Part shown: piece after piece, positions 1 to 35,774 of the stretch | How positions within the stretch are numbered: position 1 is the first letter of the stretch | Layout of the letters: every line of letters begins with the position of its first letter | Origin: a virus | Taxonomy: Duplodnaviria > Caudoviricetes | Virus record (IMG/VR): IMGVR_UViG_3300017766_003544 | Location: 1 to 35,774 of that record | DNA length: 35,774 bases | Strand: one strand, 5' to 3' | The notes under the pieces: generated by a model | What the model was told of the DNA's origin: nothing | Database searches by the model: none | Seen by the model: the letters and a program-made list of their open reading frames with translations, nothing else | Program-made: the position numbers and the translations under genes

Positions 1-58
1 AAAAGGAGAGAACGAGCTAGACCCCACCAGCGCAAAAAGATTCCTTTCCCACCCCCCC

Positions 59-296
59 GTGACCAGTGACCACCCTTCCACCCCCACAGCATCGACTCCT
101 GATATTACCAACTACCCTCCAACAGGTCACAAAGGTCACATGATCACACTTCCTGCAAAATCAAAGCCTCCAGCGTGACCATGGCGTGACCATTGTCGGC
201 GGAAAGCCCGTTTTTGTGACCTAAAAAAGGGGCGCGGGGTGCTCGATGCACCCTGCGCCCCTTCCTATGATGGTCTGTGACCATCCGCGTGATCAC
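59..296. repeat. Cluster of GTGACC/GGTCAC/GATCAC hexamers, candidate replication origin (iterons)
   Basis: GTGACC at 59, 66, 175, 186, 216 and 277; GGTCAC at 125 and 134; GATCAC at 142 and 291. The DNA is non-coding and directly downstream of the helicase gene. The origin role is inference. Confidence 0.5.
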
Positions 297-302
297 ACAT
301 CG

Positions 303-1922
303 TCACAGCCATTCGAGTGGATATTCAGCCCCTCGCCGCTGGTGACGCTTCCCAAAACGAAACGCCCGTCGTGTCGTCGTCGTGACCAGTTCGCGCCCTC
401 TCCATCGCTTCAGTTCGTGACCGATCCGCTTGCGATCCTTCTCCCCGAGTTCCTTGTCGCCCTCAGCGCCACAAAGATCCTCCAGCAGCTTCTCCGACCT
501 CGCTGCCGCAATGATGTCGTGAGTCGTGAACACTGCCTCCTTCAGCAGATCATCTCCCGCCTCCTTCTCCAGCCGCTCTGCGATACTCACCAGCAACTGC
601 CGCCACTCCTCGCCACGGCGGTCCCCGCTCATCGGCAGCTCCGCCTTCAGCATCGGCCTACCCAGCCCCTGCCCACCATCTGGCAAAGCAGCCACGATGC
701 CGCCGATCATCCCGCTCCATGCCTCAAAAGTAGGCTTACAATCCTGCCCCACAGGCTCCCCCTGGGACATCCAATGCCTCACCAGCGCAGACATCGCCGC
801 CAGTGACTGCGCCCGCACCTCGGGCCGTGACCAATACCCCGGCTCGATGTTCCTTTTAAATGTCCGCTTCTCGATGTCACCAGGCACGAACAATTCACAC
901 ACCAGAGACCGCCGCATCAAGTCGGGCGTGATCTCCAGATTGTTCGCCGTCACACTCACCGTCGTCACATTCGGCACATCAAACTCCTCATTGCCCCCGA
1001 GCTTGCGCCCCGCATGGCGTCTCGACGTAATGAACCGATTCAGCGCATTCGATGCCACCCAGCTCGGCGCATCATCCAGGAAAAGATAAGGCCTCATATT
1101 CATCGCCGTCGTGTTGAGCAGCTTCTCAAATTCCTCCCGACTCTCCGGCAGCGACACCGTCGCCACATCTCCGAAGACATGCGCCAGAGCCGCCTCCGCC
1201 AGCACGCTCTTCCCCGACCCCTGCTGATTCGCCACCCACAGAAAAAGCGGCCTCGGCGTCCCCGTCGGCAGCAACAGACGCGTGTAGGTCGAGAGCATCG
1301 CCGCGATCTGCACCGCGAACGAGCGATTGAGGAAAAGCCAGTCCTTCCGCACCTCCTGCTCCCACGCAAATTCAAACTCCCCAAACTGATCCCACAGCCA
1401 CTGCATCGCCGCCTGCACCGACATCTCCCGATCATACGGGATGCCATCATTGCACCACACCTTGCATTCCTTGTCGTAGCCAGCCGCCAGCCATTCCACC
1501 GCGCCCGACTCACGCCGCACCGGCACCGACACCGGCACGATCCCCTCCAGTTGTGGCAGCCGTCTCGTAAATTGCCGACACTCCAGCACCTTCGCGGCCA
1601 TATCCTTCCCCATCGTCATCACGCGGGGGCCTTGCTGGCCGAACTTAATGCATGTTACATACTCCTCGATCAGCGTGCAAAAGCGGTCCTTACTCACCGG
1701 CACCATCTTCCCCGCCTCCACCGTGACCACTTCATCACCGCGCGCAAAGATGTCACAGCGGGACAGCAGCCCCCCGAGCTGCTCCGCGATCTTCAGCGTC
1801 TGCTCATCCAGATTGATCTGCGGCACCATATCAGCCTGCCCAGGTAGATCGATCCCCGCCTGTGCAGCCAGCGGAGCCAGCAGCCTCAGCGTCTCCATCG
1901 GTATCTTCGCCGCATCATTCAT
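303..1922 (-). CDS. Phage P-loop NTPase / replicative helicase (primase-associated, SF3-like)
   Basis: Walker A ANQQGSGKS, Walker B YLFLDD, then VTANN...DLMRR. ATGA overlap with the upstream primase. Confidence 0.75.
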   Translation of the reverse strand: MNDAAKIPMETLRLLAPLAAQAGIDLPGQADMVPQINLDEQTLKIAEQLGGLLSRCDIFARGDEVVTVEAGKMVPVSKDRFCTLIEEYVTCIKFGQQGPRVMTMGKDMAAKVLECRQFTRRLPQLEGIVPVSVPVRRESGAVEWLAAGYDKECKVWCNDGIPYDREMSVQAAMQWLWDQFGEFEFAWEQEVRKDWLFLNRSFAVQIAAMLSTYTRLLLPTGTPRPLFLWVANQQGSGKSVLAEAALAHVFGDVATVSLPESREEFEKLLNTTAMNMRPYLFLDDAPSWVASNALNRFITSRRHAGRKLGGNEEFDVPNVTTVSVTANNLEITPDLMRRSLVCELFVPGDIEKRTFKRNIEPGYWSRPEVRAQSLAAMSALVRHWMSQGEPVGQDCKPTFEAWSGMIGGIVAALPDGGQGLGRPMLKAELPMSGDRRGEEWRQLLVSIAERLEKEAGDDLLKEAVFTTHDIIAAARSEKLLEDLCGAEGDKELGEKDRKRIGHELKRWRGRELVTTTTRRAFRFGKRHQRRGAEYPLEWL

Positions 1923-2980
1923 CGTCCCATCCTCCTTTGTAAAATGTTCGAGTTAGGCCGGGGACGCGGGTCCAGATACCACAGCTCCTGGAGAGACTCA
2001 CCGCGCAGACACCCCGGCAGCCGAGTCAGCCGCACCGCAGTCATCGCCGCAGGGTCAGCCCCCAGCGGAGCCAGCAGTTGCACCAGCATATCCCGCTGCA
2101 CATCCCACTCAGCTTTGGAGGCCACATCCACGCGCACCAGCGCATGCACACTCCGCCCGCCCGAAGTATAGATCGCCACGACCTGGAGCGGCAGTTGCAC
2201 CAGCAGCCGCAGCCATTCCGCCATCGGAGCCACATCATTCTCCAGCACCAGATAGCGCCACGCCGTCACGCAGGCACCATGCCTCCTGCCCCACTTAGCC
2301 TGGCCGTCAAAGCCCACCGCGTCACTGTTCACCTTCCATTCACCCGAGACCGGATTACAGAGGAACCACACCCCATCGGGACCGCCCAGCGGCAGATCCG
2401 ACTTCACCGGCTTCACCCCCCGATCACGGCCCAGCCTCCACCCGCTCCCGCCCACATGGTATCCATAATCCCCCTGCGACGTGAACTTCGTAAAGATCAG
2501 CAACTTCTCTCCCGCCTCATACAGCGCCTCCAGAAAAGTATCCCCCACCCCCCGCATCCCCGGCGTCACCGCCATCGGAGACACCGCCATCAGCCACTCC
2601 CGCGAGATCACCTCCTTCACATTCCCCGCCATCGCCTCCAGCTTCTTCAGATCAAACGGCGGACGCTTGACCCCACGCTCCGGCCTCGGAGCCGCAGCCG
2701 TTTTCCCATAGGCCGACACAGGTGACCGTTTATCCCCATTCTCCAGCCTCCAGATCGCACGGCGAAGTTGCAGGTTAAACTCCGCCACCTCCGCAGAGCA
2801 GCTCGAATGAAAACAAAAGCCCGTCGGCACCGTCTCCAGCGACACCTTAAAATCACGCCTCCCTCCGCCCTTCGTATGTCGCCCCACACCAGGGCAGGCA
2901 GCATACCCCCCCGGCTCCAGTGCCGCGATCCCCAGCAGCTCACAGGCCACCCTTTCCCGTTCGTTAATGTTCATCGTCAT
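1919..2980 (-). CDS. DNA primase/polymerase (AEP/RepB-primase-like) with N-terminal Cys/His cluster
   Basis: Motifs YLVLEND, YTSGGRSVHALVRV and DPAAMTAVRLTRLPG. N-terminal CPG..HT...CFHSSC. Adjacent to the helicase. Confidence 0.7.
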   Translation of the reverse strand: MTMNINERERVACELLGIAALEPGGYAACPGVGRHTKGGGRRDFKVSLETVPTGFCFHSSCSAEVAEFNLQLRRAIWRLENGDKRSPVSAYGKTAAAPRPERGVKRPPFDLKKLEAMAGNVKEVISREWLMAVSPMAVTPGMRGVGDTFLEALYEAGEKLLIFTKFTSQGDYGYHVGGSGWRLGRDRGVKPVKSDLPLGGPDGVWFLCNPVSGEWKVNSDAVGFDGQAKWGRRHGACVTAWRYLVLENDVAPMAEWLRLLVQLPLQVVAIYTSGGRSVHALVRVDVASKAEWDVQRDMLVQLLAPLGADPAAMTAVRLTRLPGCLRGESLQELWYLDPRPRPNSNILQRRMGR

Positions 2981-3115
2981 TATCTTGGTTGTAAATGATG
3001 GGGCTCACCGCCCGCGTTGCTTGCATCCATCCATGTCATAAAATCCCCGCCTAACAAAAGGAACTCCGATTGCTGCCAAAAACTGCCCACAGCTCACGCT
3101 ACACACACAGTAAAA

Positions 3116-4114
3116 TCAGGCCGCTCGCCGACTCTCAAAGCTCACCACATTCCCAGGCAACGGCAGCACATCCAGCGGACTCGTGATCGACTCCGCGAAC
3201 CTCGGCACACAATGCAGATACACCTGCGTCGTCTCCACCGAGTTATGCCCCAGCAGCTCCTGCACCTGCGTAATACTTGCCCCACCCGCCAGCAGATTCG
3301 TCGCGAAAGAATGCCGCAGCGTGTGGGCCGTCACCCGCTTATGCAGCCCCACCTTCCTCGTCGCCAGCTTCAGCGCCTTCCCCAACGTATCCTCATGCAC
3401 ATGATGCCGGCGCACGATGCCCGTGCGAGGATCAGTGCTCTCATTCATCGCAGGCCACAGCCAGAACCACGGCCACTCCCTTCCCCCATTCGTAAACTTC
3501 CGCTCCAGTCCATCCGGCAGAAAGATCGCATTCGCACCCGCAGCACGGTCCCGATCATACACAACACGCACCCGCTCAAAATGAGCATGCAGCCGATGCA
3601 CCAGAGACCGAGGTAGCACCGTCACCCGGTCCTTGTCCCCCTTACCCCCGCGCACCGTCACCAGACACGCCTCCAGATCGATGTCCTTCACCCGCAGCGC
3701 CAGCAGCTCCGCCACGCGCAGCCCCGAACCATACGCCAGCTCCGCCATCAGTCTCGTCCCCGCAGGCATCACCGCCAGCAGCCTTTGCATCTCCTGTGGA
3801 GACAGCCATGTCGGCAGCCGCTTCGGACGCTTCGCCCTCGCCCACTTCCCCAGATCCCCCAGCGGCTCCCTCACCACATCCCGATACAGAAAAACAATCG
3901 CATTCAGAGCCTGATTCTGAGTCGATGCCGAGCACCTCGGAGCCAGCTTCTCCAAAAATGTCCTCACCCTCTCCTCACGCGGCTGATGCCCACAAGCCTT
4001 CACATGCGCCCCAAAACGAGCGATCCACCCCGCATAAGTGACCTCAGTGTGCCTCGAAAGCCTCCGAATCCGGCAGACCATCCGCACCTGCTCAAGCATC
4101 TCGTCGAGTTTCAT
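3116..4114 (-). CDS. intI: Integron integrase (IntI-family tyrosine recombinase)
   Basis: SASTQNQALNAIVFLY, RLPTWLS, YGSGLR, GGKGDKDR, the IntI-specific insertion (LPDGLERKF...WPWFWLWP...DPRTGIVRRHH), HTLRHSFAT and LLGH...TTQVYLH. All catalytic R-K-H-R-H-Y residues are present. Confidence 0.95.
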   Translation of the reverse strand: MKLDEMLEQVRMVCRIRRLSRHTEVTYAGWIARFGAHVKACGHQPREERVRTFLEKLAPRCSASTQNQALNAIVFLYRDVVREPLGDLGKWARAKRPKRLPTWLSPQEMQRLLAVMPAGTRLMAELAYGSGLRVAELLALRVKDIDLEACLVTVRGGKGDKDRVTVLPRSLVHRLHAHFERVRVVYDRDRAAGANAIFLPDGLERKFTNGGREWPWFWLWPAMNESTDPRTGIVRRHHVHEDTLGKALKLATRKVGLHKRVTAHTLRHSFATNLLAGGASITQVQELLGHNSVETTQVYLHCVPRFAESITSPLDVLPLPGNVVSFESRRAA

Positions 4115-4135
4115 AAGTTTCCGTTTTTCACCTGT

Positions 4136-4172
4136 CTATCTGGAAAGTTGTTCGGGATAATCACTGTTCGGC
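4136..4172 (+). other. attI: attI-like recombination site A (crossover G|TT at 4166/4167)
   Basis: CTATCTGGAAAGTTGTTCGGGATAATCACTGTTCGGC lies just upstream of intI, the canonical attI position. GTTCGGCAG is the exact complement of CTGCCGAAC at the first attC. 32/34 nt identical to 32721-32754. Confidence 0.8.
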
Positions 4173-4405
4173 AGATACATGAAGCTTGGGTAGGCCGTTC
4201 CTATCAAATCTTCCACCCGACAATGCCACTCATCGAGTTCGTGAGATTTTGCCCATGCCTCCATGATCGGCTCAACCAGCACGAGGATTTCCAGCATAGC
4301 CTTTTCTCGGCACGCGCAGGCGTGGTGGTGAGTTGCGCCAACTGCCGAACAAGGCGAGGCAGCGCAACCCTCAGGAGCGGGCAAGTTTGTTTTTGGATCA
4401 GGCAT
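4136..4405 (-). CDS. Cassette 1 hypothetical protein (starts in attC1, ends in attI-A)
   Basis: 89 aa ORF. ATG at 4405 is inside attC1 and overlaps the upstream stop. The tail NSDYPEQLSR* is encoded by attI. Confidence 0.7.
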   Translation of the reverse strand: MPDPKTNLPAPEGCAASPCSAVGATHHHACACREKAMLEILVLVEPIMEAWAKSHELDEWHCRVEDLIGTAYPSFMYLPNSDYPEQLSR

Positions 4406-4446
4406 CTAGGGCGCTCCTTTCGGGTTGCTGCTCTTTTGCGTTCGCC
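4344..4446 (+). other. attC: attC site 1 (103 bp)
   Basis: R'' GCCGAAC, 5 nt, L'' GAG(G)CAGC ... L' GCTGCTC, 6 nt, R' GTTCGCC. The stem extends (CAACCC/GGGTTG, AGGAGCG/CGCTCCT). Confidence 0.88.
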
Positions 4447-4745
4447 TCAACAACTCGCGTCCAATGGATCGCCATGAAGTCGAGCAAGTGGTTTCCATCA
4501 TCTCCTATCGTTGACCGTCCCGCAGCTTTCGCCGCACGCCGTTGCAGGTTGATGCAGTCGTTTATCGTGGCGCGGAGGATGATGTGCGCGTCCAAGTCGT
4601 TGCCTTCCGGTCCGCACGCTGGCCACGGCTCGCACCATTGGAGCATCGTTTCATGCCGGGATTCCAGCAAGGCGAACAAGGCAGTGGACTCAACGCTGAC
4701 CGCGTTGGAGTCCCCCGTGTTTTCAATGTCTTCTTTCGCGGTCAT
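4398..4745 (-). CDS. Cassette 2 hypothetical protein (starts in attC2, ends in attC1)
   Basis: 115 aa. ATGA overlap at 4742-4745 inside attC2. The tail NAKEQQPERSALDA* comes from attC1. Confidence 0.7.
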   Translation of the reverse strand: MTAKEDIENTGDSNAVSVESTALFALLESRHETMLQWCEPWPACGPEGNDLDAHIILRATINDCINLQRRAAKAAGRSTIGDDGNHLLDFMAIHWTRVVEANAKEQQPERSALDA

Positions 4746-4769
4746 CGTGAGTCACTTTTATCGTTCGCT
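4671..4769 (+). other. attC: attC site 2 (99 bp)
   Basis: R'' GGCGAAC (complement of cassette start GTTCGCC), 5 nt, AGT(G)GACTCA(A)CGCTGACCGCG ... CGCGGTCATCGTGAGTCACT, 6 nt, R' GTTCGCT. Two extrahelical bases. Confidence 0.92.
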
Positions 4770-5014
4770 AAGGAGATTTTTACCGAGACATCCAGCACCG
4801 GCTGGAATCCCTTGATGTATTCGAGGAGGTGGTATCTTTCCGCCCATCCCTCCAGCCTGCCGGGACTCAGCATTTCGGAACCATCAGCACAGGATGCGAC
4901 ATCTGCATGGATAGCCTTGCGAGCCTGAGATTCAGAATCGAAAGGACCAAGCGGGTCTTGCTCTCCCCACTCTTGCGGGGTCTTTCCCCGCATTACATAG
5001 ATTGATCGTTTCAT
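4742..5014 (-). CDS. Cassette 3 hypothetical protein (ends in attC2)
   Basis: 90 aa with an AT-rich start context. The tail NDKSDSR* comes from attC2. Confidence 0.7.
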   Translation of the reverse strand: MKRSIYVMRGKTPQEWGEQDPLGPFDSESQARKAIHADVASCADGSEMLSPGRLEGWAERYHLLEYIKGFQPVLDVSVKISLANDKSDSR

Positions 5015-5024
5015 AAAAATAAAC

Positions 5025-5077
5025 CGCGAACAGGTCAGTCCACCGAACGCTCCGCGCCGGTGACTTTTGCGTTGTGC
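5025..5077 (+). other. attC: attC site 3 (very short, 53 bp)
   Basis: R'' CGCGAAC (6/7 complement of GTTCGCT), 5 nt, L'' AGT(C)CACC ... L' GGTGACT, 5 nt, R' GTTGTGC. Confidence 0.78.
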
Positions 5078-5265
5078 GAATCCATGAACTCGATCTCCGG
5101 TTTCTCGGCGCGCATTTGGCGATACTGCAACTCGACTCGTAGTGAGCCGATGACCACAGCAGCAGCGCGACTGATAGCCATTGCTTCCTCCGCGCTGATG
5201 CTTTTGTTTTCGAGTGCGGCCACGGTCGCGCTCATTTTCTCTCTGAGTGTGTTGATGTTCGTCAT
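5035..5265 (-). CDS. Cassette 4 gene b, small helical phage-type hypothetical protein (ends in attC3)
   Basis: 76 aa. ATGA overlap with gene a. The tail NAKVTGAERSVD* comes from attC3. Confidence 0.72.
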   Translation of the reverse strand: MTNINTLREKMSATVAALENKSISAEEAMAISRAAAVVIGSLRVELQYRQMRAEKPEIEFMDSHNAKVTGAERSVD

Positions 5266-5687
5266 ATTGTTTTGATTCTGGTTCCTAGTTTCCTGCTGAG
5301 TTTGATGTGCTCGCGTTTGATTTCGATTAATGCCTTGGGACAGTCTTCGACTTTCATGTGCAGGTAGCGGTTTGCCACGACGCTATCGGGCAGATTCTCT
5401 ATGTCCTTCCTCGCCTTGCGCTTCACAGCCACTGCTGTCCTTTTTGGTTTCCGAATCTTGCGTGGGTGGTTGGATGGTAGAACCGCCCACCGTTCACGTT
5501 CTGCTTTTCTCTCCACGTCCCTGATGCCTGCCATTGCTCGCCTTTGGCGCTGCTTTTCCATCCTCGCTGCCCATCGGCTTGGATCGGCCTTGATAGCGAC
5601 ATACCACGCAGGCAACGCACAACCAGACGGTGATGCCAAGCCATTCGCGGCGGGCTGCATTGGTGATAGTGCGTCAGGGGCGCTCAT
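5262..5687 (-). CDS. Cassette 4 gene a, basic phage-type hypothetical protein (starts in attC4)
   Basis: Lys/Arg-rich ORF. ATG at 5687 forms an ATGA overlap with the parB-like stop (alternative start 5696). Confidence 0.7.
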   Translation of the reverse strand: MSAPDALSPMQPAANGLASPSGCALPAWYVAIKADPSRWAARMEKQRQRRAMAGIRDVERKAERERWAVLPSNHPRKIRKPKRTAVAVKRKARKDIENLPDSVVANRYLHMKVEDCPKALIEIKREHIKLSRKLGTRIKTI

Positions 5688-5711
5688 GGCTGGCATACCT
5701 CGGCGTCCACC
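5617..5711 (+). other. attC: attC site 4 (95 bp), terminal site with non-canonical R' GTC
   Basis: R'' GCACAAC (complement of GTTGTGC), 5 nt, GGT(G)ATGCCA(A)GCCAT ... ATGGCTGGCATACC, 5 nt, GTCCACC. Confidence 0.82.
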
Positions 5712-7111
5712 CGCCCCTCCAAACCCGCCACATCCACCCCCAGCTCGCAGAGCAGCCCGCCCAACGCCGCACGCAGCTCCTCACGCGACTCCGCCGCATC
5801 AGCAGCCAGCACCATCAGCAGCACCATCACCTGGCGCAGTTGCCATCTCTGGCTTCGATCCTTCGCCAGCCAGCCGCGCAACTCATCCGCCGACGCCATC
5901 CCCAGCCAGGCCGACACCGCCCCCGCGTCCACATCCGTCGCCAGATGCACCAGCAGCTCATGAAAGCACTCCCACGGCGGCCCTGTCATCGCATCCGTCG
6001 GATTCGCCTTCAGGTGTTCCCAAAGCGCATTAAACATCACCTTCATCCAGCGGCCATCCACATCGTCCGCAGGAGCAGAGGCAGACGCACGCTCCAGCGA
6101 TGGACCATCCCCAGCATGCACCGTCACCTCCCTCTCCGCCACCGGCTCCGACTCCGGCACCTCCGCAGCCTCCACCGACTCCGCATCGCGCAGCATCTTC
6201 TTCGACACCAGTAGCACAAACCTATCATCACGCCGCGGCGCAGGCACCACATACACCGGCACCCCCAGCCCCTTCGCCTTCTCCTGCCACTGCCTGCCAT
6301 CCGCATCACGCGGCATGTAGCCATCGCCAAACTCATAGTCAGGCCACGGCTGCCCCGACTCCCCCTGCACATACTCCCCACGCTGACCCCACTCCACAAA
6401 GTGATACCCATCCGCCACCGGATACTTCTTCATCAGCACACCCACCAGCCGCAGCCAGGCCGCCAGCCACTTCTTTGGCTGCACATACTTCGCCTGGATC
6501 GCCGCCTCAGCCGCCTTGTAGCTCAGCGGCTCATTGCCCACCGCATCACAAAGAACCATCTGGAGAGCCCCGCGCATCTCCTCCCCGCGATCCAGCGGCA
6601 GCAGCAGCTCCGCCACATGCAGAGAAAGCCGACCATCCGCCAGCGCCTCGCGCCCTTGCTGCGGCAGCATCTCCCCCAGGTCAAAGAAGAGCTGCACCCG
6701 CTCCACCGACCGACCCAGCGCCGGAGCCAGATCCCCCACCGTCATCCCCATCCCCACGCCCACCTCCACCGCAGTCACCAGCTCCTCCGCATTCAGCGCC
6801 ACCGTGTGCCCGTGATCTTGCAACAAATAAAGGTAGGCATCCCCCTCATCGTCAAACTGGTGGACCACCTGGAGACACCCCCCCCAGCCCAGCTCCTTCA
6901 TCCCCGCAAAGCGGCGGTGCCCCTTCAGAAGAAAGTCCCCCTCCTCCCGCTCCCACACATGGATCGCATCCTGGAGCCCATTCGCCCGCAGAGATTCCAC
7001 CATCTCAGGGATGCCCTCATAGACCCCCTGCCGAGGATTCGCGCTCCACTCCCTCACCCGGCCCAGCGATCTCATCACCGGCCCCGTCATCGTATGTTTA
7101 TTGTCGTTCAT
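5684..7111 (-). CDS. ParB/Srx N-terminal domain protein
   Basis: NPR...SLRANGLQDAIHVW...LLKGHRRF motif followed by an HTH-like segment (VGDLAPALGRSVERV). The start may be 7156. Confidence 0.8.
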   Translation of the reverse strand: MNDNKHTMTGPVMRSLGRVREWSANPRQGVYEGIPEMVESLRANGLQDAIHVWEREEGDFLLKGHRRFAGMKELGWGGCLQVVHQFDDEGDAYLYLLQDHGHTVALNAEELVTAVEVGVGMGMTVGDLAPALGRSVERVQLFFDLGEMLPQQGREALADGRLSLHVAELLLPLDRGEEMRGALQMVLCDAVGNEPLSYKAAEAAIQAKYVQPKKWLAAWLRLVGVLMKKYPVADGYHFVEWGQRGEYVQGESGQPWPDYEFGDGYMPRDADGRQWQEKAKGLGVPVYVVPAPRRDDRFVLLVSKKMLRDAESVEAAEVPESEPVAEREVTVHAGDGPSLERASASAPADDVDGRWMKVMFNALWEHLKANPTDAMTGPPWECFHELLVHLATDVDAGAVSAWLGMASADELRGWLAKDRSQRWQLRQVMVLLMVLAADAAESREELRAALGGLLCELGVDVAGLEGRVDAEVCQP

Positions 7112-7152
7112 CGTTAGAAAAAAAGTTTGTTGTTGTTCATTACCCCGCCCCA

Positions 7153-7947
7153 TCAAATCCCCAGCCGTCTCCGCTCCGCCTCCTCCGCCAGCCCTTGCAG
7201 CTTCCGCCGCAGTTGCAGCGGACTCAGCCCGCGAAACTCCGCCCGCACCGGCACCCCATGCACCAGCTCCTCATGCTCGCGCCTCAGAGCCTCACGCACA
7301 CACACCGGCAGATCCTCCTCCTCACTCGCCTTGCGATTCGTGTTCCCCATCTGCGCCACCTCACAGCGCCGACGCGTCACCCGCTTCTTCGCAAACCAAA
7401 ACTCCGTCAGCCCCATCTCATCGTGCATATCGCGTAGCTGGGACTTCTCCACCACGCCCCGCACCACTGCCTGCATCGCCGCACACACCGCCGAGCGCGG
7501 ATTCCGCGCCCGCAGTCCCCACAGCTTCCCGATCGCCTCAAAGCTCGGCAGCGCCGCCCGCACCACCGGCCCGCGCTCATACGCATACGCCAGCAGAGAC
7601 ACCCGGCGGCCCAGCGCCAGTGCCTCACTTAAACCTCCGGTAATCATCTCCACCACCTGTCCGCGATCTTCAAAAGTCGCATCAGCCACACCAATGTGCA
7701 GATAGTCCCAGCACAAGGTAGAAACCACATGCAGCTCCTTCCGAAGTTTCGCCCGTGTTGGCGGCAGACATCCCGGCATAAGACGCTCACACAGCAGCCA
7801 TGCGCGCAGCCCCATCTCTTTCAGCGAGCACGCATCCACCACACAGGCCACCAGCACCTGGCTAAAAAGCGTCACCCGTGCCGACCTCTCCCCAGCCCCG
7901 TCCACACGGGACGAGTCCAGCGCCGCAATGTCATAGAATTCGTTCAC
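7153..7947 (-). CDS. Hypothetical early protein
   Basis: GTG start overlapping the upstream stop. Part of the coupled operon. Confidence 0.6.
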   Translation of the reverse strand: MNEFYDIAALDSSRVDGAGERSARVTLFSQVLVACVVDACSLKEMGLRAWLLCERLMPGCLPPTRAKLRKELHVVSTLCWDYLHIGVADATFEDRGQVVEMITGGLSEALALGRRVSLLAYAYERGPVVRAALPSFEAIGKLWGLRARNPRSAVCAAMQAVVRGVVEKSQLRDMHDEMGLTEFWFAKKRVTRRRCEVAQMGNTNRKASEEEDLPVCVREALRREHEELVHGVPVRAEFRGLSPLQLRRKLQGLAEEAERRRLGI

Positions 7948-8228
7948 GCCGCCACCTCCTCGCCCGCACGTCTTTCCCAAAGTTCCATTACCGGCTGGAG
8001 CGCCGCCCTCTGCCGCTCCGCCTCCTGCTGATAATTTCGCGCCAGCGCCATCCCCGTCCGCACCGCAGGCATCTCCGTCTCGATCAGCTCCGTCATCTCC
8101 TTCGCCGTCACCCCCGGCTTCAGCAGCGCATCCGCCACCATCCGCAGCACCATCGCCTGCTGCTCCCGCTCACGGCGCGCACGCACCATCAGCTCCTCCG
8201 GCTTGAAGTTAAAAAGATTCCCACTCAT
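7944..8228 (-). CDS. Hypothetical early protein
   Basis: 94 aa, helical, 4-nt overlaps on both sides. Confidence 0.65.
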   Translation of the reverse strand: MSGNLFNFKPEELMVRARREREQQAMVLRMVADALLKPGVTAKEMTELIETEMPAVRTGMALARNYQQEAERQRAALQPVMELWERRAGEEVAA

Positions 8229-8800
8229 AGCTTCCAGCCCTCCCCCTTCAGCCTCTCAAAATTCCGCTCGATCCGGTCCAGCGACACCTCACGCAGAGAC
8301 CCCGCCAGTCCACGACCCCGCCCCATCGCCCGCATCAGCGCCGAATGCGCCGTGCAGTCCGCATCATAGAAGGCCCGCACAAAACCACGCTGCGCCTTCG
8401 CACGCTCCCACATCACCACCAGCGCCGCCTGCCGGTCATAGCGTGCGTCCAGATCCTTCTGCGCCTTCTGCTCCTTGTCCGCACGGCGCACCGCCGCCGC
8501 CTTCGCCAGCGCCGCATGCAGCAGACCATGCCGGCCACGCGTCGCATAGCTCCGCTGCCCCATCGTCCGGCGCGGCGTCTTCACACCCTCCTCCTCATCA
8601 TCCTCAGCCTCCACCGCCTGATCAAACTCCGGGTCATACATCCCCCGGCGGTAGAGTGCAAAGTCCAGCAGCTTATGCTCATAGCCGCCCACCGTCGGCA
8701 TATGCTCCCACGTCCGCCCATTAAACGTCTGCTCCCAGGCCTCACAGCCAGGCCGCGCCGACTTGCGGATCACCTTCGTGATTCGAGTTCCCGCGATCAT
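8225..8800 (-). CDS. Hypothetical early protein
   Basis: 191 aa, ATGA overlaps on both sides. Confidence 0.65.
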   Translation of the reverse strand: MIAGTRITKVIRKSARPGCEAWEQTFNGRTWEHMPTVGGYEHKLLDFALYRRGMYDPEFDQAVEAEDDEEEGVKTPRRTMGQRSYATRGRHGLLHAALAKAAAVRRADKEQKAQKDLDARYDRQAALVVMWERAKAQRGFVRAFYDADCTAHSALMRAMGRGRGLAGSLREVSLDRIERNFERLKGEGWKL

Positions 8801-9174
8801 GCCAGCACCTCCTTCTCCTCGGCACTCATCGCCAGCATCGCATCACGCCGCGCCCGTTGGGCCAGCGTCAGCTTCACATTCGGCTGATCCATCAGCCCCC
8901 GGCACCACAGCCAGAAGTTCATCGCCCGCACATCATCAGCCCCCGACACCGATGGCATATCCCGCCACGTAAAGCCCCGCACCTTCCCCATCGCGTCCAG
9001 CTTCTGAGTGCATTCCCTCGGCAGCCAGCTCGACTCTGGCGACCACACCATCACCTTCCCCTTCCGCCGCTCCGCAGGGTAGCGAGTCAGCACCGGCTTC
9101 GATCTCGAATCCGCCACCACGCCCCCCGCAGCCAAAGCCCGCGCCACCATCCGCCGAAGATCCGCCGGACTCAT
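8797..9174 (-). CDS. Hypothetical early protein
   Basis: Start MSPADLRR at 9174 gives an ATGA overlap with the upstream gene. Confidence 0.6.
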   Translation of the reverse strand: MSPADLRRMVARALAAGGVVADSRSKPVLTRYPAERRKGKVMVWSPESSWLPRECTQKLDAMGKVRGFTWRDMPSVSGADDVRAMNFWLWCRGLMDQPNVKLTLAQRARRDAMLAMSAEEKEVLA

Positions 9175-9386
9175 CGAGCACCCCCTTTCATCACCGCAAA
9201 GTCCACACAAGCCCCGGCCAGCGCCAGCGCCCGGTTGATCTCCACCAGCTTCTCATCATCCAGAGCCAGAGACACCGTCTCCGCCCCCTCAAACATCACC
9301 GCCATCAGCACCCCCGATGCCGAATGAATCGTCACCGAGATCCGCTCCCCCGTTTGGGGTCTCACTGTTTCAAAATCGTCCATCAC
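9171..9386 (-). CDS. Hypothetical early protein
   Basis: 71 aa, preceded by GGAGGAG, overlapping both neighbours. Confidence 0.6.
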   Translation of the reverse strand: MMDDFETVRPQTGERISVTIHSASGVLMAVMFEGAETVSLALDDEKLVEINRALALAGACVDFAVMKGGAR

Positions 9387-9691
9387 AGTCTCCTCCTCCG
9401 TTTGGTTGTTCCATTGCTAAACCCCTCAGCCGCCTGGACATCCGCCACCATGTAGGTCGCAAACGCACCACGCGTCCCCTTCATCGGCTTCAGACCCCGC
9501 GCCCGGCACCGCTTCGCCAGATTATCCAGCCGCAGCTCCAGCGTCTCCCCCGGCACCACCCAGCGCCGCATCAGCTCCTCCGCCGTCAGCGGGCGCGACT
9601 GCCCCGCCGGTGACAGCACCGCCGCCACCGCCTCAATCAGCGACCGCAGCCCCCGCACCTCCTCGGTGAGTTGTTCCAGAGTCGCACTCAT
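9383..9691 (-). CDS. Putative DNA-binding / excisionase-like protein
   Basis: Start MSATLEQL at 9691. PLTAEELMRRW...GLKP...TYMVADV resembles a winged-HTH Xis/MerR pattern (inference). Confidence 0.45.
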   Translation of the reverse strand: MSATLEQLTEEVRGLRSLIEAVAAVLSPAGQSRPLTAEELMRRWVVPGETLELRLDNLAKRCRARGLKPMKGTRGAFATYMVADVQAAEGFSNGTTKRRRRL

Positions 9692-9828
9692 CGGCACAGC
9701 GCCCCTCCCAGCAAAGCCAGCATCACATGCACCAGCACCAGAAGCATCGCACAGGCCCACGGCACCGCCGCATCCGTCAGACACAGCGGCCCCTCCAGCC
9801 ACAGGCAAAAAGCACGCACCCACCTCAT
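9688..9828 (-). CDS. Small membrane protein
   Basis: 46 aa from ATG 9828 with a hydrophobic C-terminal half. ATGA overlaps on both sides. Confidence 0.45.
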   Translation of the reverse strand: MRWVRAFCLWLEGPLCLTDAAVPWACAMLLVLVHVMLALLGGALCR

Positions 9829-10016
9829 GGCCGGGACACCTCCAAAACTTGCGCCTGATAGCGCAGGCACGCCCGGTGGATGTGCCCCACCACATGCAGC
9901 GCCCACCCCGCCAGAGCAGACAGCACCAGCAGCATCACCACACGCCCCAGAAAGCGGCGCACACCACCCCCACGGCGCGGCTCGCACCGCGTCAAAGTCG
10001 AAGCCAGCGTCATCAT
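9825..10016 (-). CDS. Small membrane protein
   Basis: Hydrophobic segment VVMLLVLSALAGWALHVV. Coupled to both neighbours. Confidence 0.55.
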   Translation of the reverse strand: MMTLASTLTRCEPRRGGGVRRFLGRVVMLLVLSALAGWALHVVGHIHRACLRYQAQVLEVSRP

Positions 10017-10327
10017 GGCCGGTGCGCCCCTCCCAAGCCCTTACGCACCAGCAGCGCCCGCAGATCCCGAGGCGCAGGCGGAAAGCTCGCAGCTTGTAGT
10101 TCGGGCTTCAGCCCGTTCTGACTCTCCACACTCAGATGCTCGTCCTGCCAAGCCCGCAGCCTCGCCGCCCCCGCCTCCAGATAATCCCCCACACGGGAAC
10201 TCGCATTCCCCCCACCCGCAGCCGCCCCACTGGCAGACACCCGTCTGTCCGATGCCGAGCGCCCCATCGGTTGCGCCTGCCCGGCCCCCCGTCTTCTTCT
10301 GTTCGTGTTTTGATTTTCGTAGATCAT
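10013..10327 (-). CDS. Hypothetical early protein (contains a REP-like repeat in frame)
   Basis: GGAGG upstream. The peptide ESQNGLKPELQA is encoded by the 34-bp repeat. Confidence 0.5.
   Translation of the reverse strand: MIYENQNTNRRRRGAGQAQPMGRSASDRRVSASGAAAGGGNASSRVGDYLEAGAARLRAWQDEHLSVESQNGLKPELQAASFPPAPRDLRALLVRKGLGGAHRP
10092..10125 (+). repeat. 34-bp GTAG-type REP-like palindrome, copy 1
   Basis: GCTTGTAGTTCGGGCTTCAGCCCGTTCTGACTCT, identical to 11906-11939. GTAG is followed by the hairpin CGGGCT-TC-AGCCCG. Confidence 0.8.
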
Positions 10328-10393
10328 CGTCTTCCTCCGTGTCTTCGTTGTTGGTTGTGCCGCAGAGCCCCTGCGGTGCGGGATTGTAAAAAA

Positions 10394-10564
10394 TCAGGCC
10401 AGCTTCAGCACCTCGCGCAGCCCGTTGCGCACATCGCAGAGCCGATCCACAATCGCTCCCTGCTCCCGGTTCAGCTCCTGAGTCTCCGGCATTGCCGCCA
10501 GCTTCTCAGCCACCAGCGCCATCATCGCCGCCATTGCCGCCCGCTCCTGGGTTGTCAGTTTCAT
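10394..10564 (-). CDS. Small hypothetical early protein
   Basis: MKLTTQERAA..., helical, second gene of the early operon. Confidence 0.6.
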   Translation of the reverse strand: MKLTTQERAAMAAMMALVAEKLAAMPETQELNREQGAIVDRLCDVRNGLREVLKLA

Positions 10565-10595
10565 AAAGGTCAGTGAGGTCAGTGAGGTCAAAACT

Positions 10596-10778
10596 TCAGG
10601 CCGCCGCCAGTTGGCTAACTAGGACCTTCAGCCCCCGCTCCAGAGAGAGTCTCATCACATCCTGCTTAGAGAGATTCGTGGATCTCGATGCCTCATCGAT
10701 CTTGGCATCCAGATCCGTCGAAAGGCGGACTGGGACGCTCACTGATTCAGGTCTTCTTGGGCTCGTTTTCTTGCTCAT
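10596..10778 (-). CDS. Ribbon-helix-helix (Arc/CopG-like) Cro-analogue
   Basis: SVSVPVRLSTDLDAKIDEASRSTNLSKQDVMRLSLERGL fits the RHH pattern. First gene after the leftward promoter. Confidence 0.75.
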   Translation of the reverse strand: MSKKTSPRRPESVSVPVRLSTDLDAKIDEASRSTNLSKQDVMRLSLERGLKVLVSQLAAA

Positions 10779-10784
10779 GGGAAC

Positions 10785-10839
10785 CACTGTATGCAAAACG
10801 CATACAGTGTCAACAAAAATGTGTGCAAAGTTTATACAT
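10785..10839. promoter_or_regulatory. Divergent immunity switch: leftward sigma70-type promoter plus operators
   Basis: Minus strand TTGACA(10813-10808)-16 nt-TACAGT. A perfect inverted repeat CACTGTATGC-N5-GCATACAGTG (10785-10809) overlaps it, with a related degenerate copy at 10819-10839. Confidence 0.75.
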
Positions 10840-10854
10840 AGGCTATTCTAAGCC

Positions 10855-11211
10855 ATGAGCACACCCAATACCGTCTCGTTCCCCGTGCGTATGCCCGCAG
10901 ACCTGAAAGCACAAATATCCGCACTCTCGATCAACCTCGGCATCTCAGAGCAGGACACCATGCGCCTCTGTCTTCGAATCGGGTTAACCGACATCGAATC
11001 CATTAAAAAGGATCATTCCGCACTGGTCAAAGAAGCTGCTGACGAGTGCGGCTCCAGCTTCGCAAGCTGGGCTAAAAACAAAAGCGCAGCAAAAACCAAA
11101 CTTCCACCCATCAAGCCCCAGAACTCAGGCAAGGTCTATGAGTTCCCATGCGATAGCGGCTTGAAAGTTGCCGACGAACACAACAAAGGCGCAGGCTTCG
11201 ACGGCCTCTGA
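10855..11211 (+). CDS. Ribbon-helix-helix repressor (CI analogue)
   Basis: TVSFPVRMPADLKAQISALSINLGISEQDTMRLCLRIGL, paralogous to the divergent RHH gene. Confidence 0.72.
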   Translation: MSTPNTVSFPVRMPADLKAQISALSINLGISEQDTMRLCLRIGLTDIESIKKDHSALVKEAADECGSSFASWAKNKSAAKTKLPPIKPQNSGKVYEFPCDSGLKVADEHNKGAGFDGL

Positions 11212-11233
11212 CATCGCCTAACCATCACCCCAC

Positions 11234-11267
11234 AAAAAAAGCCGAGGCTCATCACCTCGGCTTTTTT
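11234..11267. terminator. Bidirectional intrinsic terminator
   Basis: A7-GCCGAGG-CTCATCA-CCTCGGC-T6 between convergent genes. Confidence 0.88.
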
Positions 11268-11722
11268 CATTTCAACGGCACACGACAGGCCGGGCAGAGC
11301 CGCGACCTCGGTGCCACAGAATTACCGCACCTTCCGCAGGTCATCACATAGCTCGTATGATCGATGATCAGCGCCGCCACGATCAGCAGCAGCCCCACCG
11401 GCCAGAATAAAATCAGCATCACCAGACCTAACAGAAAACAAAACATCGCCCCGCATCCGCTCCCCTTGCTCCGGCGCTTCTTTCTCACCGGAGCCATCTG
11501 CAACGTCGGCGGGATAAAAGCAGGCTCCCGGCCTGCCTCCATCTCACAGGCAGCCAGCTCATCATCCAGCCCATACCACACCTCCTCCCCTTGGCGGCAC
11601 ACCAGCGCCTCCGCCGTCACAGAGCCAGCCTCATGCATCTTCTGGAGCTGCCCCAAAGCAAACGGCCCCTCAGCATCAGCATCTGGGGTGCGGCAAAGCC
11701 AGTAAGTAGTCGGCAAATTCAT
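11267..11722 (-). CDS. GYF_2 (DUF4339)-like membrane protein with C-terminal zinc ribbon
   Basis: EGPF.L.QL..M...G......LVCRQG...W motif, two TM helices, CGRC...CPAC. Confidence 0.7.
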   Translation of the reverse strand: MNLPTTYWLCRTPDADAEGPFALGQLQKMHEAGSVTAEALVCRQGEEVWYGLDDELAACEMEAGREPAFIPPTLQMAPVRKKRRSKGSGCGAMFCFLLGLVMLILFWPVGLLLIVAALIIDHTSYVMTCGRCGNSVAPRSRLCPACRVPLK

Positions 11723-11775
11723 CCTCGCATCCTCCCCGAAAAGTCAATAACGTCAACACCGTCCATCCCGTCCCC

Positions 11776-11904
11776 ATGATCGCCGCCACCACCTGGGAAA
11801 CCATCGCCGCCCTATCCCTCGGCATCCTCTGCGCCATCGGCTGGGGCCTCCTCACCGGCACCCTCCGCTTCCCCAAACGCCGCCGCCCACGCCGCCGACG
11901 TTAG
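11776..11904 (+). CDS. 42-aa single-TM peptide with Arg-rich tail (not in the ORF track)
   Basis: MIAATTWETIAALSLGILCAIGWGLLTGTLRFPKRRRPRRRR*, read directly from the sequence. Confidence 0.55.
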   Translation: MIAATTWETIAALSLGILCAIGWGLLTGTLRFPKRRRPRRRR

Positions 11905-11905
11905 C

Positions 11906-11939
11906 GCTTGTAGTTCGGGCTTCAGCCCGTTCTGACTCT
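11906..11939 (+). repeat. 34-bp GTAG-type REP-like palindrome, copy 2
   Basis: Identical to 10092-10125. Lies between convergent stops, abutting the integrase stop. Confidence 0.8.
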
Positions 11940-13056
11940 AAGGAGCCAGCGCCCAAAACCCCGCCGCCTCCCGCCGCGTCTTTAGCGCCCGGTAATGCTG
12001 GTGCAGCATGTTCGCGCTCTCATGCCCCATCTGCGCCTGAAGCTTCGCCTCATCCTGCCACATCGCATAATGCATCGACGCATACGTGTGCCGCAGCCCA
12101 TTGTTCGGCCACACCGCCAGCCCGCACTTCGGCCAAAACAGCGGCCACTTCTCCTTCAAGTTAGACGGAGCCACCCGCGCCGTCTTCCCCCGCACCTCCT
12201 CCCCAGCCGCCCTGATCCACGCCACCGCATTCACCGTCAGATCCACCACCCGCCGCTGCCGCGTCTTCGAAATCCTCGCCCCCACGACCACCGTCCGCTC
12301 CTCCAGATTGATCGCATCCCACGTCAACCGCTCCATCTCCGCCCGACGCAGCCCCCCAAACATCCCCAGCACCACATAAGGCATCATCCTCGGCTCCAGC
12401 AGCGCCTGCCTCAGCATCCGCCCACACTGCTCCACCGTCAGCGTCCCGATCTCCTCAGCAAGATCCGCCTTCACCACCAAGCCCGCCGAAGGGTCCACCG
12501 CCACATGCCCCTGCGCCACCTCCCGCCCCCAGGCATAGAGCGACCTGAAATGCCCCAGCGCCCCGCTTTGCGTCCGCTTAGACCACCCCTGCCCCGCCAG
12601 CCAAGCCAGCACCTGCCCCGCCGTCAACTCATGAGCCATCACCAAAGGGAAGGCCCGAGCCAGCGACCGCAGCGTCCCCCGATACGTCTCCAGCGTCCTC
12701 CGCGACTTCCCCGCCTCCACCTTCGCCCACAGAAAACTCTCCACCAGCTCCGGCACCAGCACCCTGTTTTTCACCAGCGTCCCATGCCTCATAAAAAACT
12801 CCACCGCCTCCGAGATCGAAGCCCCAGCCTCCCGCAACCTAACCTTCAGCGTCAAAAACTCCGCCATCTCCTGAGGTGAAGCCGAAAGCCCCAGCGCCCC
12901 ATGCGACACCACCGCCGCCTGCGCCTTCGCCAGCGCCCTCTCCGCCGCCCCACGATCCTCCCCAAACGAAACACGCCTCCGCACCCCATCGACGATCCCA
13001 TAGTCGATGAGCCAGGAGAAATGCCCACTAGGCAGCCTACGTTTTCGGAGCTTCAT
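11938..13056 (-). CDS. int: Phage integrase (tyrosine recombinase)
   Basis: GMFGGLRRAE, SKT, NGLRHTYAS and MGH...HY catalytic motifs. N-terminal arm-binding-like region. Adjacent to attP. Confidence 0.92.
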   Translation of the reverse strand: MKLRKRRLPSGHFSWLIDYGIVDGVRRRVSFGEDRGAAERALAKAQAAVVSHGALGLSASPQEMAEFLTLKVRLREAGASISEAVEFFMRHGTLVKNRVLVPELVESFLWAKVEAGKSRRTLETYRGTLRSLARAFPLVMAHELTAGQVLAWLAGQGWSKRTQSGALGHFRSLYAWGREVAQGHVAVDPSAGLVVKADLAEEIGTLTVEQCGRMLRQALLEPRMMPYVVLGMFGGLRRAEMERLTWDAINLEERTVVVGARISKTRQRRVVDLTVNAVAWIRAAGEEVRGKTARVAPSNLKEKWPLFWPKCGLAVWPNNGLRHTYASMHYAMWQDEAKLQAQMGHESANMLHQHYRALKTRREAAGFWALAP

Positions 13057-13157
13057 GCCACGACCTTCGCGAGCCGTCGTGTGCCGTTCAAGCGTCGCTT
13101 TCGGTCGTTTTCCGGCCCTTTTGAGCCTCTTTCAAGCCTCCATCTCTCTTGGAGAGA

Positions 13158-13180
13158 TGGCGACCCCTACGAGAATCGAA
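13158..13180 (-). other. attP: attP core matching a tRNA 3' end (probably tRNA-Glu)
   Basis: Minus strand TTCGATT-CTCGT-AGGGGTC-G-CCA equals T-loop, T-stem, acceptor strand, discriminator and CCA. Flanked by GTGTGCCG arm-type repeats at 13079, 13220 and 13231. Confidence 0.82.
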
Positions 13181-13254
13181 TGCGGGTTAGTGGCTGGAAT
13201 TACTTGGCATCGTGCGGCGGTGTGCCGTTTGTGTGCCGGTGTGGACTGAATTAA

Positions 13255-13818
13255 TCAGAGCAGGCTCTGCGAAAACTTGAGGGTCTTGTCCCAGCGGGCC
13301 TGGAGGCCTTTCCAGAATTTAGCGCGGGCTCCGACTGGCGGGGCGATTTGTTGCTCGTAGGCTTCGCGGGCTCGGCGGAGACAGAGGAGAAGCTCGGAGG
13401 CGATGAGGACACTGCCGGTGGCTTTGGTGACGGGGCCGACTTTGCCGTCGATCTTGGCACCGACGGCGCGCTGGTAGATCTTGGCGGCTCCACCGGGGCC
13501 GCGATTGAAGGCGCAGTCGCGGAGGTAGGCTTCGACGGCAATGTGAGGATGCCAGCCGAGGACGGCATCGGTGTAGGCCAGGATGTATTCGCGGGCGAGC
13601 AGCTCGGCGGCGAGGTGGTCGCCAGCGTCGATGAGTCCTGCTAGCTTCCGGGCCTGCTCGGGGTGGTATCGGTCATTGATGCCAGCGACCTCGAAGGTGC
13701 CGCCACCATCGGCCTTAGGCAGGGGATAGACGAGGAGCCTGCCTTGTCCATCGCGCCTGGCTTCACAGTCCACGATGAATTTTCCGATGGCGAGCTGGGC
13801 AGGGGTGCGGGGTTTCAT
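13255..13818 (-). CDS. Endolysin (GH108-like lysozyme with peptidoglycan-binding segment)
   Basis: DGGGTFEVAGIN, DCAFNRG, QRAVGAKIDGKVGPVT and KFWKGLQARW motifs. Last late gene. Confidence 0.78.
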   Translation of the reverse strand: MKPRTPAQLAIGKFIVDCEARRDGQGRLLVYPLPKADGGGTFEVAGINDRYHPEQARKLAGLIDAGDHLAAELLAREYILAYTDAVLGWHPHIAVEAYLRDCAFNRGPGGAAKIYQRAVGAKIDGKVGPVTKATGSVLIASELLLCLRRAREAYEQQIAPPVGARAKFWKGLQARWDKTLKFSQSLL

Positions 13819-13839
13819 TCCTCGGCGGGGCTGTCAATG

Positions 13840-13871
13840 AAAAGCCCCTGCCAGGACATCTGGCAGGGGCT
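13840..13871 (-). terminator. Intrinsic terminator
   Basis: AGCCCCTGCCAG-loop-CTGGCAGGGGCT followed by TTT on the minus strand. Confidence 0.7.
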
Positions 13872-13906
13872 CGACGGCAGCGGTGTCTTGTGGGGTCGGA
13901 TAAAGG

Positions 13907-14092
13907 TTAGGCGAAGAGGGCAAGCTTGCCTTTGGTGATCCAGCGAAGGCCAGCGTTGACCAGGGAGATGACCACGAGAGTTTCCCCTGGATGGGCAGCG
14001 ACGAAGACGGTCACTGGTGGATAAAAAGCGGCGATGGCGGTGATGGCTTGGGCAGCCATCGTTTTGGAAGTAAAGATGCTTTTAGTGTTCAT
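13907..14092 (-). CDS. Putative holin
   Basis: 61 aa, KSIFTSKT N-terminus, two hydrophobic segments, LRWITK C-terminus. Next to the endolysin. Confidence 0.6.
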   Translation of the reverse strand: MNTKSIFTSKTMAAQAITAIAAFYPPVTVFVAAHPGETLVVISLVNAGLRWITKGKLALFA

Positions 14093-14116
14093 GGTCTAAC
14101 TCGGGGTGGCTGGGGT

Positions 14117-14353
14117 TTAGGGCTGCGGGTTGGTCACTTGCTTGGAAGAGGTCAAAGGGACGGCATGGACTGCCTTGGCCTGCTCATAGTCGAGCCACCA
14201 CTTGCCAGCGAGGAGGGCGGTCTGGCCGGGGGTGATGCCGGTGGTGGCGGTGTATTTCTCCGCTGCTGGCCCTGTGCAGGAAGTGGATCCGAACATGAAG
14301 CCGAGGATGCCCAGGAGGGCGATGAGGTTGAGGAGTCGGGTGCGTGTGCTCAT
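14117..14353 (-). CDS. Lipoprotein, possible spanin component
   Basis: Signal peptide ending in STSC (lipobox-like Cys). Located in the lysis module. Confidence 0.55.
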   Translation of the reverse strand: MSTRTRLLNLIALLGILGFMFGSTSCTGPAAEKYTATTGITPGQTALLAGKWWLDYEQAKAVHAVPLTSSKQVTNPQP

Positions 14354-14406
14354 AACAATTCGGCGGCGCTGTCAATGACTCGTGTAGTCGCGGATGGCTT
14401 CGAGAT

Positions 14407-14874
14407 TCATGGGTTCTGAGTTTCTCCGCAGCATTCCGAATCACTCGGAAGGATGCGGAAGTTTTTGGCGATCACCCAGGCCTTGCCTTGCTTGACGGGC
14501 TCGGGGTAGATGCGGCCTTCGTTGATCCACTCAGTGACGGCGCGCTCGGTAACTTTTTCACGCTGGGCGATGTCGGCGGTCGTGAGGTAGTCTCGGGCCG
14601 TGAGTAAGGGCTCCTTGCCATCCTTGGATTGTCCCACGTTGACGCTTTGGGACTGCGGAGCATGTCCGACCCCCGTGGGCTTGATGACTAAATTGAGAAG
14701 GCCGACGAGGATACCAGCGATGAGAAGCCACACGATTTTTCGGTGGAACTCCACCATGGTCTCAAGGGTAGATTCAGCGAATTTCATACGGCTGGAAAGA
14801 CCTTCAGATGAATCATCTTCACCGAAGATGGCGCGCTCACATTTGGAAAGTCGGCGGTGAAAATCATCATCCAT
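14407..14874 (-). CDS. Membrane-anchored protein with C-terminal excisionase-type HTH
   Basis: TM IVWLLIAGILVGLLNLVI, then YLTTADIAQREKVTERAVTEWINEGRI...GKAWVI. Confidence 0.65.
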   Translation of the reverse strand: MDDDFHRRLSKCERAIFGEDDSSEGLSSRMKFAESTLETMVEFHRKIVWLLIAGILVGLLNLVIKPTGVGHAPQSQSVNVGQSKDGKEPLLTARDYLTTADIAQREKVTERAVTEWINEGRIYPEPVKQGKAWVIAKNFRILPSDSECCGETQNP

Positions 14875-14917
14875 TTTTACGGTGGTGGTGTCAAAAATGG
14901 AGGAGCAGTAAGAAGGG

Positions 14918-16558
14918 TCACGGCGTCACCCAGCCGGTATTGCCGGTGCCGGAGGTTTTACGGTAGAGGGTGCCGGTGGCGGTGTCGGTGTAGAGAGAGC
15001 CGATGCCTGCGGTTTCGACACTTTCAGGGCTGCCGTTACCACTGCCGAACCAAACGGTGGTCGTCGTATAGTAACGCACGGTTGAGGCGGTGCCGGTGCC
15101 GGTGGCGGCGGGCTTGATGGTGTTTTTGGTCGCAGTGGCGGCGATCTCTAAATACTCGTCATTGCTGCCGTTGTCGGTCTCATAAAGTCGGAAAGTCTGG
15201 GCATTGGTGCTGTTTCGCTGCGCCAGCACGTTGGCGGCATCTCGGGCTATAGCGAGGTCACGCGATGCATTGAATGGATCTCCATTTGTCCAGCTAAAAA
15301 GTGCCGCGCTTCCTAGAGAAACGCCGCTTTTAGCGTAGCTAATTGCCACGCCGTTATTATTTCCATTAAAGACGATGATGTCGTCCACCGTTGATCCTGT
15401 CGTGTCGCCGATAAGCACTGGATTGTTGCTTTTTCCAAGGCGTAGCTGCCCGGTGCCTTTAGGCTTCACAACCATCGAGATGTTGGTGTCTACGCCTGTA
15501 GCTTCAATCGTTGGCCTGCCTGCGGTAGCGGCATTTGTGAGCGTGATTTCATTGACCGCGCTGGCCGTGGTGGTCATGATGAGCATCTCATTGCCATTAG
15601 TGTCGGCGATCTGGGCGATCTTCGGAGTTGTGAGGGTGACGCCTGAATCAATCGTCCAAGTAGCGCCAGAGCCCGAGACGGTGATGTCTCCCTTGTCGCC
15701 ATCGCTAACGCCTGCCGCTGCCCATGTCCCATCACCACGCCAGAAGGTCGAGGCACTGGCAGAGGTGCCGGAGTTGAGATTAGCGACGGGCAGGTTGCCG
15801 GTCACTTCCGTGGCGAGGGAGATGGTTTGACCGAGAAGCGAGACGTTGGCGGAGAGTCGGGCGTCTGCGACGGTGCCGCTGGTGATGTTTGAGCCGTTCA
15901 GCGCGGTTAATGCTGTGCCGAGGCCTGAAAATGAATTTGCCTCGATGTCGCCTTGGCTGGCGATTGATCCTGCGGAGGCGTCCAAGATGAACTGAGGCCC
16001 ATAATTGATCCCGGTGGTCCCATAGTCGCCAAGTCCTAGCGTCGTGCGCATTGCCGATGTCGAGGTGTCGTCCAGCAACGTCCGCGCCGTGCTGGTGAGT
16101 GTCGTAAGTGCCGCCGTCCCGGCACCTGTGTAATAAGGCAGGCGGTCTGCCGCGCTGGTGAGTCCAGAGAGGGCGGTGAGGTCGGTGTTCAGCGGCTGGT
16201 AGGCGGCGGCGGCGGCGGTCGTGGTGAGGTAGTCGGGAGTCCAGTTTTCCCAGTCGCCGGAGACGGAGTTGTAGCGGAGGAGTTGGTTGGCGAGGAGACT
16301 GCTGATCGCCACATCGGAGAGCGCGGCAAGTGTGCTGGAGCCGGAGGCGGAGACCATACCAAGATTGCCCGAACCATCGAAGCCGAAGACTTTGTTGTTT
16401 TCGGGCGTGACGGAAACCAGCGTGAAGCCTGCACCCACCGCCTTCTTTTGAAAAACATACTGCCCGGCAGTCTGGGCGCGGACGCTTTGGACGAGCAGGA
16501 CGAGGGCGATCACGATGGCCCAGGCGGTGAGATGGATGGCGGTGCGGATGGTTTTCAT
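14918..16558 (-). CDS. Tail fibre / receptor-binding-like protein
   Basis: T/G/A/S-rich, with fibre-type segments ([13 protein letters not shown]...[21 protein letters not shown]; [10 protein letters not shown]). Signal-peptide-like N-terminus. Confidence 0.7.
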
Positions 16559-16564
16559 GGAAGA

Positions 16565-17185
16565 CTAGGCGGGAGGCTCACCGCTGTTCAGGGCGATGTG
16601 GAAGACGTCACCGGCGCTGTTGACAAGGCGGAGGTAGCCTGCGGAGGTGAAGGTGATCTTTTGGTTCGCGAGTGCCTGCGCGGCCTGGGCGGCGGTCAGG
16701 GTCTGGGCGGCATCGAAGCGGACACCGTGATCGTCGAGCCAGGCGAGGGATTCATCGGCGATGGGATCAGGGGCGTCGTCGCCGCTGCGGATGTAGGCGT
16801 TGACGAGGGTGACCGGGAATGAGACGCGCTCGACGACGCTGGCGACGGTCCACTCGACTTCGCCGAAGGCATCGAGCTGGGTGAGATCGCCGATGGCAGT
16901 GCGGAGGGCAGCGGAATCGACGCTGGAAAACTCGAAGGTGTAGCCGTCTGCCAGCTCGTCAGCGACGGAGCTGGTGAAGACGAAGGGGTCGCCGGTGGGC
17001 GTGGCCTTCAGCGTGACGCGGAAGGTCGGGGAGGAGAGCAGGGCGGCGGCTTCTCCGGTGGCGAAGAACTTGACCGTCAGGGTGAGCGCGGCCTGGAGCT
17101 TCGCGGCAATCAGCGGCAGGGCATTGCCAGTGATGGCCGAGCGGGCGACGAGGGTGGTGGTATTGAGGAAGACGGTGCCGGTCAC
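16565..17185 (-). CDS. Tail/baseplate-associated protein (fibre-adaptor-like)
   Basis: N-terminal domain is paralogous to those of 17214-19016 and 19056-19994. Confidence 0.6.
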   Translation of the reverse strand: MTGTVFLNTTTLVARSAITGNALPLIAAKLQAALTLTVKFFATGEAAALLSSPTFRVTLKATPTGDPFVFTSSVADELADGYTFEFSSVDSAALRTAIGDLTQLDAFGEVEWTVASVVERVSFPVTLVNAYIRSGDDAPDPIADESLAWLDDHGVRFDAAQTLTAAQAAQALANQKITFTSAGYLRLVNSAGDVFHIALNSGEPPA

Positions 17186-17213
17186 GTGGACAGGACCGTG
17201 TCAAAATATCCGA

Positions 17214-19016
17214 TTACAAAGCATCCGGCGTCGTGAGGACGTTGGTATGGGTCTCGGTGCCGGTGGTGGTGACGGTGCTCTTGCGGGTGTTCCAGGTCTT
17301 GATGTTCCCTGCTCCGCTGCCTGCGGCTCCGTTGCTGCCGACTCCGGTGCCTCCGGCTCCGGCGCTGTGGGTGAGGGTGCCGGTGACTTCGCAGTCGATG
17401 AGCTTGACGTTGGCGGCGGCATTGCCACCAGGGCCGCCGGTGCTGCCGGTGCCGGTGGCGGCTCCGCCTGCTCCACCGCTGGCGGTGATGGTGCCGACGC
17501 GGAAGCCTTTCAGCAGGATGTCTCCGCCGGTGCCGCCTCCGCCTGCATAGACGCCGCCCACGGCTCCGGTGTCAGTCATTGCTCCGCCGACTCCGCCGGT
17601 GGTGGTGACGCTGGTGAGGGTGACGGTCTTATTGCCGAAGAGTCGGACCTTGTAGCCGTTGCCGCCATCGTAGGCGTTCGGGCTCGGATCTTGGCTGCCA
17701 TTGCCTGCGCTGCCTGCGGTGCCGGTGGCGACGATGGTCATGGTGCTGCTCATCTCGCCACGTCCGATGATGGTGACATCATAGCCGGTGCTCATGGCGG
17801 CGGCCAGCGTGAGTGTGCCGTGATCACAGGCTCCGGCGAGGACGAGGGTGCAGTCCTCAGCGAGGGCGAGGATCTCGGCCCAGACGGCATCGAGCGTGGC
17901 CCATGGCAAGGCGGGGTGGCCCATGACGGCGGTGCCGTCGTTGCCATTCACGGGGTCACAATAAAAGACGTTTTCGTGGACGGGCTCCAGTCCATCGGCT
18001 CCAGGGATGCCCTGAGGGCCACGGATGTCCACGCCTTCAGCGGCGGTGGCGACGAGGCCGGTGGGGCCAACGTAGTAGTTGATGAAGCCGGGCTCGCTGC
18101 CTGCTCCGCCGGTCCAGTCGATGAGCTGGAAGACGCGGCGGTCGCCATCGGTATCGGCGGCGAGGACGGGAGACCATCCGGCATCGCCTGCGGCTCCGGG
18201 ATCTCCCTGAGGTCCACCGGGAGCGCCATCAGCTCCGGTGGCACCTGTGGCTCCGGTGGGGCCGGTTTCGCCTGCGGGGCCTTGAATGCCCTGCACGCCG
18301 CGAAAATCCATGGCGTCGGCGAGGGTGGCGGTGAGGCCGGTGGTGGAGATGTAGCCGACGCCTGGCTTGGTGCCGGTGCCGCCGGTCCAGTCGTAGATCT
18401 CCATGACTCGGCGGGCGCTATCGGTGGCGGAGCGAATGAGCGGGGACCAGCCGTCGTCGGCGGAGAGTTCGCCGACGGGATCGACGGAGATGGTGATGGT
18501 TCGGGCGACGCCGTCCTCATCGAGCGTCACGGCATCGCCTGCCACGAGCATGGCGGCGAGACGGGCGAAGCCTGCATCTTGAGCTGTATCGGGGATGCCA
18601 TCGGCATCACCGGCGATGGCGGCGGTGACGGTGACGGGGATGGGCGTGGAAAGGTAGGTGACGGAAGAGATCACCCATTCGAGCTGAGCGACGAGGTCGA
18701 TGCTCTCCGAGGTGCCAAGGGCGGTGCGGAGATCGGCCCCATCGACCACGAAAGAGAAGGACTGGCGGCTGGTGGCTCCGCTGCCGCTGGAGGCTGGGGT
18801 GTCATCCGTGATCAGAACGTCACCGCTGGCCGCCTCCTTGATGACGATTCGGGCAGTGGTGGGGTTGAGCGCGCTGATCACACCTGCCGAGCCAAAGGCG
18901 CAGACCACGGTGACGGTGCCACGCTGGAGGAGATTCCAGGGAGTGAGGGCGGCCTGGTTGTTTGAGTCAAAGACTTGGTTGCCGCGATCGCGGGCGATGT
19001 AAAGAGGGATGGTCAT
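17214..19016 (-). CDS. Tail fibre with collagen-like G-X-Y repeats and Gly-rich C-terminus
   Basis: GVQGIQGPAGETGPTGATGATGADGAPG repeats, a duplicated GWSP...DWTGG.G..PG module, and a YCDPVNGND motif. Confidence 0.75.
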   Translation of the reverse strand: MTIPLYIARDRGNQVFDSNNQAALTPWNLLQRGTVTVVCAFGSAGVISALNPTTARIVIKEAASGDVLITDDTPASSGSGATSRQSFSFVVDGADLRTALGTSESIDLVAQLEWVISSVTYLSTPIPVTVTAAIAGDADGIPDTAQDAGFARLAAMLVAGDAVTLDEDGVARTITISVDPVGELSADDGWSPLIRSATDSARRVMEIYDWTGGTGTKPGVGYISTTGLTATLADAMDFRGVQGIQGPAGETGPTGATGATGADGAPGGPQGDPGAAGDAGWSPVLAADTDGDRRVFQLIDWTGGAGSEPGFINYYVGPTGLVATAAEGVDIRGPQGIPGADGLEPVHENVFYCDPVNGNDGTAVMGHPALPWATLDAVWAEILALAEDCTLVLAGACDHGTLTLAAAMSTGYDVTIIGRGEMSSTMTIVATGTAGSAGNGSQDPSPNAYDGGNGYKVRLFGNKTVTLTSVTTTGGVGGAMTDTGAVGGVYAGGGGTGGDILLKGFRVGTITASGGAGGAATGTGSTGGPGGNAAANVKLIDCEVTGTLTHSAGAGGTGVGSNGAAGSGAGNIKTWNTRKSTVTTTGTETHTNVLTTPDAL

Positions 19017-19026
19017 GGCGGAAGTT

Positions 19027-19057
19027 GTTCTCGGTTCTCTGTTTTCTGTTCTCGGTT
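19027..19057 (+). repeat. Heptamer tandem repeat (GTTYTCK x4)
   Basis: GTTCTCG GTTCTCT GTTTTCT GTTCTCG GTT. A similar array lies at 20004-20036. Confidence 0.7.
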
Positions 19058-19994
19058 AGTCGAGCTTGGTGAATTGGACGCAGGCACCGGCTTTGACGGT
19101 GATGGCGGTGTTGGCGAGTTCGGAGGCAAATCGAGCCGTGACGACGCCATCGGCGGAGGGACGGATGAAGCCTTCAATGATGGCGATGTTGCCGGTCGTG
19201 AGGCTGGTGGCATTGGCAGACCCGGGGAGGTCGTAGGCTCCGAGACCTTCGTTTGTAGTGCGCGTGGCTGCCGTGAGGGTGTAGTCGCTGCGATAGGCCA
19301 GATACGTCGGGGATGCCGGGCCGGTGATGCTGAAGCGGGCTCCGTTTGCAGTCGATGCCGAAGTGTAGGGGATGCTGAAGCGGAAGTGATACCGCGCGCC
19401 GCTTTGCACCGGGAATTCGAGATCCGTGATGTCGGCGATGGTGTTGGCTGTGGCGTTGTTATTCACGACATCGGCGTCGATGACGAGGAACTGCGGGGAC
19501 TTGGCGGCGCTGGCGATGGACTCTTCGGCGGTGCCGCTGGTGGGATCGGTCTCATTGCCGCGCCAGACGCTATTGTGCAGCCGGAAGGTGACGAGCTGGG
19601 TGCGCCACCAGGTGGTGGTGTTGGAGGTGCGCCAGGCGAGTTGGGCGTCGAGATCGATGTATTCATTTTCCGACTCGGTGGCGTGGGCGATTTTGAGCAG
19701 GGCATTGAGTAGCGTGGTGTTGTAGTTCACGCGGGCCTGATAGCGGCCTGTGCTGGTGTTGCGGACCCAGGTGGAGGCGAGGGCGTGGGCGGCACTGTCC
19801 CAGTCTTCGCCTTGCGGTTTCGCCACAAAGCGGAACTCCTCCAGCCCGGTGGGGGTGACGGCGGCTCCTTCGTCGAGGAAGACGAGTTCGATGTTTTCGC
19901 CATCGCCTCGGCGGCCTTCGATGAAGGTCTGGGGGGAAAGCATTCCCTCGGAGAGGACGAGGAGCTGGTGTTTGCGGTCGAGGATGAGGAGCAT
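19056..19994 (-). CDS. Minor tail / baseplate-associated protein
   Basis: Position in the tail module, shared N-terminal adaptor-like domain, beta-rich C-terminal domain. Confidence 0.6.
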   Translation of the reverse strand: MLLILDRKHQLLVLSEGMLSPQTFIEGRRGDGENIELVFLDEGAAVTPTGLEEFRFVAKPQGEDWDSAAHALASTWVRNTSTGRYQARVNYNTTLLNALLKIAHATESENEYIDLDAQLAWRTSNTTTWWRTQLVTFRLHNSVWRGNETDPTSGTAEESIASAAKSPQFLVIDADVVNNNATANTIADITDLEFPVQSGARYHFRFSIPYTSASTANGARFSITGPASPTYLAYRSDYTLTAATRTTNEGLGAYDLPGSANATSLTTGNIAIIEGFIRPSADGVVTARFASELANTAITVKAGACVQFTKLD

Positions 19995-20003
19995 GGGTTG
20001 GGA

Positions 20004-20036
20004 GTTCTCGGTTTATGGTTCTCGGTTCTCTGTTTC
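20004..20036 (+). repeat. Heptamer tandem repeat
   Basis: GTTCTCG GTTTATG GTTCTCG GTTCTCT GTTTC. Confidence 0.65.
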
Positions 20037-20345
20037 AGAGGGCTCGATGAGGGGAGCGCCTTCGGTGTCTAACAGGAAGGGCGGGAGGTTGTCGTCGGTG
20101 GGGGAGATGCCGAAGGTGAGGAGGAAGCGCTTGTATTGCTCGCGGGTTTCGGCGCGGGCGCAGGCGGCACCGTAGGCCACCAGAGCCTCGCGGATGTCAT
20201 GGACGGTGGTGTTTTCAGGGAGGTCGATGAGGACGTGGGCGGCGGTCTTGGAGTAGTGCCAGCGTGTGGTGCCTGGACACTTCCGATCTGGGGCGATCTG
20301 CTCGAAGCCGAAGAGGTGCAGGATGTGGGCTGTGTTCGGGGTCAT
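20013..20345 (-). CDS. Hypothetical protein
   Basis: 110 aa, ATGA overlap with the upstream gene. Confidence 0.6.
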   Translation of the reverse strand: MTPNTAHILHLFGFEQIAPDRKCPGTTRWHYSKTAAHVLIDLPENTTVHDIREALVAYGAACARAETREQYKRFLLTFGISPTDDNLPPFLLDTEGAPLIEPSETENREP

Positions 20346-20752
20346 GAGTTCGAGAGGCGGCGGCGGTGGAGTTTCAGGAGGAGCTGGATATGCTCATGGA
20401 GGCGCTTGAAGTCGGGGATGAAGATGAGGGTGCAGCTCGTCTTGATTGGCATGGGGTTCTGGCTGGCGACGGGCTCCAGGGCGGCGAAGACGTAGTCGCG
20501 GAAGCGGTGGAGATCGGTGAGCAGGACGGGACCGGCGGAGGTGCGGGGGCGGAAGGGCTCGGGCTGTTTCTCGGCCTTCGCAGGCTGGGCGGCGGAGGTG
20601 TAGTCACGCACTCCGCCGGGCGGGATGTAGTGCCTGCCGAGCTGGGGGAATAACCAACGGATGTATTCGCGGAGGTGGCTTTGCAGCATGACGCCGTTGC
20701 TCTGACGCCATGCGAACGGCTCAGGCTTCGGAGGTCTGGAGCTTCGGCGCAT
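20342..20752 (-). CDS. Hypothetical protein
   Basis: 136 aa, TAATG overlap with the upstream tail gene. Confidence 0.55.
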   Translation of the reverse strand: MRRSSRPPKPEPFAWRQSNGVMLQSHLREYIRWLFPQLGRHYIPPGGVRDYTSAAQPAKAEKQPEPFRPRTSAGPVLLTDLHRFRDYVFAALEPVASQNPMPIKTSCTLIFIPDFKRLHEHIQLLLKLHRRRLSNS

Positions 20753-21630
20753 TACGTGAGTTTCGGTTCGGCCTTCGGCACATATTCGTGCGTCAGCGTG
20801 TAGAGGTAGATGTCTTTATCGAGGATCTGATCCCACTGGACGCCGGAGAGTTTCCAGCCGGGGGGCCAGTTCCAGGTGAAGCCTGCGGAGGAATACCAGC
20901 TTGTGGTTTCGAAGATGTTATCGAGCAGCGGGACGCGGGCGGGAGTGTAGGGGCGGCCTACCTTGTCTGTCGGTGGTGCGGTGAAGCTGAGGAGGCTGTG
21001 GGTGACGGCGACCTTACTGGTATCGAGCGTGGAGTCTCGGGCGGTGGACCAGCCGTTATAGACGCCGTTTTCATCGACGAAGGTGGTGCCGACGAGGGAG
21101 AGAGAACCGGCCTGCCGTGTCTCGCCATTGACGGTGCCTTTCCATTTGCCCGGCTTCGGGTTGCCATCGTCGAGCGGGATGATGCCGCGATAGCTGGGCG
21201 AGACGCGCCAGACGCGATCGGTGACCTGGTCTTTGCTGTCGATGCCGACACACCAGAGCGTGGCGATGTCGGGGTGGACGTTGCCGATGGCGAAGGCGGA
21301 GGGGTCGGTCGTCAGCCAAGTCTGCGGGCCTTCGTCCCAGCCTTCCTCGGGTTGCTTGAGGCTGGAGGATTCGAGGCGATGGCCGGGGCGGAGGAGGCCT
21401 TCACCGCGAAGGTTGTGCTGGTAGGCATGGCCTGGGATCTCGACGAGGGTCTCGCACTCGACGATGGACATATACGGGTAGCCGGGGAGTGGACCGCCAC
21501 GGGAAAAGGCATCCTCGCGATCAGTCTGCCAGGAGACGCTGGCAGTGTCGAGCTTACGCGGGGAGGAGGTGATCTTGCGGCCAGTGATCTCGAAGGTCTT
21601 GAGCCCGAAGATGGAAAAGTCTGGAATCAT
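20752..21630 (-). CDS. Minor tail protein (distal tail/hub position)
   Basis: Immediately follows the tape measure gene with an ATGA overlap. Beta-rich. Confidence 0.6.
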   Translation of the reverse strand: MIPDFSIFGLKTFEITGRKITSSPRKLDTASVSWQTDREDAFSRGGPLPGYPYMSIVECETLVEIPGHAYQHNLRGEGLLRPGHRLESSSLKQPEEGWDEGPQTWLTTDPSAFAIGNVHPDIATLWCVGIDSKDQVTDRVWRVSPSYRGIIPLDDGNPKPGKWKGTVNGETRQAGSLSLVGTTFVDENGVYNGWSTARDSTLDTSKVAVTHSLLSFTAPPTDKVGRPYTPARVPLLDNIFETTSWYSSAGFTWNWPPGWKLSGVQWDQILDKDIYLYTLTHEYVPKAEPKLT

Positions 21631-23567
21631 GAACCGGAGAGGATGGAGACGATCTGGGGAAGCATCTGGGTGACGATCTGGGCGGCGGCGGCGTTGCTGT
21701 CCTGCGGGGTGGCACCTTCGGCGGCGGCGTTCTTTTGGGCGGCGGCGGCGAGGGGGTTGGTGCCTGCGGCGGCGGCTCCGGTGGGGCGGAGGGTGCCGAA
21801 GGCATCGGTGACGGTGGAGTCGCGGCGGGCTCGGGAAGCGGTGACACGGTCTTCGGCGCGCTGGCGGGCTTCATCGGCTCCACCTTGGCGGGATTGTGAA
21901 TAACCTTTGATCTTGCCATCGGGGCCGGTGGGCTTGTCCATGAGGGACTGGCGGGCATCGACGATCTGGGCGGCTTTGTCGGCGGCATCGGCCTCAGTGA
22001 CTCCGGCGGCGATCAGGCGGTTTTTCTCCTGCTCGATGGCGGCCTGGCGTTCGAGTTCGGCGGTGAGTTCTTTGTTGCCGGTGAGCTTGGCATTGATGAG
22101 GGCCATCTCGGCATCGAAGGCGGCGATGGCATCGGCCTGGAGGGCGGCTTTCTCTTGGGCGTCTTTGAGGTCGTCGGCGGCCTCATCGGCGGCGCGCTTC
22201 TTTTCATCGGCGATGTCGGCATCGGCGGTGCGGGCTTGTTTGGCGAGGTCGAGGAGTTCGGTGGCGATCTGGAGGCGCTGCTCATCGAAGCCGGGACCGG
22301 TGAGGGCGGCAGCCTCGACCTCCAGGCGCATCTGTTCGCGCTTGATCTCGATGAGCTGAAGGTTCGGCGGGAGGATGGAGAGGTAGTCGTCGAAGCGTTT
22401 TTGGTTGAGGGCGGCCTCCTGCTCCTGGAGGCGGTTGATCTCGCGGTGGGCTTCGAGGAGGGCTTTGGCGTCGGGGGCGGAGGTGCCGGGGGTGCCGGGT
22501 TTTTTCTCGGGCGTGGTGGCGTCTTTTTTGACGATCTCTTTGCCATCGGCATCGAACTGCTTGGCGGGGCCGAAGCGGGCGGCGGCATCAGTGGCGGCGG
22601 CTTGATCTTCAGCCTCTTTGTTCGTCTGGGCGACGATGCCGCCGGTGGGGTCGAGGCCGAGGAGCTTGCCAATGCCTTCGCCAACGCCCTGGGTGAGGGA
22701 GTTGCGGATGTTGTTCAGCTCGGCGAGGAGCTTGATGGATTCTTTCGTGGCGAAGGCGATGCCTTGGCCGAGGTCGCGGAAGAGGTCGGCGTTTTGCTCC
22801 AGGAAAGCCGCCATTTCCTTGGCACCTTGGACACCTTCAGCGAAGAGTCCCTCGGTGAGAAGACCGGCGGCTTTATCCATGGCCGAGGAGAGGGTGGAGA
22901 AGGCGACGCCTGCGGTGTCTCCGGCTTCGCCGAGGGTGCCGATCTTGCCGACGAGGAAGTCGTAGAGGGTGCCAGCTTGGCGGGCTTTCTCGATGTCGGC
23001 ATTGGAGATGCTGAGGACTTTGGCGAGGGTGGAGTCGGCTCCGATGTTGCCGGAGACGATGGAGCGCATTTCCTGGGCGAGCTGCTCGGCGGGGATCTTG
23101 GCATTTGCCATGGCATTGGCGAACTTGCCGACGAGGTCGATGTTTTGGGCGACGTCGATGCCGACGGCCTGGGAGCTGCCGAGGGTGGCGAGGAAGCCAT
23201 CGACGAGGCCGGTGAGGCTGGCGGCGGTGCTGGGCTCCAGGTCCACCATGGCCTGCATGGCGGCGGCGGCTTCACCCTTAGCGGCTTCAGTGCTGAGGCC
23301 TTTGAACTGGCGGAGGACTTGGGCGATGGCGGTTTCGCTATCGCCGATGGTTTGGTTAAACTCGAGGCCGCGTTTGACGAGGAGTCCGAAGCCTGCGGCT
23401 CCGGCGATGCCTGCGATCTGTCCGCCGAGGCCGGAGAAGGCTTTGCCAAATCCGCCTTGGGATTGGAGGTCGGCGCGGAGCTTCTTGGCTTCGCCTTTGG
23501 CTTTGGCGAGCTGCTGCTGGTATTGGGCGATGTCCAGCCGGAGGGAGGCTTCGAGATTGGCGGCCAT
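21627..23567 (-). CDS. Tail tape measure protein
   Basis: 646 aa, Ala/Gly/Gln-rich and helical. N-terminus MAANLEASLRLD. Downstream of the chaperone genes. Confidence 0.85.
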   Translation of the reverse strand: MAANLEASLRLDIAQYQQQLAKAKGEAKKLRADLQSQGGFGKAFSGLGGQIAGIAGAAGFGLLVKRGLEFNQTIGDSETAIAQVLRQFKGLSTEAAKGEAAAAMQAMVDLEPSTAASLTGLVDGFLATLGSSQAVGIDVAQNIDLVGKFANAMANAKIPAEQLAQEMRSIVSGNIGADSTLAKVLSISNADIEKARQAGTLYDFLVGKIGTLGEAGDTAGVAFSTLSSAMDKAAGLLTEGLFAEGVQGAKEMAAFLEQNADLFRDLGQGIAFATKESIKLLAELNNIRNSLTQGVGEGIGKLLGLDPTGGIVAQTNKEAEDQAAATDAAARFGPAKQFDADGKEIVKKDATTPEKKPGTPGTSAPDAKALLEAHREINRLQEQEAALNQKRFDDYLSILPPNLQLIEIKREQMRLEVEAAALTGPGFDEQRLQIATELLDLAKQARTADADIADEKKRAADEAADDLKDAQEKAALQADAIAAFDAEMALINAKLTGNKELTAELERQAAIEQEKNRLIAAGVTEADAADKAAQIVDARQSLMDKPTGPDGKIKGYSQSRQGGADEARQRAEDRVTASRARRDSTVTDAFGTLRPTGAAAAGTNPLAAAAQKNAAAEGATPQDSNAAAAQIVTQMLPQIVSILSGS

Positions 23568-23570
23568 GAG

Positions 23571-24350
23571 TTAGAGGGTTTTGGAGAAGCCGGAGTCTTT
23601 GGCGGCGCGGTTCAGGTAGGATTCCCAGCGGCGGTCGAGGGCTCCGACCCGCTTATTCATGGCGAAGTCAATGCGACGCTGGATGTCGCGGACGTCGCGG
23701 CCATAGGAGACTTGGTTCGTCATCGTGATCTCGATGCGCTGATCAGTGATCTCGACTTTGAGCTTGCCGGGGGCATCGAGCTTACCGACGCCGTAGGGGA
23801 GTTTGCTGCCGAGGGCGCGGAGGGGATCTGCCCAGCCGGAGGCGAGAAACCAGACGTGCTCCTGAATCTGGCGGATGTAGGCGGTGAGGGCGGCCTCGGA
23901 GGTGACGTAGTAGGTGGCGGCAGCGCGCTGGCGGCGGCGACGGGCTCCTTTGCCGAAGCGGTCATGGAGGGCGCCGCCATCGAAGGGCGCGAGGCTTTTC
24001 CCGGTGGCGTCGCGGAGGATGCTGGAGGCGGTGGAGTCGTCCGCCTGCCGATGGTGAAACCAGAAGGCGTCGGCCTGCTGGGTGTCTTTGGCGGCGATGA
24101 GGTCGTAGGCAGCGGAGGGGGTGCCGTAGATGCTGCGGATGCCGCTTTCGACGCTGGCTTTGCCCATCTTCTCTGCCTGCCTGCCGGTGGTGCTGCCGGA
24201 GTAGGGCGGGGTGATTTTGGCGACTTCGACGAAGAGGAGCCGGGCCTGGTCTTTCATGACGGCGGCGGCGGCTTTCTTGGAGGTGGCGGCAAGCCGGACA
24301 ATCGCCGTTTCAAAGGGCGCGCTGTTCAGGGTGAGGCCATCGGGGGACAT
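23571..24350 (-). CDS. Putative tail completion/neck protein (HK97 gp10-like)
   Basis: Basic protein with A..L......TPP and LASGW motifs. Family assignment is inference. Confidence 0.5.
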   Translation of the reverse strand: MSPDGLTLNSAPFETAIVRLAATSKKAAAAVMKDQARLLFVEVAKITPPYSGSTTGRQAEKMGKASVESGIRSIYGTPSAAYDLIAAKDTQQADAFWFHHRQADDSTASSILRDATGKSLAPFDGGALHDRFGKGARRRRQRAAATYYVTSEAALTAYIRQIQEHVWFLASGWADPLRALGSKLPYGVGKLDAPGKLKVEITDQRIEITMTNQVSYGRDVRDIQRRIDFAMNKRVGALDRRWESYLNRAAKDSGFSKTL

Positions 24351-24383
24351 GGGATCGGCGTGGGAGTTGCCCAGGGGGGCGTG

Positions 24384-24638
24384 TCAAAGGTCGAGGGTGA
24401 TGGGGGTGGGGGATTGGCGGAGTTCATTGACGCGGAGGAGCATTCTGCCGGAGGTGGAGAGGCGGGGGTCGGGCCAGATGTAGGTTTCGCCTGCGAGGAG
24501 TCCGGCGGCGTGGATGAGGGACCAGCCTTCGGTGAGGGAGATTTCCCAGCGCATTTCATGGCGGGTGGTGGTGCCGTGGTAGGCCCGACTCAGGAGGGCG
24601 TAGTATTGCGCCTCGGAGACGGGCAGGGCTAGTTTCCC
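24384..24638 (-). CDS. Tail assembly chaperone frameshift extension (gpGT-like)
   Basis: The -1 frame after the G GGA AAC slippery site reads GKLALPVSEAQYY... Confidence 0.7.
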   Translation of the reverse strand, partial: GKLALPVSEAQYYALLSRAYHGTTTRHEMRWEISLTEGWSLIHAAGLLAGETYIWPDPRLSTSGRMLLRVNELRQSPTPITLDL

Positions 24639-25129
24639 GAGGGGCCTCCTGCGCGTGAGGCTGGACGCATGGGGATGACGGCGTGATGCTGGGTGCGGAG
24701 CAAAACGGCGAGGTGGATGGCGGGCCATTCGTCTCCGGCGGGGATGTGCTTCTCGGACCATTCATTGGCGGCACGGAGGAAGGCGGCGGGGCGGCCTCGG
24801 AGGTGGTCCCATTGGTTCGGCTGGTGGGCGGCGAGGTAGAGGACGAGCGCGGCTTGCTCGATGAAGAGCATGGGGGAGAGGAGGGTCTCGATGGTGACAG
24901 TGCTCCCCTTTTCAGCGAGGCGGGCGGTGAGGAGGGGGAGGGAGTCGAGGCCGGTGGTGGTTTCGTCGTGCTCGATGAGGCGAACGAATAGGCTTTCACG
25001 CTGGCGGCTCCAGGGCTGGAGGGGGATGCCTGCCCAGGTGTGGGAGTCGGCGGTGTGCCAGGCTTGCTGGCGGAGCTGGTCGGCGGCGGCTCCGGGGGCG
25101 ATGTCTTCGGGTGCTAGGGTTGGGTCCAT
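24629..25129 (-). CDS. Tail assembly chaperone (gpG-like)
   Basis: Ends TCG GGA AAC TAG. Lies between the tail tube and tape measure genes. Confidence 0.72.
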   Translation of the reverse strand: MDPTLAPEDIAPGAAADQLRQQAWHTADSHTWAGIPLQPWSRQRESLFVRLIEHDETTTGLDSLPLLTARLAEKGSTVTIETLLSPMLFIEQAALVLYLAAHQPNQWDHLRGRPAAFLRAANEWSEKHIPAGDEWPAIHLAVLLRTQHHAVIPMRPASRAGGPSGN

Positions 25130-25932
25130 GGGATCGGCGGGGATTTGAAGTGGGCTTCGACGCGTTGCATGACGCGTCCGGTGCTGTTCATGCTGAGGAG
25201 GGCTTGGCGGGTGGTGCCTTCTTCTTCGATGAGGAGGAGGGGCTTGGTGCTGAGGAGGGCGCGCTTCAGGTGGGCGCGGCAGTTTAGAGCATCATAGACC
25301 TGCACCATGGGGTGGAGGGGATCAGTATCCTCCAGATGCAGGCGGCGTGGATCAGTGGCTGTGGGGGCGCGGCGGGTGAGGTGGTTGGCGGCTTCGAGGT
25401 GGGTGGTGAGATCGGCCCGAAGGAGGGCGTAACCCATGGCCGGGAAGGTGTAGAGGTGAGCGCCTGCCGAGCCGGTGATGCGGATGACGGGGATGCCGCA
25501 GCCTGCGAGGGCGGCACAAAGGGCGAGGTCGGAGGTGGTGTGGTGCTCGATGCCGAACCAGTCTTTGACGGTGCCTGCGCGATAGATGAGCATCTGGCCT
25601 GCGGCGGTGCTGCGGAGGTGATGGGTGATGCCGCGCATCTGCCAGTCCATGAGGCGGTCGTAGTTATGCTGGCCGCGCATCATGACGCAGAGCGGGTGCA
25701 TGGGCTCTTTGTGATCGAGCGTGCCTTTTTCCCAGAGCGGGGCGCAGTCGAGCGTGAGGTGCTGATACTGCGGGCGAAGGCTGGGGCCGCTGAAGAGAAA
25801 CTGCGTGTGGAGCTTGGCTCCGGCTTTGCTACTCTGGATGAGGTCGGCTTTGAATTTGAAGCCGAGGGCGATGAGACAGGCGGCGAGCTTGGTGTTGCTG
25901 ACAGCGACCTGTGCTGCGGGTGCGGGGGACAT
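25114..25932 (-). CDS. Hypothetical protein with internal duplication
   Basis: Two repeats: SNTKLAACLIALGF...EPMHPL and TSDLALCAALAGCGI...DPLHPM. Confidence 0.65.
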   Translation of the reverse strand: MSPAPAAQVAVSNTKLAACLIALGFKFKADLIQSSKAGAKLHTQFLFSGPSLRPQYQHLTLDCAPLWEKGTLDHKEPMHPLCVMMRGQHNYDRLMDWQMRGITHHLRSTAAGQMLIYRAGTVKDWFGIEHHTTSDLALCAALAGCGIPVIRITGSAGAHLYTFPAMGYALLRADLTTHLEAANHLTRRAPTATDPRRLHLEDTDPLHPMVQVYDALNCRAHLKRALLSTKPLLLIEEEGTTRQALLSMNSTGRVMQRVEAHFKSPPIPWTQP

Positions 25933-25995
25933 GAGGGGATCGGCGGGGAGATGGACCGCGCCCCTTCATGCGGGGCGCGGTTGGGAGGTCGGTGG

Positions 25996-26442
25996 TTAGA
26001 CCGCGATCTCGGGGTAGTAGGACATCGGGACGGTGACGACTGGCACCTTCTCCGAGGAGGTCTCACGCTTCACTTCCTTCACCATAAGGAGCTTGGCGGC
26101 ATCGCGGGAGAAGCCGTGGATGGTGACGCCGGAGGCGGCGAACTGGGCGCAGGTGACGGCCTGGCCGGGATAGACGGCGGCGAGGCCAGCGGCGAGGCCG
26201 TTGGAGTCGGGGACGATCTCGCCCTTGAGTTCGATGTCGAGGGCCTTCTTGTAGGTCTGCACCTGGACGATCTGGGCATAGGAGCCATTGTTGCCGGTGG
26301 CTCCGTTGATGTGGCCTTCCTTCTCCTTGATGTTCACGCGGGGCGTGAAGGAGCAGTCGGTGACGAGGAGGCCGGTGTCGTCGAACTCTTTGAGGTCGTA
26401 GCCTGGGAGGGTGCCTTGGGTCTGGAGGGGGTCGAAGGGCAT
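25996..26442 (-). CDS. Putative major tail tube protein
   Basis: 148 aa, beta-rich, upstream of the chaperone genes and followed by a GC hairpin. Confidence 0.55.
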   Translation of the reverse strand: MPFDPLQTQGTLPGYDLKEFDDTGLLVTDCSFTPRVNIKEKEGHINGATGNNGSYAQIVQVQTYKKALDIELKGEIVPDSNGLAAGLAAVYPGQAVTCAQFAASGVTIHGFSRDAAKLLMVKEVKRETSSEKVPVVTVPMSYYPEIAV

Positions 26443-26490
26443 GGGAGTGGGGAGTGGAGGATGTGGAGGAGGCCTAACACTGGATGTGAC

Positions 26491-26976
26491 TCAGGGGGCG
26501 ACTGCGGCGGCGGTGCCTCGGAGGGCGGCGGCTTTGAAGATACATTTAGTGGTGCTCTTCGCGACGAGGACGGGGCAGGGATACCAGCCGGTGGTGATGT
26601 CAGCCGTGGGAGCGATACCACCTGCGGTGCCGCTGAGGGCATAGACGGGGGCGGACATGGAAAGGGTGGCTCCGAGGGTGAGGTCGTCATCCTCCGTGAT
26701 GTAGATGACGGGCTGGCCGGAGGCGGCGGCACTGGCTGCGATGGCGACGACGCTGGCGGTGGTGGCGGAGGCATTGGCATCGGCGAGCTTCCAGGTGCCT
26801 GCGGTGCTGTCGTAGTAGAGGAGCTGGCCGATGGTGATGGCAGCACCGGCAGTGCCGATCTGCTTTTTCGCGTTGGCACCAGGGACGAAGCTGGTGGTGG
26901 TGATGCTGAGATCGGCAGCACTGGCGATGCAGGCGGCGAAGACGAGAAGGAGGGCAAGGAGGTTTTTCATGGTCAT
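26491..26976 (-). CDS. Capsid decoration/cement-like protein with signal-peptide-like N-terminus
   Basis: AGAAITIGQLLYYD....WKLADA....VVAIA..AAASGQPV motif. N-terminus MKNLLALLLVFAACIASA. Confidence 0.6.
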   Translation of the reverse strand: MTMKNLLALLLVFAACIASAADLSITTTSFVPGANAKKQIGTAGAAITIGQLLYYDSTAGTWKLADANASATTASVVAIAASAAASGQPVIYITEDDDLTLGATLSMSAPVYALSGTAGGIAPTADITTGWYPCPVLVAKSTTKCIFKAAALRGTAAAVAP

Positions 26977-26993
26977 GGTTCGGCGGATGTCAA

Positions 26994-27491
26994 TCACGCT
27001 GGGCGGGAGACGTGGAGGTGCAGGCGCATGGTGAGGGAGTAGAGGACGGAGCGGGAGGCGGAGTCTGGCCGCATGAGGGGGGCCTGCCCCTCGTGGATGA
27101 CTTTGAGGATGGACCAGCCATCGCGGCGGGTGCTATCAAGCGCGGAGAGCCAGGTCTGGAAGGCATCGGCATCACGGAGACGGGACTCGATGGCGGCCAT
27201 GATGGCGGAGGCGGTGGTGCGGGTGGTCTGGTTTTCGTTGGCGGCGGCTCCGGCCTCCTCCGACTTCGCCCAGGTGCAGAGGACGGGGTTGAGGGTGATC
27301 TCACGGCGGGAGCTGGACTTCACAGACTCCTCTTTGGCGGTGATGATGATGACGGGCCGGGTGGGCTCGGCGATGCCGTCCATGAGTTCCTTGGCGATGG
27401 CGGCATCAGCCTTCCCGGTGGCGGTGTCTTCGAGATACTCGCGGAAGAGATCGGCGATGAGTAGATCGATGGTGGTGGTGTCGAGGGTCAT
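26994..27491 (-). CDS. Putative tail terminator protein
   Basis: Size, position and PTRPVIII motif. Assigned by synteny. Confidence 0.5.
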   Translation of the reverse strand: MTLDTTTIDLLIADLFREYLEDTATGKADAAIAKELMDGIAEPTRPVIIITAKEESVKSSSRREITLNPVLCTWAKSEEAGAAANENQTTRTTASAIMAAIESRLRDADAFQTWLSALDSTRRDGWSILKVIHEGQAPLMRPDSASRSVLYSLTMRLHLHVSRPA

Positions 27492-27835
27492 AGGGGGGCG
27501 GCGGCTTCGATGACCCAGGCGGGGGAGTGGTCGTCAAAGCCGGTGAGGCTGACGAGGTTGTATTTGCGGCCATTGTGCTCGAGGGCATCGAGATCCACAG
27601 CGGGCTGGCGGGGGAGGGTGGCGATGCCTGCGCCGGTCTTTTTGGGGACGTGGCAGCGGAGGGTGCGGGTGTGCTCGGTGCCGTATTCGTCGGACTTGGC
27701 TTTGTTGTCGCCACTGCTCACGGTGCAGCCTTTGACGAGGTGACGGGTGCTGCCGAAGATGAAGGTGAGGTCGGCGCGGAAGGGGCTGGCGGCCATGCCA
27801 CGGGCGACGGCGGCGGCGAAGGTGGCGGGGCTCAT
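27488..27835 (-). CDS. Putative head-closure / head-tail joining protein
   Basis: 115 aa, beta-rich with LEHNGRKYNL. Assigned by synteny. Confidence 0.55.
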   Translation of the reverse strand: MSPATFAAAVARGMAASPFRADLTFIFGSTRHLVKGCTVSSGDNKAKSDEYGTEHTRTLRCHVPKKTGAGIATLPRQPAVDLDALEHNGRKYNLVSLTGFDDHSPAWVIEAAAPL

Positions 27836-28071
27836 GAGGGGAGGGACTGGCCGGGGGTGCCGAGGAGGCGGTTGGCGAGGCGGATGAGGGCGATGGCGAG
27901 GGTCTGGTTGTTGGCGACGTGGTCGGCTTGAAGGTTGGGCTCGTCACCGGGGATGCTTTGATCGGTGAGGTGGAGGGCGGTGATCTGGATGTCTCTGGTG
28001 GCCTCGACGATGCGGAAGCGGCGGAGAGCGGAGTCGGCTTCGGGTGGCGTGGTTTCTTCGAGGACAGTCAT
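27832..28071 (-). CDS. Hypothetical protein
   Basis: 79 aa, preceded by the TTGACA motif, ATGA overlap downstream. Confidence 0.55.
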   Translation of the reverse strand: MTVLEETTPPEADSALRRFRIVEATRDIQITALHLTDQSIPGDEPNLQADHVANNQTLAIALIRLANRLLGTPGQSLPS

Positions 28072-28087
28072 GGTGGAAAGGGGGTGT

Positions 28088-28130
28088 CAAAGAAGAAGCC
28101 GCACCCCCCAACCAAAAGGGGTGCGGCTTC
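28088..28130 (-). terminator. Hairpin/terminator
   Basis: 13-bp stem GAAGCCGCACCCC/GGGGTGCGGCTTC followed by TTCTTT on the minus strand. Confidence 0.6.
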
Positions 28131-28180
28131 GTGCGGTCCATTGACCACACCAACAAACCTGGAGGAAGCCAGGGAAGGGG

Positions 28181-28369
28181 TTACTTGGGAGAGGGGATGT
28201 CAATCGTCCGCGAGAGGTAGGCGATGTGGGTGCTGGTGCCTGCGATGGGGACGATGGTGATGACACGCCAGTCGGCGAGGGCGGCGGTGGTGAGCTGGTC
28301 GGCGAGTTTTTCAGGCTCGGCGATGCGGTGCGCGTATTCGGTGGTGGTCTTTGTGAATGGTTTTGCCAT
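28181..28369 (-). CDS. Small hypothetical protein
   Basis: MAKPFTKTTTEY..., 62 aa, after the capsid terminator. Confidence 0.5.
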   Translation of the reverse strand: MAKPFTKTTTEYAHRIAEPEKLADQLTTAALADWRVITIVPIAGTSTHIAYLSRTIDIPSPK

Positions 28370-28376
28370 AAGTGTG

Positions 28377-28405
28377 AAAAAGCCCGCTGGGGACACCAGC
28401 GGGCT
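28377..28405 (-). terminator. Intrinsic terminator after the major capsid gene
   Basis: AGCCCGCTGG-loop-CCAGCGGGCT followed by TTTT on the minus strand. Confidence 0.8.
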
Positions 28406-28429
28406 CGGGGTGGGATGTTGCGGCGTTGA

Positions 28430-29593
28430 TTAGCCGAGGAGGGTGGCGACGAAGTCCGACTTCCAGACCTTGGCCTGGTAGAGGCAGGTGAAGTCGAGCA
28501 TGTTCATGCCGTAGCCTTTGTAGAGGGCGACTTCGAAGACGAGGCCGGTGACATCGTCCACGATGGTCATGCGGTCGGAGGCGGAGTCGCCACCATACGG
28601 CATGGCAGGGGGACGCATGACCAGCTCGACGGCGGAGCGATGGAAGCCGAGGTTGGCGGTGTAGGAGTCGCCGATGGTGATCTCGGAGGAGGTGGTGCCT
28701 GCGACGCGGAGACCGGGGTTGTTGATGACAATATCGCCGGAGGTGGCGGTGCTGCCGGTTTTGACGACGTATTTGTTCGCCGTGTCGGTGTCCATGGCGA
28801 TGACGTCGCCAGCTTTGATGCCGGTGGTGTTGACGGTGCCGCCCTCGAAGGAGAGGGTGGTCTGGCCGATGGCTTCGGAGCCGCTGAAGTCGTAGCCGGT
28901 GCCTGCGCCCTTGGTGTGGGACTGGACGCCAGCGGAGGCCTTGATGGACATGCCCATGAGGTTGAGCAGTTCACCACGGCGGAGGAGGGCGTCGCTGCCC
29001 GCTTCGTTGGCCTTGTAGAGGTTGGCGATCTGGCGGAGCTTGGTGCCTGCGCTGGTGGAGATGATGGTGGAGAGTTCGCCATCTCTCATCGGTGCGCCGT
29101 TGTCTTCGAGGATCTGGCGGAGATCAGCGAGGATAGCGATGGTGGAGGCGAAGGGCGTGGTGCCTGCGGTGCCGACGGCGCGGGAGCTGCCTTTGTAGAT
29201 GACCGTGCCGCAGTGGGCTTCGATGGTGTTGACGATCTTACGGATGGCCTGGACCATCATGTCGTCGATGACTTTCTGGCCTGCGGTGTTGCCGAGCTGG
29301 CGGAGAGCCTCGCCGGTGAGAGGGACGCGGACGTTGGCGACCTGGCCGATGGTCATGCTTTCCGTGGTGACGGTCTGATCGTCTGCCGCCGGGATGGTCA
29401 TCGCGGGGGTGTAGGACGTGTTCAGGGTGGGCTCGGCGGTGACGTGGCTGAGGACGGTGCCGTTGATGGAGACGCCTTCGGAGCCGGAGTTCACGAGGAC
29501 GGACTGGATGAAGCCGGTGGGCTCACGGGCGATGATGTCTTTGGCGCGGAAGATGTTTTCCGTGAGGGCGGTGAGAGTGAGGGTATTGCTCAT
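28430..29593 (-). CDS. Major capsid protein (P22 coat-like)
   Basis: 387 aa after the protease gene. Motifs LRQILEDNGAP, LRRGELLNLMG, ANLGFHRSAVELVMRPP and GLVFEVALY. Confidence 0.85.
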   Translation of the reverse strand: MSNTLTLTALTENIFRAKDIIAREPTGFIQSVLVNSGSEGVSINGTVLSHVTAEPTLNTSYTPAMTIPAADDQTVTTESMTIGQVANVRVPLTGEALRQLGNTAGQKVIDDMMVQAIRKIVNTIEAHCGTVIYKGSSRAVGTAGTTPFASTIAILADLRQILEDNGAPMRDGELSTIISTSAGTKLRQIANLYKANEAGSDALLRRGELLNLMGMSIKASAGVQSHTKGAGTGYDFSGSEAIGQTTLSFEGGTVNTTGIKAGDVIAMDTDTANKYVVKTGSTATSGDIVINNPGLRVAGTTSSEITIGDSYTANLGFHRSAVELVMRPPAMPYGGDSASDRMTIVDDVTGLVFEVALYKGYGMNMLDFTCLYQAKVWKSDFVATLLG

Positions 29594-29636
29594 GATGTTA
29601 GGCGGGGTCTCTGGGTGAGGGTGTCAACGTGGAGGG

Positions 29637-30659
29637 TTAGGCGGTGAGCTTGCCACCGGACTTCATGAAGGCGCTGCGCTCGGAGTGATCGAGGGCCTCG
29701 AACTCGGCGCGGGTGAGGGCTTTTGGGGCGGGCGTGGTGCCGGGAGTGGGGACGGGGGAGCCTGCGCCTGCGGAGCCTGCGGGGCCGTTTTTGATGAGGG
29801 CTTCGAGGGCTTCGATCTTGGCGGTGAGGGGCTTGGTGGCGTTCGTCACCAGGCCGTCGAAGTGGGCTTTGGTTTCGGGGTCTTCGAGGTTGAGTTCGAG
29901 TTTCTGCGGGGCGGGCTTGTGGGCGGCGCAGGCGGCGACGATCTGGTCTTCGGTTTCGTCACCTTTGAGGGCGACGCCGACGAGGGTGGCGAGGGCGAGG
30001 ATGGCTTTCATGTTTTTGGGTAGGGAGGGAGCGGTGGGCTTCGAGTCGCTGCGGGTGTCAAACAGGGCGGCGGGGAGCATGGTGAATTTGCTGGCCCACT
30101 GAGGCTTGAAGGCGGTGGCTTTGGTGCCTTTGATGAGTTCGTCGGCGAAGCCTGCGTCGATGGCTTCCTGGCCGAAGAACCAGGTGCCCATCTCGGCCTT
30201 CATGAGGTCGCGGATCTCGGCTTCGTCTTTTTTGGTGCGCTCGACGTAGATGGCGACGATGCGGTCTTCGAATTGTTTGATGACGGCGGCGGCGGCGGCC
30301 ATGTCGTCGTGATTGCCTGCGGCTCCGCCGGTGACGCGGTGGATCATGACGCGGCCATGCTCGGCGATTTTGATTTTGCTGGCGGCGAGCATGATGACGG
30401 AGGCCATGCTGGCGGCGGTGCCGGTGATGTGGGCGGTGACGGGGATGCCGAGGGACTTGATGGCATCGAAGATGGTGAAGCCGTCTTCGACGGAGCCGCC
30501 GGGGCTGTCGATATTCAGGGTGAGGCTCTGGACGCCGGTGAGGGTGCGGAGCTGGGCGACGAAGTCTTTGGCGGTGACGCCCCAGAAGCCGATTTCATCG
30601 AAGATGTCGATGGTGGCATTGCCGGAGGCGGAGTTGATGAGCTTGAACCAGGTGGACAT
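29637..30659 (-). CDS. ClpP-type head maturation protease fused to scaffold
   Basis: IDSPGGSV, GTAASMASVI, VMIH, TWF...EAIDAGFAD. Low-complexity C-terminal scaffold ending FMKSGGKLTA. Confidence 0.92.
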   Translation of the reverse strand: MSTWFKLINSASGNATIDIFDEIGFWGVTAKDFVAQLRTLTGVQSLTLNIDSPGGSVEDGFTIFDAIKSLGIPVTAHITGTAASMASVIMLAASKIKIAEHGRVMIHRVTGGAAGNHDDMAAAAAVIKQFEDRIVAIYVERTKKDEAEIRDLMKAEMGTWFFGQEAIDAGFADELIKGTKATAFKPQWASKFTMLPAALFDTRSDSKPTAPSLPKNMKAILALATLVGVALKGDETEDQIVAACAAHKPAPQKLELNLEDPETKAHFDGLVTNATKPLTAKIEALEALIKNGPAGSAGAGSPVPTPGTTPAPKALTRAEFEALDHSERSAFMKSGGKLTA

Positions 30660-30695
30660 ACGCCGGGGGGCGGATGTCAAAGGGGGAGGGACTCT

Positions 30696-30722
30696 ATTGA
30701 CGGGATTGACCGGATTGACGGG
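30696..30722 (+). repeat. Nonamer tandem repeat x3
   Basis: ATTGACGGG ATTGACCGG ATTGACGGG, intergenic. A comparable AGGTCAGTG repeat lies at 10567-10590. Confidence 0.6.
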
Positions 30723-32318
30723 TCAATCGTTCGCGGCGAGGTCGGCGGCGATGGTGTCGGGGGTGAGGGTGGCGGCTAGGCCGGACATGGCCTGGAGCTG
30801 GATGGGGTCGATGGCGAGGAGGGTGGCGATGGAGGCGGGGATCTTGACGAACTCGGGCTTGATGCCGGTGGCGCGGGCGATGGCGTAGCGGACGTCGTCG
30901 AGCTTTTCGTCGATGCGGGCATGGCGGACGCTGAGGCCGCTGCCGCCGGTGCGGCTTTCGACGTAGTCTTCCATGGTGCCTGCATTGGCGCGGAGGCGCT
31001 CCATGTCGGCGCGGTGGTCGCGGCCCAGATCGACGCTGGGGTCGGGATCGGTCACGAAGTCGATCTCATTCCAGTCGGCGACGGTGGCGAACTGGGCGAG
31101 GGCTCCGCCGGGCATCATGGCATCAGCGATGACCCATTCCCATGTCCACTGGAGGAAGGGGTAGAGGAGGGCGCGGAGGTTTTCGTGGGCGCGGCGGACT
31201 TTTTCAATGACGCCTCGGAAGGCAGTGCCGCCGAGGGAGCCCATGCTGAAGATCCACTCCACGGGGTAGCCGAGGCCGAAGACGAAGGGGTTCGTCAGCT
31301 CTTCGAGGATCTGCTTGAAGGGGATGGCTTCGCCGCCCTGGAAGAAGTTCATGGTTTCGCCATCGGCGAGTGGGATCATGACGGCACCATCGGCGATCTC
31401 CATGAAGCGTTTCCCTGTATCGGTGGCGGGGGTGCCGGTCTTTTCGGCGGCGTGGGCGGCCTGCATGGCGTTCGGCACTTTTCCATCGCGGGTGGTGGTG
31501 GCACCTAACAAGGCGGAGCGAATTTTCGCGGCGTGCTTGCGGATGGCTTTGAGGTCGAGGACGTCGAGGAGGTCTTTGTTGGACCGGAAGACGAAGGGGA
31601 TGCCGTGGTATTGATTGAAGCGGATGTTTTCCTTGAGGTGGAAGACGTTGGCGGCGGGGACGGGGAGCGTCTTGGGATTGCTGCCGAGGGTGGTGTCGTC
31701 GGTGATGACGCGGAGGGTGAGGAGCTGGTCGAGGGCGTTGTATTGGAGGCCATCAATCCAGCGGCCTGTTTTGGCGTCGAGGGTGGTGAGTCCGTTGTTG
31801 GTGAGCTGATCGCGCAGGAGGGTCTGGAGCTGGAGGCGGCGGCGGGATTTGTCGGCGAGGGTCCAGTCGGCGGTGAGGGGGGTGTTGTCGGCGACCTTTT
31901 GAACGAAGGCTTCGCCATCTCCGAGGATGGCGGAGAGCCAGCGGGACTGGAGCTCGAAGAGGGTGCCTTCTTTGCGGAGATCGACGGCGCGGGAGGTGGC
32001 CCAGGCTTTGTAGAGGGCGGTGGCGGCAGCGCGGAACTCGGGGTTGGCGGAGATGGACTTGAGGCCGATGCCTTTGCCGATGGCTTCTTTGGGGAGGGCG
32101 GTGATGCAGTAGCCGACGACGGGGATTTCTTCCTGGAGAAAGCGGCTGATCTGGACGCGGTCTCGGGACTTTGCCATGCCTTCGAGCTGCTTGGATGACC
32201 ATGCCTGATAGGTGGGCAGGGTGCGGTAGCTGCCGGTGCTGGCGGGGAGCGCGGCATTGACGATGGGGGCGGCGGGGGCGCGGGATGTGACGCGGCGTGT
32301 GGATGCTTTTTTTGCCAT
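30723..32318 (-). CDS. Portal protein (lambda family)
   Basis: 531 aa. Motifs IGKGI, DGEAF, VFHL...RFNQYHGIP and SVDLGRD. Position fits. Confidence 0.88.
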   Translation of the reverse strand: MAKKASTRRVTSRAPAAPIVNAALPASTGSYRTLPTYQAWSSKQLEGMAKSRDRVQISRFLQEEIPVVGYCITALPKEAIGKGIGLKSISANPEFRAAATALYKAWATSRAVDLRKEGTLFELQSRWLSAILGDGEAFVQKVADNTPLTADWTLADKSRRRLQLQTLLRDQLTNNGLTTLDAKTGRWIDGLQYNALDQLLTLRVITDDTTLGSNPKTLPVPAANVFHLKENIRFNQYHGIPFVFRSNKDLLDVLDLKAIRKHAAKIRSALLGATTTRDGKVPNAMQAAHAAEKTGTPATDTGKRFMEIADGAVMIPLADGETMNFFQGGEAIPFKQILEELTNPFVFGLGYPVEWIFSMGSLGGTAFRGVIEKVRRAHENLRALLYPFLQWTWEWVIADAMMPGGALAQFATVADWNEIDFVTDPDPSVDLGRDHRADMERLRANAGTMEDYVESRTGGSGLSVRHARIDEKLDDVRYAIARATGIKPEFVKIPASIATLLAIDPIQLQAMSGLAATLTPDTIAADLAAND

Positions 32319-32321
32319 GGT

Positions 32322-32654
32322 CTAACCGAGGATGTCGGCGGGTGTGCCGAGGAATTTAAAGCCGAAGGGTTTGGCGAACTGGGTGGCGGTGGCTCCGTCG
32401 ATGACGGCTTCGACGTGCTCGATGGCTTTGCGGAGGGCGTGGCGGCGATCTTCGGGCGTGGAGGCGCGGAACTGGGCGGCGTGGGAGTTGCCGCTGAAGG
32501 AAGTGCTGGTGATCTCGGCTCCGCTGCGGTCTAGGGCATCAGCCTGGTAGAGTTCGGTGAGCCAGGTGAGCTGGGCGGCATTGCTCGACGGGTGCAGGAT
32601 GCGGGCCTCGAAGAGGTAGTCATCGGTGAGGTCGGAGATGGAGACGGCGGGCAT
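32322..32654 (-). CDS. Head completion protein (gpW position)
   Basis: Small ORF between terL and portal. Assigned by synteny. Confidence 0.55.
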   Translation of the reverse strand: MPAVSISDLTDDYLFEARILHPSSNAAQLTWLTELYQADALDRSGAEITSTSFSGNSHAAQFRASTPEDRRHALRKAIEHVEAVIDGATATQFAKPFGFKFLGTPADILG

Positions 32655-32720
32655 CGACACCGGGGGGTGTCAAAGGATGCGGGCTCGCAAAGCGGGTGCG
32701 TGTTTCTGGTTTGGGGGTGA

Positions 32721-32757
32721 CTATCTGGAAACTTGTTCTGGATAATCACTGTTCAGC
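32721..32757 (+). other. attI: attI-like recombination site B (crossover G|TT at 32751/32752)
   Basis: CTATCTGGAAACTTGTTCTGGATAATCACTGTTCAGC, 32/34 identical to site A. GTTCAGCAAAAT is the exact complement of ATTTTGCTGAAC at attC5. Confidence 0.8.
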
Positions 32758-33094
32758 AAAATACGAGCGCCTCGCCCTTCTCGGCGGTTGCTTCCATGTC
32801 GTCCGCGAGTTCGAGCGCGTTTTGTTTGTCGTGACCGTCGGGCCAGTCCGCCACGAGTTCGCGGAGTCTCGGCGCGACACGCTTGCATTCCTCTGGCGTC
32901 ATTTCGCCTTCGCAGTCGGAGTGCATGAGCAGCGGCGCGATGCCGTCGGTGATTTTGTGCCACGGTCTTTCCGGTGGCCCGAAGCCCGCCATCTCGCGGA
33001 GGTTCATACCGATTTCCGCAGCGAGCCGACACCGGAAGGCGTTGAAGCCGGAGTATGACCACTGCGCGTTTGATTGTCTGAATGCTAGTCCCAT
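32753..33094 (-). CDS. Cassette 5 hypothetical phage protein (HSDCEGE motif)
   Basis: MGLAF...WSYSGFNAFR.RLA...LLMHSDCEGEM. The TGA stop overlaps the core site. Confidence 0.78.
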   Translation of the reverse strand: MGLAFRQSNAQWSYSGFNAFRCRLAAEIGMNLREMAGFGPPERPWHKITDGIAPLLMHSDCEGEMTPEECKRVAPRLRELVADWPDGHDKQNALELADDMEATAEKGEALVFC

Positions 33095-33100
33095 AATTTT

Positions 33101-33192
33101 GCTGAACAAGACGCTGGACCGAAAGTGGCGGGCCGCGTCATTTTTGTTTTCGTGAGTTGCCGACCGCCACTTCGGTCAGCTTTTCGTTAAAT
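33101..33192 (+). other. attC: attC site 5 (92 bp)
   Basis: R'' GCTGAAC, 5 nt, GCT(G)GACCGAA(A)GTGGCGG ... CCGCCACTTCGGTCAGC, 5 nt, R' GTTAAAT. R' overlaps the terL TAA stop. Confidence 0.92.
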
Positions 33193-34977
33193 GAAGCCGG
33201 GGACGAGGCGGGCGATCCAGAGCGCGATGAGGCCGAGCTTGGAGCAGTCGCCATAGTGGTCGTGGGGGACGCGTTTCCACTGGTTGGTGGACTTGTCCTT
33301 CATCTGGCCGGTGTGGCCCATGATGAGGGAGGCATCAGCATCGCTCGGGAGGTGGAAGCCGGGGGTGCTGCGGCGGGCGATGCGGGAGCCGTAGAGGTCA
33401 TCCTTTGCCTGGGTGTCTGAGTAGGTGTAGAGCTTCAGGCCGGGACGGGAGGCGGCGCGGGTTTCGTTGACGGTGCCGTGCTTGGCGTCGCTGCCTTTGG
33501 TTGGCCAGTAGAAGCCGCCGGAGGCTTCGCAGATGTCATACTGTGTCTCGGTGAGGTAGCCGGAATCAATGTAGCCGATGCGGGGGACGATGCGCTCATC
33601 GGTGCCGGGGATGGTGTAGAGGCGATGGCGGAGGAAGTCGGCGGAGACGAGCTCGCGGGAGCTGAGGAGGGTGCCCCAGTCAATGACGAAGAGTCCGCCT
33701 TCGGGAGAGATGGCGGTGACGGTCCAGTGAGTGAGTGCTTCGCCGGGGTCGGCAGTGAGGACGAGGAGCTTGGGCCGGAAGGGCAGGGAGCCGCGCCCGT
33801 AGTCGGTGGAGATGCAGGCTCGGACGGTTTCCTCTTTGATGTTATGGGCGAGGTCGGACCAGCAGTTGGCGAGCCATGAGTTTGCGTGGTTTTGATGGTT
33901 GCCGAGGAGGTCGGCGGGCTTGATGCGGTTCCAGGCGACATCGCCGAAGGTGAGGGCGGGGGAGTAGAAGGACGGGAGGCGAAAGGATTTGTTTCGCTGG
34001 GCGGTGGCGGGGTTGAGGTCGATGGGCTCGACGCGGTCGAGCATGGGGAGGCGGTCTTCTTCGCGGATGGGGTAGGCGCAGGAGGGGCAGATGTAGCGGA
34101 TGGTTTCGCGGACTTTTTGTTCGACCCAGAGGCCGTGGGAGTCGCGGGAGTCTGGGGACCAGACGAGGCTGCGGTAGTCGCTATCGACTTTCTCGTAGCC
34201 GGGGTGTTTGGAGTCGTGGCTTTTATCGGGCCAGTCTTCGAAGGGGAAGAGGTGCTGACATTCGGGACAGGAGACGAGGAAATGAGTTTGTGATCCGGCT
34301 TCGTAGCGGGTCCAGAAAGGGTGCGTGACAATGTTTGGGGACGAGCTTTTGTAGCGGAAGGCGTCGGGGCCGAAGGACTTGGCACGCTCGTCGGCGAGGT
34401 CCATGGGGTGCGCTTCGGGGCTGTCTTCGTTGGAGTGGTGCTCAAATTTGCAGCACTCGTCTTGAAAAATATCGCGTTCGGAAGTGGAGGCGAGGTTGGC
34501 GGGGGAGTTGGTGCCGGTGAGGCGGATGGCTCCGCCGAGCATGTCCATCTCCATATCCGTGAAGTGGTCGGAGTTGGCGGGTTTTCGCTCGGAGAGGATG
34601 GGGTTGAGATTGATGAGGGGCTGGAGTTTTTTTCTGGAGACGGCTTTTTGGGCGGTGTCTTTGGTTGGGAAAACGATGAGCTTTGGGGAGGGGACGTTGA
34701 CCATCCGGTAAACGAGCATCATGAGGAGGCCGAAGGTCTTGAAGACCTGGGTGGCGGAGCAGGTGGTGACGTCGGTGATGCCACGGGCGGGGTCGGCGCA
34801 TTCGAGGATGTGCTGGGCGAAGCCTTGATGCTGGAGGCTGAAGGGGGCCATGGCTCCATGGACGCGGGCCGGGGACATGGAGCGGGGGATTTGAATATGC
34901 CGACTGAGGAACTCGACCACGGCGGGGCGCTGCTCAACCAAGGCGAGGCGCAGGAGATGGGCGCGGCGGTCACTCAT
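33187..34977 (-). CDS. terL: Terminase large subunit (lambda GpA family)
   Basis: SATQVFKT (Walker A variant), IFQDE (Walker B), SSP, CPEC...CPSC, FRLPSFYSP, IDSGY, KGSD and HYGDC motifs. Confidence 0.92.
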   Translation of the reverse strand: MSDRRAHLLRLALVEQRPAVVEFLSRHIQIPRSMSPARVHGAMAPFSLQHQGFAQHILECADPARGITDVTTCSATQVFKTFGLLMMLVYRMVNVPSPKLIVFPTKDTAQKAVSRKKLQPLINLNPILSERKPANSDHFTDMEMDMLGGAIRLTGTNSPANLASTSERDIFQDECCKFEHHSNEDSPEAHPMDLADERAKSFGPDAFRYKSSSPNIVTHPFWTRYEAGSQTHFLVSCPECQHLFPFEDWPDKSHDSKHPGYEKVDSDYRSLVWSPDSRDSHGLWVEQKVRETIRYICPSCAYPIREEDRLPMLDRVEPIDLNPATAQRNKSFRLPSFYSPALTFGDVAWNRIKPADLLGNHQNHANSWLANCWSDLAHNIKEETVRACISTDYGRGSLPFRPKLLVLTADPGEALTHWTVTAISPEGGLFVIDWGTLLSSRELVSADFLRHRLYTIPGTDERIVPRIGYIDSGYLTETQYDICEASGGFYWPTKGSDAKHGTVNETRAASRPGLKLYTYSDTQAKDDLYGSRIARRSTPGFHLPSDADASLIMGHTGQMKDKSTNQWKRVPHDHYGDCSKLGLIALWIARLVPGFI

Positions 34978-35666
34978 GCGGCGAGGGCGGCTGTGGGGCT
35001 GGGGTCGATGAAGGACCGAATGGCGGGGTTGAGGCGACGCTGGACCCAGTCGTCGAAGAGGCGATTGATGCGGGCGGGGTTGGCGGGGTCGATCTGGGCG
35101 GCGAGGTCGGGGATGAGGGAGCGCCAGAGGTCGGTGAGCTTGCGGACGTCATCGCAGAGGGCGTCATACTCGGAGACGGGGAGGAGGCGGCGGTTTTCGA
35201 TGTCGGACTGGACGCGTTTTTGACGGGCGGAATGGTAGCTGGCGAGGCACTGGCAGGCGATGCGAGCGAAGCCAGCGGCTGTGATGGAGTCGGCGCGGGC
35301 GCAGCGGCGGGCGGCTTCGGAGTTCTCTTTGAACATCTCCCAGGCGGTGCATTCGGCGTGCTCCTCGGGGGTGCGGTCGGAGATGGGTTTGTCGATGGCT
35401 GGGGGTGCGGGGAGCGGGCCGGGAGGGACGTCGCCCTCGGCAGGCGGCGGGGGGTTGTCACGGAGGCGGGAGGTGAAGGCGAGGACGGCCTCGGGCGTGG
35501 GGGCGACCTTGGGGTCGTGGATCTTTCGCCCCTGGGTGGCAAGCCATGCAATCCACTTGGGGTGGCGCTTTTTCGCGTGGTCCTGAGCGGTCCGCTTCGT
35601 CTGGCAATGGGGGAGCACTTCACGCCAGTAGGCGGTGATGAGTTCTCGGTTTTCGTGGTTGGCCAT
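34974..35666 (-). CDS. terS: Putative terminase small subunit
   Basis: Directly upstream of terL with an ATGA overlap. Helical C-terminus (RRLLPVSE). Assigned by synteny. Confidence 0.65.
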   Translation of the reverse strand: MANHENRELITAYWREVLPHCQTKRTAQDHAKKRHPKWIAWLATQGRKIHDPKVAPTPEAVLAFTSRLRDNPPPPAEGDVPPGPLPAPPAIDKPISDRTPEEHAECTAWEMFKENSEAARRCARADSITAAGFARIACQCLASYHSARQKRVQSDIENRRLLPVSEYDALCDDVRKLTDLWRSLIPDLAAQIDPANPARINRLFDDWVQRRLNPAIRSFIDPSPTAALAA

Positions 35667-35774
35667 TGCGCGGAAGTGCCCTTTGCGCGTCGCGCAGTGT
35701 CAAAGCGCAGACTTTGCGCGGAGGGTTGCGCATTGCCCATTGCGCGAACGCTCTCAAATACGCTTAATTTCTCT

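Follow-up and report, generated by a model that had tools for sequence, protein, structure and literature searches.

Can an integron whose cassette genes all face its integrase serve the phage that carries it? The question is raised by a stretch of 35,774 nucleotides (the window), a near-complete temperate phage, in which an intact integron integrase gene (intI) adjoins an attI site and an array of attC cassettes. Integrons have been treated as bacterial devices that need promoterless genes inserted in the orientation of the Pc promoter (PMC5027507), and there are reports of anti-phage genes stored in host integrons. In the window and its relatives the parts of an integron are in place, the cassette genes are inverted, DNA is exchanged among related phages exactly from G|TT to G|TT, and the cassette genes follow a reading-frame rule at the crossovers. 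We consider it likely that the phage's own intact IntI excises and inserts the cassettes at G|TT, and that their genes are expressed from promoters of phage operons rather than from an integron promoter.

Integrase, arrays and phage surroundings

The intI product (Table 1) scores 331.8 bits against TIGR02249, for which the cut-off is 265, and aligns without a gap to IntI4 of PDB 2A3V across the IntI-specific insertion (E 1.8e-61), unlike matches to XerA, which skip this insertion. R133, K158, H264, R267, H290 and Y299, the catalytic residues of the family, are all kept. The gene is under purifying selection, with dN/dS of 0.16-0.20 in three of seven pairs; in the other four, synonymous sites are saturated and pN is 0.10-0.15. 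A single query placed the phage IntI family at 27 viral loci, a further search gave 159 proteins at E<=1e-100, and in a quick tree twelve phage-type IntIs form one clade (SH-aLRT 96) apart from the chromosomal IntIs of Verrucomicrobiaceae. The virus Rctr41k (KX853513), with an integrase match of 39%, had no detectable attC upstream of that gene. We rejected the idea that intI and attI together form a cassette, as no conserved crossover was seen at the 3' end of intI. Control of intI by LexA and the SOS response is frequent among integrons, though not found in all of them; a LexA-box pattern of Verrucomicrobia had no match in the window.

Table 1. Features of the two cassette arrays and of the neighbouring phage genes in the window
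Feature	Position	Strand	Description
intI, integron integrase	3116-4114	minus	intact, 332 aa; profile match, structure alignment, catalytic residues
attI-1	4136-4172	plus	crossover G|TT at 4166/4167; conserved beside intI in 16 curated related loci
Cassette 1	4167-4440	plus	274 bp
Cassette-1 gene	4405-4136	minus	89 aa; start inside attC1, stop inside attI
attC1	4344-4446	plus	box geometry, covariance model, folding
Cassette 2	4441-4763	plus	323 bp
Cassette-2 gene	4745-4398	minus	115 aa; start in attC2, stop in attC1
attC2	4671-4769	plus	covariance model, folding; bottom strand with ATGA stop/start overlap
Cassette 3	4764-5071	plus	308 bp
Cassette-3 gene	5014-4742	minus	90 aa; stop in attC2
attC3	5025-5077	plus	53 nt, short; weakest by folding; boundary 5071 confirmed by contigs
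Cassette 4	5072-5705	plus	634 bp, two genes
Cassette-4 genes	5696-5262 and 5265-5035	minus	144 aa and 76 aa
attC4	5617-5711	plus	distal crossover G|TC at 5705/5706
ParB-like gene	5684-7156	minus	resident, upstream of array; TIGR00180 E 1.6e-7, below cut-off; PHROG matches
Primase-like gene	1919-2980	minus	downstream of intI; phrog_2597 primase E 1.1e-14
Helicase-like gene	303-1922	minus	downstream of intI; label from P-loop motif, no named match
Candidate early promoter	10786-10813	minus	sigma-70-like, 10/12 consensus; inside inverted repeat
Small regulator gene, RHH-like	10596-10796	minus	RHH_1 E 0.002
Small regulator gene, divergent	10855-11211	plus	
attI-2 and leader	32691-32757	plus	crossover G|TT at 32751/32752; no intI adjoining
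Cassette 5	32752-33186	plus	435 bp; start matches own R'' at 7/7
Cassette-5 gene	33094-32753	minus	113 aa, stop at crossover; phrog_11026 E 1e-7
attC5	33101-33192	plus	49.3 bits, outside model training set; z -2.1
Terminase large subunit	33187-34977	minus	PF05876, PF20454; resident, upstream of second array

Across the 16 curated loci, attI-1 is kept beside intI while the DNA past its crossover differs. The cassette-1 gene ends on the bottom strand of attI-1, which encodes its final 10 residues and its stop codon, 21 nt short of the intI start; the ParB-like gene likewise takes its final residues and stop codon from attC4. The five genes of the main array had no family match in profile and PHROG searches, nor did the cassette-2 protein have a usable match in the protein atlas; weak relatives of the 76-aa cassette-4 gene occur in L001 and L026 cassettes.

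The attC sites were sought by box-geometry scans and a covariance model, and arrays were then curated by hand (cassette 6 of L015 is a weak call). With only 7 base pairs the covariance model is mostly a sequence model; it recovered attC1, attC2 and attC4, all of them among its training sequences, missed the 53-nt attC3, and, though trained on phage sites, also finds sites of bacterial integrons. An unconstrained folding scan was dropped as noisy (26 matches per strand), and an Rfam scan of positions 1-12000 gave one chance match. AAC/GTT cores, L boxes, extrahelical bases and a hairpin are present in the array's sites. Folded whole against shuffles, the bottom strands of attC1 (z -2.7) and attC2 (z -4.1) do better, whereas those of attC3 (z +0.6) and attC4 (z +0.8) do not, although in both of them the L''/L' stems form, with bulged bases. 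The preliminary description of this DNA had been right about the intact integrase gene, the attI-like site and the direction of all five open reading frames, which run towards intI on the minus strand, the strand that also carries the ParB-like, intI, primase-like and helicase-like genes; its four attC sites stand, although attC3 and attC4 are weak by folding energy and attC4 terminates in G|TC instead of G|TT.

Genes from 10775 to 303 are separated by -13 to +135 nt, a spacing that fits one early transcript. The promoter scan was at chance level (2 found against 2.4 expected, with the terminator scan also at chance level), so we infer co-transcription. The region 303-2980, with the primase-like and helicase-like genes, also matches PF19263 (E 6e-6). 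A consensus scan for a Pc-type promoter gave no plus-strand match in intI or attI; as the genes moreover face intI, we do not file the locus as a canonical integron.

A second attI, which the preliminary description lacked, stands before a single cassette next to the terminase gene; its motif (32727-32753) was expected 0 times in 100 shuffles. Its leader is closer to that of L007 and L002 than to attI-1, and the same slot in L008 holds a complete integron. The distal crossover of attC5, at 33186/33187, lies directly behind the terminase stop codon. An open reading frame at 32721-33062, with a tail like that of attI-1, was set aside in favour of the cassette-5 gene of Table 1. With one attC and an attI, the site differs from a CALIN, defined as an attC cluster with no intI nearby. 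Synteny with L031 suggests that the two genome ends are joined, in which case about 6 kb separates this site from intI. Sites of attI without intI occur elsewhere, in L016 (its second site) and G004.

Exchange at the crossovers and the reading-frame rule

The first bases of a cassette that was once a circle complement its own R'', and the cassettes of the main array match at 7, 7, 6 and 7 of 7 positions (cassettes 1-4), as the preliminary description had seen. Among 54 non-redundant cassettes, which, drawn as they are from related phages, do not count as independent samples, 47 match their own R'' at all four variable bases, against 6.6% of random pairs.

Blocks shared between loci stretch between consecutive G|TT points of the plus strand and contain the right-hand attC, not the left. 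Cassette L001_3 is identical to L006_10 (709/709), and L004_1 to L006_4 (516/516), the latter pair standing first in one array and fourth in the other. Three loci (L009, L010 and L011) have attI and the distal cassettes in common and differ next to attI, and L009-L012 carry different first cassettes on the same platform. Exact duplicates occur within the arrays of L028 (641 bp), L179 (368 bp) and L175 (305 bp).

Sequencing contigs part from the window at each of the five main-array crossovers (4166, 4440/4442, 4766, 5071 and 5706). Other DNA precedes cassette 1 at 4166 in runs X3 and X4; cassette 2 occurs twice in X4 with 580 other letters between the copies; and a contig of X1, which may be the source sample, has 5071-5706 flanked on either side by other DNA. 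In X3, one contig joins the attI-2 leader to cassette 4 (depth 2; short side 28 letters), which is how we read a joint of 4165 to 5071 that had looked like a deletion at attI-1. Loose contig ends of X1 at 4136 and 4173 were likewise discounted as variation, being the window's own second attI. Homology with the sister phage G005 ends at 5704, and a search for an empty site with ParB found only this phage. The expectation that related phages vary at the G|TT points was thus borne out by both loci and contigs, and together with the IntI insertion this comparison supports the earlier proposal of a phage-adapted integron that reshuffles accessory genes.

Each cassette gene runs opposite to the usual direction with respect to the attC of its own cassette. 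PHROG matches fall on 15 of 63 inverted open reading frames, seven of them methyltransferases, and on 1 of 45 forward ones; in a crude test of reading-frame length, the inverted strand came out ahead in only 40 of 54 cassettes. The AAC of the core is a codon (frame 0) in 44 of the 46 cassettes whose gene crosses the crossover; two genes cross in frame 1, and the other eight of the 54 cassettes have no crossing gene. A frame-0 stop lies inside 53 of 54 phage attC sites (the other two frames give 20 and 29), against 17 of 25 sites of the host family (Fisher p 3e-4) and 34 of 59 attC from other loci of the genome records. Gene starts lie inside attC at 38 of 54 phage sites and at 5 of 25 host-family sites. 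In all eight distinct arrays with a clear end, the distal junction lies at the 3' end of a resident gene, and three types of distal junction read G|TC.

A mechanism along the following lines would account for this. Folded attC bottom strands would be recombined with attI by IntI, as in bacterial integrons, and since IntI acts at attI, new cassettes would enter beside it, here at the promoter-distal end of the array. The messenger would carry the attC bottom-strand sequence, in which most cassette genes would have no stop of their own; a gene would continue past the crossover, reading AAC as a codon, and borrow its short tail and stop from the following attC or attI, and the same attC would often hold the start of the next gene. 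With one frame shared throughout, no reshuffle would leave a gene without a stop, and translational coupling would probably be kept as well. Arrays were probably grafted onto the 3' end of a resident gene by IntI acting at a secondary site, and grafts would be retained only where the resident gene survives. Arrays at an attI without intI, such as that at the terminase, are likely to be served in trans by the IntI of the window or by that of a host. The likely benefit would be that accessory genes, chiefly DNA methyltransferases, are replaced quickly, which would counter host restriction.

Whose integrase and whose cassettes

The cassettes could be real and mobile, yet shuffled mostly by the chromosomal IntI of the host, with the phage intI an occasional, decaying passenger. 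We regard this as improbable, although several observations favour it. Deletions within intI (L026 and L027), a truncation (L023), a frameshift (L025) and a search that found no intI in G004 (a genome 98% complete) indicate that the gene is dispensable; attI sites do exist without it; 59 of 145 host-family genomes have an IntI of their own; and the attC model built on phage sites gives host attC scores of up to 69 bits. However, phage IntIs make up a diverse clade with protein-level conservation, the attI kept beside the phage intI differs from the host leaders compared with it, and in many loci intI is tied to the next phage gene by a stop/start overlap.

That the phage holds a now-inert fragment captured from a host chromosomal integron, as in prophages of Vibrio and Shewanella (PMC9892861), appears very unlikely to us. 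The attC of phages and of Verrucomicrobiaceae chromosomal integrons do belong to one sequence family, and the main array is lower in GC than its flanks (0.55 against 0.62-0.65) and has next to no strand skew (-0.04 against about -0.3). However, IntI and cassettes are not nearly identical to a host chromosomal integron: the phage enzymes form a separate clade, only 1 of 80 genome loci has an IntI close to that of the window (the other 79 are at <=52% identity), and the phage type occurs in 1 of the 145 family genomes. Host cassettes face forward at 20 of 25 sites, phage cargo is phage-like, and the variation of arrays among near-identical platforms largely refutes an inert fragment. An attP-like stretch of the phage had no exact match in the 145 family and 201 phylum genomes.

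Ordinary cassettes flipped by top-strand recombination, which does invert cassettes (PMC5027507), or mosaicism at conserved intergenic hairpins, in keeping with mosaic early phage regions and a sister phage that differs from the window in several other modules, have hardly any credit with us: inverting a whole cassette keeps the usual relation of gene and attC, whereas the phage genes are reversed with respect to the attC of their own cassettes, shared blocks run from G|TT to G|TT, cassette starts match their own R'' at all four variable bases in 58 of 66 cases and the following R' in 4 of 66, and base-exact ends between unlike attC are not expected from homologous recombination.

Relation to known integrons and significance

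Phages with integrons have been described before: PMC9892861 reports attC cassettes in phages, several with DNA methyltransferases, and complete integrons in temperate phages. Each of those complete elements is either a portion of a Vibrio chromosomal integron, a class 1 mosaic, or an integron whose IntI shares 95% identity with a chromosomal IntI of Shewanella; a phage-specific IntI clade, gene inversion and a frame rule are not described in the text of that paper. Of its clusters, TJE1 has forward genes in our scan, while MW202573 looks inverted (clearest site minus, genes plus), so an example may already be drawn in its Fig. 2D. Elsewhere in the literature that we searched, phage integrons were found only as host-like integrons or integrase-less clusters.

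Set against canonical integrons (class 1, sedentary chromosomal, IntI4 of 2A3V) as defined in PMC4889954 and PMC5027507, the phage system has the IntI insertion, the catalytic residues, attI beside intI, attC sites and cassettes that, judged by comparison of loci and contigs, move as units between G|TT points. It differs in that no Pc was found in intI or attI to drive genes away from intI; its genes run towards intI, against their own attC; its attC and attI are coding; attI is promoter-distal; and a second attI lies far from intI. In the inverted-integrase ("reverse") integrons of Treponema and others (PMC4889954), intI points in the same direction as the cassette genes, as in the phage; the phage intI is on the minus and attC on the plus strand, which places it outside that class. 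ORF-11 and ORF-18 of attI1 and short attC reading frames (PMC8876359) similarly cross the crossover, borrow a neighbour's stop and are translationally coupled, but they are described there as short helper peptides on the top strand, whereas in the phage nearly every junction is read through, on the bottom strand and in a single frame, by the cargo genes themselves. Insertion at attG, in which IntI joins attC to genomic GWT sites (bioRxiv 10.1101/2022.09.11.507474), fits the distal junctions of the phage arrays; it was shown in E. coli with IntI1-3, the phage G|TC junctions fall outside the GWT consensus, and the available text of that preprint describes no preference for gene ends.

Integron chemistry seems to have been rebuilt for a phage, with reversed genes, recombination sites that double as protein tails and stop/start junctions, and several docking sites in a genome. 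Phages would thereby gain a site-specific engine for mosaicism in their accessory regions, with a cargo rich in methyltransferases through which restriction could be countered, and the frame rule would be a design principle for shuffling an operon without breaking translation. More tentatively, the phage IntI lineage may act as a cassette factory, grafting attC onto the stop codons of resident genes and so making frame-locked cassettes of ordinary phage genes, seeding attI in early and late operons and exporting cassettes to host integrons; distal junctions at the 3' ends of resident genes would then be half-made cassettes, lacking only an attC of their own. A cassette of the phage type does stand first in two host arrays. 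If so, this would be a route by which integron cassettes are made, and cassettes may pass from phages to host integrons, which bears on the long-standing question of where cassettes come from.

Inverted cassettes and the reading-frame rule

We establish here, in a tailed phage, the parts of an integron together with inverted cassette genes, exchange at the G|TT crossover, a reading-frame rule and an extra attI. The intact integron integrase claimed in the preliminary description scores 331.8 bits against TIGR02249 (cut-off 265); its alignment to IntI4 of 2A3V spans the IntI insertion, with R133, K158, H264, R267, H290 and Y299 all retained. The proposed footprint of integrated circles also holds, with 7, 7, 6 and 7 of the first 7 bases of cassettes 1 to 4 matching their own R''; attC4 terminates in G|TC. 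Folding was borne out in part: attC1 and attC2 beat shuffled sequences, whereas attC3 and attC4 do no better than shuffles, although their L stems form. As had been stated, all five main-array cassette genes are inverted (minus strand), that is, opposite to their own attC and facing intI; Pfam, NCBIfam and PHROG gave zero matches for them. The 135 bp separating intI from the primase gene contain an isolated R''-like heptamer, for which no matching R' was found.

An IntI query led to 27 viral loci. Arrays were curated for 16 of them besides the window; excluded were L003, L013, L017, L019-L021 and L023, which were too short or duplicated other loci, L014 and L022, which lacked DNA upstream, and L024 and L027, where the scan gave no attI. 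The resulting 66 cassettes, minus 12 duplicates, give 54, four of them from the distant locus L025. In 47/54, the cassette start and its own R'' agree at each of the four variable bases, compared with 6.6% of random pairs. A PHROG match was obtained for 15/63 inverted ORFs versus 1/45 forward ORFs, the 15 being seven DNA methyltransferases, an RNA ligase, a PAPS reductase, a primase zinc finger, three regulators and two of unknown function; a crude ORF-length test favours the inverted strand in 40/54 cassettes. The longest frame crossing the junction reads AAC as a codon in 44/54, with another frame in two and none of at least 30 codons in eight. On the attC bottom strand this frame meets a stop at 53/54 sites (other frames, 20 and 29), 14/54 sites hold an ATGA overlap, and attI likewise gives a stop, after 2 to 10 codons, in 17/17 platforms.

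As a control we used 25 attC sites from Verrucomicrobia genome loci, where genes run forward at 20, the frame stop occurs at 17 and a start codon lies inside attC at 5, compared with 38/54 phage sites. Two control sites come from L031, a phage-like contig with inverted genes, which makes the control conservative and indicates that the length test errs. Among 59 sites from mixed genome loci (three common to the control), 48 are forward and 34 have the frame stop. More distant phage IntIs in L166, L171, L174, L175 and L179 (41-63% identity) are also accompanied by inverted genes, most clearly in L179; in L180 the genes run forward.

Qi et al. 2023 (PMC9892861) describe phages with host-like integrons and integrase-less clusters; in their TJE1 cluster the genes run forward, and their attC cluster in MW202573 (our L186) appears inverted. 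The best IntI match among 50,697 GenBank phage records is 43%, and our literature search, with subscription journals mostly outside its coverage, found no report of a phage IntI clade with inverted, frame-locked cassettes.

Coordinates of the integron and associated features
Feature	Record	Position	Strand	Remark
R''-like heptamer	window	3049-3055
intI	window	3116-4114	-
attI-1	window	4136-4172
Main-array crossovers	window	G 4166, 4440, 4763, 5071, 5705
32-bp stretch, two copies	window	about 10090-10125; 11908-11939		early region
Inverted repeat	window	10778-10812
Candidate early promoter	window	10813-10786
Ordinary tyrosine integrase	window	11938-13056
Putative attP	window	13158-13194		37 bp
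TTGACA hexamers ahead of late genes	window	13832-35703	-
Long antisense frames	window	16974-18965; 22155-24632; 25312-27042	+
Site 2 overall	window	32691-33192		between terminase and head-completion gene; without intI
attI-2	window	32727-32753
attC5	window	33101-33192
Distal crossover	L001, L002, L009/L010, L012, L018, window site 2			at or overlapping stop
Distal crossover	L006			three bases ahead of stop
Distal crossover	window site 1/L026			at natural last ParB codon, judged from array-free G004 ParB
attC cluster	MW202573	2069-2132; 2794-3186
attC cluster	L012	1-768
attC cluster	G003	57-1217
Internal intI deletion	L026	7947-8459		in frame
Internal intI deletion	L027	8001-8240		in frame
Phage-type first cassette	L124	about 1990-2359
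Phage-type first cassette	L142	about 2650-3104

Docking sites and cassette exchange

A model trained on 34 attC sites recovered attC5, and attI-2 was found where chance predicts none. The 435-bp cassette 5 between them matches its own R'' at 7/7 and carries an inverted gene (113 aa, matching phrog_11026); the distal crossover falls immediately behind the terminase stop codon. In the sister phage, G005, this slot lacks any att site and is occupied by a small unrelated gene; in L008 it holds a complete integron. Since the attI-2 leader is like those of L007 and L002 and unlike attI-1, the site is, on sequence grounds, probably what is left of a second integron after loss of its intI. Further attI arrays without an adjoining intI occur in L016 and, ahead of the tape-measure gene, in the related record G004, in which no intI was found. 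Additional attC clusters lie on the opposite strand, several kb off intI, in L012 and G003.

In 8/8 distinct arrays with a clear end, the final crossover falls at a resident gene's 3' end (L007, L015 and L016, with unclear ends, are outside this count). Such junctions fit secondary-site use by IntI filtered by selection; one study reports that IntI uses secondary genomic sites (10.1101/2022.09.11.507474).

That related phages vary at G|TT was confirmed both by array comparison and by public contigs containing the window's own cassettes. Identical full-length cassettes (709/709, 516/516) occupy different arrays and positions; L009, L010 and L011 have attI and distal cassettes in common and different attI-proximal DNA; and exact duplicates occur inside L028, L179 and L175. 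In G005 the ParB slot is preserved to the exact base, homology ending at 5704; its array has two different cassettes, and its intI carries an internal deletion. In contigs from three sequencing runs, X1 (possibly the window's source sample), X3 and X4, neighbours switch at 4166 (X3, X4), 4440/4442 (X4), 4766 (X3, X4), 5071 (X1, X3) and 5706 (X1, with a regular G|TT there). X4 holds two copies of cassette 2, and a single X3 contig (depth 2, short side 28 letters) connects cassette 4 with the attI-2 leader. Excised circles were not observed. The 917-bp bodies of cassette 3 in L005 and L006 are identical and the right attC arms differ, which suggests, from sequence, recombination within the attC loop.

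Position 4408, within attC1, is A in the window and G in contigs of both X1 and X4. X4, which carries cassettes 1 and 2 without cover of intI, also has a 59-letter contig (record 22, depth 50) linking the interiors of cassette 1 (4232-4260) and cassette 2 (4619-4648, opposite strand) at a joint away from G|TT.

The phage and its probable host

The window covers an entire virus record of 35,774 bases. Its genes for terminase, portal, Clp-type head protease, major head protein, tail fibre and endolysin, together with a second, ordinary tyrosine integrase, mark it as a temperate tailed phage. G005 (37,161 bases, completeness rated at 100%) shows roughly 90% identity to the window over most of its length and shares its ends. 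The host is likely in Verrucomicrobiaceae, because the only close IntI (76%) among 80 genome loci, L028, lies in a genome bin of this family, as does L031, with the order parB, cassettes, intI, primase, helicase, terminase, portal.

The 37-bp stretch common to the window and G004 resembles a tRNA 3' end and is thus a likely attP; no exact copy exists in 145 family and 201 phylum genomes, so the host was not traced by attP. GC skew changes sign near 13,000-13,200, next to the ordinary integrase gene, and the early region contains two copies of a 32-bp stretch. A TTGACA hexamer (14 in the window, no clear -10 box) stands a few bases ahead of many late-gene starts, and attI-2 and the G004 attI both lie immediately upstream of such a motif. 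Opposite the late genes, on the plus strand, run long open frames that are likely shadows of high-GC codon use.

Integrase lineage, proposed expression and possible cassette flow

A quick tree of 65 integrases groups 12 phage-type proteins in one clade (SH-aLRT 96), joined on long branches by L025 and L029/L031 (99), and places the chromosomal IntIs of Verrucomicrobiaceae elsewhere. An IntI match occurs in 59/145 family genomes, of the phage type in G001 only. Copies of intI are broken in L023, L025, L026 and L027 and absent from G004, which argues against a required role; intact copies are conserved, and the in-frame deletions in L026 and L027 leave both ends of the gene, and its overlap with the following gene, in place.

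IntI of the window would be catalytically active in cassette recombination and may serve attI-2 in trans. The cassette genes may be expressed through tightly packed genes from the candidate early promoter (promoter scan at chance level), and would be translationally coupled. The inverted repeat overlapping this promoter is flanked by two small regulator genes in divergent orientation; this is likely the switch between lysis and lysogeny, with repressors of the RHH type and not of the HTH type.

Phage attC sequences belong to the host's attC family (up to 69 bits). In host arrays L124 and L142 the first cassette has an inverted gene starting inside its own attC, which suggests, at the level of sequence, that hosts acquire cassettes from phages; L133, a third host array, also has an inverted gene, with no start inside attC. 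The host Pc would transcribe the phage-type cassettes of L124 and L142 antisense.

Compared at the sequence level, the element is real and appears integron-like in its working; it departs from the Pc arrangement and is therefore a new variant of the integron, not the canonical type, whose cassette turnover may benefit the phage.

Follow-up and report, generated by a model that had tools for sequence, protein, structure and literature searches.

A phage integron whose back-to-front cassette genes mostly cross the recombination sites in a fixed reading frame

We analysed a single contig of 35,774 bases (the window, i.e. the whole stretch of DNA under study) belonging to a tailed temperate phage. 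It carries an integron with cassette genes encoded on the other strand from those of cellular integrons, and in phage integrons of this type the AAC core of the recombination sites is mostly read as an asparagine codon. The sequence comparisons below make it probable that this fixed frame is a stop-and-restart convention, which would keep the operon translatable in any cassette order. The frame rule itself is real but conditional on crossing, i.e. it concerns those genes that run through the core.

Matches to PHROGs in the window comprised a terminase, a portal, a major head protein, a primase and a phage integrase. The integron integrase gene, intI (3116..4114, minus strand, 332 aa), was the last gene 3' of the cassette genes, on the same strand, and its product scored 331.8 bits against TIGR02249 (cutoff 265) in an NCBIfam profile search. 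R133, K158, H264, R267, H290 and Y299, which we take to be the catalytic-type residues of IntI, were all present and were invariant in 10 relatives. Of the 80 genome-collection loci listed, one from a Verrucomicrobiaceae assembly matched best (L190, IntI 76% identical), which points to a verrucomicrobial bacterium as the likely host of the window's phage. The L190 contig, probably a prophage, contained a reversed array of six sites (3053-5910). In another locus (L026, 5960-6460), intI had suffered a large internal deletion, while a two-cassette array was still there.

All cassette genes of the main array lay on the minus strand, which is the attC bottom strand, and ran toward intI. Going upstream from intI came the inferred attI (4115..4172, crossover G at 4166) and then attC cores at 4440, 4763, 5071 and 5705. 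The stop provided by attI (4136-4138) stood 21 nt before the intI start. An attI-like site 21-52 nt upstream of intI was conserved in the loci, where 12 variants were found, 11 of them with a stop after 10 codons in the core-codon frame. Cassette 1 (4167..4440, 274 bp) held a gene (4136..4405, minus strand, 89 aa) that started within attC1 (4344..4446, 103 nt) and ended in attI. The gene of cassette 2 (cassette 4441..4763, 323 bp; gene 4398..4745, minus strand, 115 aa) started within attC2 (4671..4769, 99 nt), and that of cassette 3 (cassette 4764..5071, 308 bp) occupied 4742-5014 (90 aa; 83 if the second ATG is the start). Cassette 4 (5072..5705, 634 bp) contained two ATGA-coupled genes, one (5262-5696) starting in attC4 (5617..5711, 95 nt) and the other (5035-5265, 76 aa) crossing into attC3 (5025..5077, 53 nt). 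The far boundary of the array was a ParB-like backbone gene (5684..7111, minus strand; start uncertain, the ORF extending to 7156), which crossed the non-canonical GTC core of attC4 as Asp. The stop of the arriving gene overlapped the ATG of the next one in attC1 (stop of gene 2, ATG of gene 1, 8 nt overlap), in attC2 (ATGA, 4742-4745) and in attC4 (ATGA, 5684-5687), but not in attC3, which contained the stop of the 76-aa gene, the next start being just outside. The four sites folded as hairpins, their R'' matched the start of their own cassette at 7/7, 7/7, 6/7 and 7/7 positions, and integron-type attC features (R''/R' cores, L boxes, extrahelical base) were present. A general repeat finder did not have the attC sites of the window among its listed repeats, and a loose scan for inverted cores was too noisy, so that a structured finder was used instead. 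NCBIfam and PHROG assigned no family to the five main-array cassette proteins.

The original prediction had listed five junctions at which the core triplet is one in-frame codon, and re-reading them gave identical results: LP-N-SDYPEQLSR at attI (core G at 4166), EA-N-AKEQQPERSALDA at attC1 (core at 4440), LA-N-DKSDSR at attC2 (core at 4763), SH-N-AKVTGAERSVD at attC3 (core at 5071) and RV-D-AEVCQP at attC4 (GTC/GAC core at 5705), each followed by a stop. The longest upstream open stretch was in the core-codon frame at each of these junctions (79, 103, 173, 103 and 500 codons), compared with 1-71 codons in the other frames. The crossing ORFs were cargo genes of 76-475 aa on the bottom strand and, as had been proposed, they borrowed their stop from the neighbouring site at all five. 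Counting the second array described below, the window had seven junctions, of which five were crossed, in every case in the core-codon frame, and two were not. The claim that every gene crosses, though right at all five junctions of the main array, was too general, as 40 of the 151 cassette ends surveyed below stopped on their own, and so did 2/2 in the window's second array. The accompanying chance estimate of (1/3)^5 was also overstated, its null being too generous: of 5,854 AAC triplets in the long genes of these phages, 53% coincided with a codon, and the four AAC junctions of the window would be in frame by chance alone with a probability of about 0.09. The significance of the frame rule therefore has to come from a larger sample.

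For this purpose, 158 sites from the window, L001-L109, L110 and L190 were reduced to 151 unique cassette ends, these loci being related and the counts accordingly not fully independent. Sites were identified with our own attC finder, which in 914 kb of shuffled sequence gave 0 hits at a score of at least 17 and, among those with a perfect L box, 2 at 15-16, and genes with our own codon-based caller; together these failed to pick up the window's attC3 and attC4 and admitted a few likely false sites. The cassette gene crossed with AAC as a codon at 91 ends and in other frames at 4; 40 ends stopped before the crossover (38 in other frames), 5 were sense and 11 uncalled. The tabulation that had been suggested as a check thus gave 91/95 crossing genes in the AAC frame, where codon usage predicts 56.6 ± 4.7. 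The figure was 81/84 for clustered sites only and 94/100 with a longest-ORF rule devoid of any codon model. The 13 held-out ends, which came from the 6 attC-containing loci among 42 found by a right-arm motif scan (mostly off-target), comprised 8 of 9 crossing genes in the AAC frame, 3 self-stopping ends and 1 uncalled. The predicted frame convention therefore does exist. R'', where no crossover takes place, showed no bias (phases 23/19/22), and a control set of 72 sites next to cellular-type integrases had 45 sense ends, 20 that were uncalled, 4 that stopped on their own and 3 that crossed (1 frame-matched).

These numbers bear on two other explanations. We consider it unlikely that the fixed frame is left over from cassette formation, or from shared ancestry combined with codon usage, rather than being the result of selection on expression after shuffling. 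Codon usage alone does provide 53%, and related phages share attC families; however, the observed excess amounts to about 7 SD over codon usage, the rule holds with integrases only 40-50% identical to that of the window, R'' is unbiased, and such an origin leaves unexplained why the stop that attC contains in this frame lies beside the next ATG. That the pattern is an artefact of crossing ORFs that are mis-called or untranslated seems highly improbable: while 11/151 ends had no gene call and cassette proteins 1-4 matched no family in NCBIfam or PHROG, all cassettes had homologues encoded in the same frame and two independent calling rules agreed. Furthermore, differences between the cassette bodies of 14 pairs were distributed 107/66/240 over the codon positions, with 179 synonymous and 68 non-synonymous changes. 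This supports purifying selection on the bodies in the called frame, and the third-position excess supports both the frame calls and the translation of the bodies.

The stop-and-restart convention is best seen in the geometry of the sites. Without any use of gene calls, a stop in the AAC frame was found inside 113 of 123 unique phage attC, compared with 77 and 67 for the other frames, while 66 cellular attC had 34/39/31 by frame; Fisher tests on these stop-inside-attC comparisons gave p values of 4e-8, 2e-11 and 5e-10. An in-frame ATG was present inside the attC at 64 of the 112 sites with a called downstream gene and missing at 48. At 43 of these 64 the AAC-frame stop lay between -8 and +12 nt from the ATG of the next gene (14 and 12 in the other frames), and the exact ATGA occurred at 23 sites in the AAC frame, versus 5 and 7. 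Followed back across the crossover, the frame of the downstream gene stayed open in 1/112 cases for the AAC frame, compared with 12 and 11 for the other two. Each attC is located at the 5' end of its own gene, often includes the start codon, and provides the upstream neighbour with a short tail and a stop. Coupling is common rather than universal, 21 of the 64 stops not being close to the ATG and 40 of the 151 ends being without the convention.

In the mechanism that we propose, IntI would excise and insert cassettes through the usual folded bottom strand, and the array would be transcribed from a phage promoter located 5' of the ParB-like gene, not from one within intI. On finishing within an attC, ribosomes would restart on the adjoining ATG. 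The convention would be self-reinforcing, as a gene crossing off-frame would more often read on into, or fuse to, the next one, and the tails would likely be tolerated by-products. A promoter scan of the minus strand gave one candidate (10786-10813, 10 of 12 positions), no more than chance would give (2.1 expected); it faces the long early operon, back to back with a plus-strand gene of 118 aa (10855-11211) that had no family match. A crude scan of 3000-11500 on the plus strand disclosed no sigma-70-like site. For class 1 integrons, the accessible part of one study (10.1101/2024.03.26.586746) indicates that for one cassette downstream expression doubled when translation was prolonged as far as the attC, and that deletion of the attC changed downstream expression in a minority of cassettes only.

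The proposal had also been that similarity between homologues should end at the Asn codon. This was borne out for all four cassette proteins and the ParB-like gene, in which similarity stopped at the Asn or Asp and was followed by variable tails. For the 76-aa protein, the xSHN junction was kept in 45 of 104 matches (the window's own included), with 42 distinct tails of 1-32 residues, and one relative (P0005) bore the tail of the window's second attI; many more distant relatives ended at about 66 aa, tail-less. A subgroup of these proteins (P0079, P0084, P0085, P0088, P0090, P0101) had a different common extension, NPHRGSEF..., ahead of variable ends, possibly another type of junction. For the protein of cassette 1, 23 of 34 matches were read: 12 had the Asn and then differing tails, and 4 were forms of 63-65 aa that had neither the attC-encoded leader nor the tail. 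Relatives P0105-P0117 shared the same core with differing attC-derived N-terminal leaders, implying that the attC sites themselves have been exchanged or separately added. The cassette 3 protein had two relatives, one with the Asn and another tail and one without. In L026, the ParB-like gene (91%) had the same GAC core end, followed by a different attC and the tail D before the stop. We considered this end as that of a native, uninterrupted gene, but with the other attC found there it does not represent a pre-insertion state. Two phages (window 5705; L026 5055-5142) thus have a non-canonical GTC/GAC core at the end of the ParB-like gene, with a different attC after it in each, and this core may be the right half of an ancestral attI, or a lock at the array boundary. 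The GTC core at 5705 departs from GWT, the consensus given for secondary insertion sites in the accessible text of another study (10.1101/2022.09.11.507474).

Entire cassettes were also found beside other neighbours. Cassette 1 was present in L063 with 98% identity over all 274 bp and different neighbours on both sides, and cassette 2 in L270 and L271 with 91-92% over 323 bp, the tails being S and ADGLGRRTLDSE, each followed by a stop; compared with L271, the gene of cassette 2 showed 15 synonymous and 6 non-synonymous changes. Contigs from other sequencing runs broke at the cores or a few bases from them (at attI, 4166-4173), and a 636-nt contig from run X1 spanned exactly 5071-5706, X1 being possibly the source of the window and thus not independent. 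Run X24, recorded as RNA, had pieces of cassette 4 with other neighbours, in contigs that carry no strand or transcription information; runs X19 and X21 are probably DNA. We did not rely on two weak joints, one between attI and cassette 4 in X3 (depth 2, its shorter side having 28 letters), the other the back-joint of cassette 2 in X4. The cassettes thus behave as mobile units bounded by the crossover, with cassettes 1 and 2 whole in new surroundings and contigs breaking at cores, and we infer that IntI drives their movement through these sites.

A further part of the original prediction, namely that the tails tune stability or activity, did not find support. In 15 disjoint pairs of related attC, the tails differed at 25/19/27 sites by codon position, with 8 synonymous and 31 non-synonymous changes; the synonymous share fitted the neutral value of 0.28 (p = 0.37) and tails differed from bodies with a Fisher p of 8e-10, though the pairs were chosen by similarity, only 15 in number, and confounded by hairpin pairing. 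The 83 distinct tails were hydrophilic (hydrophobic residues 15% vs. 25%), with a median length of 12 and a range of 0-145, many consisting of one residue. The tails thus appear to evolve like neutral sequence, and selection on them is unsupported by these comparisons. We therefore regard it as quite unlikely that they are functional, interchangeable modules (e.g. stability tags) and that the frame is fixed so as to sample them. Such a role would agree with the combinatorial nature of the tails (42 on 45 relatives of one protein), with the finding of one tail, DKSDSR, on different proteins in the window, L270 and L271, and with the residues at the tail end (Lys 15/77 and Ala 8/77, versus 4% and 30.5% of 351 backbone genes). 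Against it stand the lack of purifying selection in this small test, lengths that go from 0 to more than 30, and relatives of two cassette proteins that end near the Asn without a tail; the skew in end residues may follow from A-rich ribosome-binding spacers. A broader version, in which phages have made the integron a combinatorial device at the protein level, each attC serving as a translated N-terminal leader and C-terminal tag and one integrase with two attI retagging cargo and the ParB-like backbone to tune stability or activity, seems to us equally improbable. The stop-and-restart convention, with tails as by-products, remains our preferred reading.

The testable features of integrons (IntI, attI, attC hairpins, movement of cassettes as units) were all found, while the canonical layout was not: all cassette genes of the window faced intI and 5/151 phage ends were sense. 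Canonical integrons (class 1 and sedentary chromosomal) share with the present one IntI next to attI, attC hairpins with AAC/GTT cores, cassettes that move as units, and the strand of attC relative to intI. In the portions of the literature on them that were available, however, a gene is followed by its own attC, is driven by Pc and usually has a stop overlapping that attC, whereas here the gene is reversed, starts in its own attC and ends in that of its neighbour. ORF-11 and ORF-18 of attI1 and short ORFs in attC (PMC8876359) likewise cross the crossover, take their stop from the partner and help downstream genes by termination-reinitiation; according to the accessible text they are top-strand leaders of 11-18 aa at one site, while here cargo proteins of the bottom strand cross most junctions, the 76-475 aa genes taking their stop from the site. 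Integrons and CALINs in phage genomes (PMC9892861) also have a phage intI, attI and attC, and phage attC recombination was tested with attI1 and IntI1; the complete integrons were host-type, and the available text of that paper contains neither reversed genes nor a fixed frame. Synthetic protein-coding attC sites (PMC7439510), proposed for module shuffling, are both recombinogenic and coding, but as far as the accessible text goes they are engineered linkers within a protein, while the present ones are natural and change a terminal tail rather than a domain. DUF1874 (PMC5737381) is a different motif, judging by the text available. A literature search, covering few subscription papers, found no account of reversed, frame-locked phage cassettes.

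This layout is an alternative design for an integron that suits tightly packed phage operons: the recombination sites double as stop/start joints. It provides a rule for testing (the frame at AAC and a stop beside an ATG) and explains the variable ends of many small 'hypothetical' phage proteins. Tools that assume a gene followed by its attC will misassign such cassettes. The layout also offers natural protein-coding attC sites, a kind that has been engineered for shuffling, and its back-to-front arrangement is relevant to the question of how cassettes originate.

The single integrase of the window coexists with two copies of attI, the second belonging to a mini-array (32721-33192) that is 28 kb away from intI and lies behind the terminase gene. 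The second attI-like site (32721..32757, core G at 32751) is a near-copy of the first. It is followed by a cassette gene (32753..33094, minus strand, beginning MGLAFRQ...; weak PHROG 11026/19831 matches), whose own TGA stop lies within the core box, in a frame other than the core-codon frame, and by attC5 (33101..33192, 92 nt). A clean tail had been predicted at attC5 in the core-codon frame: the open frame, NEKLTEVAVGNSRKQK and a stop, does exist, but the arriving terminase large subunit gene (33187-34977) ends on the TAA of TAAC and does not cross, so that the tail is unused. Two near-identical attI (5950 and 10590), with cassettes at each, were also found in L016. Finally, within attC5 an ATGA begins an 18-codon ORF (33143-33087, minus strand), whose stop and the real cassette gene's start overlap; this ORF is a possible translational relay.

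Follow-up and report, generated by a model that had tools for sequence, protein, structure and literature searches.

A putative phage form of integron in which cassette genes run antisense to the classical orientation and cross the recombination point in one frame

Integrons are usually treated as bacterial elements in which the orientation of a gene relative to its attC site is fixed and inversion silences the cassette. In the classical cassette, as treated in parts of Nivina et al. 2016 (PMC5027507), the gene is followed by attC and expressed from Pc, and the opposite orientation is regarded as non-expressed and avoided. Integrons and CALINs in phage genomes have already been published, as sections of Qi et al. 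2023 (PMC9892861) set out. Short frames associated with the recombination sites are also on record: sections of a review (PMC8876359, citing Hanau-Bercot 2002 and Jacquier 2009) cover ORF-11, ORF-17 and ORF-18 of attI1 and attC mini-ORFs, and state that translation through attC relieves its hairpin. A literature search in which subscription papers were little covered did not find the flipped, frame-locked layout described here.

The window analysed here, meaning the whole 35,774 nt stretch of virus record IMGVR_UViG_3300017766_003544 (35.8 kb), carries genes for terminase, portal, protease, capsid, tail, endolysin and a phage integrase, and every gene annotated in it lies on the minus strand. 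It is a temperate phage with a complete integron, comprising IntI, attI and four attC sites, together with a second attI and a fifth cassette. The integron integrase gene (3116..4114, minus strand; TIGR02249, 331.8 bits against a cut-off of 265) is co-directional with the cassette genes and encodes a second recombinase of the window besides the phage integrase; its residues R133, K160, H264, R267, H290 and Y299, which we take to be catalytic, are invariant among 12 sequences. The host lineage is likely Verrucomicrobiaceae, because the nearest genome-contig relative of this IntI (76%) sits in a Verrucomicrobiaceae assembly. In L228:5430-6630, a close relative on the same contig as L026 that uses the same parB site (related loci are cited by L number), intI apparently has a large internal deletion. 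The GC skew of the window changes sign near 13 kb (1-13000 versus 13000-35000), with annotated genes on the minus strand on both sides. The word TTTGACA occurs on the minus strand at 32667-32673 and 35699-35705, 5' of a head-connector-like gene and of the gene at 34974-35666, and also precedes the homologous gene in L034; it is a possible late promoter element.

The attI1 site (4136..4172, plus strand; GTT crossover between G4166 and T4167, 51 nt from intI) adjoins intI here as in relatives, in which its flank is conserved while the downstream cassettes differ. Its frame-0 stop is TAG 4138-4136 (minus strand), 21 nt ahead of the intI ATG, and among relatives a frame-0 stop lies within 16 codons of attI in 46 of 46 cases. 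A second attI copy (32721..32757, plus strand; crossover between G32751 and T32752; 2 matches against 0 expected) has no adjacent integrase, and its TAG is in the same frame as the genes that cross AAC; it may be the remnant of an integron that lost its intI, served in trans. This copy lies upstream of a gene with a homologue in L034 (58% identity), which directly follows a complete attI-intI (L034:1300-2730). An attI without adjacent intI was also seen at L187:5001-5034, within an early operon, where the frame-0 stop and the start of the next gene overlap as ATGA. In L085 and L091 an ATGA joins the attI frame-0 stop to the start of intI, and in these loci there may be coupling between the first cassette and the integrase itself.

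Five attC sites were identified in the window both by our rule-based finder and by a covariance model trained on 30 attC sites from bacterial genome contigs, which that same finder had supplied. At all five the plus strand is the top strand, and the R'', L'', L' and R' boxes, the extra base and the hairpin are present. They are attC1 (4344..4446, 42.3 bits), attC2 (4671..4769, 38.5 bits), the 53 nt attC3 (5025..5077, 28.2 bits), the weakly scoring attC4 (5617..5711, 18.6 bits) and attC5 (33101..33192, 39.1 bits). At attC4 the R' core reads GTC, which is non-canonical, and falls within the 3' end of a parB-like gene; a nearly identical site lies at a canonical core in L229. DNA folding z-scores for attC1 to attC5 are -2.7, -4.1, +0.6, +0.8 and -2.1, so that attC3 and attC4 fold no better than shuffled sequences; among attC sites of the viral groups the bottom strand is the more stable in 144 of 211. 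For every attC, R'' agrees with the core at the far end of the cassette; cassette 3 has one mismatch. An exact repeat search of the window found no attC family, because the sites differ in sequence. A sixth model match (35599-35695, 19.5 bits) was rejected as having neither AAC nor GTT cores, and a rule-based match at 11178-11317 as having no covariance-model support. The rule-based finder returned no array in phage TJE1, for which a CALIN is published.

The intI gene, attI and attC sites lie in a regular arrangement, with the cassette genes on the bottom strand and read toward attI and into intI. Since these genes are antisense to classical ones, their mRNA is the attC bottom strand. The cassette 1 gene (4136..4405, minus strand, 89 aa) starts in attC1 and ends in attI1; the cassette 2 gene (4398..4745, minus strand, 115 aa; 62 homologues) starts in attC2 and ends in attC1; and the cassette 3 gene (4742..5014, minus strand, 90 aa; no family match) starts outside attC3 and ends in attC2. 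Cassette 4 holds two genes, of which the second (5035..5265, minus strand, 76 aa) ends in attC3 and the first (5262..5687, minus strand, 141 aa) starts at the ATGA in attC4, with another ATG at 5696; the 25 homologues of the latter carry several attC-like leaders between them. The parB-like phage gene (5684..7156, minus strand) reads in frame 0 through the distal crossover and owes its final residues and its stop to attC4. Thus all five genes that cross a crossover (those of cassettes 1 to 4 and the parB-like gene) read AAC as a codon, GAC in the parB-like gene, and stop in the next att site. The DUF7739-like cassette 5 gene (32753..33094, minus strand, 113 aa) has its own stop in the core and starts outside attC5. 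None of the five cassette genes in the main array had a match in Pfam, PHROG or NCBIfam, a protein atlas search gave no usable match for cassette 2, and no close viral relative was found for cassette 5.

The original prediction held that attC sites are translational couplers with stop/start overlaps inside the hairpin, citing ATGCCTGA at 4405-4398 in attC1, ATGA at 4745-4742, 5687-5684 and 33141-33138, and three N-termini encoded by attC arms. Each of these words and N-termini was found at its place inside an attC site. The stop/start spacing is -8 at attC1, which also carries an SD-like AGGAG, and -4 at attC2, where the ATGA lies in the 5' arm of the mRNA hairpin, and at attC4; at these three sites the stop ends the incoming gene and the ATG opens the cassette gene, as expected of coupled pairs. 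The fourth ATGA does not act in this way: the terminase large subunit gene (33187..34977, minus strand) has already ended at TAA 33189-33187, which the R' core of attC5 overlaps, the TGA in attC5 ends no gene while lying in the same frame as the crossing genes, and its ATG opens an 18-codon mini-ORF (33085..33141, minus strand) that overlaps the cassette 5 gene start by 10 nt. Relay mini-ORFs of this type are not enriched in relatives (0/13 and 3/52, against 1/7 and 7/66 in control frames). At attC3, which the prediction had skipped, there is a frame-0 stop only; the ATG that follows is 20 nt further along and lies beyond the site. A stop-plus-restart module in each cassette was thus too strong a claim, with 3 of the 5 sites here carrying one. 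What the prediction missed is the rule beneath these observations, namely that the genes are antisense to the cassette polarity and cross the crossover in one frame.

An IntI profile gave 90 viral and 498 genome loci, and this rule was followed in the best 80 of each, plus L026 and the window, with arrays built by rule, orientation given by the longest ATG ORF and attC sites taken from our own finder. The close clade was defined by IntI of at least 60% and includes the window and one genome contig; the 309 cassettes, clustered to 293 for frame counts, come from related loci, so that the counts overstate their independence. In the close clade 45 cassettes are antisense, 4 sense and 15 tied, and in the other viral loci the counts are 110, 13 and 34, giving 155, 17 and 49 for the viral groups pooled, which is not the classical top-strand orientation. 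On genome contigs (80 of 498 loci) 18 are antisense, 55 sense and 15 tied, and two of the genome loci with antisense arrays contain phage genes, namely L132 (ParB, primase, terminase, portal) and L122 (replication initiator, HNH nuclease). In a quick IntI tree, antisense arrays occur on several branches. Read-through genes are in frame 0 in 49 of 50 cases in the close clade (10 more cassettes have none) and in 89 of 93 in the other viral loci (58 have none), or 138/143 pooled, against 9/26 in non-prophage bacterial controls. Viewed by frame, the 211 cassettes of the viral groups divide into those with a frame-0 gene, which reads through in 131/136, those with a frame-1 or frame-2 gene, which has its own stop in 65/68, and 7 with no ORF. 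The R'' junction, which is fixed within the cassette, has no comparable frame lock (47/32/28 of 107). At distal array ends, many of which are cut by the locus or missed by the finder, the frame rule gives a mixed picture, holding for parB in the window and L228 and failing at several others.

These counts depend on a simple longest-ORF rule and on our own attC finder, with ties in 49 of the 221 viral-group cassettes, and it might be argued that the antisense ORFs are spurious products of GC-rich DNA or that the frame bias stems from codon usage or attC sequence. We regard such an artefact as very improbable. Frames 0, 1 and 2 are represented 13, 8 and 9 times on genome contigs and a flat 9, 8 and 9 times once L132 and L122 are left out, and the background share of in-frame AAC is 0.42-0.63 (306/736 inside cassette genes, 150/239 in window genes). 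Cores lacking a stop in all three frames show the lock as well, in 43/43 and 48/51 cases. Furthermore, the antisense strand appears to be under purifying selection, the cassette 2 body having a pN/pS of 0.13 on that strand and its leader 1.07 (five sequences), and among 56 long antisense cassette genes 21 match Pfam, 13 of them to families of DNA methyltransferase type. On account of the pN/pS of 0.13 and the Pfam matches, we take the antisense ORFs to be real genes. Other cargo among the 56 long genes (L029-L105) includes an RNA ligase and a HAD domain of RNA repair proteins, as well as a PAPS reductase domain and an exoribonuclease-like domain.

The stop and restart halves of the predicted coupling differ in their generality. 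A frame-0 stop lies inside attC in 63/64 unclustered cassettes of the close clade (shuffle 42.0), 143/157 of the other viral loci (90.8) and 61/88 controls (55.4), and the stop half of the prediction stood in 59/60 and 139/151 cases. An open in-frame ATG inside attC was found in 42/57 (shuffle 10.4) and 69/148 (25.5), and in 12/54 controls (8.4). The distance from stop to start falls within -11 to +12 nt in 31/57 close-clade cassettes (shuffle 2.2), 50/148 other viral cassettes (5.0) and 2/54 controls, leaving 26/57 and 98/148 viral cassettes with no start in that range; the restart half thus holds for some sites and coupling is partial. Exact overlaps of -8, -4 or -1 number 19/57 and 29/148, against shuffle means of 1.1 and 2.2 and 2/54 on bacterial contigs. 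Letter shuffles destroy the hairpin, and measured against the other two frames the excess is roughly two-fold rather than ten-fold (32 versus 18 and 15 of 52; 57 versus 18 and 31 of 130). Taken together, these sequence comparisons indicate that the restart half is real but partial.

The near-universal stop half, the restart in only 31/57 and 50/148 and the modest excess over other-frame controls are what would be expected if attC were a termination convention with no functional coupling. Under this explanation the frame lock persists only because a gene cut short at the crossover requires a stop close by, and starts come to lie in attC through the loss of native starts in compact genomes, with independent initiation from A-rich loops or their own SD words. 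An SD-like word is present in attC1 and at 22/57 coupled starts of the distant viral group (5/32 in the close clade). Against it stand the exact overlaps, where shuffles yield 1-2, the retention of the attC2 ATGA in 5/5 copies while the surrounding loop varies, and the predicted pairing of the attC2 and attC4 starts. We consider this explanation possible but not probable. The reading we prefer, with a probability of about 0.6, is a phage format of the integron in which antisense genes cross the crossover in a fixed frame, stop in the next att site and often restart there.

The positions of the starts bear on this preferred reading. In homologues of cassette 1 a conserved His-rich core precedes the next in-frame ATG, and between attC1 and this core there is no start codon. 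In cassette 2 the conserved core likewise precedes the next ATG, and a TTG just outside the attC is TTA in L221 and L197. Homologues thus put the start inside attC1 and attC2, as predicted; the case is weaker for attC4, where a TTG just outside the site is a possible alternative, and fails for attC5, where the gene starts at 33094, 7 nt outside the site, and about 50 of the 150 homologues listed have their first residue aligned with its own (counted by eye). A frameshifted leader considered for cassette 5 was dropped, as the homologues begin at the downstream Met. Free homologues of cassette 2 begin only a few residues ahead of the core and end shortly beyond it; those in cassette form have varied attC-like leaders and variable tails after an Asn. 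Such attC-encoded leaders and tails look like neutral linkers. In L197:1947-2320 the attC of the cassette 2 gene has lost one arm, with leader length kept and an SD-like word gained, as if the cassette had become fixed in place.

The attC travels with its cassette, providing a stop for the gene upstream and, in many cases, a start for the gene of the cassette itself. Cassette 2 is found with the same attC in L194, L195, L220 and L221, where the ATGA of this site terminates four different upstream frames with open lengths of 282-714 nt; the identity of cassette 2 spans exactly AAC to AAC in these four other contigs while the neighbours differ, indicating that it moves as a unit. Contigs of a run that is probably DNA break at cassette boundaries, which fits several neighbours per cassette. 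At the parB site of L228 a different attC is present, with stop and start 1 nt apart. The cassette 2 core carries a different attC in L198 and L206, and attC4 occurs on a distant core in L229, the switch lying at R''. Because one core gene can be found free, joined to an attC at its 3' end only, or as a full cassette with different attC leaders, and because attC4 sits on two distant cores that switch at R'', a route by which new cassettes form may be sketched: IntI would graft start-bearing attC hairpins onto phage genes at R'' (top strand), an in-frame AAC close to the end of the gene would become the crossover, and the neighbour would give the stop. This suggestion is doubtful and is offered tentatively.

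Expression of the array would depend on the operon in which it lies. A candidate early-operon promoter, a sigma-70-like site matching 10/12 positions (10786..10813, minus strand), lies upstream of the array, which the operon includes; it is weak, as 2 such sites were found against 2.2 expected by shuffle. From this site at 10813, transcription is predicted to run through the array toward attI and intI, then into a primase-like gene (1919..2980, minus strand; phrog_2597) and a helicase-like replication gene that is last in the early operon (303..1922, minus strand; phrog_10537, phrog_19930, weak DUF5906). IntI activity and recombination of the attC bottom strand are predicted from sequence, and new cassettes would enter at attI, that is, in mid-operon upstream of intI and the replication genes. 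Selection would keep frame 0 because this is the frame in which att sites offer a stop, and a gene ending in it would be safe whatever its neighbour. An upstream ribosome would open the hairpin hiding the start and then probably restart, whichever cassette precedes, and such opening should matter most at paired starts (attC2, attC4) that have no SD word, as 27/32 coupled starts in the close clade do not. Junctions of the same operon outside att sites also have 4-nt overlaps, making the overlap a local norm, which counts against special coupling.

In its strong form the prediction placed a module in every cassette, selected mainly to shield downstream replication genes from polarity. The array does share a strand with intI and the primase-like and helicase-like genes and lies upstream of them, with no promoter match in the stretch between; the end of intI lies -7 to +8 nt from the next gene in 26/53 loci (counted by eye); and in class 1 arrays, according to parts of PMC11511950, downstream mRNA falls with untranslated length. 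The module is missing, however, at 2 of the 5 sites here and at about half to two thirds elsewhere, a second array lies among the packaging genes, and 135 nt separate intI from the primase-like gene. We find this form unlikely. The same 135-nt gap also counts against the preferred reading of a phage-format integron, as do the misfit of attC3 and attC5, the partial coupling, the mixed picture at distal array ends and the finding that the coupled start region is mostly paired in only 36/81 cases. The premise that attC hairpins hamper downstream expression, put forward as established, is weaker than stated (Carvalho et al.), and parts of PMC11511950 report mostly small effects of attC deletion in class 1 arrays, which counts against a polarity benefit. 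Relief from polarity is nevertheless plausible, because untranslated length lowers downstream mRNA in those arrays and Rho homologues are present (in 4/4 bacterial assemblies checked, above the cut-off in 2). What is gained is most likely expression of the gene that the cassette itself carries, together with an mRNA translated without a break; a predicted and probable consequence is that genes downstream suffer less polarity.

The polarity, the frame rule, the borrowed stops, the overlaps and the occurrence of the same cassette beside different neighbours are all apparent in the sequences compared. If the phage-format reading is correct, it describes a widespread format in which a recombination site is selected as coding sequence and serves as a plug standard for mid-operon genes. 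It suggests that phages shuffle accessory genes, often DNA methyltransferases, during growth, and the reshuffled genes would probably stay continuously translated. It would also explain why many predicted phage proteins have unusual N- and C-termini of low complexity. Since one gene is found free, half-captured and fully captured, the origin of cassettes becomes approachable, and grafting at R'', if true, provides a testable route to new ones.

Among known systems, the phage-borne elements described in sections of Qi et al. (PMC9892861) resemble the window in having intI, attI and attC arrays and DNA methyltransferase cargo, and the Shewanella M16-3 prophage described there likewise has a second attI. 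Those examples are described in these sections as captured host or class 1 integrons, unlike the window, and the annotated cassette genes of M16-3 point away from intI, which is the classical polarity; the main text, in the sections concerned, mentions neither antisense genes, a frame rule nor attC-internal starts. The attG sites of Loot et al. (bioRxiv 10.1101/2022.09.11.507474, in part) share with the window array ends in ordinary genes, here the parB-like gene and the terminase stop. The attG consensus given in that part is GWT, whereas the parB site is GTC, is reused in L228, and leaves the gene intact via an in-frame borrowed stop. Inverted-integrase integrons (PMC13323075, in part) share an intI that is co-directional with the cassette genes, but carry intI on the strand that also bears attC; in the window intI is on the minus strand, the attC top strand is the plus strand, and only the genes are flipped. 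Layout of the inverted-integrase type was seen in a phage at L191:4680-9430 (Virus Rctr41k, KX853513), where an IntI-like "xerD" (39%) is followed by five attC-like sites on the gene strand.

With the classical cassette, as given in parts of Nivina et al. (PMC5027507), the window shares the R/L boxes, the extra base in L'', the AAC triplet and the stabler bottom strand. In the window the opposite orientation is the rule, and expression is predicted from a phage promoter beyond the distal array end. The testable features of an integron were thus found while the classical cassette orientation was not, and on its sequence the locus is best regarded as an integron variant. The closest parallel to the frame rule is of the ORF-11 type, in which, according to sections of the review cited above (PMC8876359), a frame crosses the crossover, the partner gives the stop and ribosomes are passed to the next gene, as proposed for the window. 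The ORF-11 type as covered there is a dedicated short top-strand peptide known from few cases, whereas in the window it is the cargo genes that cross; they lie on the bottom strand, share one frame at almost every read-through junction and have their N-terminus encoded by attC.

Follow-up and report, generated by a model that had tools for sequence, protein, structure and literature searches.

The junction downstream of the terminase gene terL in this phage raises the question of whether a single integron integrase serves two attI sites, one beside its own gene and one far away in the late operon. "The window" denotes the whole stretch of DNA that was analyzed (35,774 bases), which is the complete virus record G000. 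Its long ORFs lie nearly all on the minus strand, and the genome codes for a λ-type terminase, a portal protein, a Clp-type protease, a ParB-like protein, a second tyrosine recombinase, and an intact integron integrase. A ∼35-bp exact direct repeat (10092–10126 and 11906–11940), with its second copy located where the second tyrosine recombinase gene (11938–13056) has its 3′ end, could be an attachment core or the mark of a 1.8-kb inserted module.

The best-matching sequencing run carries a freshwater label, and database comparison points to a host that probably belongs to the Verrucomicrobiales. Against 50,697 deposited phage records, the portal protein matches only two records of Verrucomicrobia phage P8625 (24%). 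The portal profile matched seven of 401 genomes sampled from one order, that of an Akkermansiaceae bin; one of the 401, a Verrucomicrobiales genome bin, contains a member of the IntI clade (E 1e-90) together with the same attI. These matches may represent binned phage contigs.

The terL junction (locus B) comprises the following features:

32322–32660, minus strand: small conserved gene between terL and portal, called "head completion" from its position; no family match
32668–32673, minus strand: TTGACA element before the head-completion gene; the insertion ends short of it, and many late genes are preceded by the same element
32702–32753, plus strand: attI-B, full length ∼52 bp, with an outer conserved block at −49, an inverted/direct-repeat block at −30, a degenerate L box, and an R box with the crossover between G32751 and T32752
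32752–33186, plus strand (the attC top strand): cassette 5, 435 bp from crossover to crossover
32753–33094, minus strand: ORF of cassette 5, 113 amino acids, inverted (toward attI), its stop overlapping the R box
33101–33192, plus strand: attC5, 92 bp, a canonical hairpin that has two extrahelical bases and whose R′ overlaps the terL stop
33187–34977, minus strand: terL, terminase large subunit (λ gpA type), with Pfam GpA_ATPase and GpA_nuclease

The preliminary description had recognized a 34-bp near copy of the intI-adjacent site A with two mismatches, and direct comparison (32721–32754 with 4136–4169) agrees; the runner-up in the window, on either strand, has 14 mismatches. The conserved site extends to ∼52 bp, exceeding the 34 bp first described. 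The single inverted cassette with a canonical attC also holds up. The attC5 site has R″ (GCTGAAC) and R′ (GTTAAAT) boxes, 5-nt spacers, and a left arm with two extra bases, and the fold of its bottom strand has −17.4 kcal/mol (z −3.0 relative to 200 shuffles). As assessed by our own script and folding rather than by the model of IntegronFinder, it thus shows what defines an attC, namely an R″-L″-VTS-L′-R′ hairpin with spacers of 5–6 nt, extrahelical bases on one arm, and complementarity between R″ and the R box. An Rfam scan of the window returned no matches. The TT of the attC5 R′ (33187–33188) falls within the terL stop codon (33187–33189, minus strand), so that the stop codon provides the TT of the distal G/TT junction, and the block sits exactly at the terL stop, overlapping the GTT core, as had been proposed.

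The protein encoded by cassette 5 shows a weak match to DUF7739 under the Pfam cut-off and has 15 homologues of unannotated function; apart from the DUF7739 lead, only unnamed clusters turned up. Proteins 96% identical to it begin with either of two N-terminal extensions; one of these looks like attC5 translated in frame. A weak promoter-like match (9/12) at 32717–32746 would be antisense to the cassette 5 ORF.

The repeat is not an assembly artifact. A 23,859-nt contig, assembled separately from the probable source run, contains B without change (depth 28.8), and a different contig carries site A (depth 26.6); the long contig rules out mis-assembly rather than adding independent biology.

The integrase gene and its own array (locus A) lie at the other end of the window:

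3116–4114, minus strand: intI, an intact integron integrase of a phage-associated clade (TIGR02249, 331.8 bits against a cut-off of 265)
4117–4168, plus strand: attI-A, adjoining the intI start, with the crossover between G4166 and T4167
4167–5711, plus strand: array A, four cassettes with their main ORFs on the minus strand
4344–4446, 4671–4769, 5025–5077, and 5617–5711: attC1, attC2, attC3, and attC4 of array A
5072–5705, plus strand: cassette 4, which forms a branching contig of its own in the source run and whose beginning run X2 links to attI-B

IntI aligns over its full length with 2A3V, including the catalytic motifs and the IntI-specific insertion that mark an integron integrase. Array A ends at a G/TC junction inside the 3′ end of the ParB-like gene. 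There (5684–5711), the array lies within the last ParB-like codons, and the last attC supplies the C terminus and the stop, which differ between the window and G002 (∼32500). In the probable source run, cassette 4 and attC4 form a contig of their own (5071–5706), with other contigs carrying differing sequence before and after. The plus strand is the attC top strand and the ORFs point toward attI, since the extra bases lie on the plus-strand left arm and cassette 4 branches together with attC4. The ORFs of cassettes 1, 2, and 4 and of many relatives start in their own attC, through the hairpin arm, or read through attI to their stop; these overlaps with attC and attI give recurrent terminal peptide tags (e.g. 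NSDYPEQ) in phage hypothetical proteins.

Sites A and B are 28,585 bp apart in direct orientation, matching the 28.6 kb and the shared orientation given initially. With the only intI at this distance, locus B alone is not a complete integron, which has intI adjacent to attI; with one attC, it is not a CALIN either, which comprises two or more attC sites without a nearby intI.

To define the site, a weight matrix was built from 12 intI-adjacent sites and run on 32 records, three of them lacking <1.3 kb. Real sites score 22–56, and reversed-sequence controls reach at most 10.8. Of the 24 records that include the intI 5′ end, 23 (the matrix seed records among them) have the motif immediately upstream of the gene, followed by first cassettes that differ. 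Sixteen orphan copies are present in 15 of the 32 records. In a gap-free alignment of 21 sites, conservation runs from −49 to the GTT and not beyond; the GTT itself is invariant (21/21), and the bases that follow it vary. Orphan copies are as conserved as intI-adjacent ones: across 10 orphan and 11 intI-adjacent sites, mean pairwise identity is 0.82 versus 0.83 for the last 14 bp, 0.67 versus 0.60 for the outer block, and ∼0.3 outside. Judged by its sequence context, the motif is an attI, because cassettes change behind a G/TT crossover and the same sequence stands beside the intI 5′ end.

A conserved GGATAAT block is a candidate for the degenerate L box, with an AAC equivalent readable at 4 or 5 nt from R. 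The blocks at −30 and −49 keep their spacing even within the intI coding sequence and resemble the layout of DR1/DR2, the IntI-bound direct repeats of attI1, which spans to −56 (PMC12901181); they are candidate binding blocks. We also considered, but did not adopt, the left end of the block as a G/TT crossover at −49; this suits the window but not G001, G005, G006, and G021, where homology ends elsewhere or reaches a start codon. A pattern scan of a genome collection gave 63 matches over unrelated taxa; the one examined, L120, scored no site, and the remainder were treated as chance.

Within this IntI clade, genomes commonly have several attI sites. Eleven records reach at least 32 kb and contain intI, whole or broken; eight of these have at least two attI sites (G000, G006 with three, G008, G017, G018, G019, G021, and G027), and three have one by the matrix (G002, G010, and G012); G030 (IntI 49%) is left out of this count. 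Restricted to records found via intI, window excluded, the fraction with an extra attI is 6/8. The 11 records represent ∼7 lineages, five of which have extra sites. Two further near-complete records, G004 and G005, carry attI without a detected intI. Direct orientation is not a rule, since eight of the 12 orphans in intI-bearing records are inverted relative to the intI-adjacent site and four are direct. With the longest ORF as a crude proxy, 40 of 44 clean cassettes are inverted (three point away from attI and one is a tie), unlike in the canonical integron, whose Pc-driven ORFs face away from attI. Because the cassettes are inverted, their expression would come from phage read-through rather than from Pc.

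Candidate intermediates of intI loss are a complete attI-intI unit immediately before the head-completion gene of G016 (whose contig starts within the array, the terL side lying outside the contig), 42-residue intI stubs in G008 and G009, and internal deletions in G002 and G010. In G002, the closest relative of the window, a collapsed attI-attC block occupies a late-gene stop (11350–11529); the corresponding junction of the window is empty (near 24385). Tandem attI sites flank intI or its stub in G006 (9667/14307), G024 (9631/14271), and G009 (9098/11529), and after the second of these sites comes the intI leader, fused to the start codon of another gene.

We assign a probability of roughly 0.75 to the reading that B is a complete second attI whose cassettes differ by strain and are likely supplied in trans, either by the single IntI of the phage or by the enzyme of a co-infecting relative. 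The comparison of relatives bears out a landing pad to the extent that B is a real attI that takes different cassettes, with differing content behind it in runs X2 and X5 and at related sites. At one orphan site, G017/G028 and G018/G019 share an identical left flank (303/303) and a right flank identical save for a 34-nt gap, and the cassettes between are wholly different. Arrays with identical flanks vary in the number and identity of their cassettes, and a ∼90% identical cassette occurs in the intI array of G014 and as the first cassette at the orphan site of G017 and G028.

At the terL junction itself, nine loci could be compared. Six (79–83% identity) join terL directly to the next gene without attI, and two at 99% hold an unrelated gene without attC or attI. 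G001 (terL 98%) carries a diverged attI (core 27/33), another cassette, and an attC at the terL stop, with the junction offset by 1 nt; this may be a separate colonization rather than a swap at the same site. In the same record (L089, 11–310), terL and portal are near those of the window and the capsid gene is just 35% identical over the part present, as after a recent module swap. The empty attI-B sites expected in relatives, with attI running straight into the terL stop, were not seen in the nine terL loci, 80 portal loci, or four runs; ancestral-type relatives are without attI altogether. A metagenome scan with the terL-end pattern returned solely the window's own contig, and no RNA data set was listed as containing the B region.

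Much of this variation might also arise if B were a passive remnant of a decayed integron, its content exchanged by homologous or mosaic recombination through shared attI and attC sequences rather than by IntI in trans. Decay products do occur, as the intI stubs and deletions, the collapsed block of G002, and the intI-less sites of G004 and G005 attest; the terL junction takes non-cassette genes too (L008/L014), and A and B have 14 identical bases immediately before the crossover. We nevertheless regard a passive remnant as unlikely, because the full 52-bp pattern is as well kept at orphan sites as beside intI despite diverging flanks, the observed breaks fall at G/TT, and arrays between identical flanks contain different numbers and kinds of cassettes.

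The reading of B as a second attI stocked in trans is further addressed by two runs from other studies. In X5 (record 21), 37 nt of the terL end identical to the window are followed by other sequence abutting the same G/TT, of which 30 letters are visible. In X2 (record 8), 126 nt identical to 32628–32753 are followed by 25 nt identical to the start of cassette 4, joined exactly at G/TT, where site B and attC3 have just the three bases GTT in common; this junction is a single 151-nt contig at depth 2 whose short side (28 letters) is below the 31-letter bridging bar of the tool. A cassette of array A (1–4) at site B, as the preliminary description had suggested looking for, is thereby seen. The converse, cassette 5 at site A, was not found: the viral scan gave no relative, and no X3 contig places its start on array A, although contigs cannot show absence.

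The X2 junction would arise equally from an excision circle (attI-B × attC3) or from a crossover in the 14 bases shared by A and B. The direct orientation of the sites yields exactly this junction on a 27.7-kb circle, and the record is one read-length contig at depth 2, as a circle or a library chimera might leave; B would then be competent for IntI without normal cassette movement from A to B. The remaining X2 contigs, which show presence only, make this improbable. The B flank, terL, and the cassette 4 interior are covered at depths of 2–3.7 (phage flanks ∼3), no contig covers cassette 5, another attC stands at the ParB-side junction, just one contig crosses the B crossover, and no contig joins attC3 to cassette 4. 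One would hardly expect a rare circle to appear while the parental junctions go unsampled, a weak argument given that contigs show presence only. We favor a strain in which cassette 4 resides at B, because cassette 5 is uncovered, interior and flanks have similarly low depth, and the ParB-side attC differs. Finally, a reading without attI, in which the cassette entered at the terL stop through a secondary GTT site of the attG type and the near repeat of 34 bp is chance, an operator, or an assembly repeat, is largely refuted and barely credible: IntI does insert cassettes at genomic GWT sites (bioRxiv 10.1101/2022.09.11.507474) and the site is partly palindromic, but the motif is tied to intI starts and cassette boundaries in 23/24 records, outscores its reversed controls, is missing from relatives without the insertion, and is spanned by a long contig.

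Integron integrases are described to excise cassettes by attC × attC recombination, insert them by attC × attI recombination, and act at secondary GTT sites (PMC4889954 and PMC10127599). For the second attI at B, we propose that IntI would free a cassette as a circle by attC × attC recombination and, acting in trans, insert it at the G/TT of attI-A or attI-B. The inverted ORF would then have the same direction as phage transcription and would be expressed by read-through of the terS-terL transcript instead of by an integron Pc. B is probably active, and it is plausible that the choice of landing site sets whether a cassette is expressed early or late.

B was probably imported from the integron of another phage and is not a plain copy of site A, because its outer 19 bp are identical to the intI-adjacent site of G015 (19/19) and match site A at just 11 of 19 positions. 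An attI-bearing block might have been fixed at the terL stop, its terL-side boundary formed by an IntI-type G/TT crossover and the other by ordinary mosaic recombination just before the TTGACA element, with intI lost or left behind.

Cross-locus recombination would excise the genes in between, as had been pointed out, and might be counter-selected; by geometry, 27.5–29.0 kb would be lost (29,020 bp for attI-A × attC5 and 27,481 bp for attC4 × attC5). This excision risk is plausible, since IntI1 excises attI1-ORF-attI1 units very efficiently (PMC12901181).

The uniqueness of the layout was overstated initially. The Shewanella prophage vB_SspM_M16-3 was published with two attI sites, one in a complete integron and one heading a second, distant array (Qi et al. 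2023, PMC9892861). In its record (MZ568829.1), we find the attI motif at 38605 (minus strand) beside intI and at 14604 (plus strand) between baseplate V and tail completion. M16-3 thus resembles the window in having one intI and a second attI-headed array ∼24 kb away among virion genes, and its IntI is 43% identical. In contrast to the window, the annotated ORFs at both M16-3 loci point mostly away from attI, the canonical direction. M16-3 is also described as an inactive prophage and a single case, with no evidence of exchange in the text that describes it (PMC9892861), whereas extra sites occur here in 5/7 lineages and their content varies by strain. The same paper lists 17 CALIN-bearing phages in its supplement, which could include relatives.

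CALINs (Cury et al. 2016, PMC4889954; IntegronFinder 2.0, PMC9024848), defined by at least two attC sites without reference to attI, are similar to B in having attC-bounded cassettes away from intI. Their proposed origins are intI loss, rearrangement, and secondary-site insertion, and they have been proposed to be mobilizable by an integrase elsewhere in the genome (PMC4889954 and PMC9024848). Unlike a CALIN, B combines one attC with a full attI and is a receiving platform rather than a donor only. Insertion at attG (bioRxiv 10.1101/2022.09.11.507474) likewise gives a genomic G/TT junction of the IntI type and explains the terL-side boundary; these insertions bring no attI, whereas B has one. 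In Delta-attI-type cassettes and attI1-ORF-attI1 units of class 1 and 2 integrons, the extra attI is a working IntI1 substrate but lies inside one array, closing a cassette in place of attC (PMC12901181), whereas B heads its own array 28.6 kb off. Standard tools miss attI outside class 1 (PMC9024848). Our literature search, with most subscription journals outside its coverage, found no phage clade with several attI sites, inverted cassettes, or inter-locus exchange. Among the literature found, the two-site layout is in print for one inactive prophage only (M16-3); new here are that it recurs, that the cassettes are inverted, and that there is a sign of traffic between the loci.

The junction between terL and the head-completion gene is a family-wide insertion hot spot. 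Among 80 portal loci, 68 include the end of terL as well as the following gene. They represent 43 distinct junctions, of which nine are empty and 34 have inserts. By patterns written after reading the sequences, the inserts end in a fixed attC-like hairpin (18), a second attI-like motif (eight), the window-type attI (one), or none of these (seven); raw counts from a relaxed attC script, which matched 51 of 170 shuffled junction intervals, were not used as evidence. Within one lineage, the series runs from an empty junction (L265) to a gene-less hairpin (L254 and L269) and a hairpin with cassettes (L253, L256, L260–L263, and L268). The gene-less attC-like hairpin, found between the terL stop and the next gene in L254, L269, L264, and L255 with a 4-nt spacer on one side, appears to be a fixed landing pad in place of attI. 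The second attI-like motif family lies at gene junctions (L209, L251, L273, L275, L280, and L282) and was not found beside intI in 12 loci with 2.5-kb flanks.

All examined inserts end before the TTGACA element of the next gene, and the junction may tolerate them because they spare it. On the minus strand of the window, TTGACA stands ∼10–35 nt upstream of many late-gene starts (e.g. 32673, 30680, 29627, 28203, 28090, 24387, 17204, 14894, 14375, and 13837). In relatives, the element often overlaps the previous stop codon. It has no −10 box downstream; it may be a phage promoter or initiation signal.

The usual picture of an integron is one attI, one promoter, and one ranked array. The phages described here contrast with it in that several attI sites per genome are common, cassettes are reversed, and a cassette of the intI array turns up at a distant site. 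As a tentative proposal, to which we give somewhat less than even odds, a large group of freshwater phages, probably of Verrucomicrobiales, would run a distributed integron, in which one phage-specific IntI shares inverted cassettes among several pads at gene junctions and the pad sets the timing and strength of expression. The pads in this proposal are the full attI, the second attI-like type, and the fixed gene-less attC. What is also gained is a sequence-defined attI family and a compact two-site system for studying the use of an orphan attI in trans. A distributed integron, if true, would be an enzyme-driven route to the turnover of phage morons. If it is confirmed, the place in the phage transcription program would replace the distance from Pc as the control of cassette expression, and part of phage mosaicism would be the product of a site-specific enzyme.
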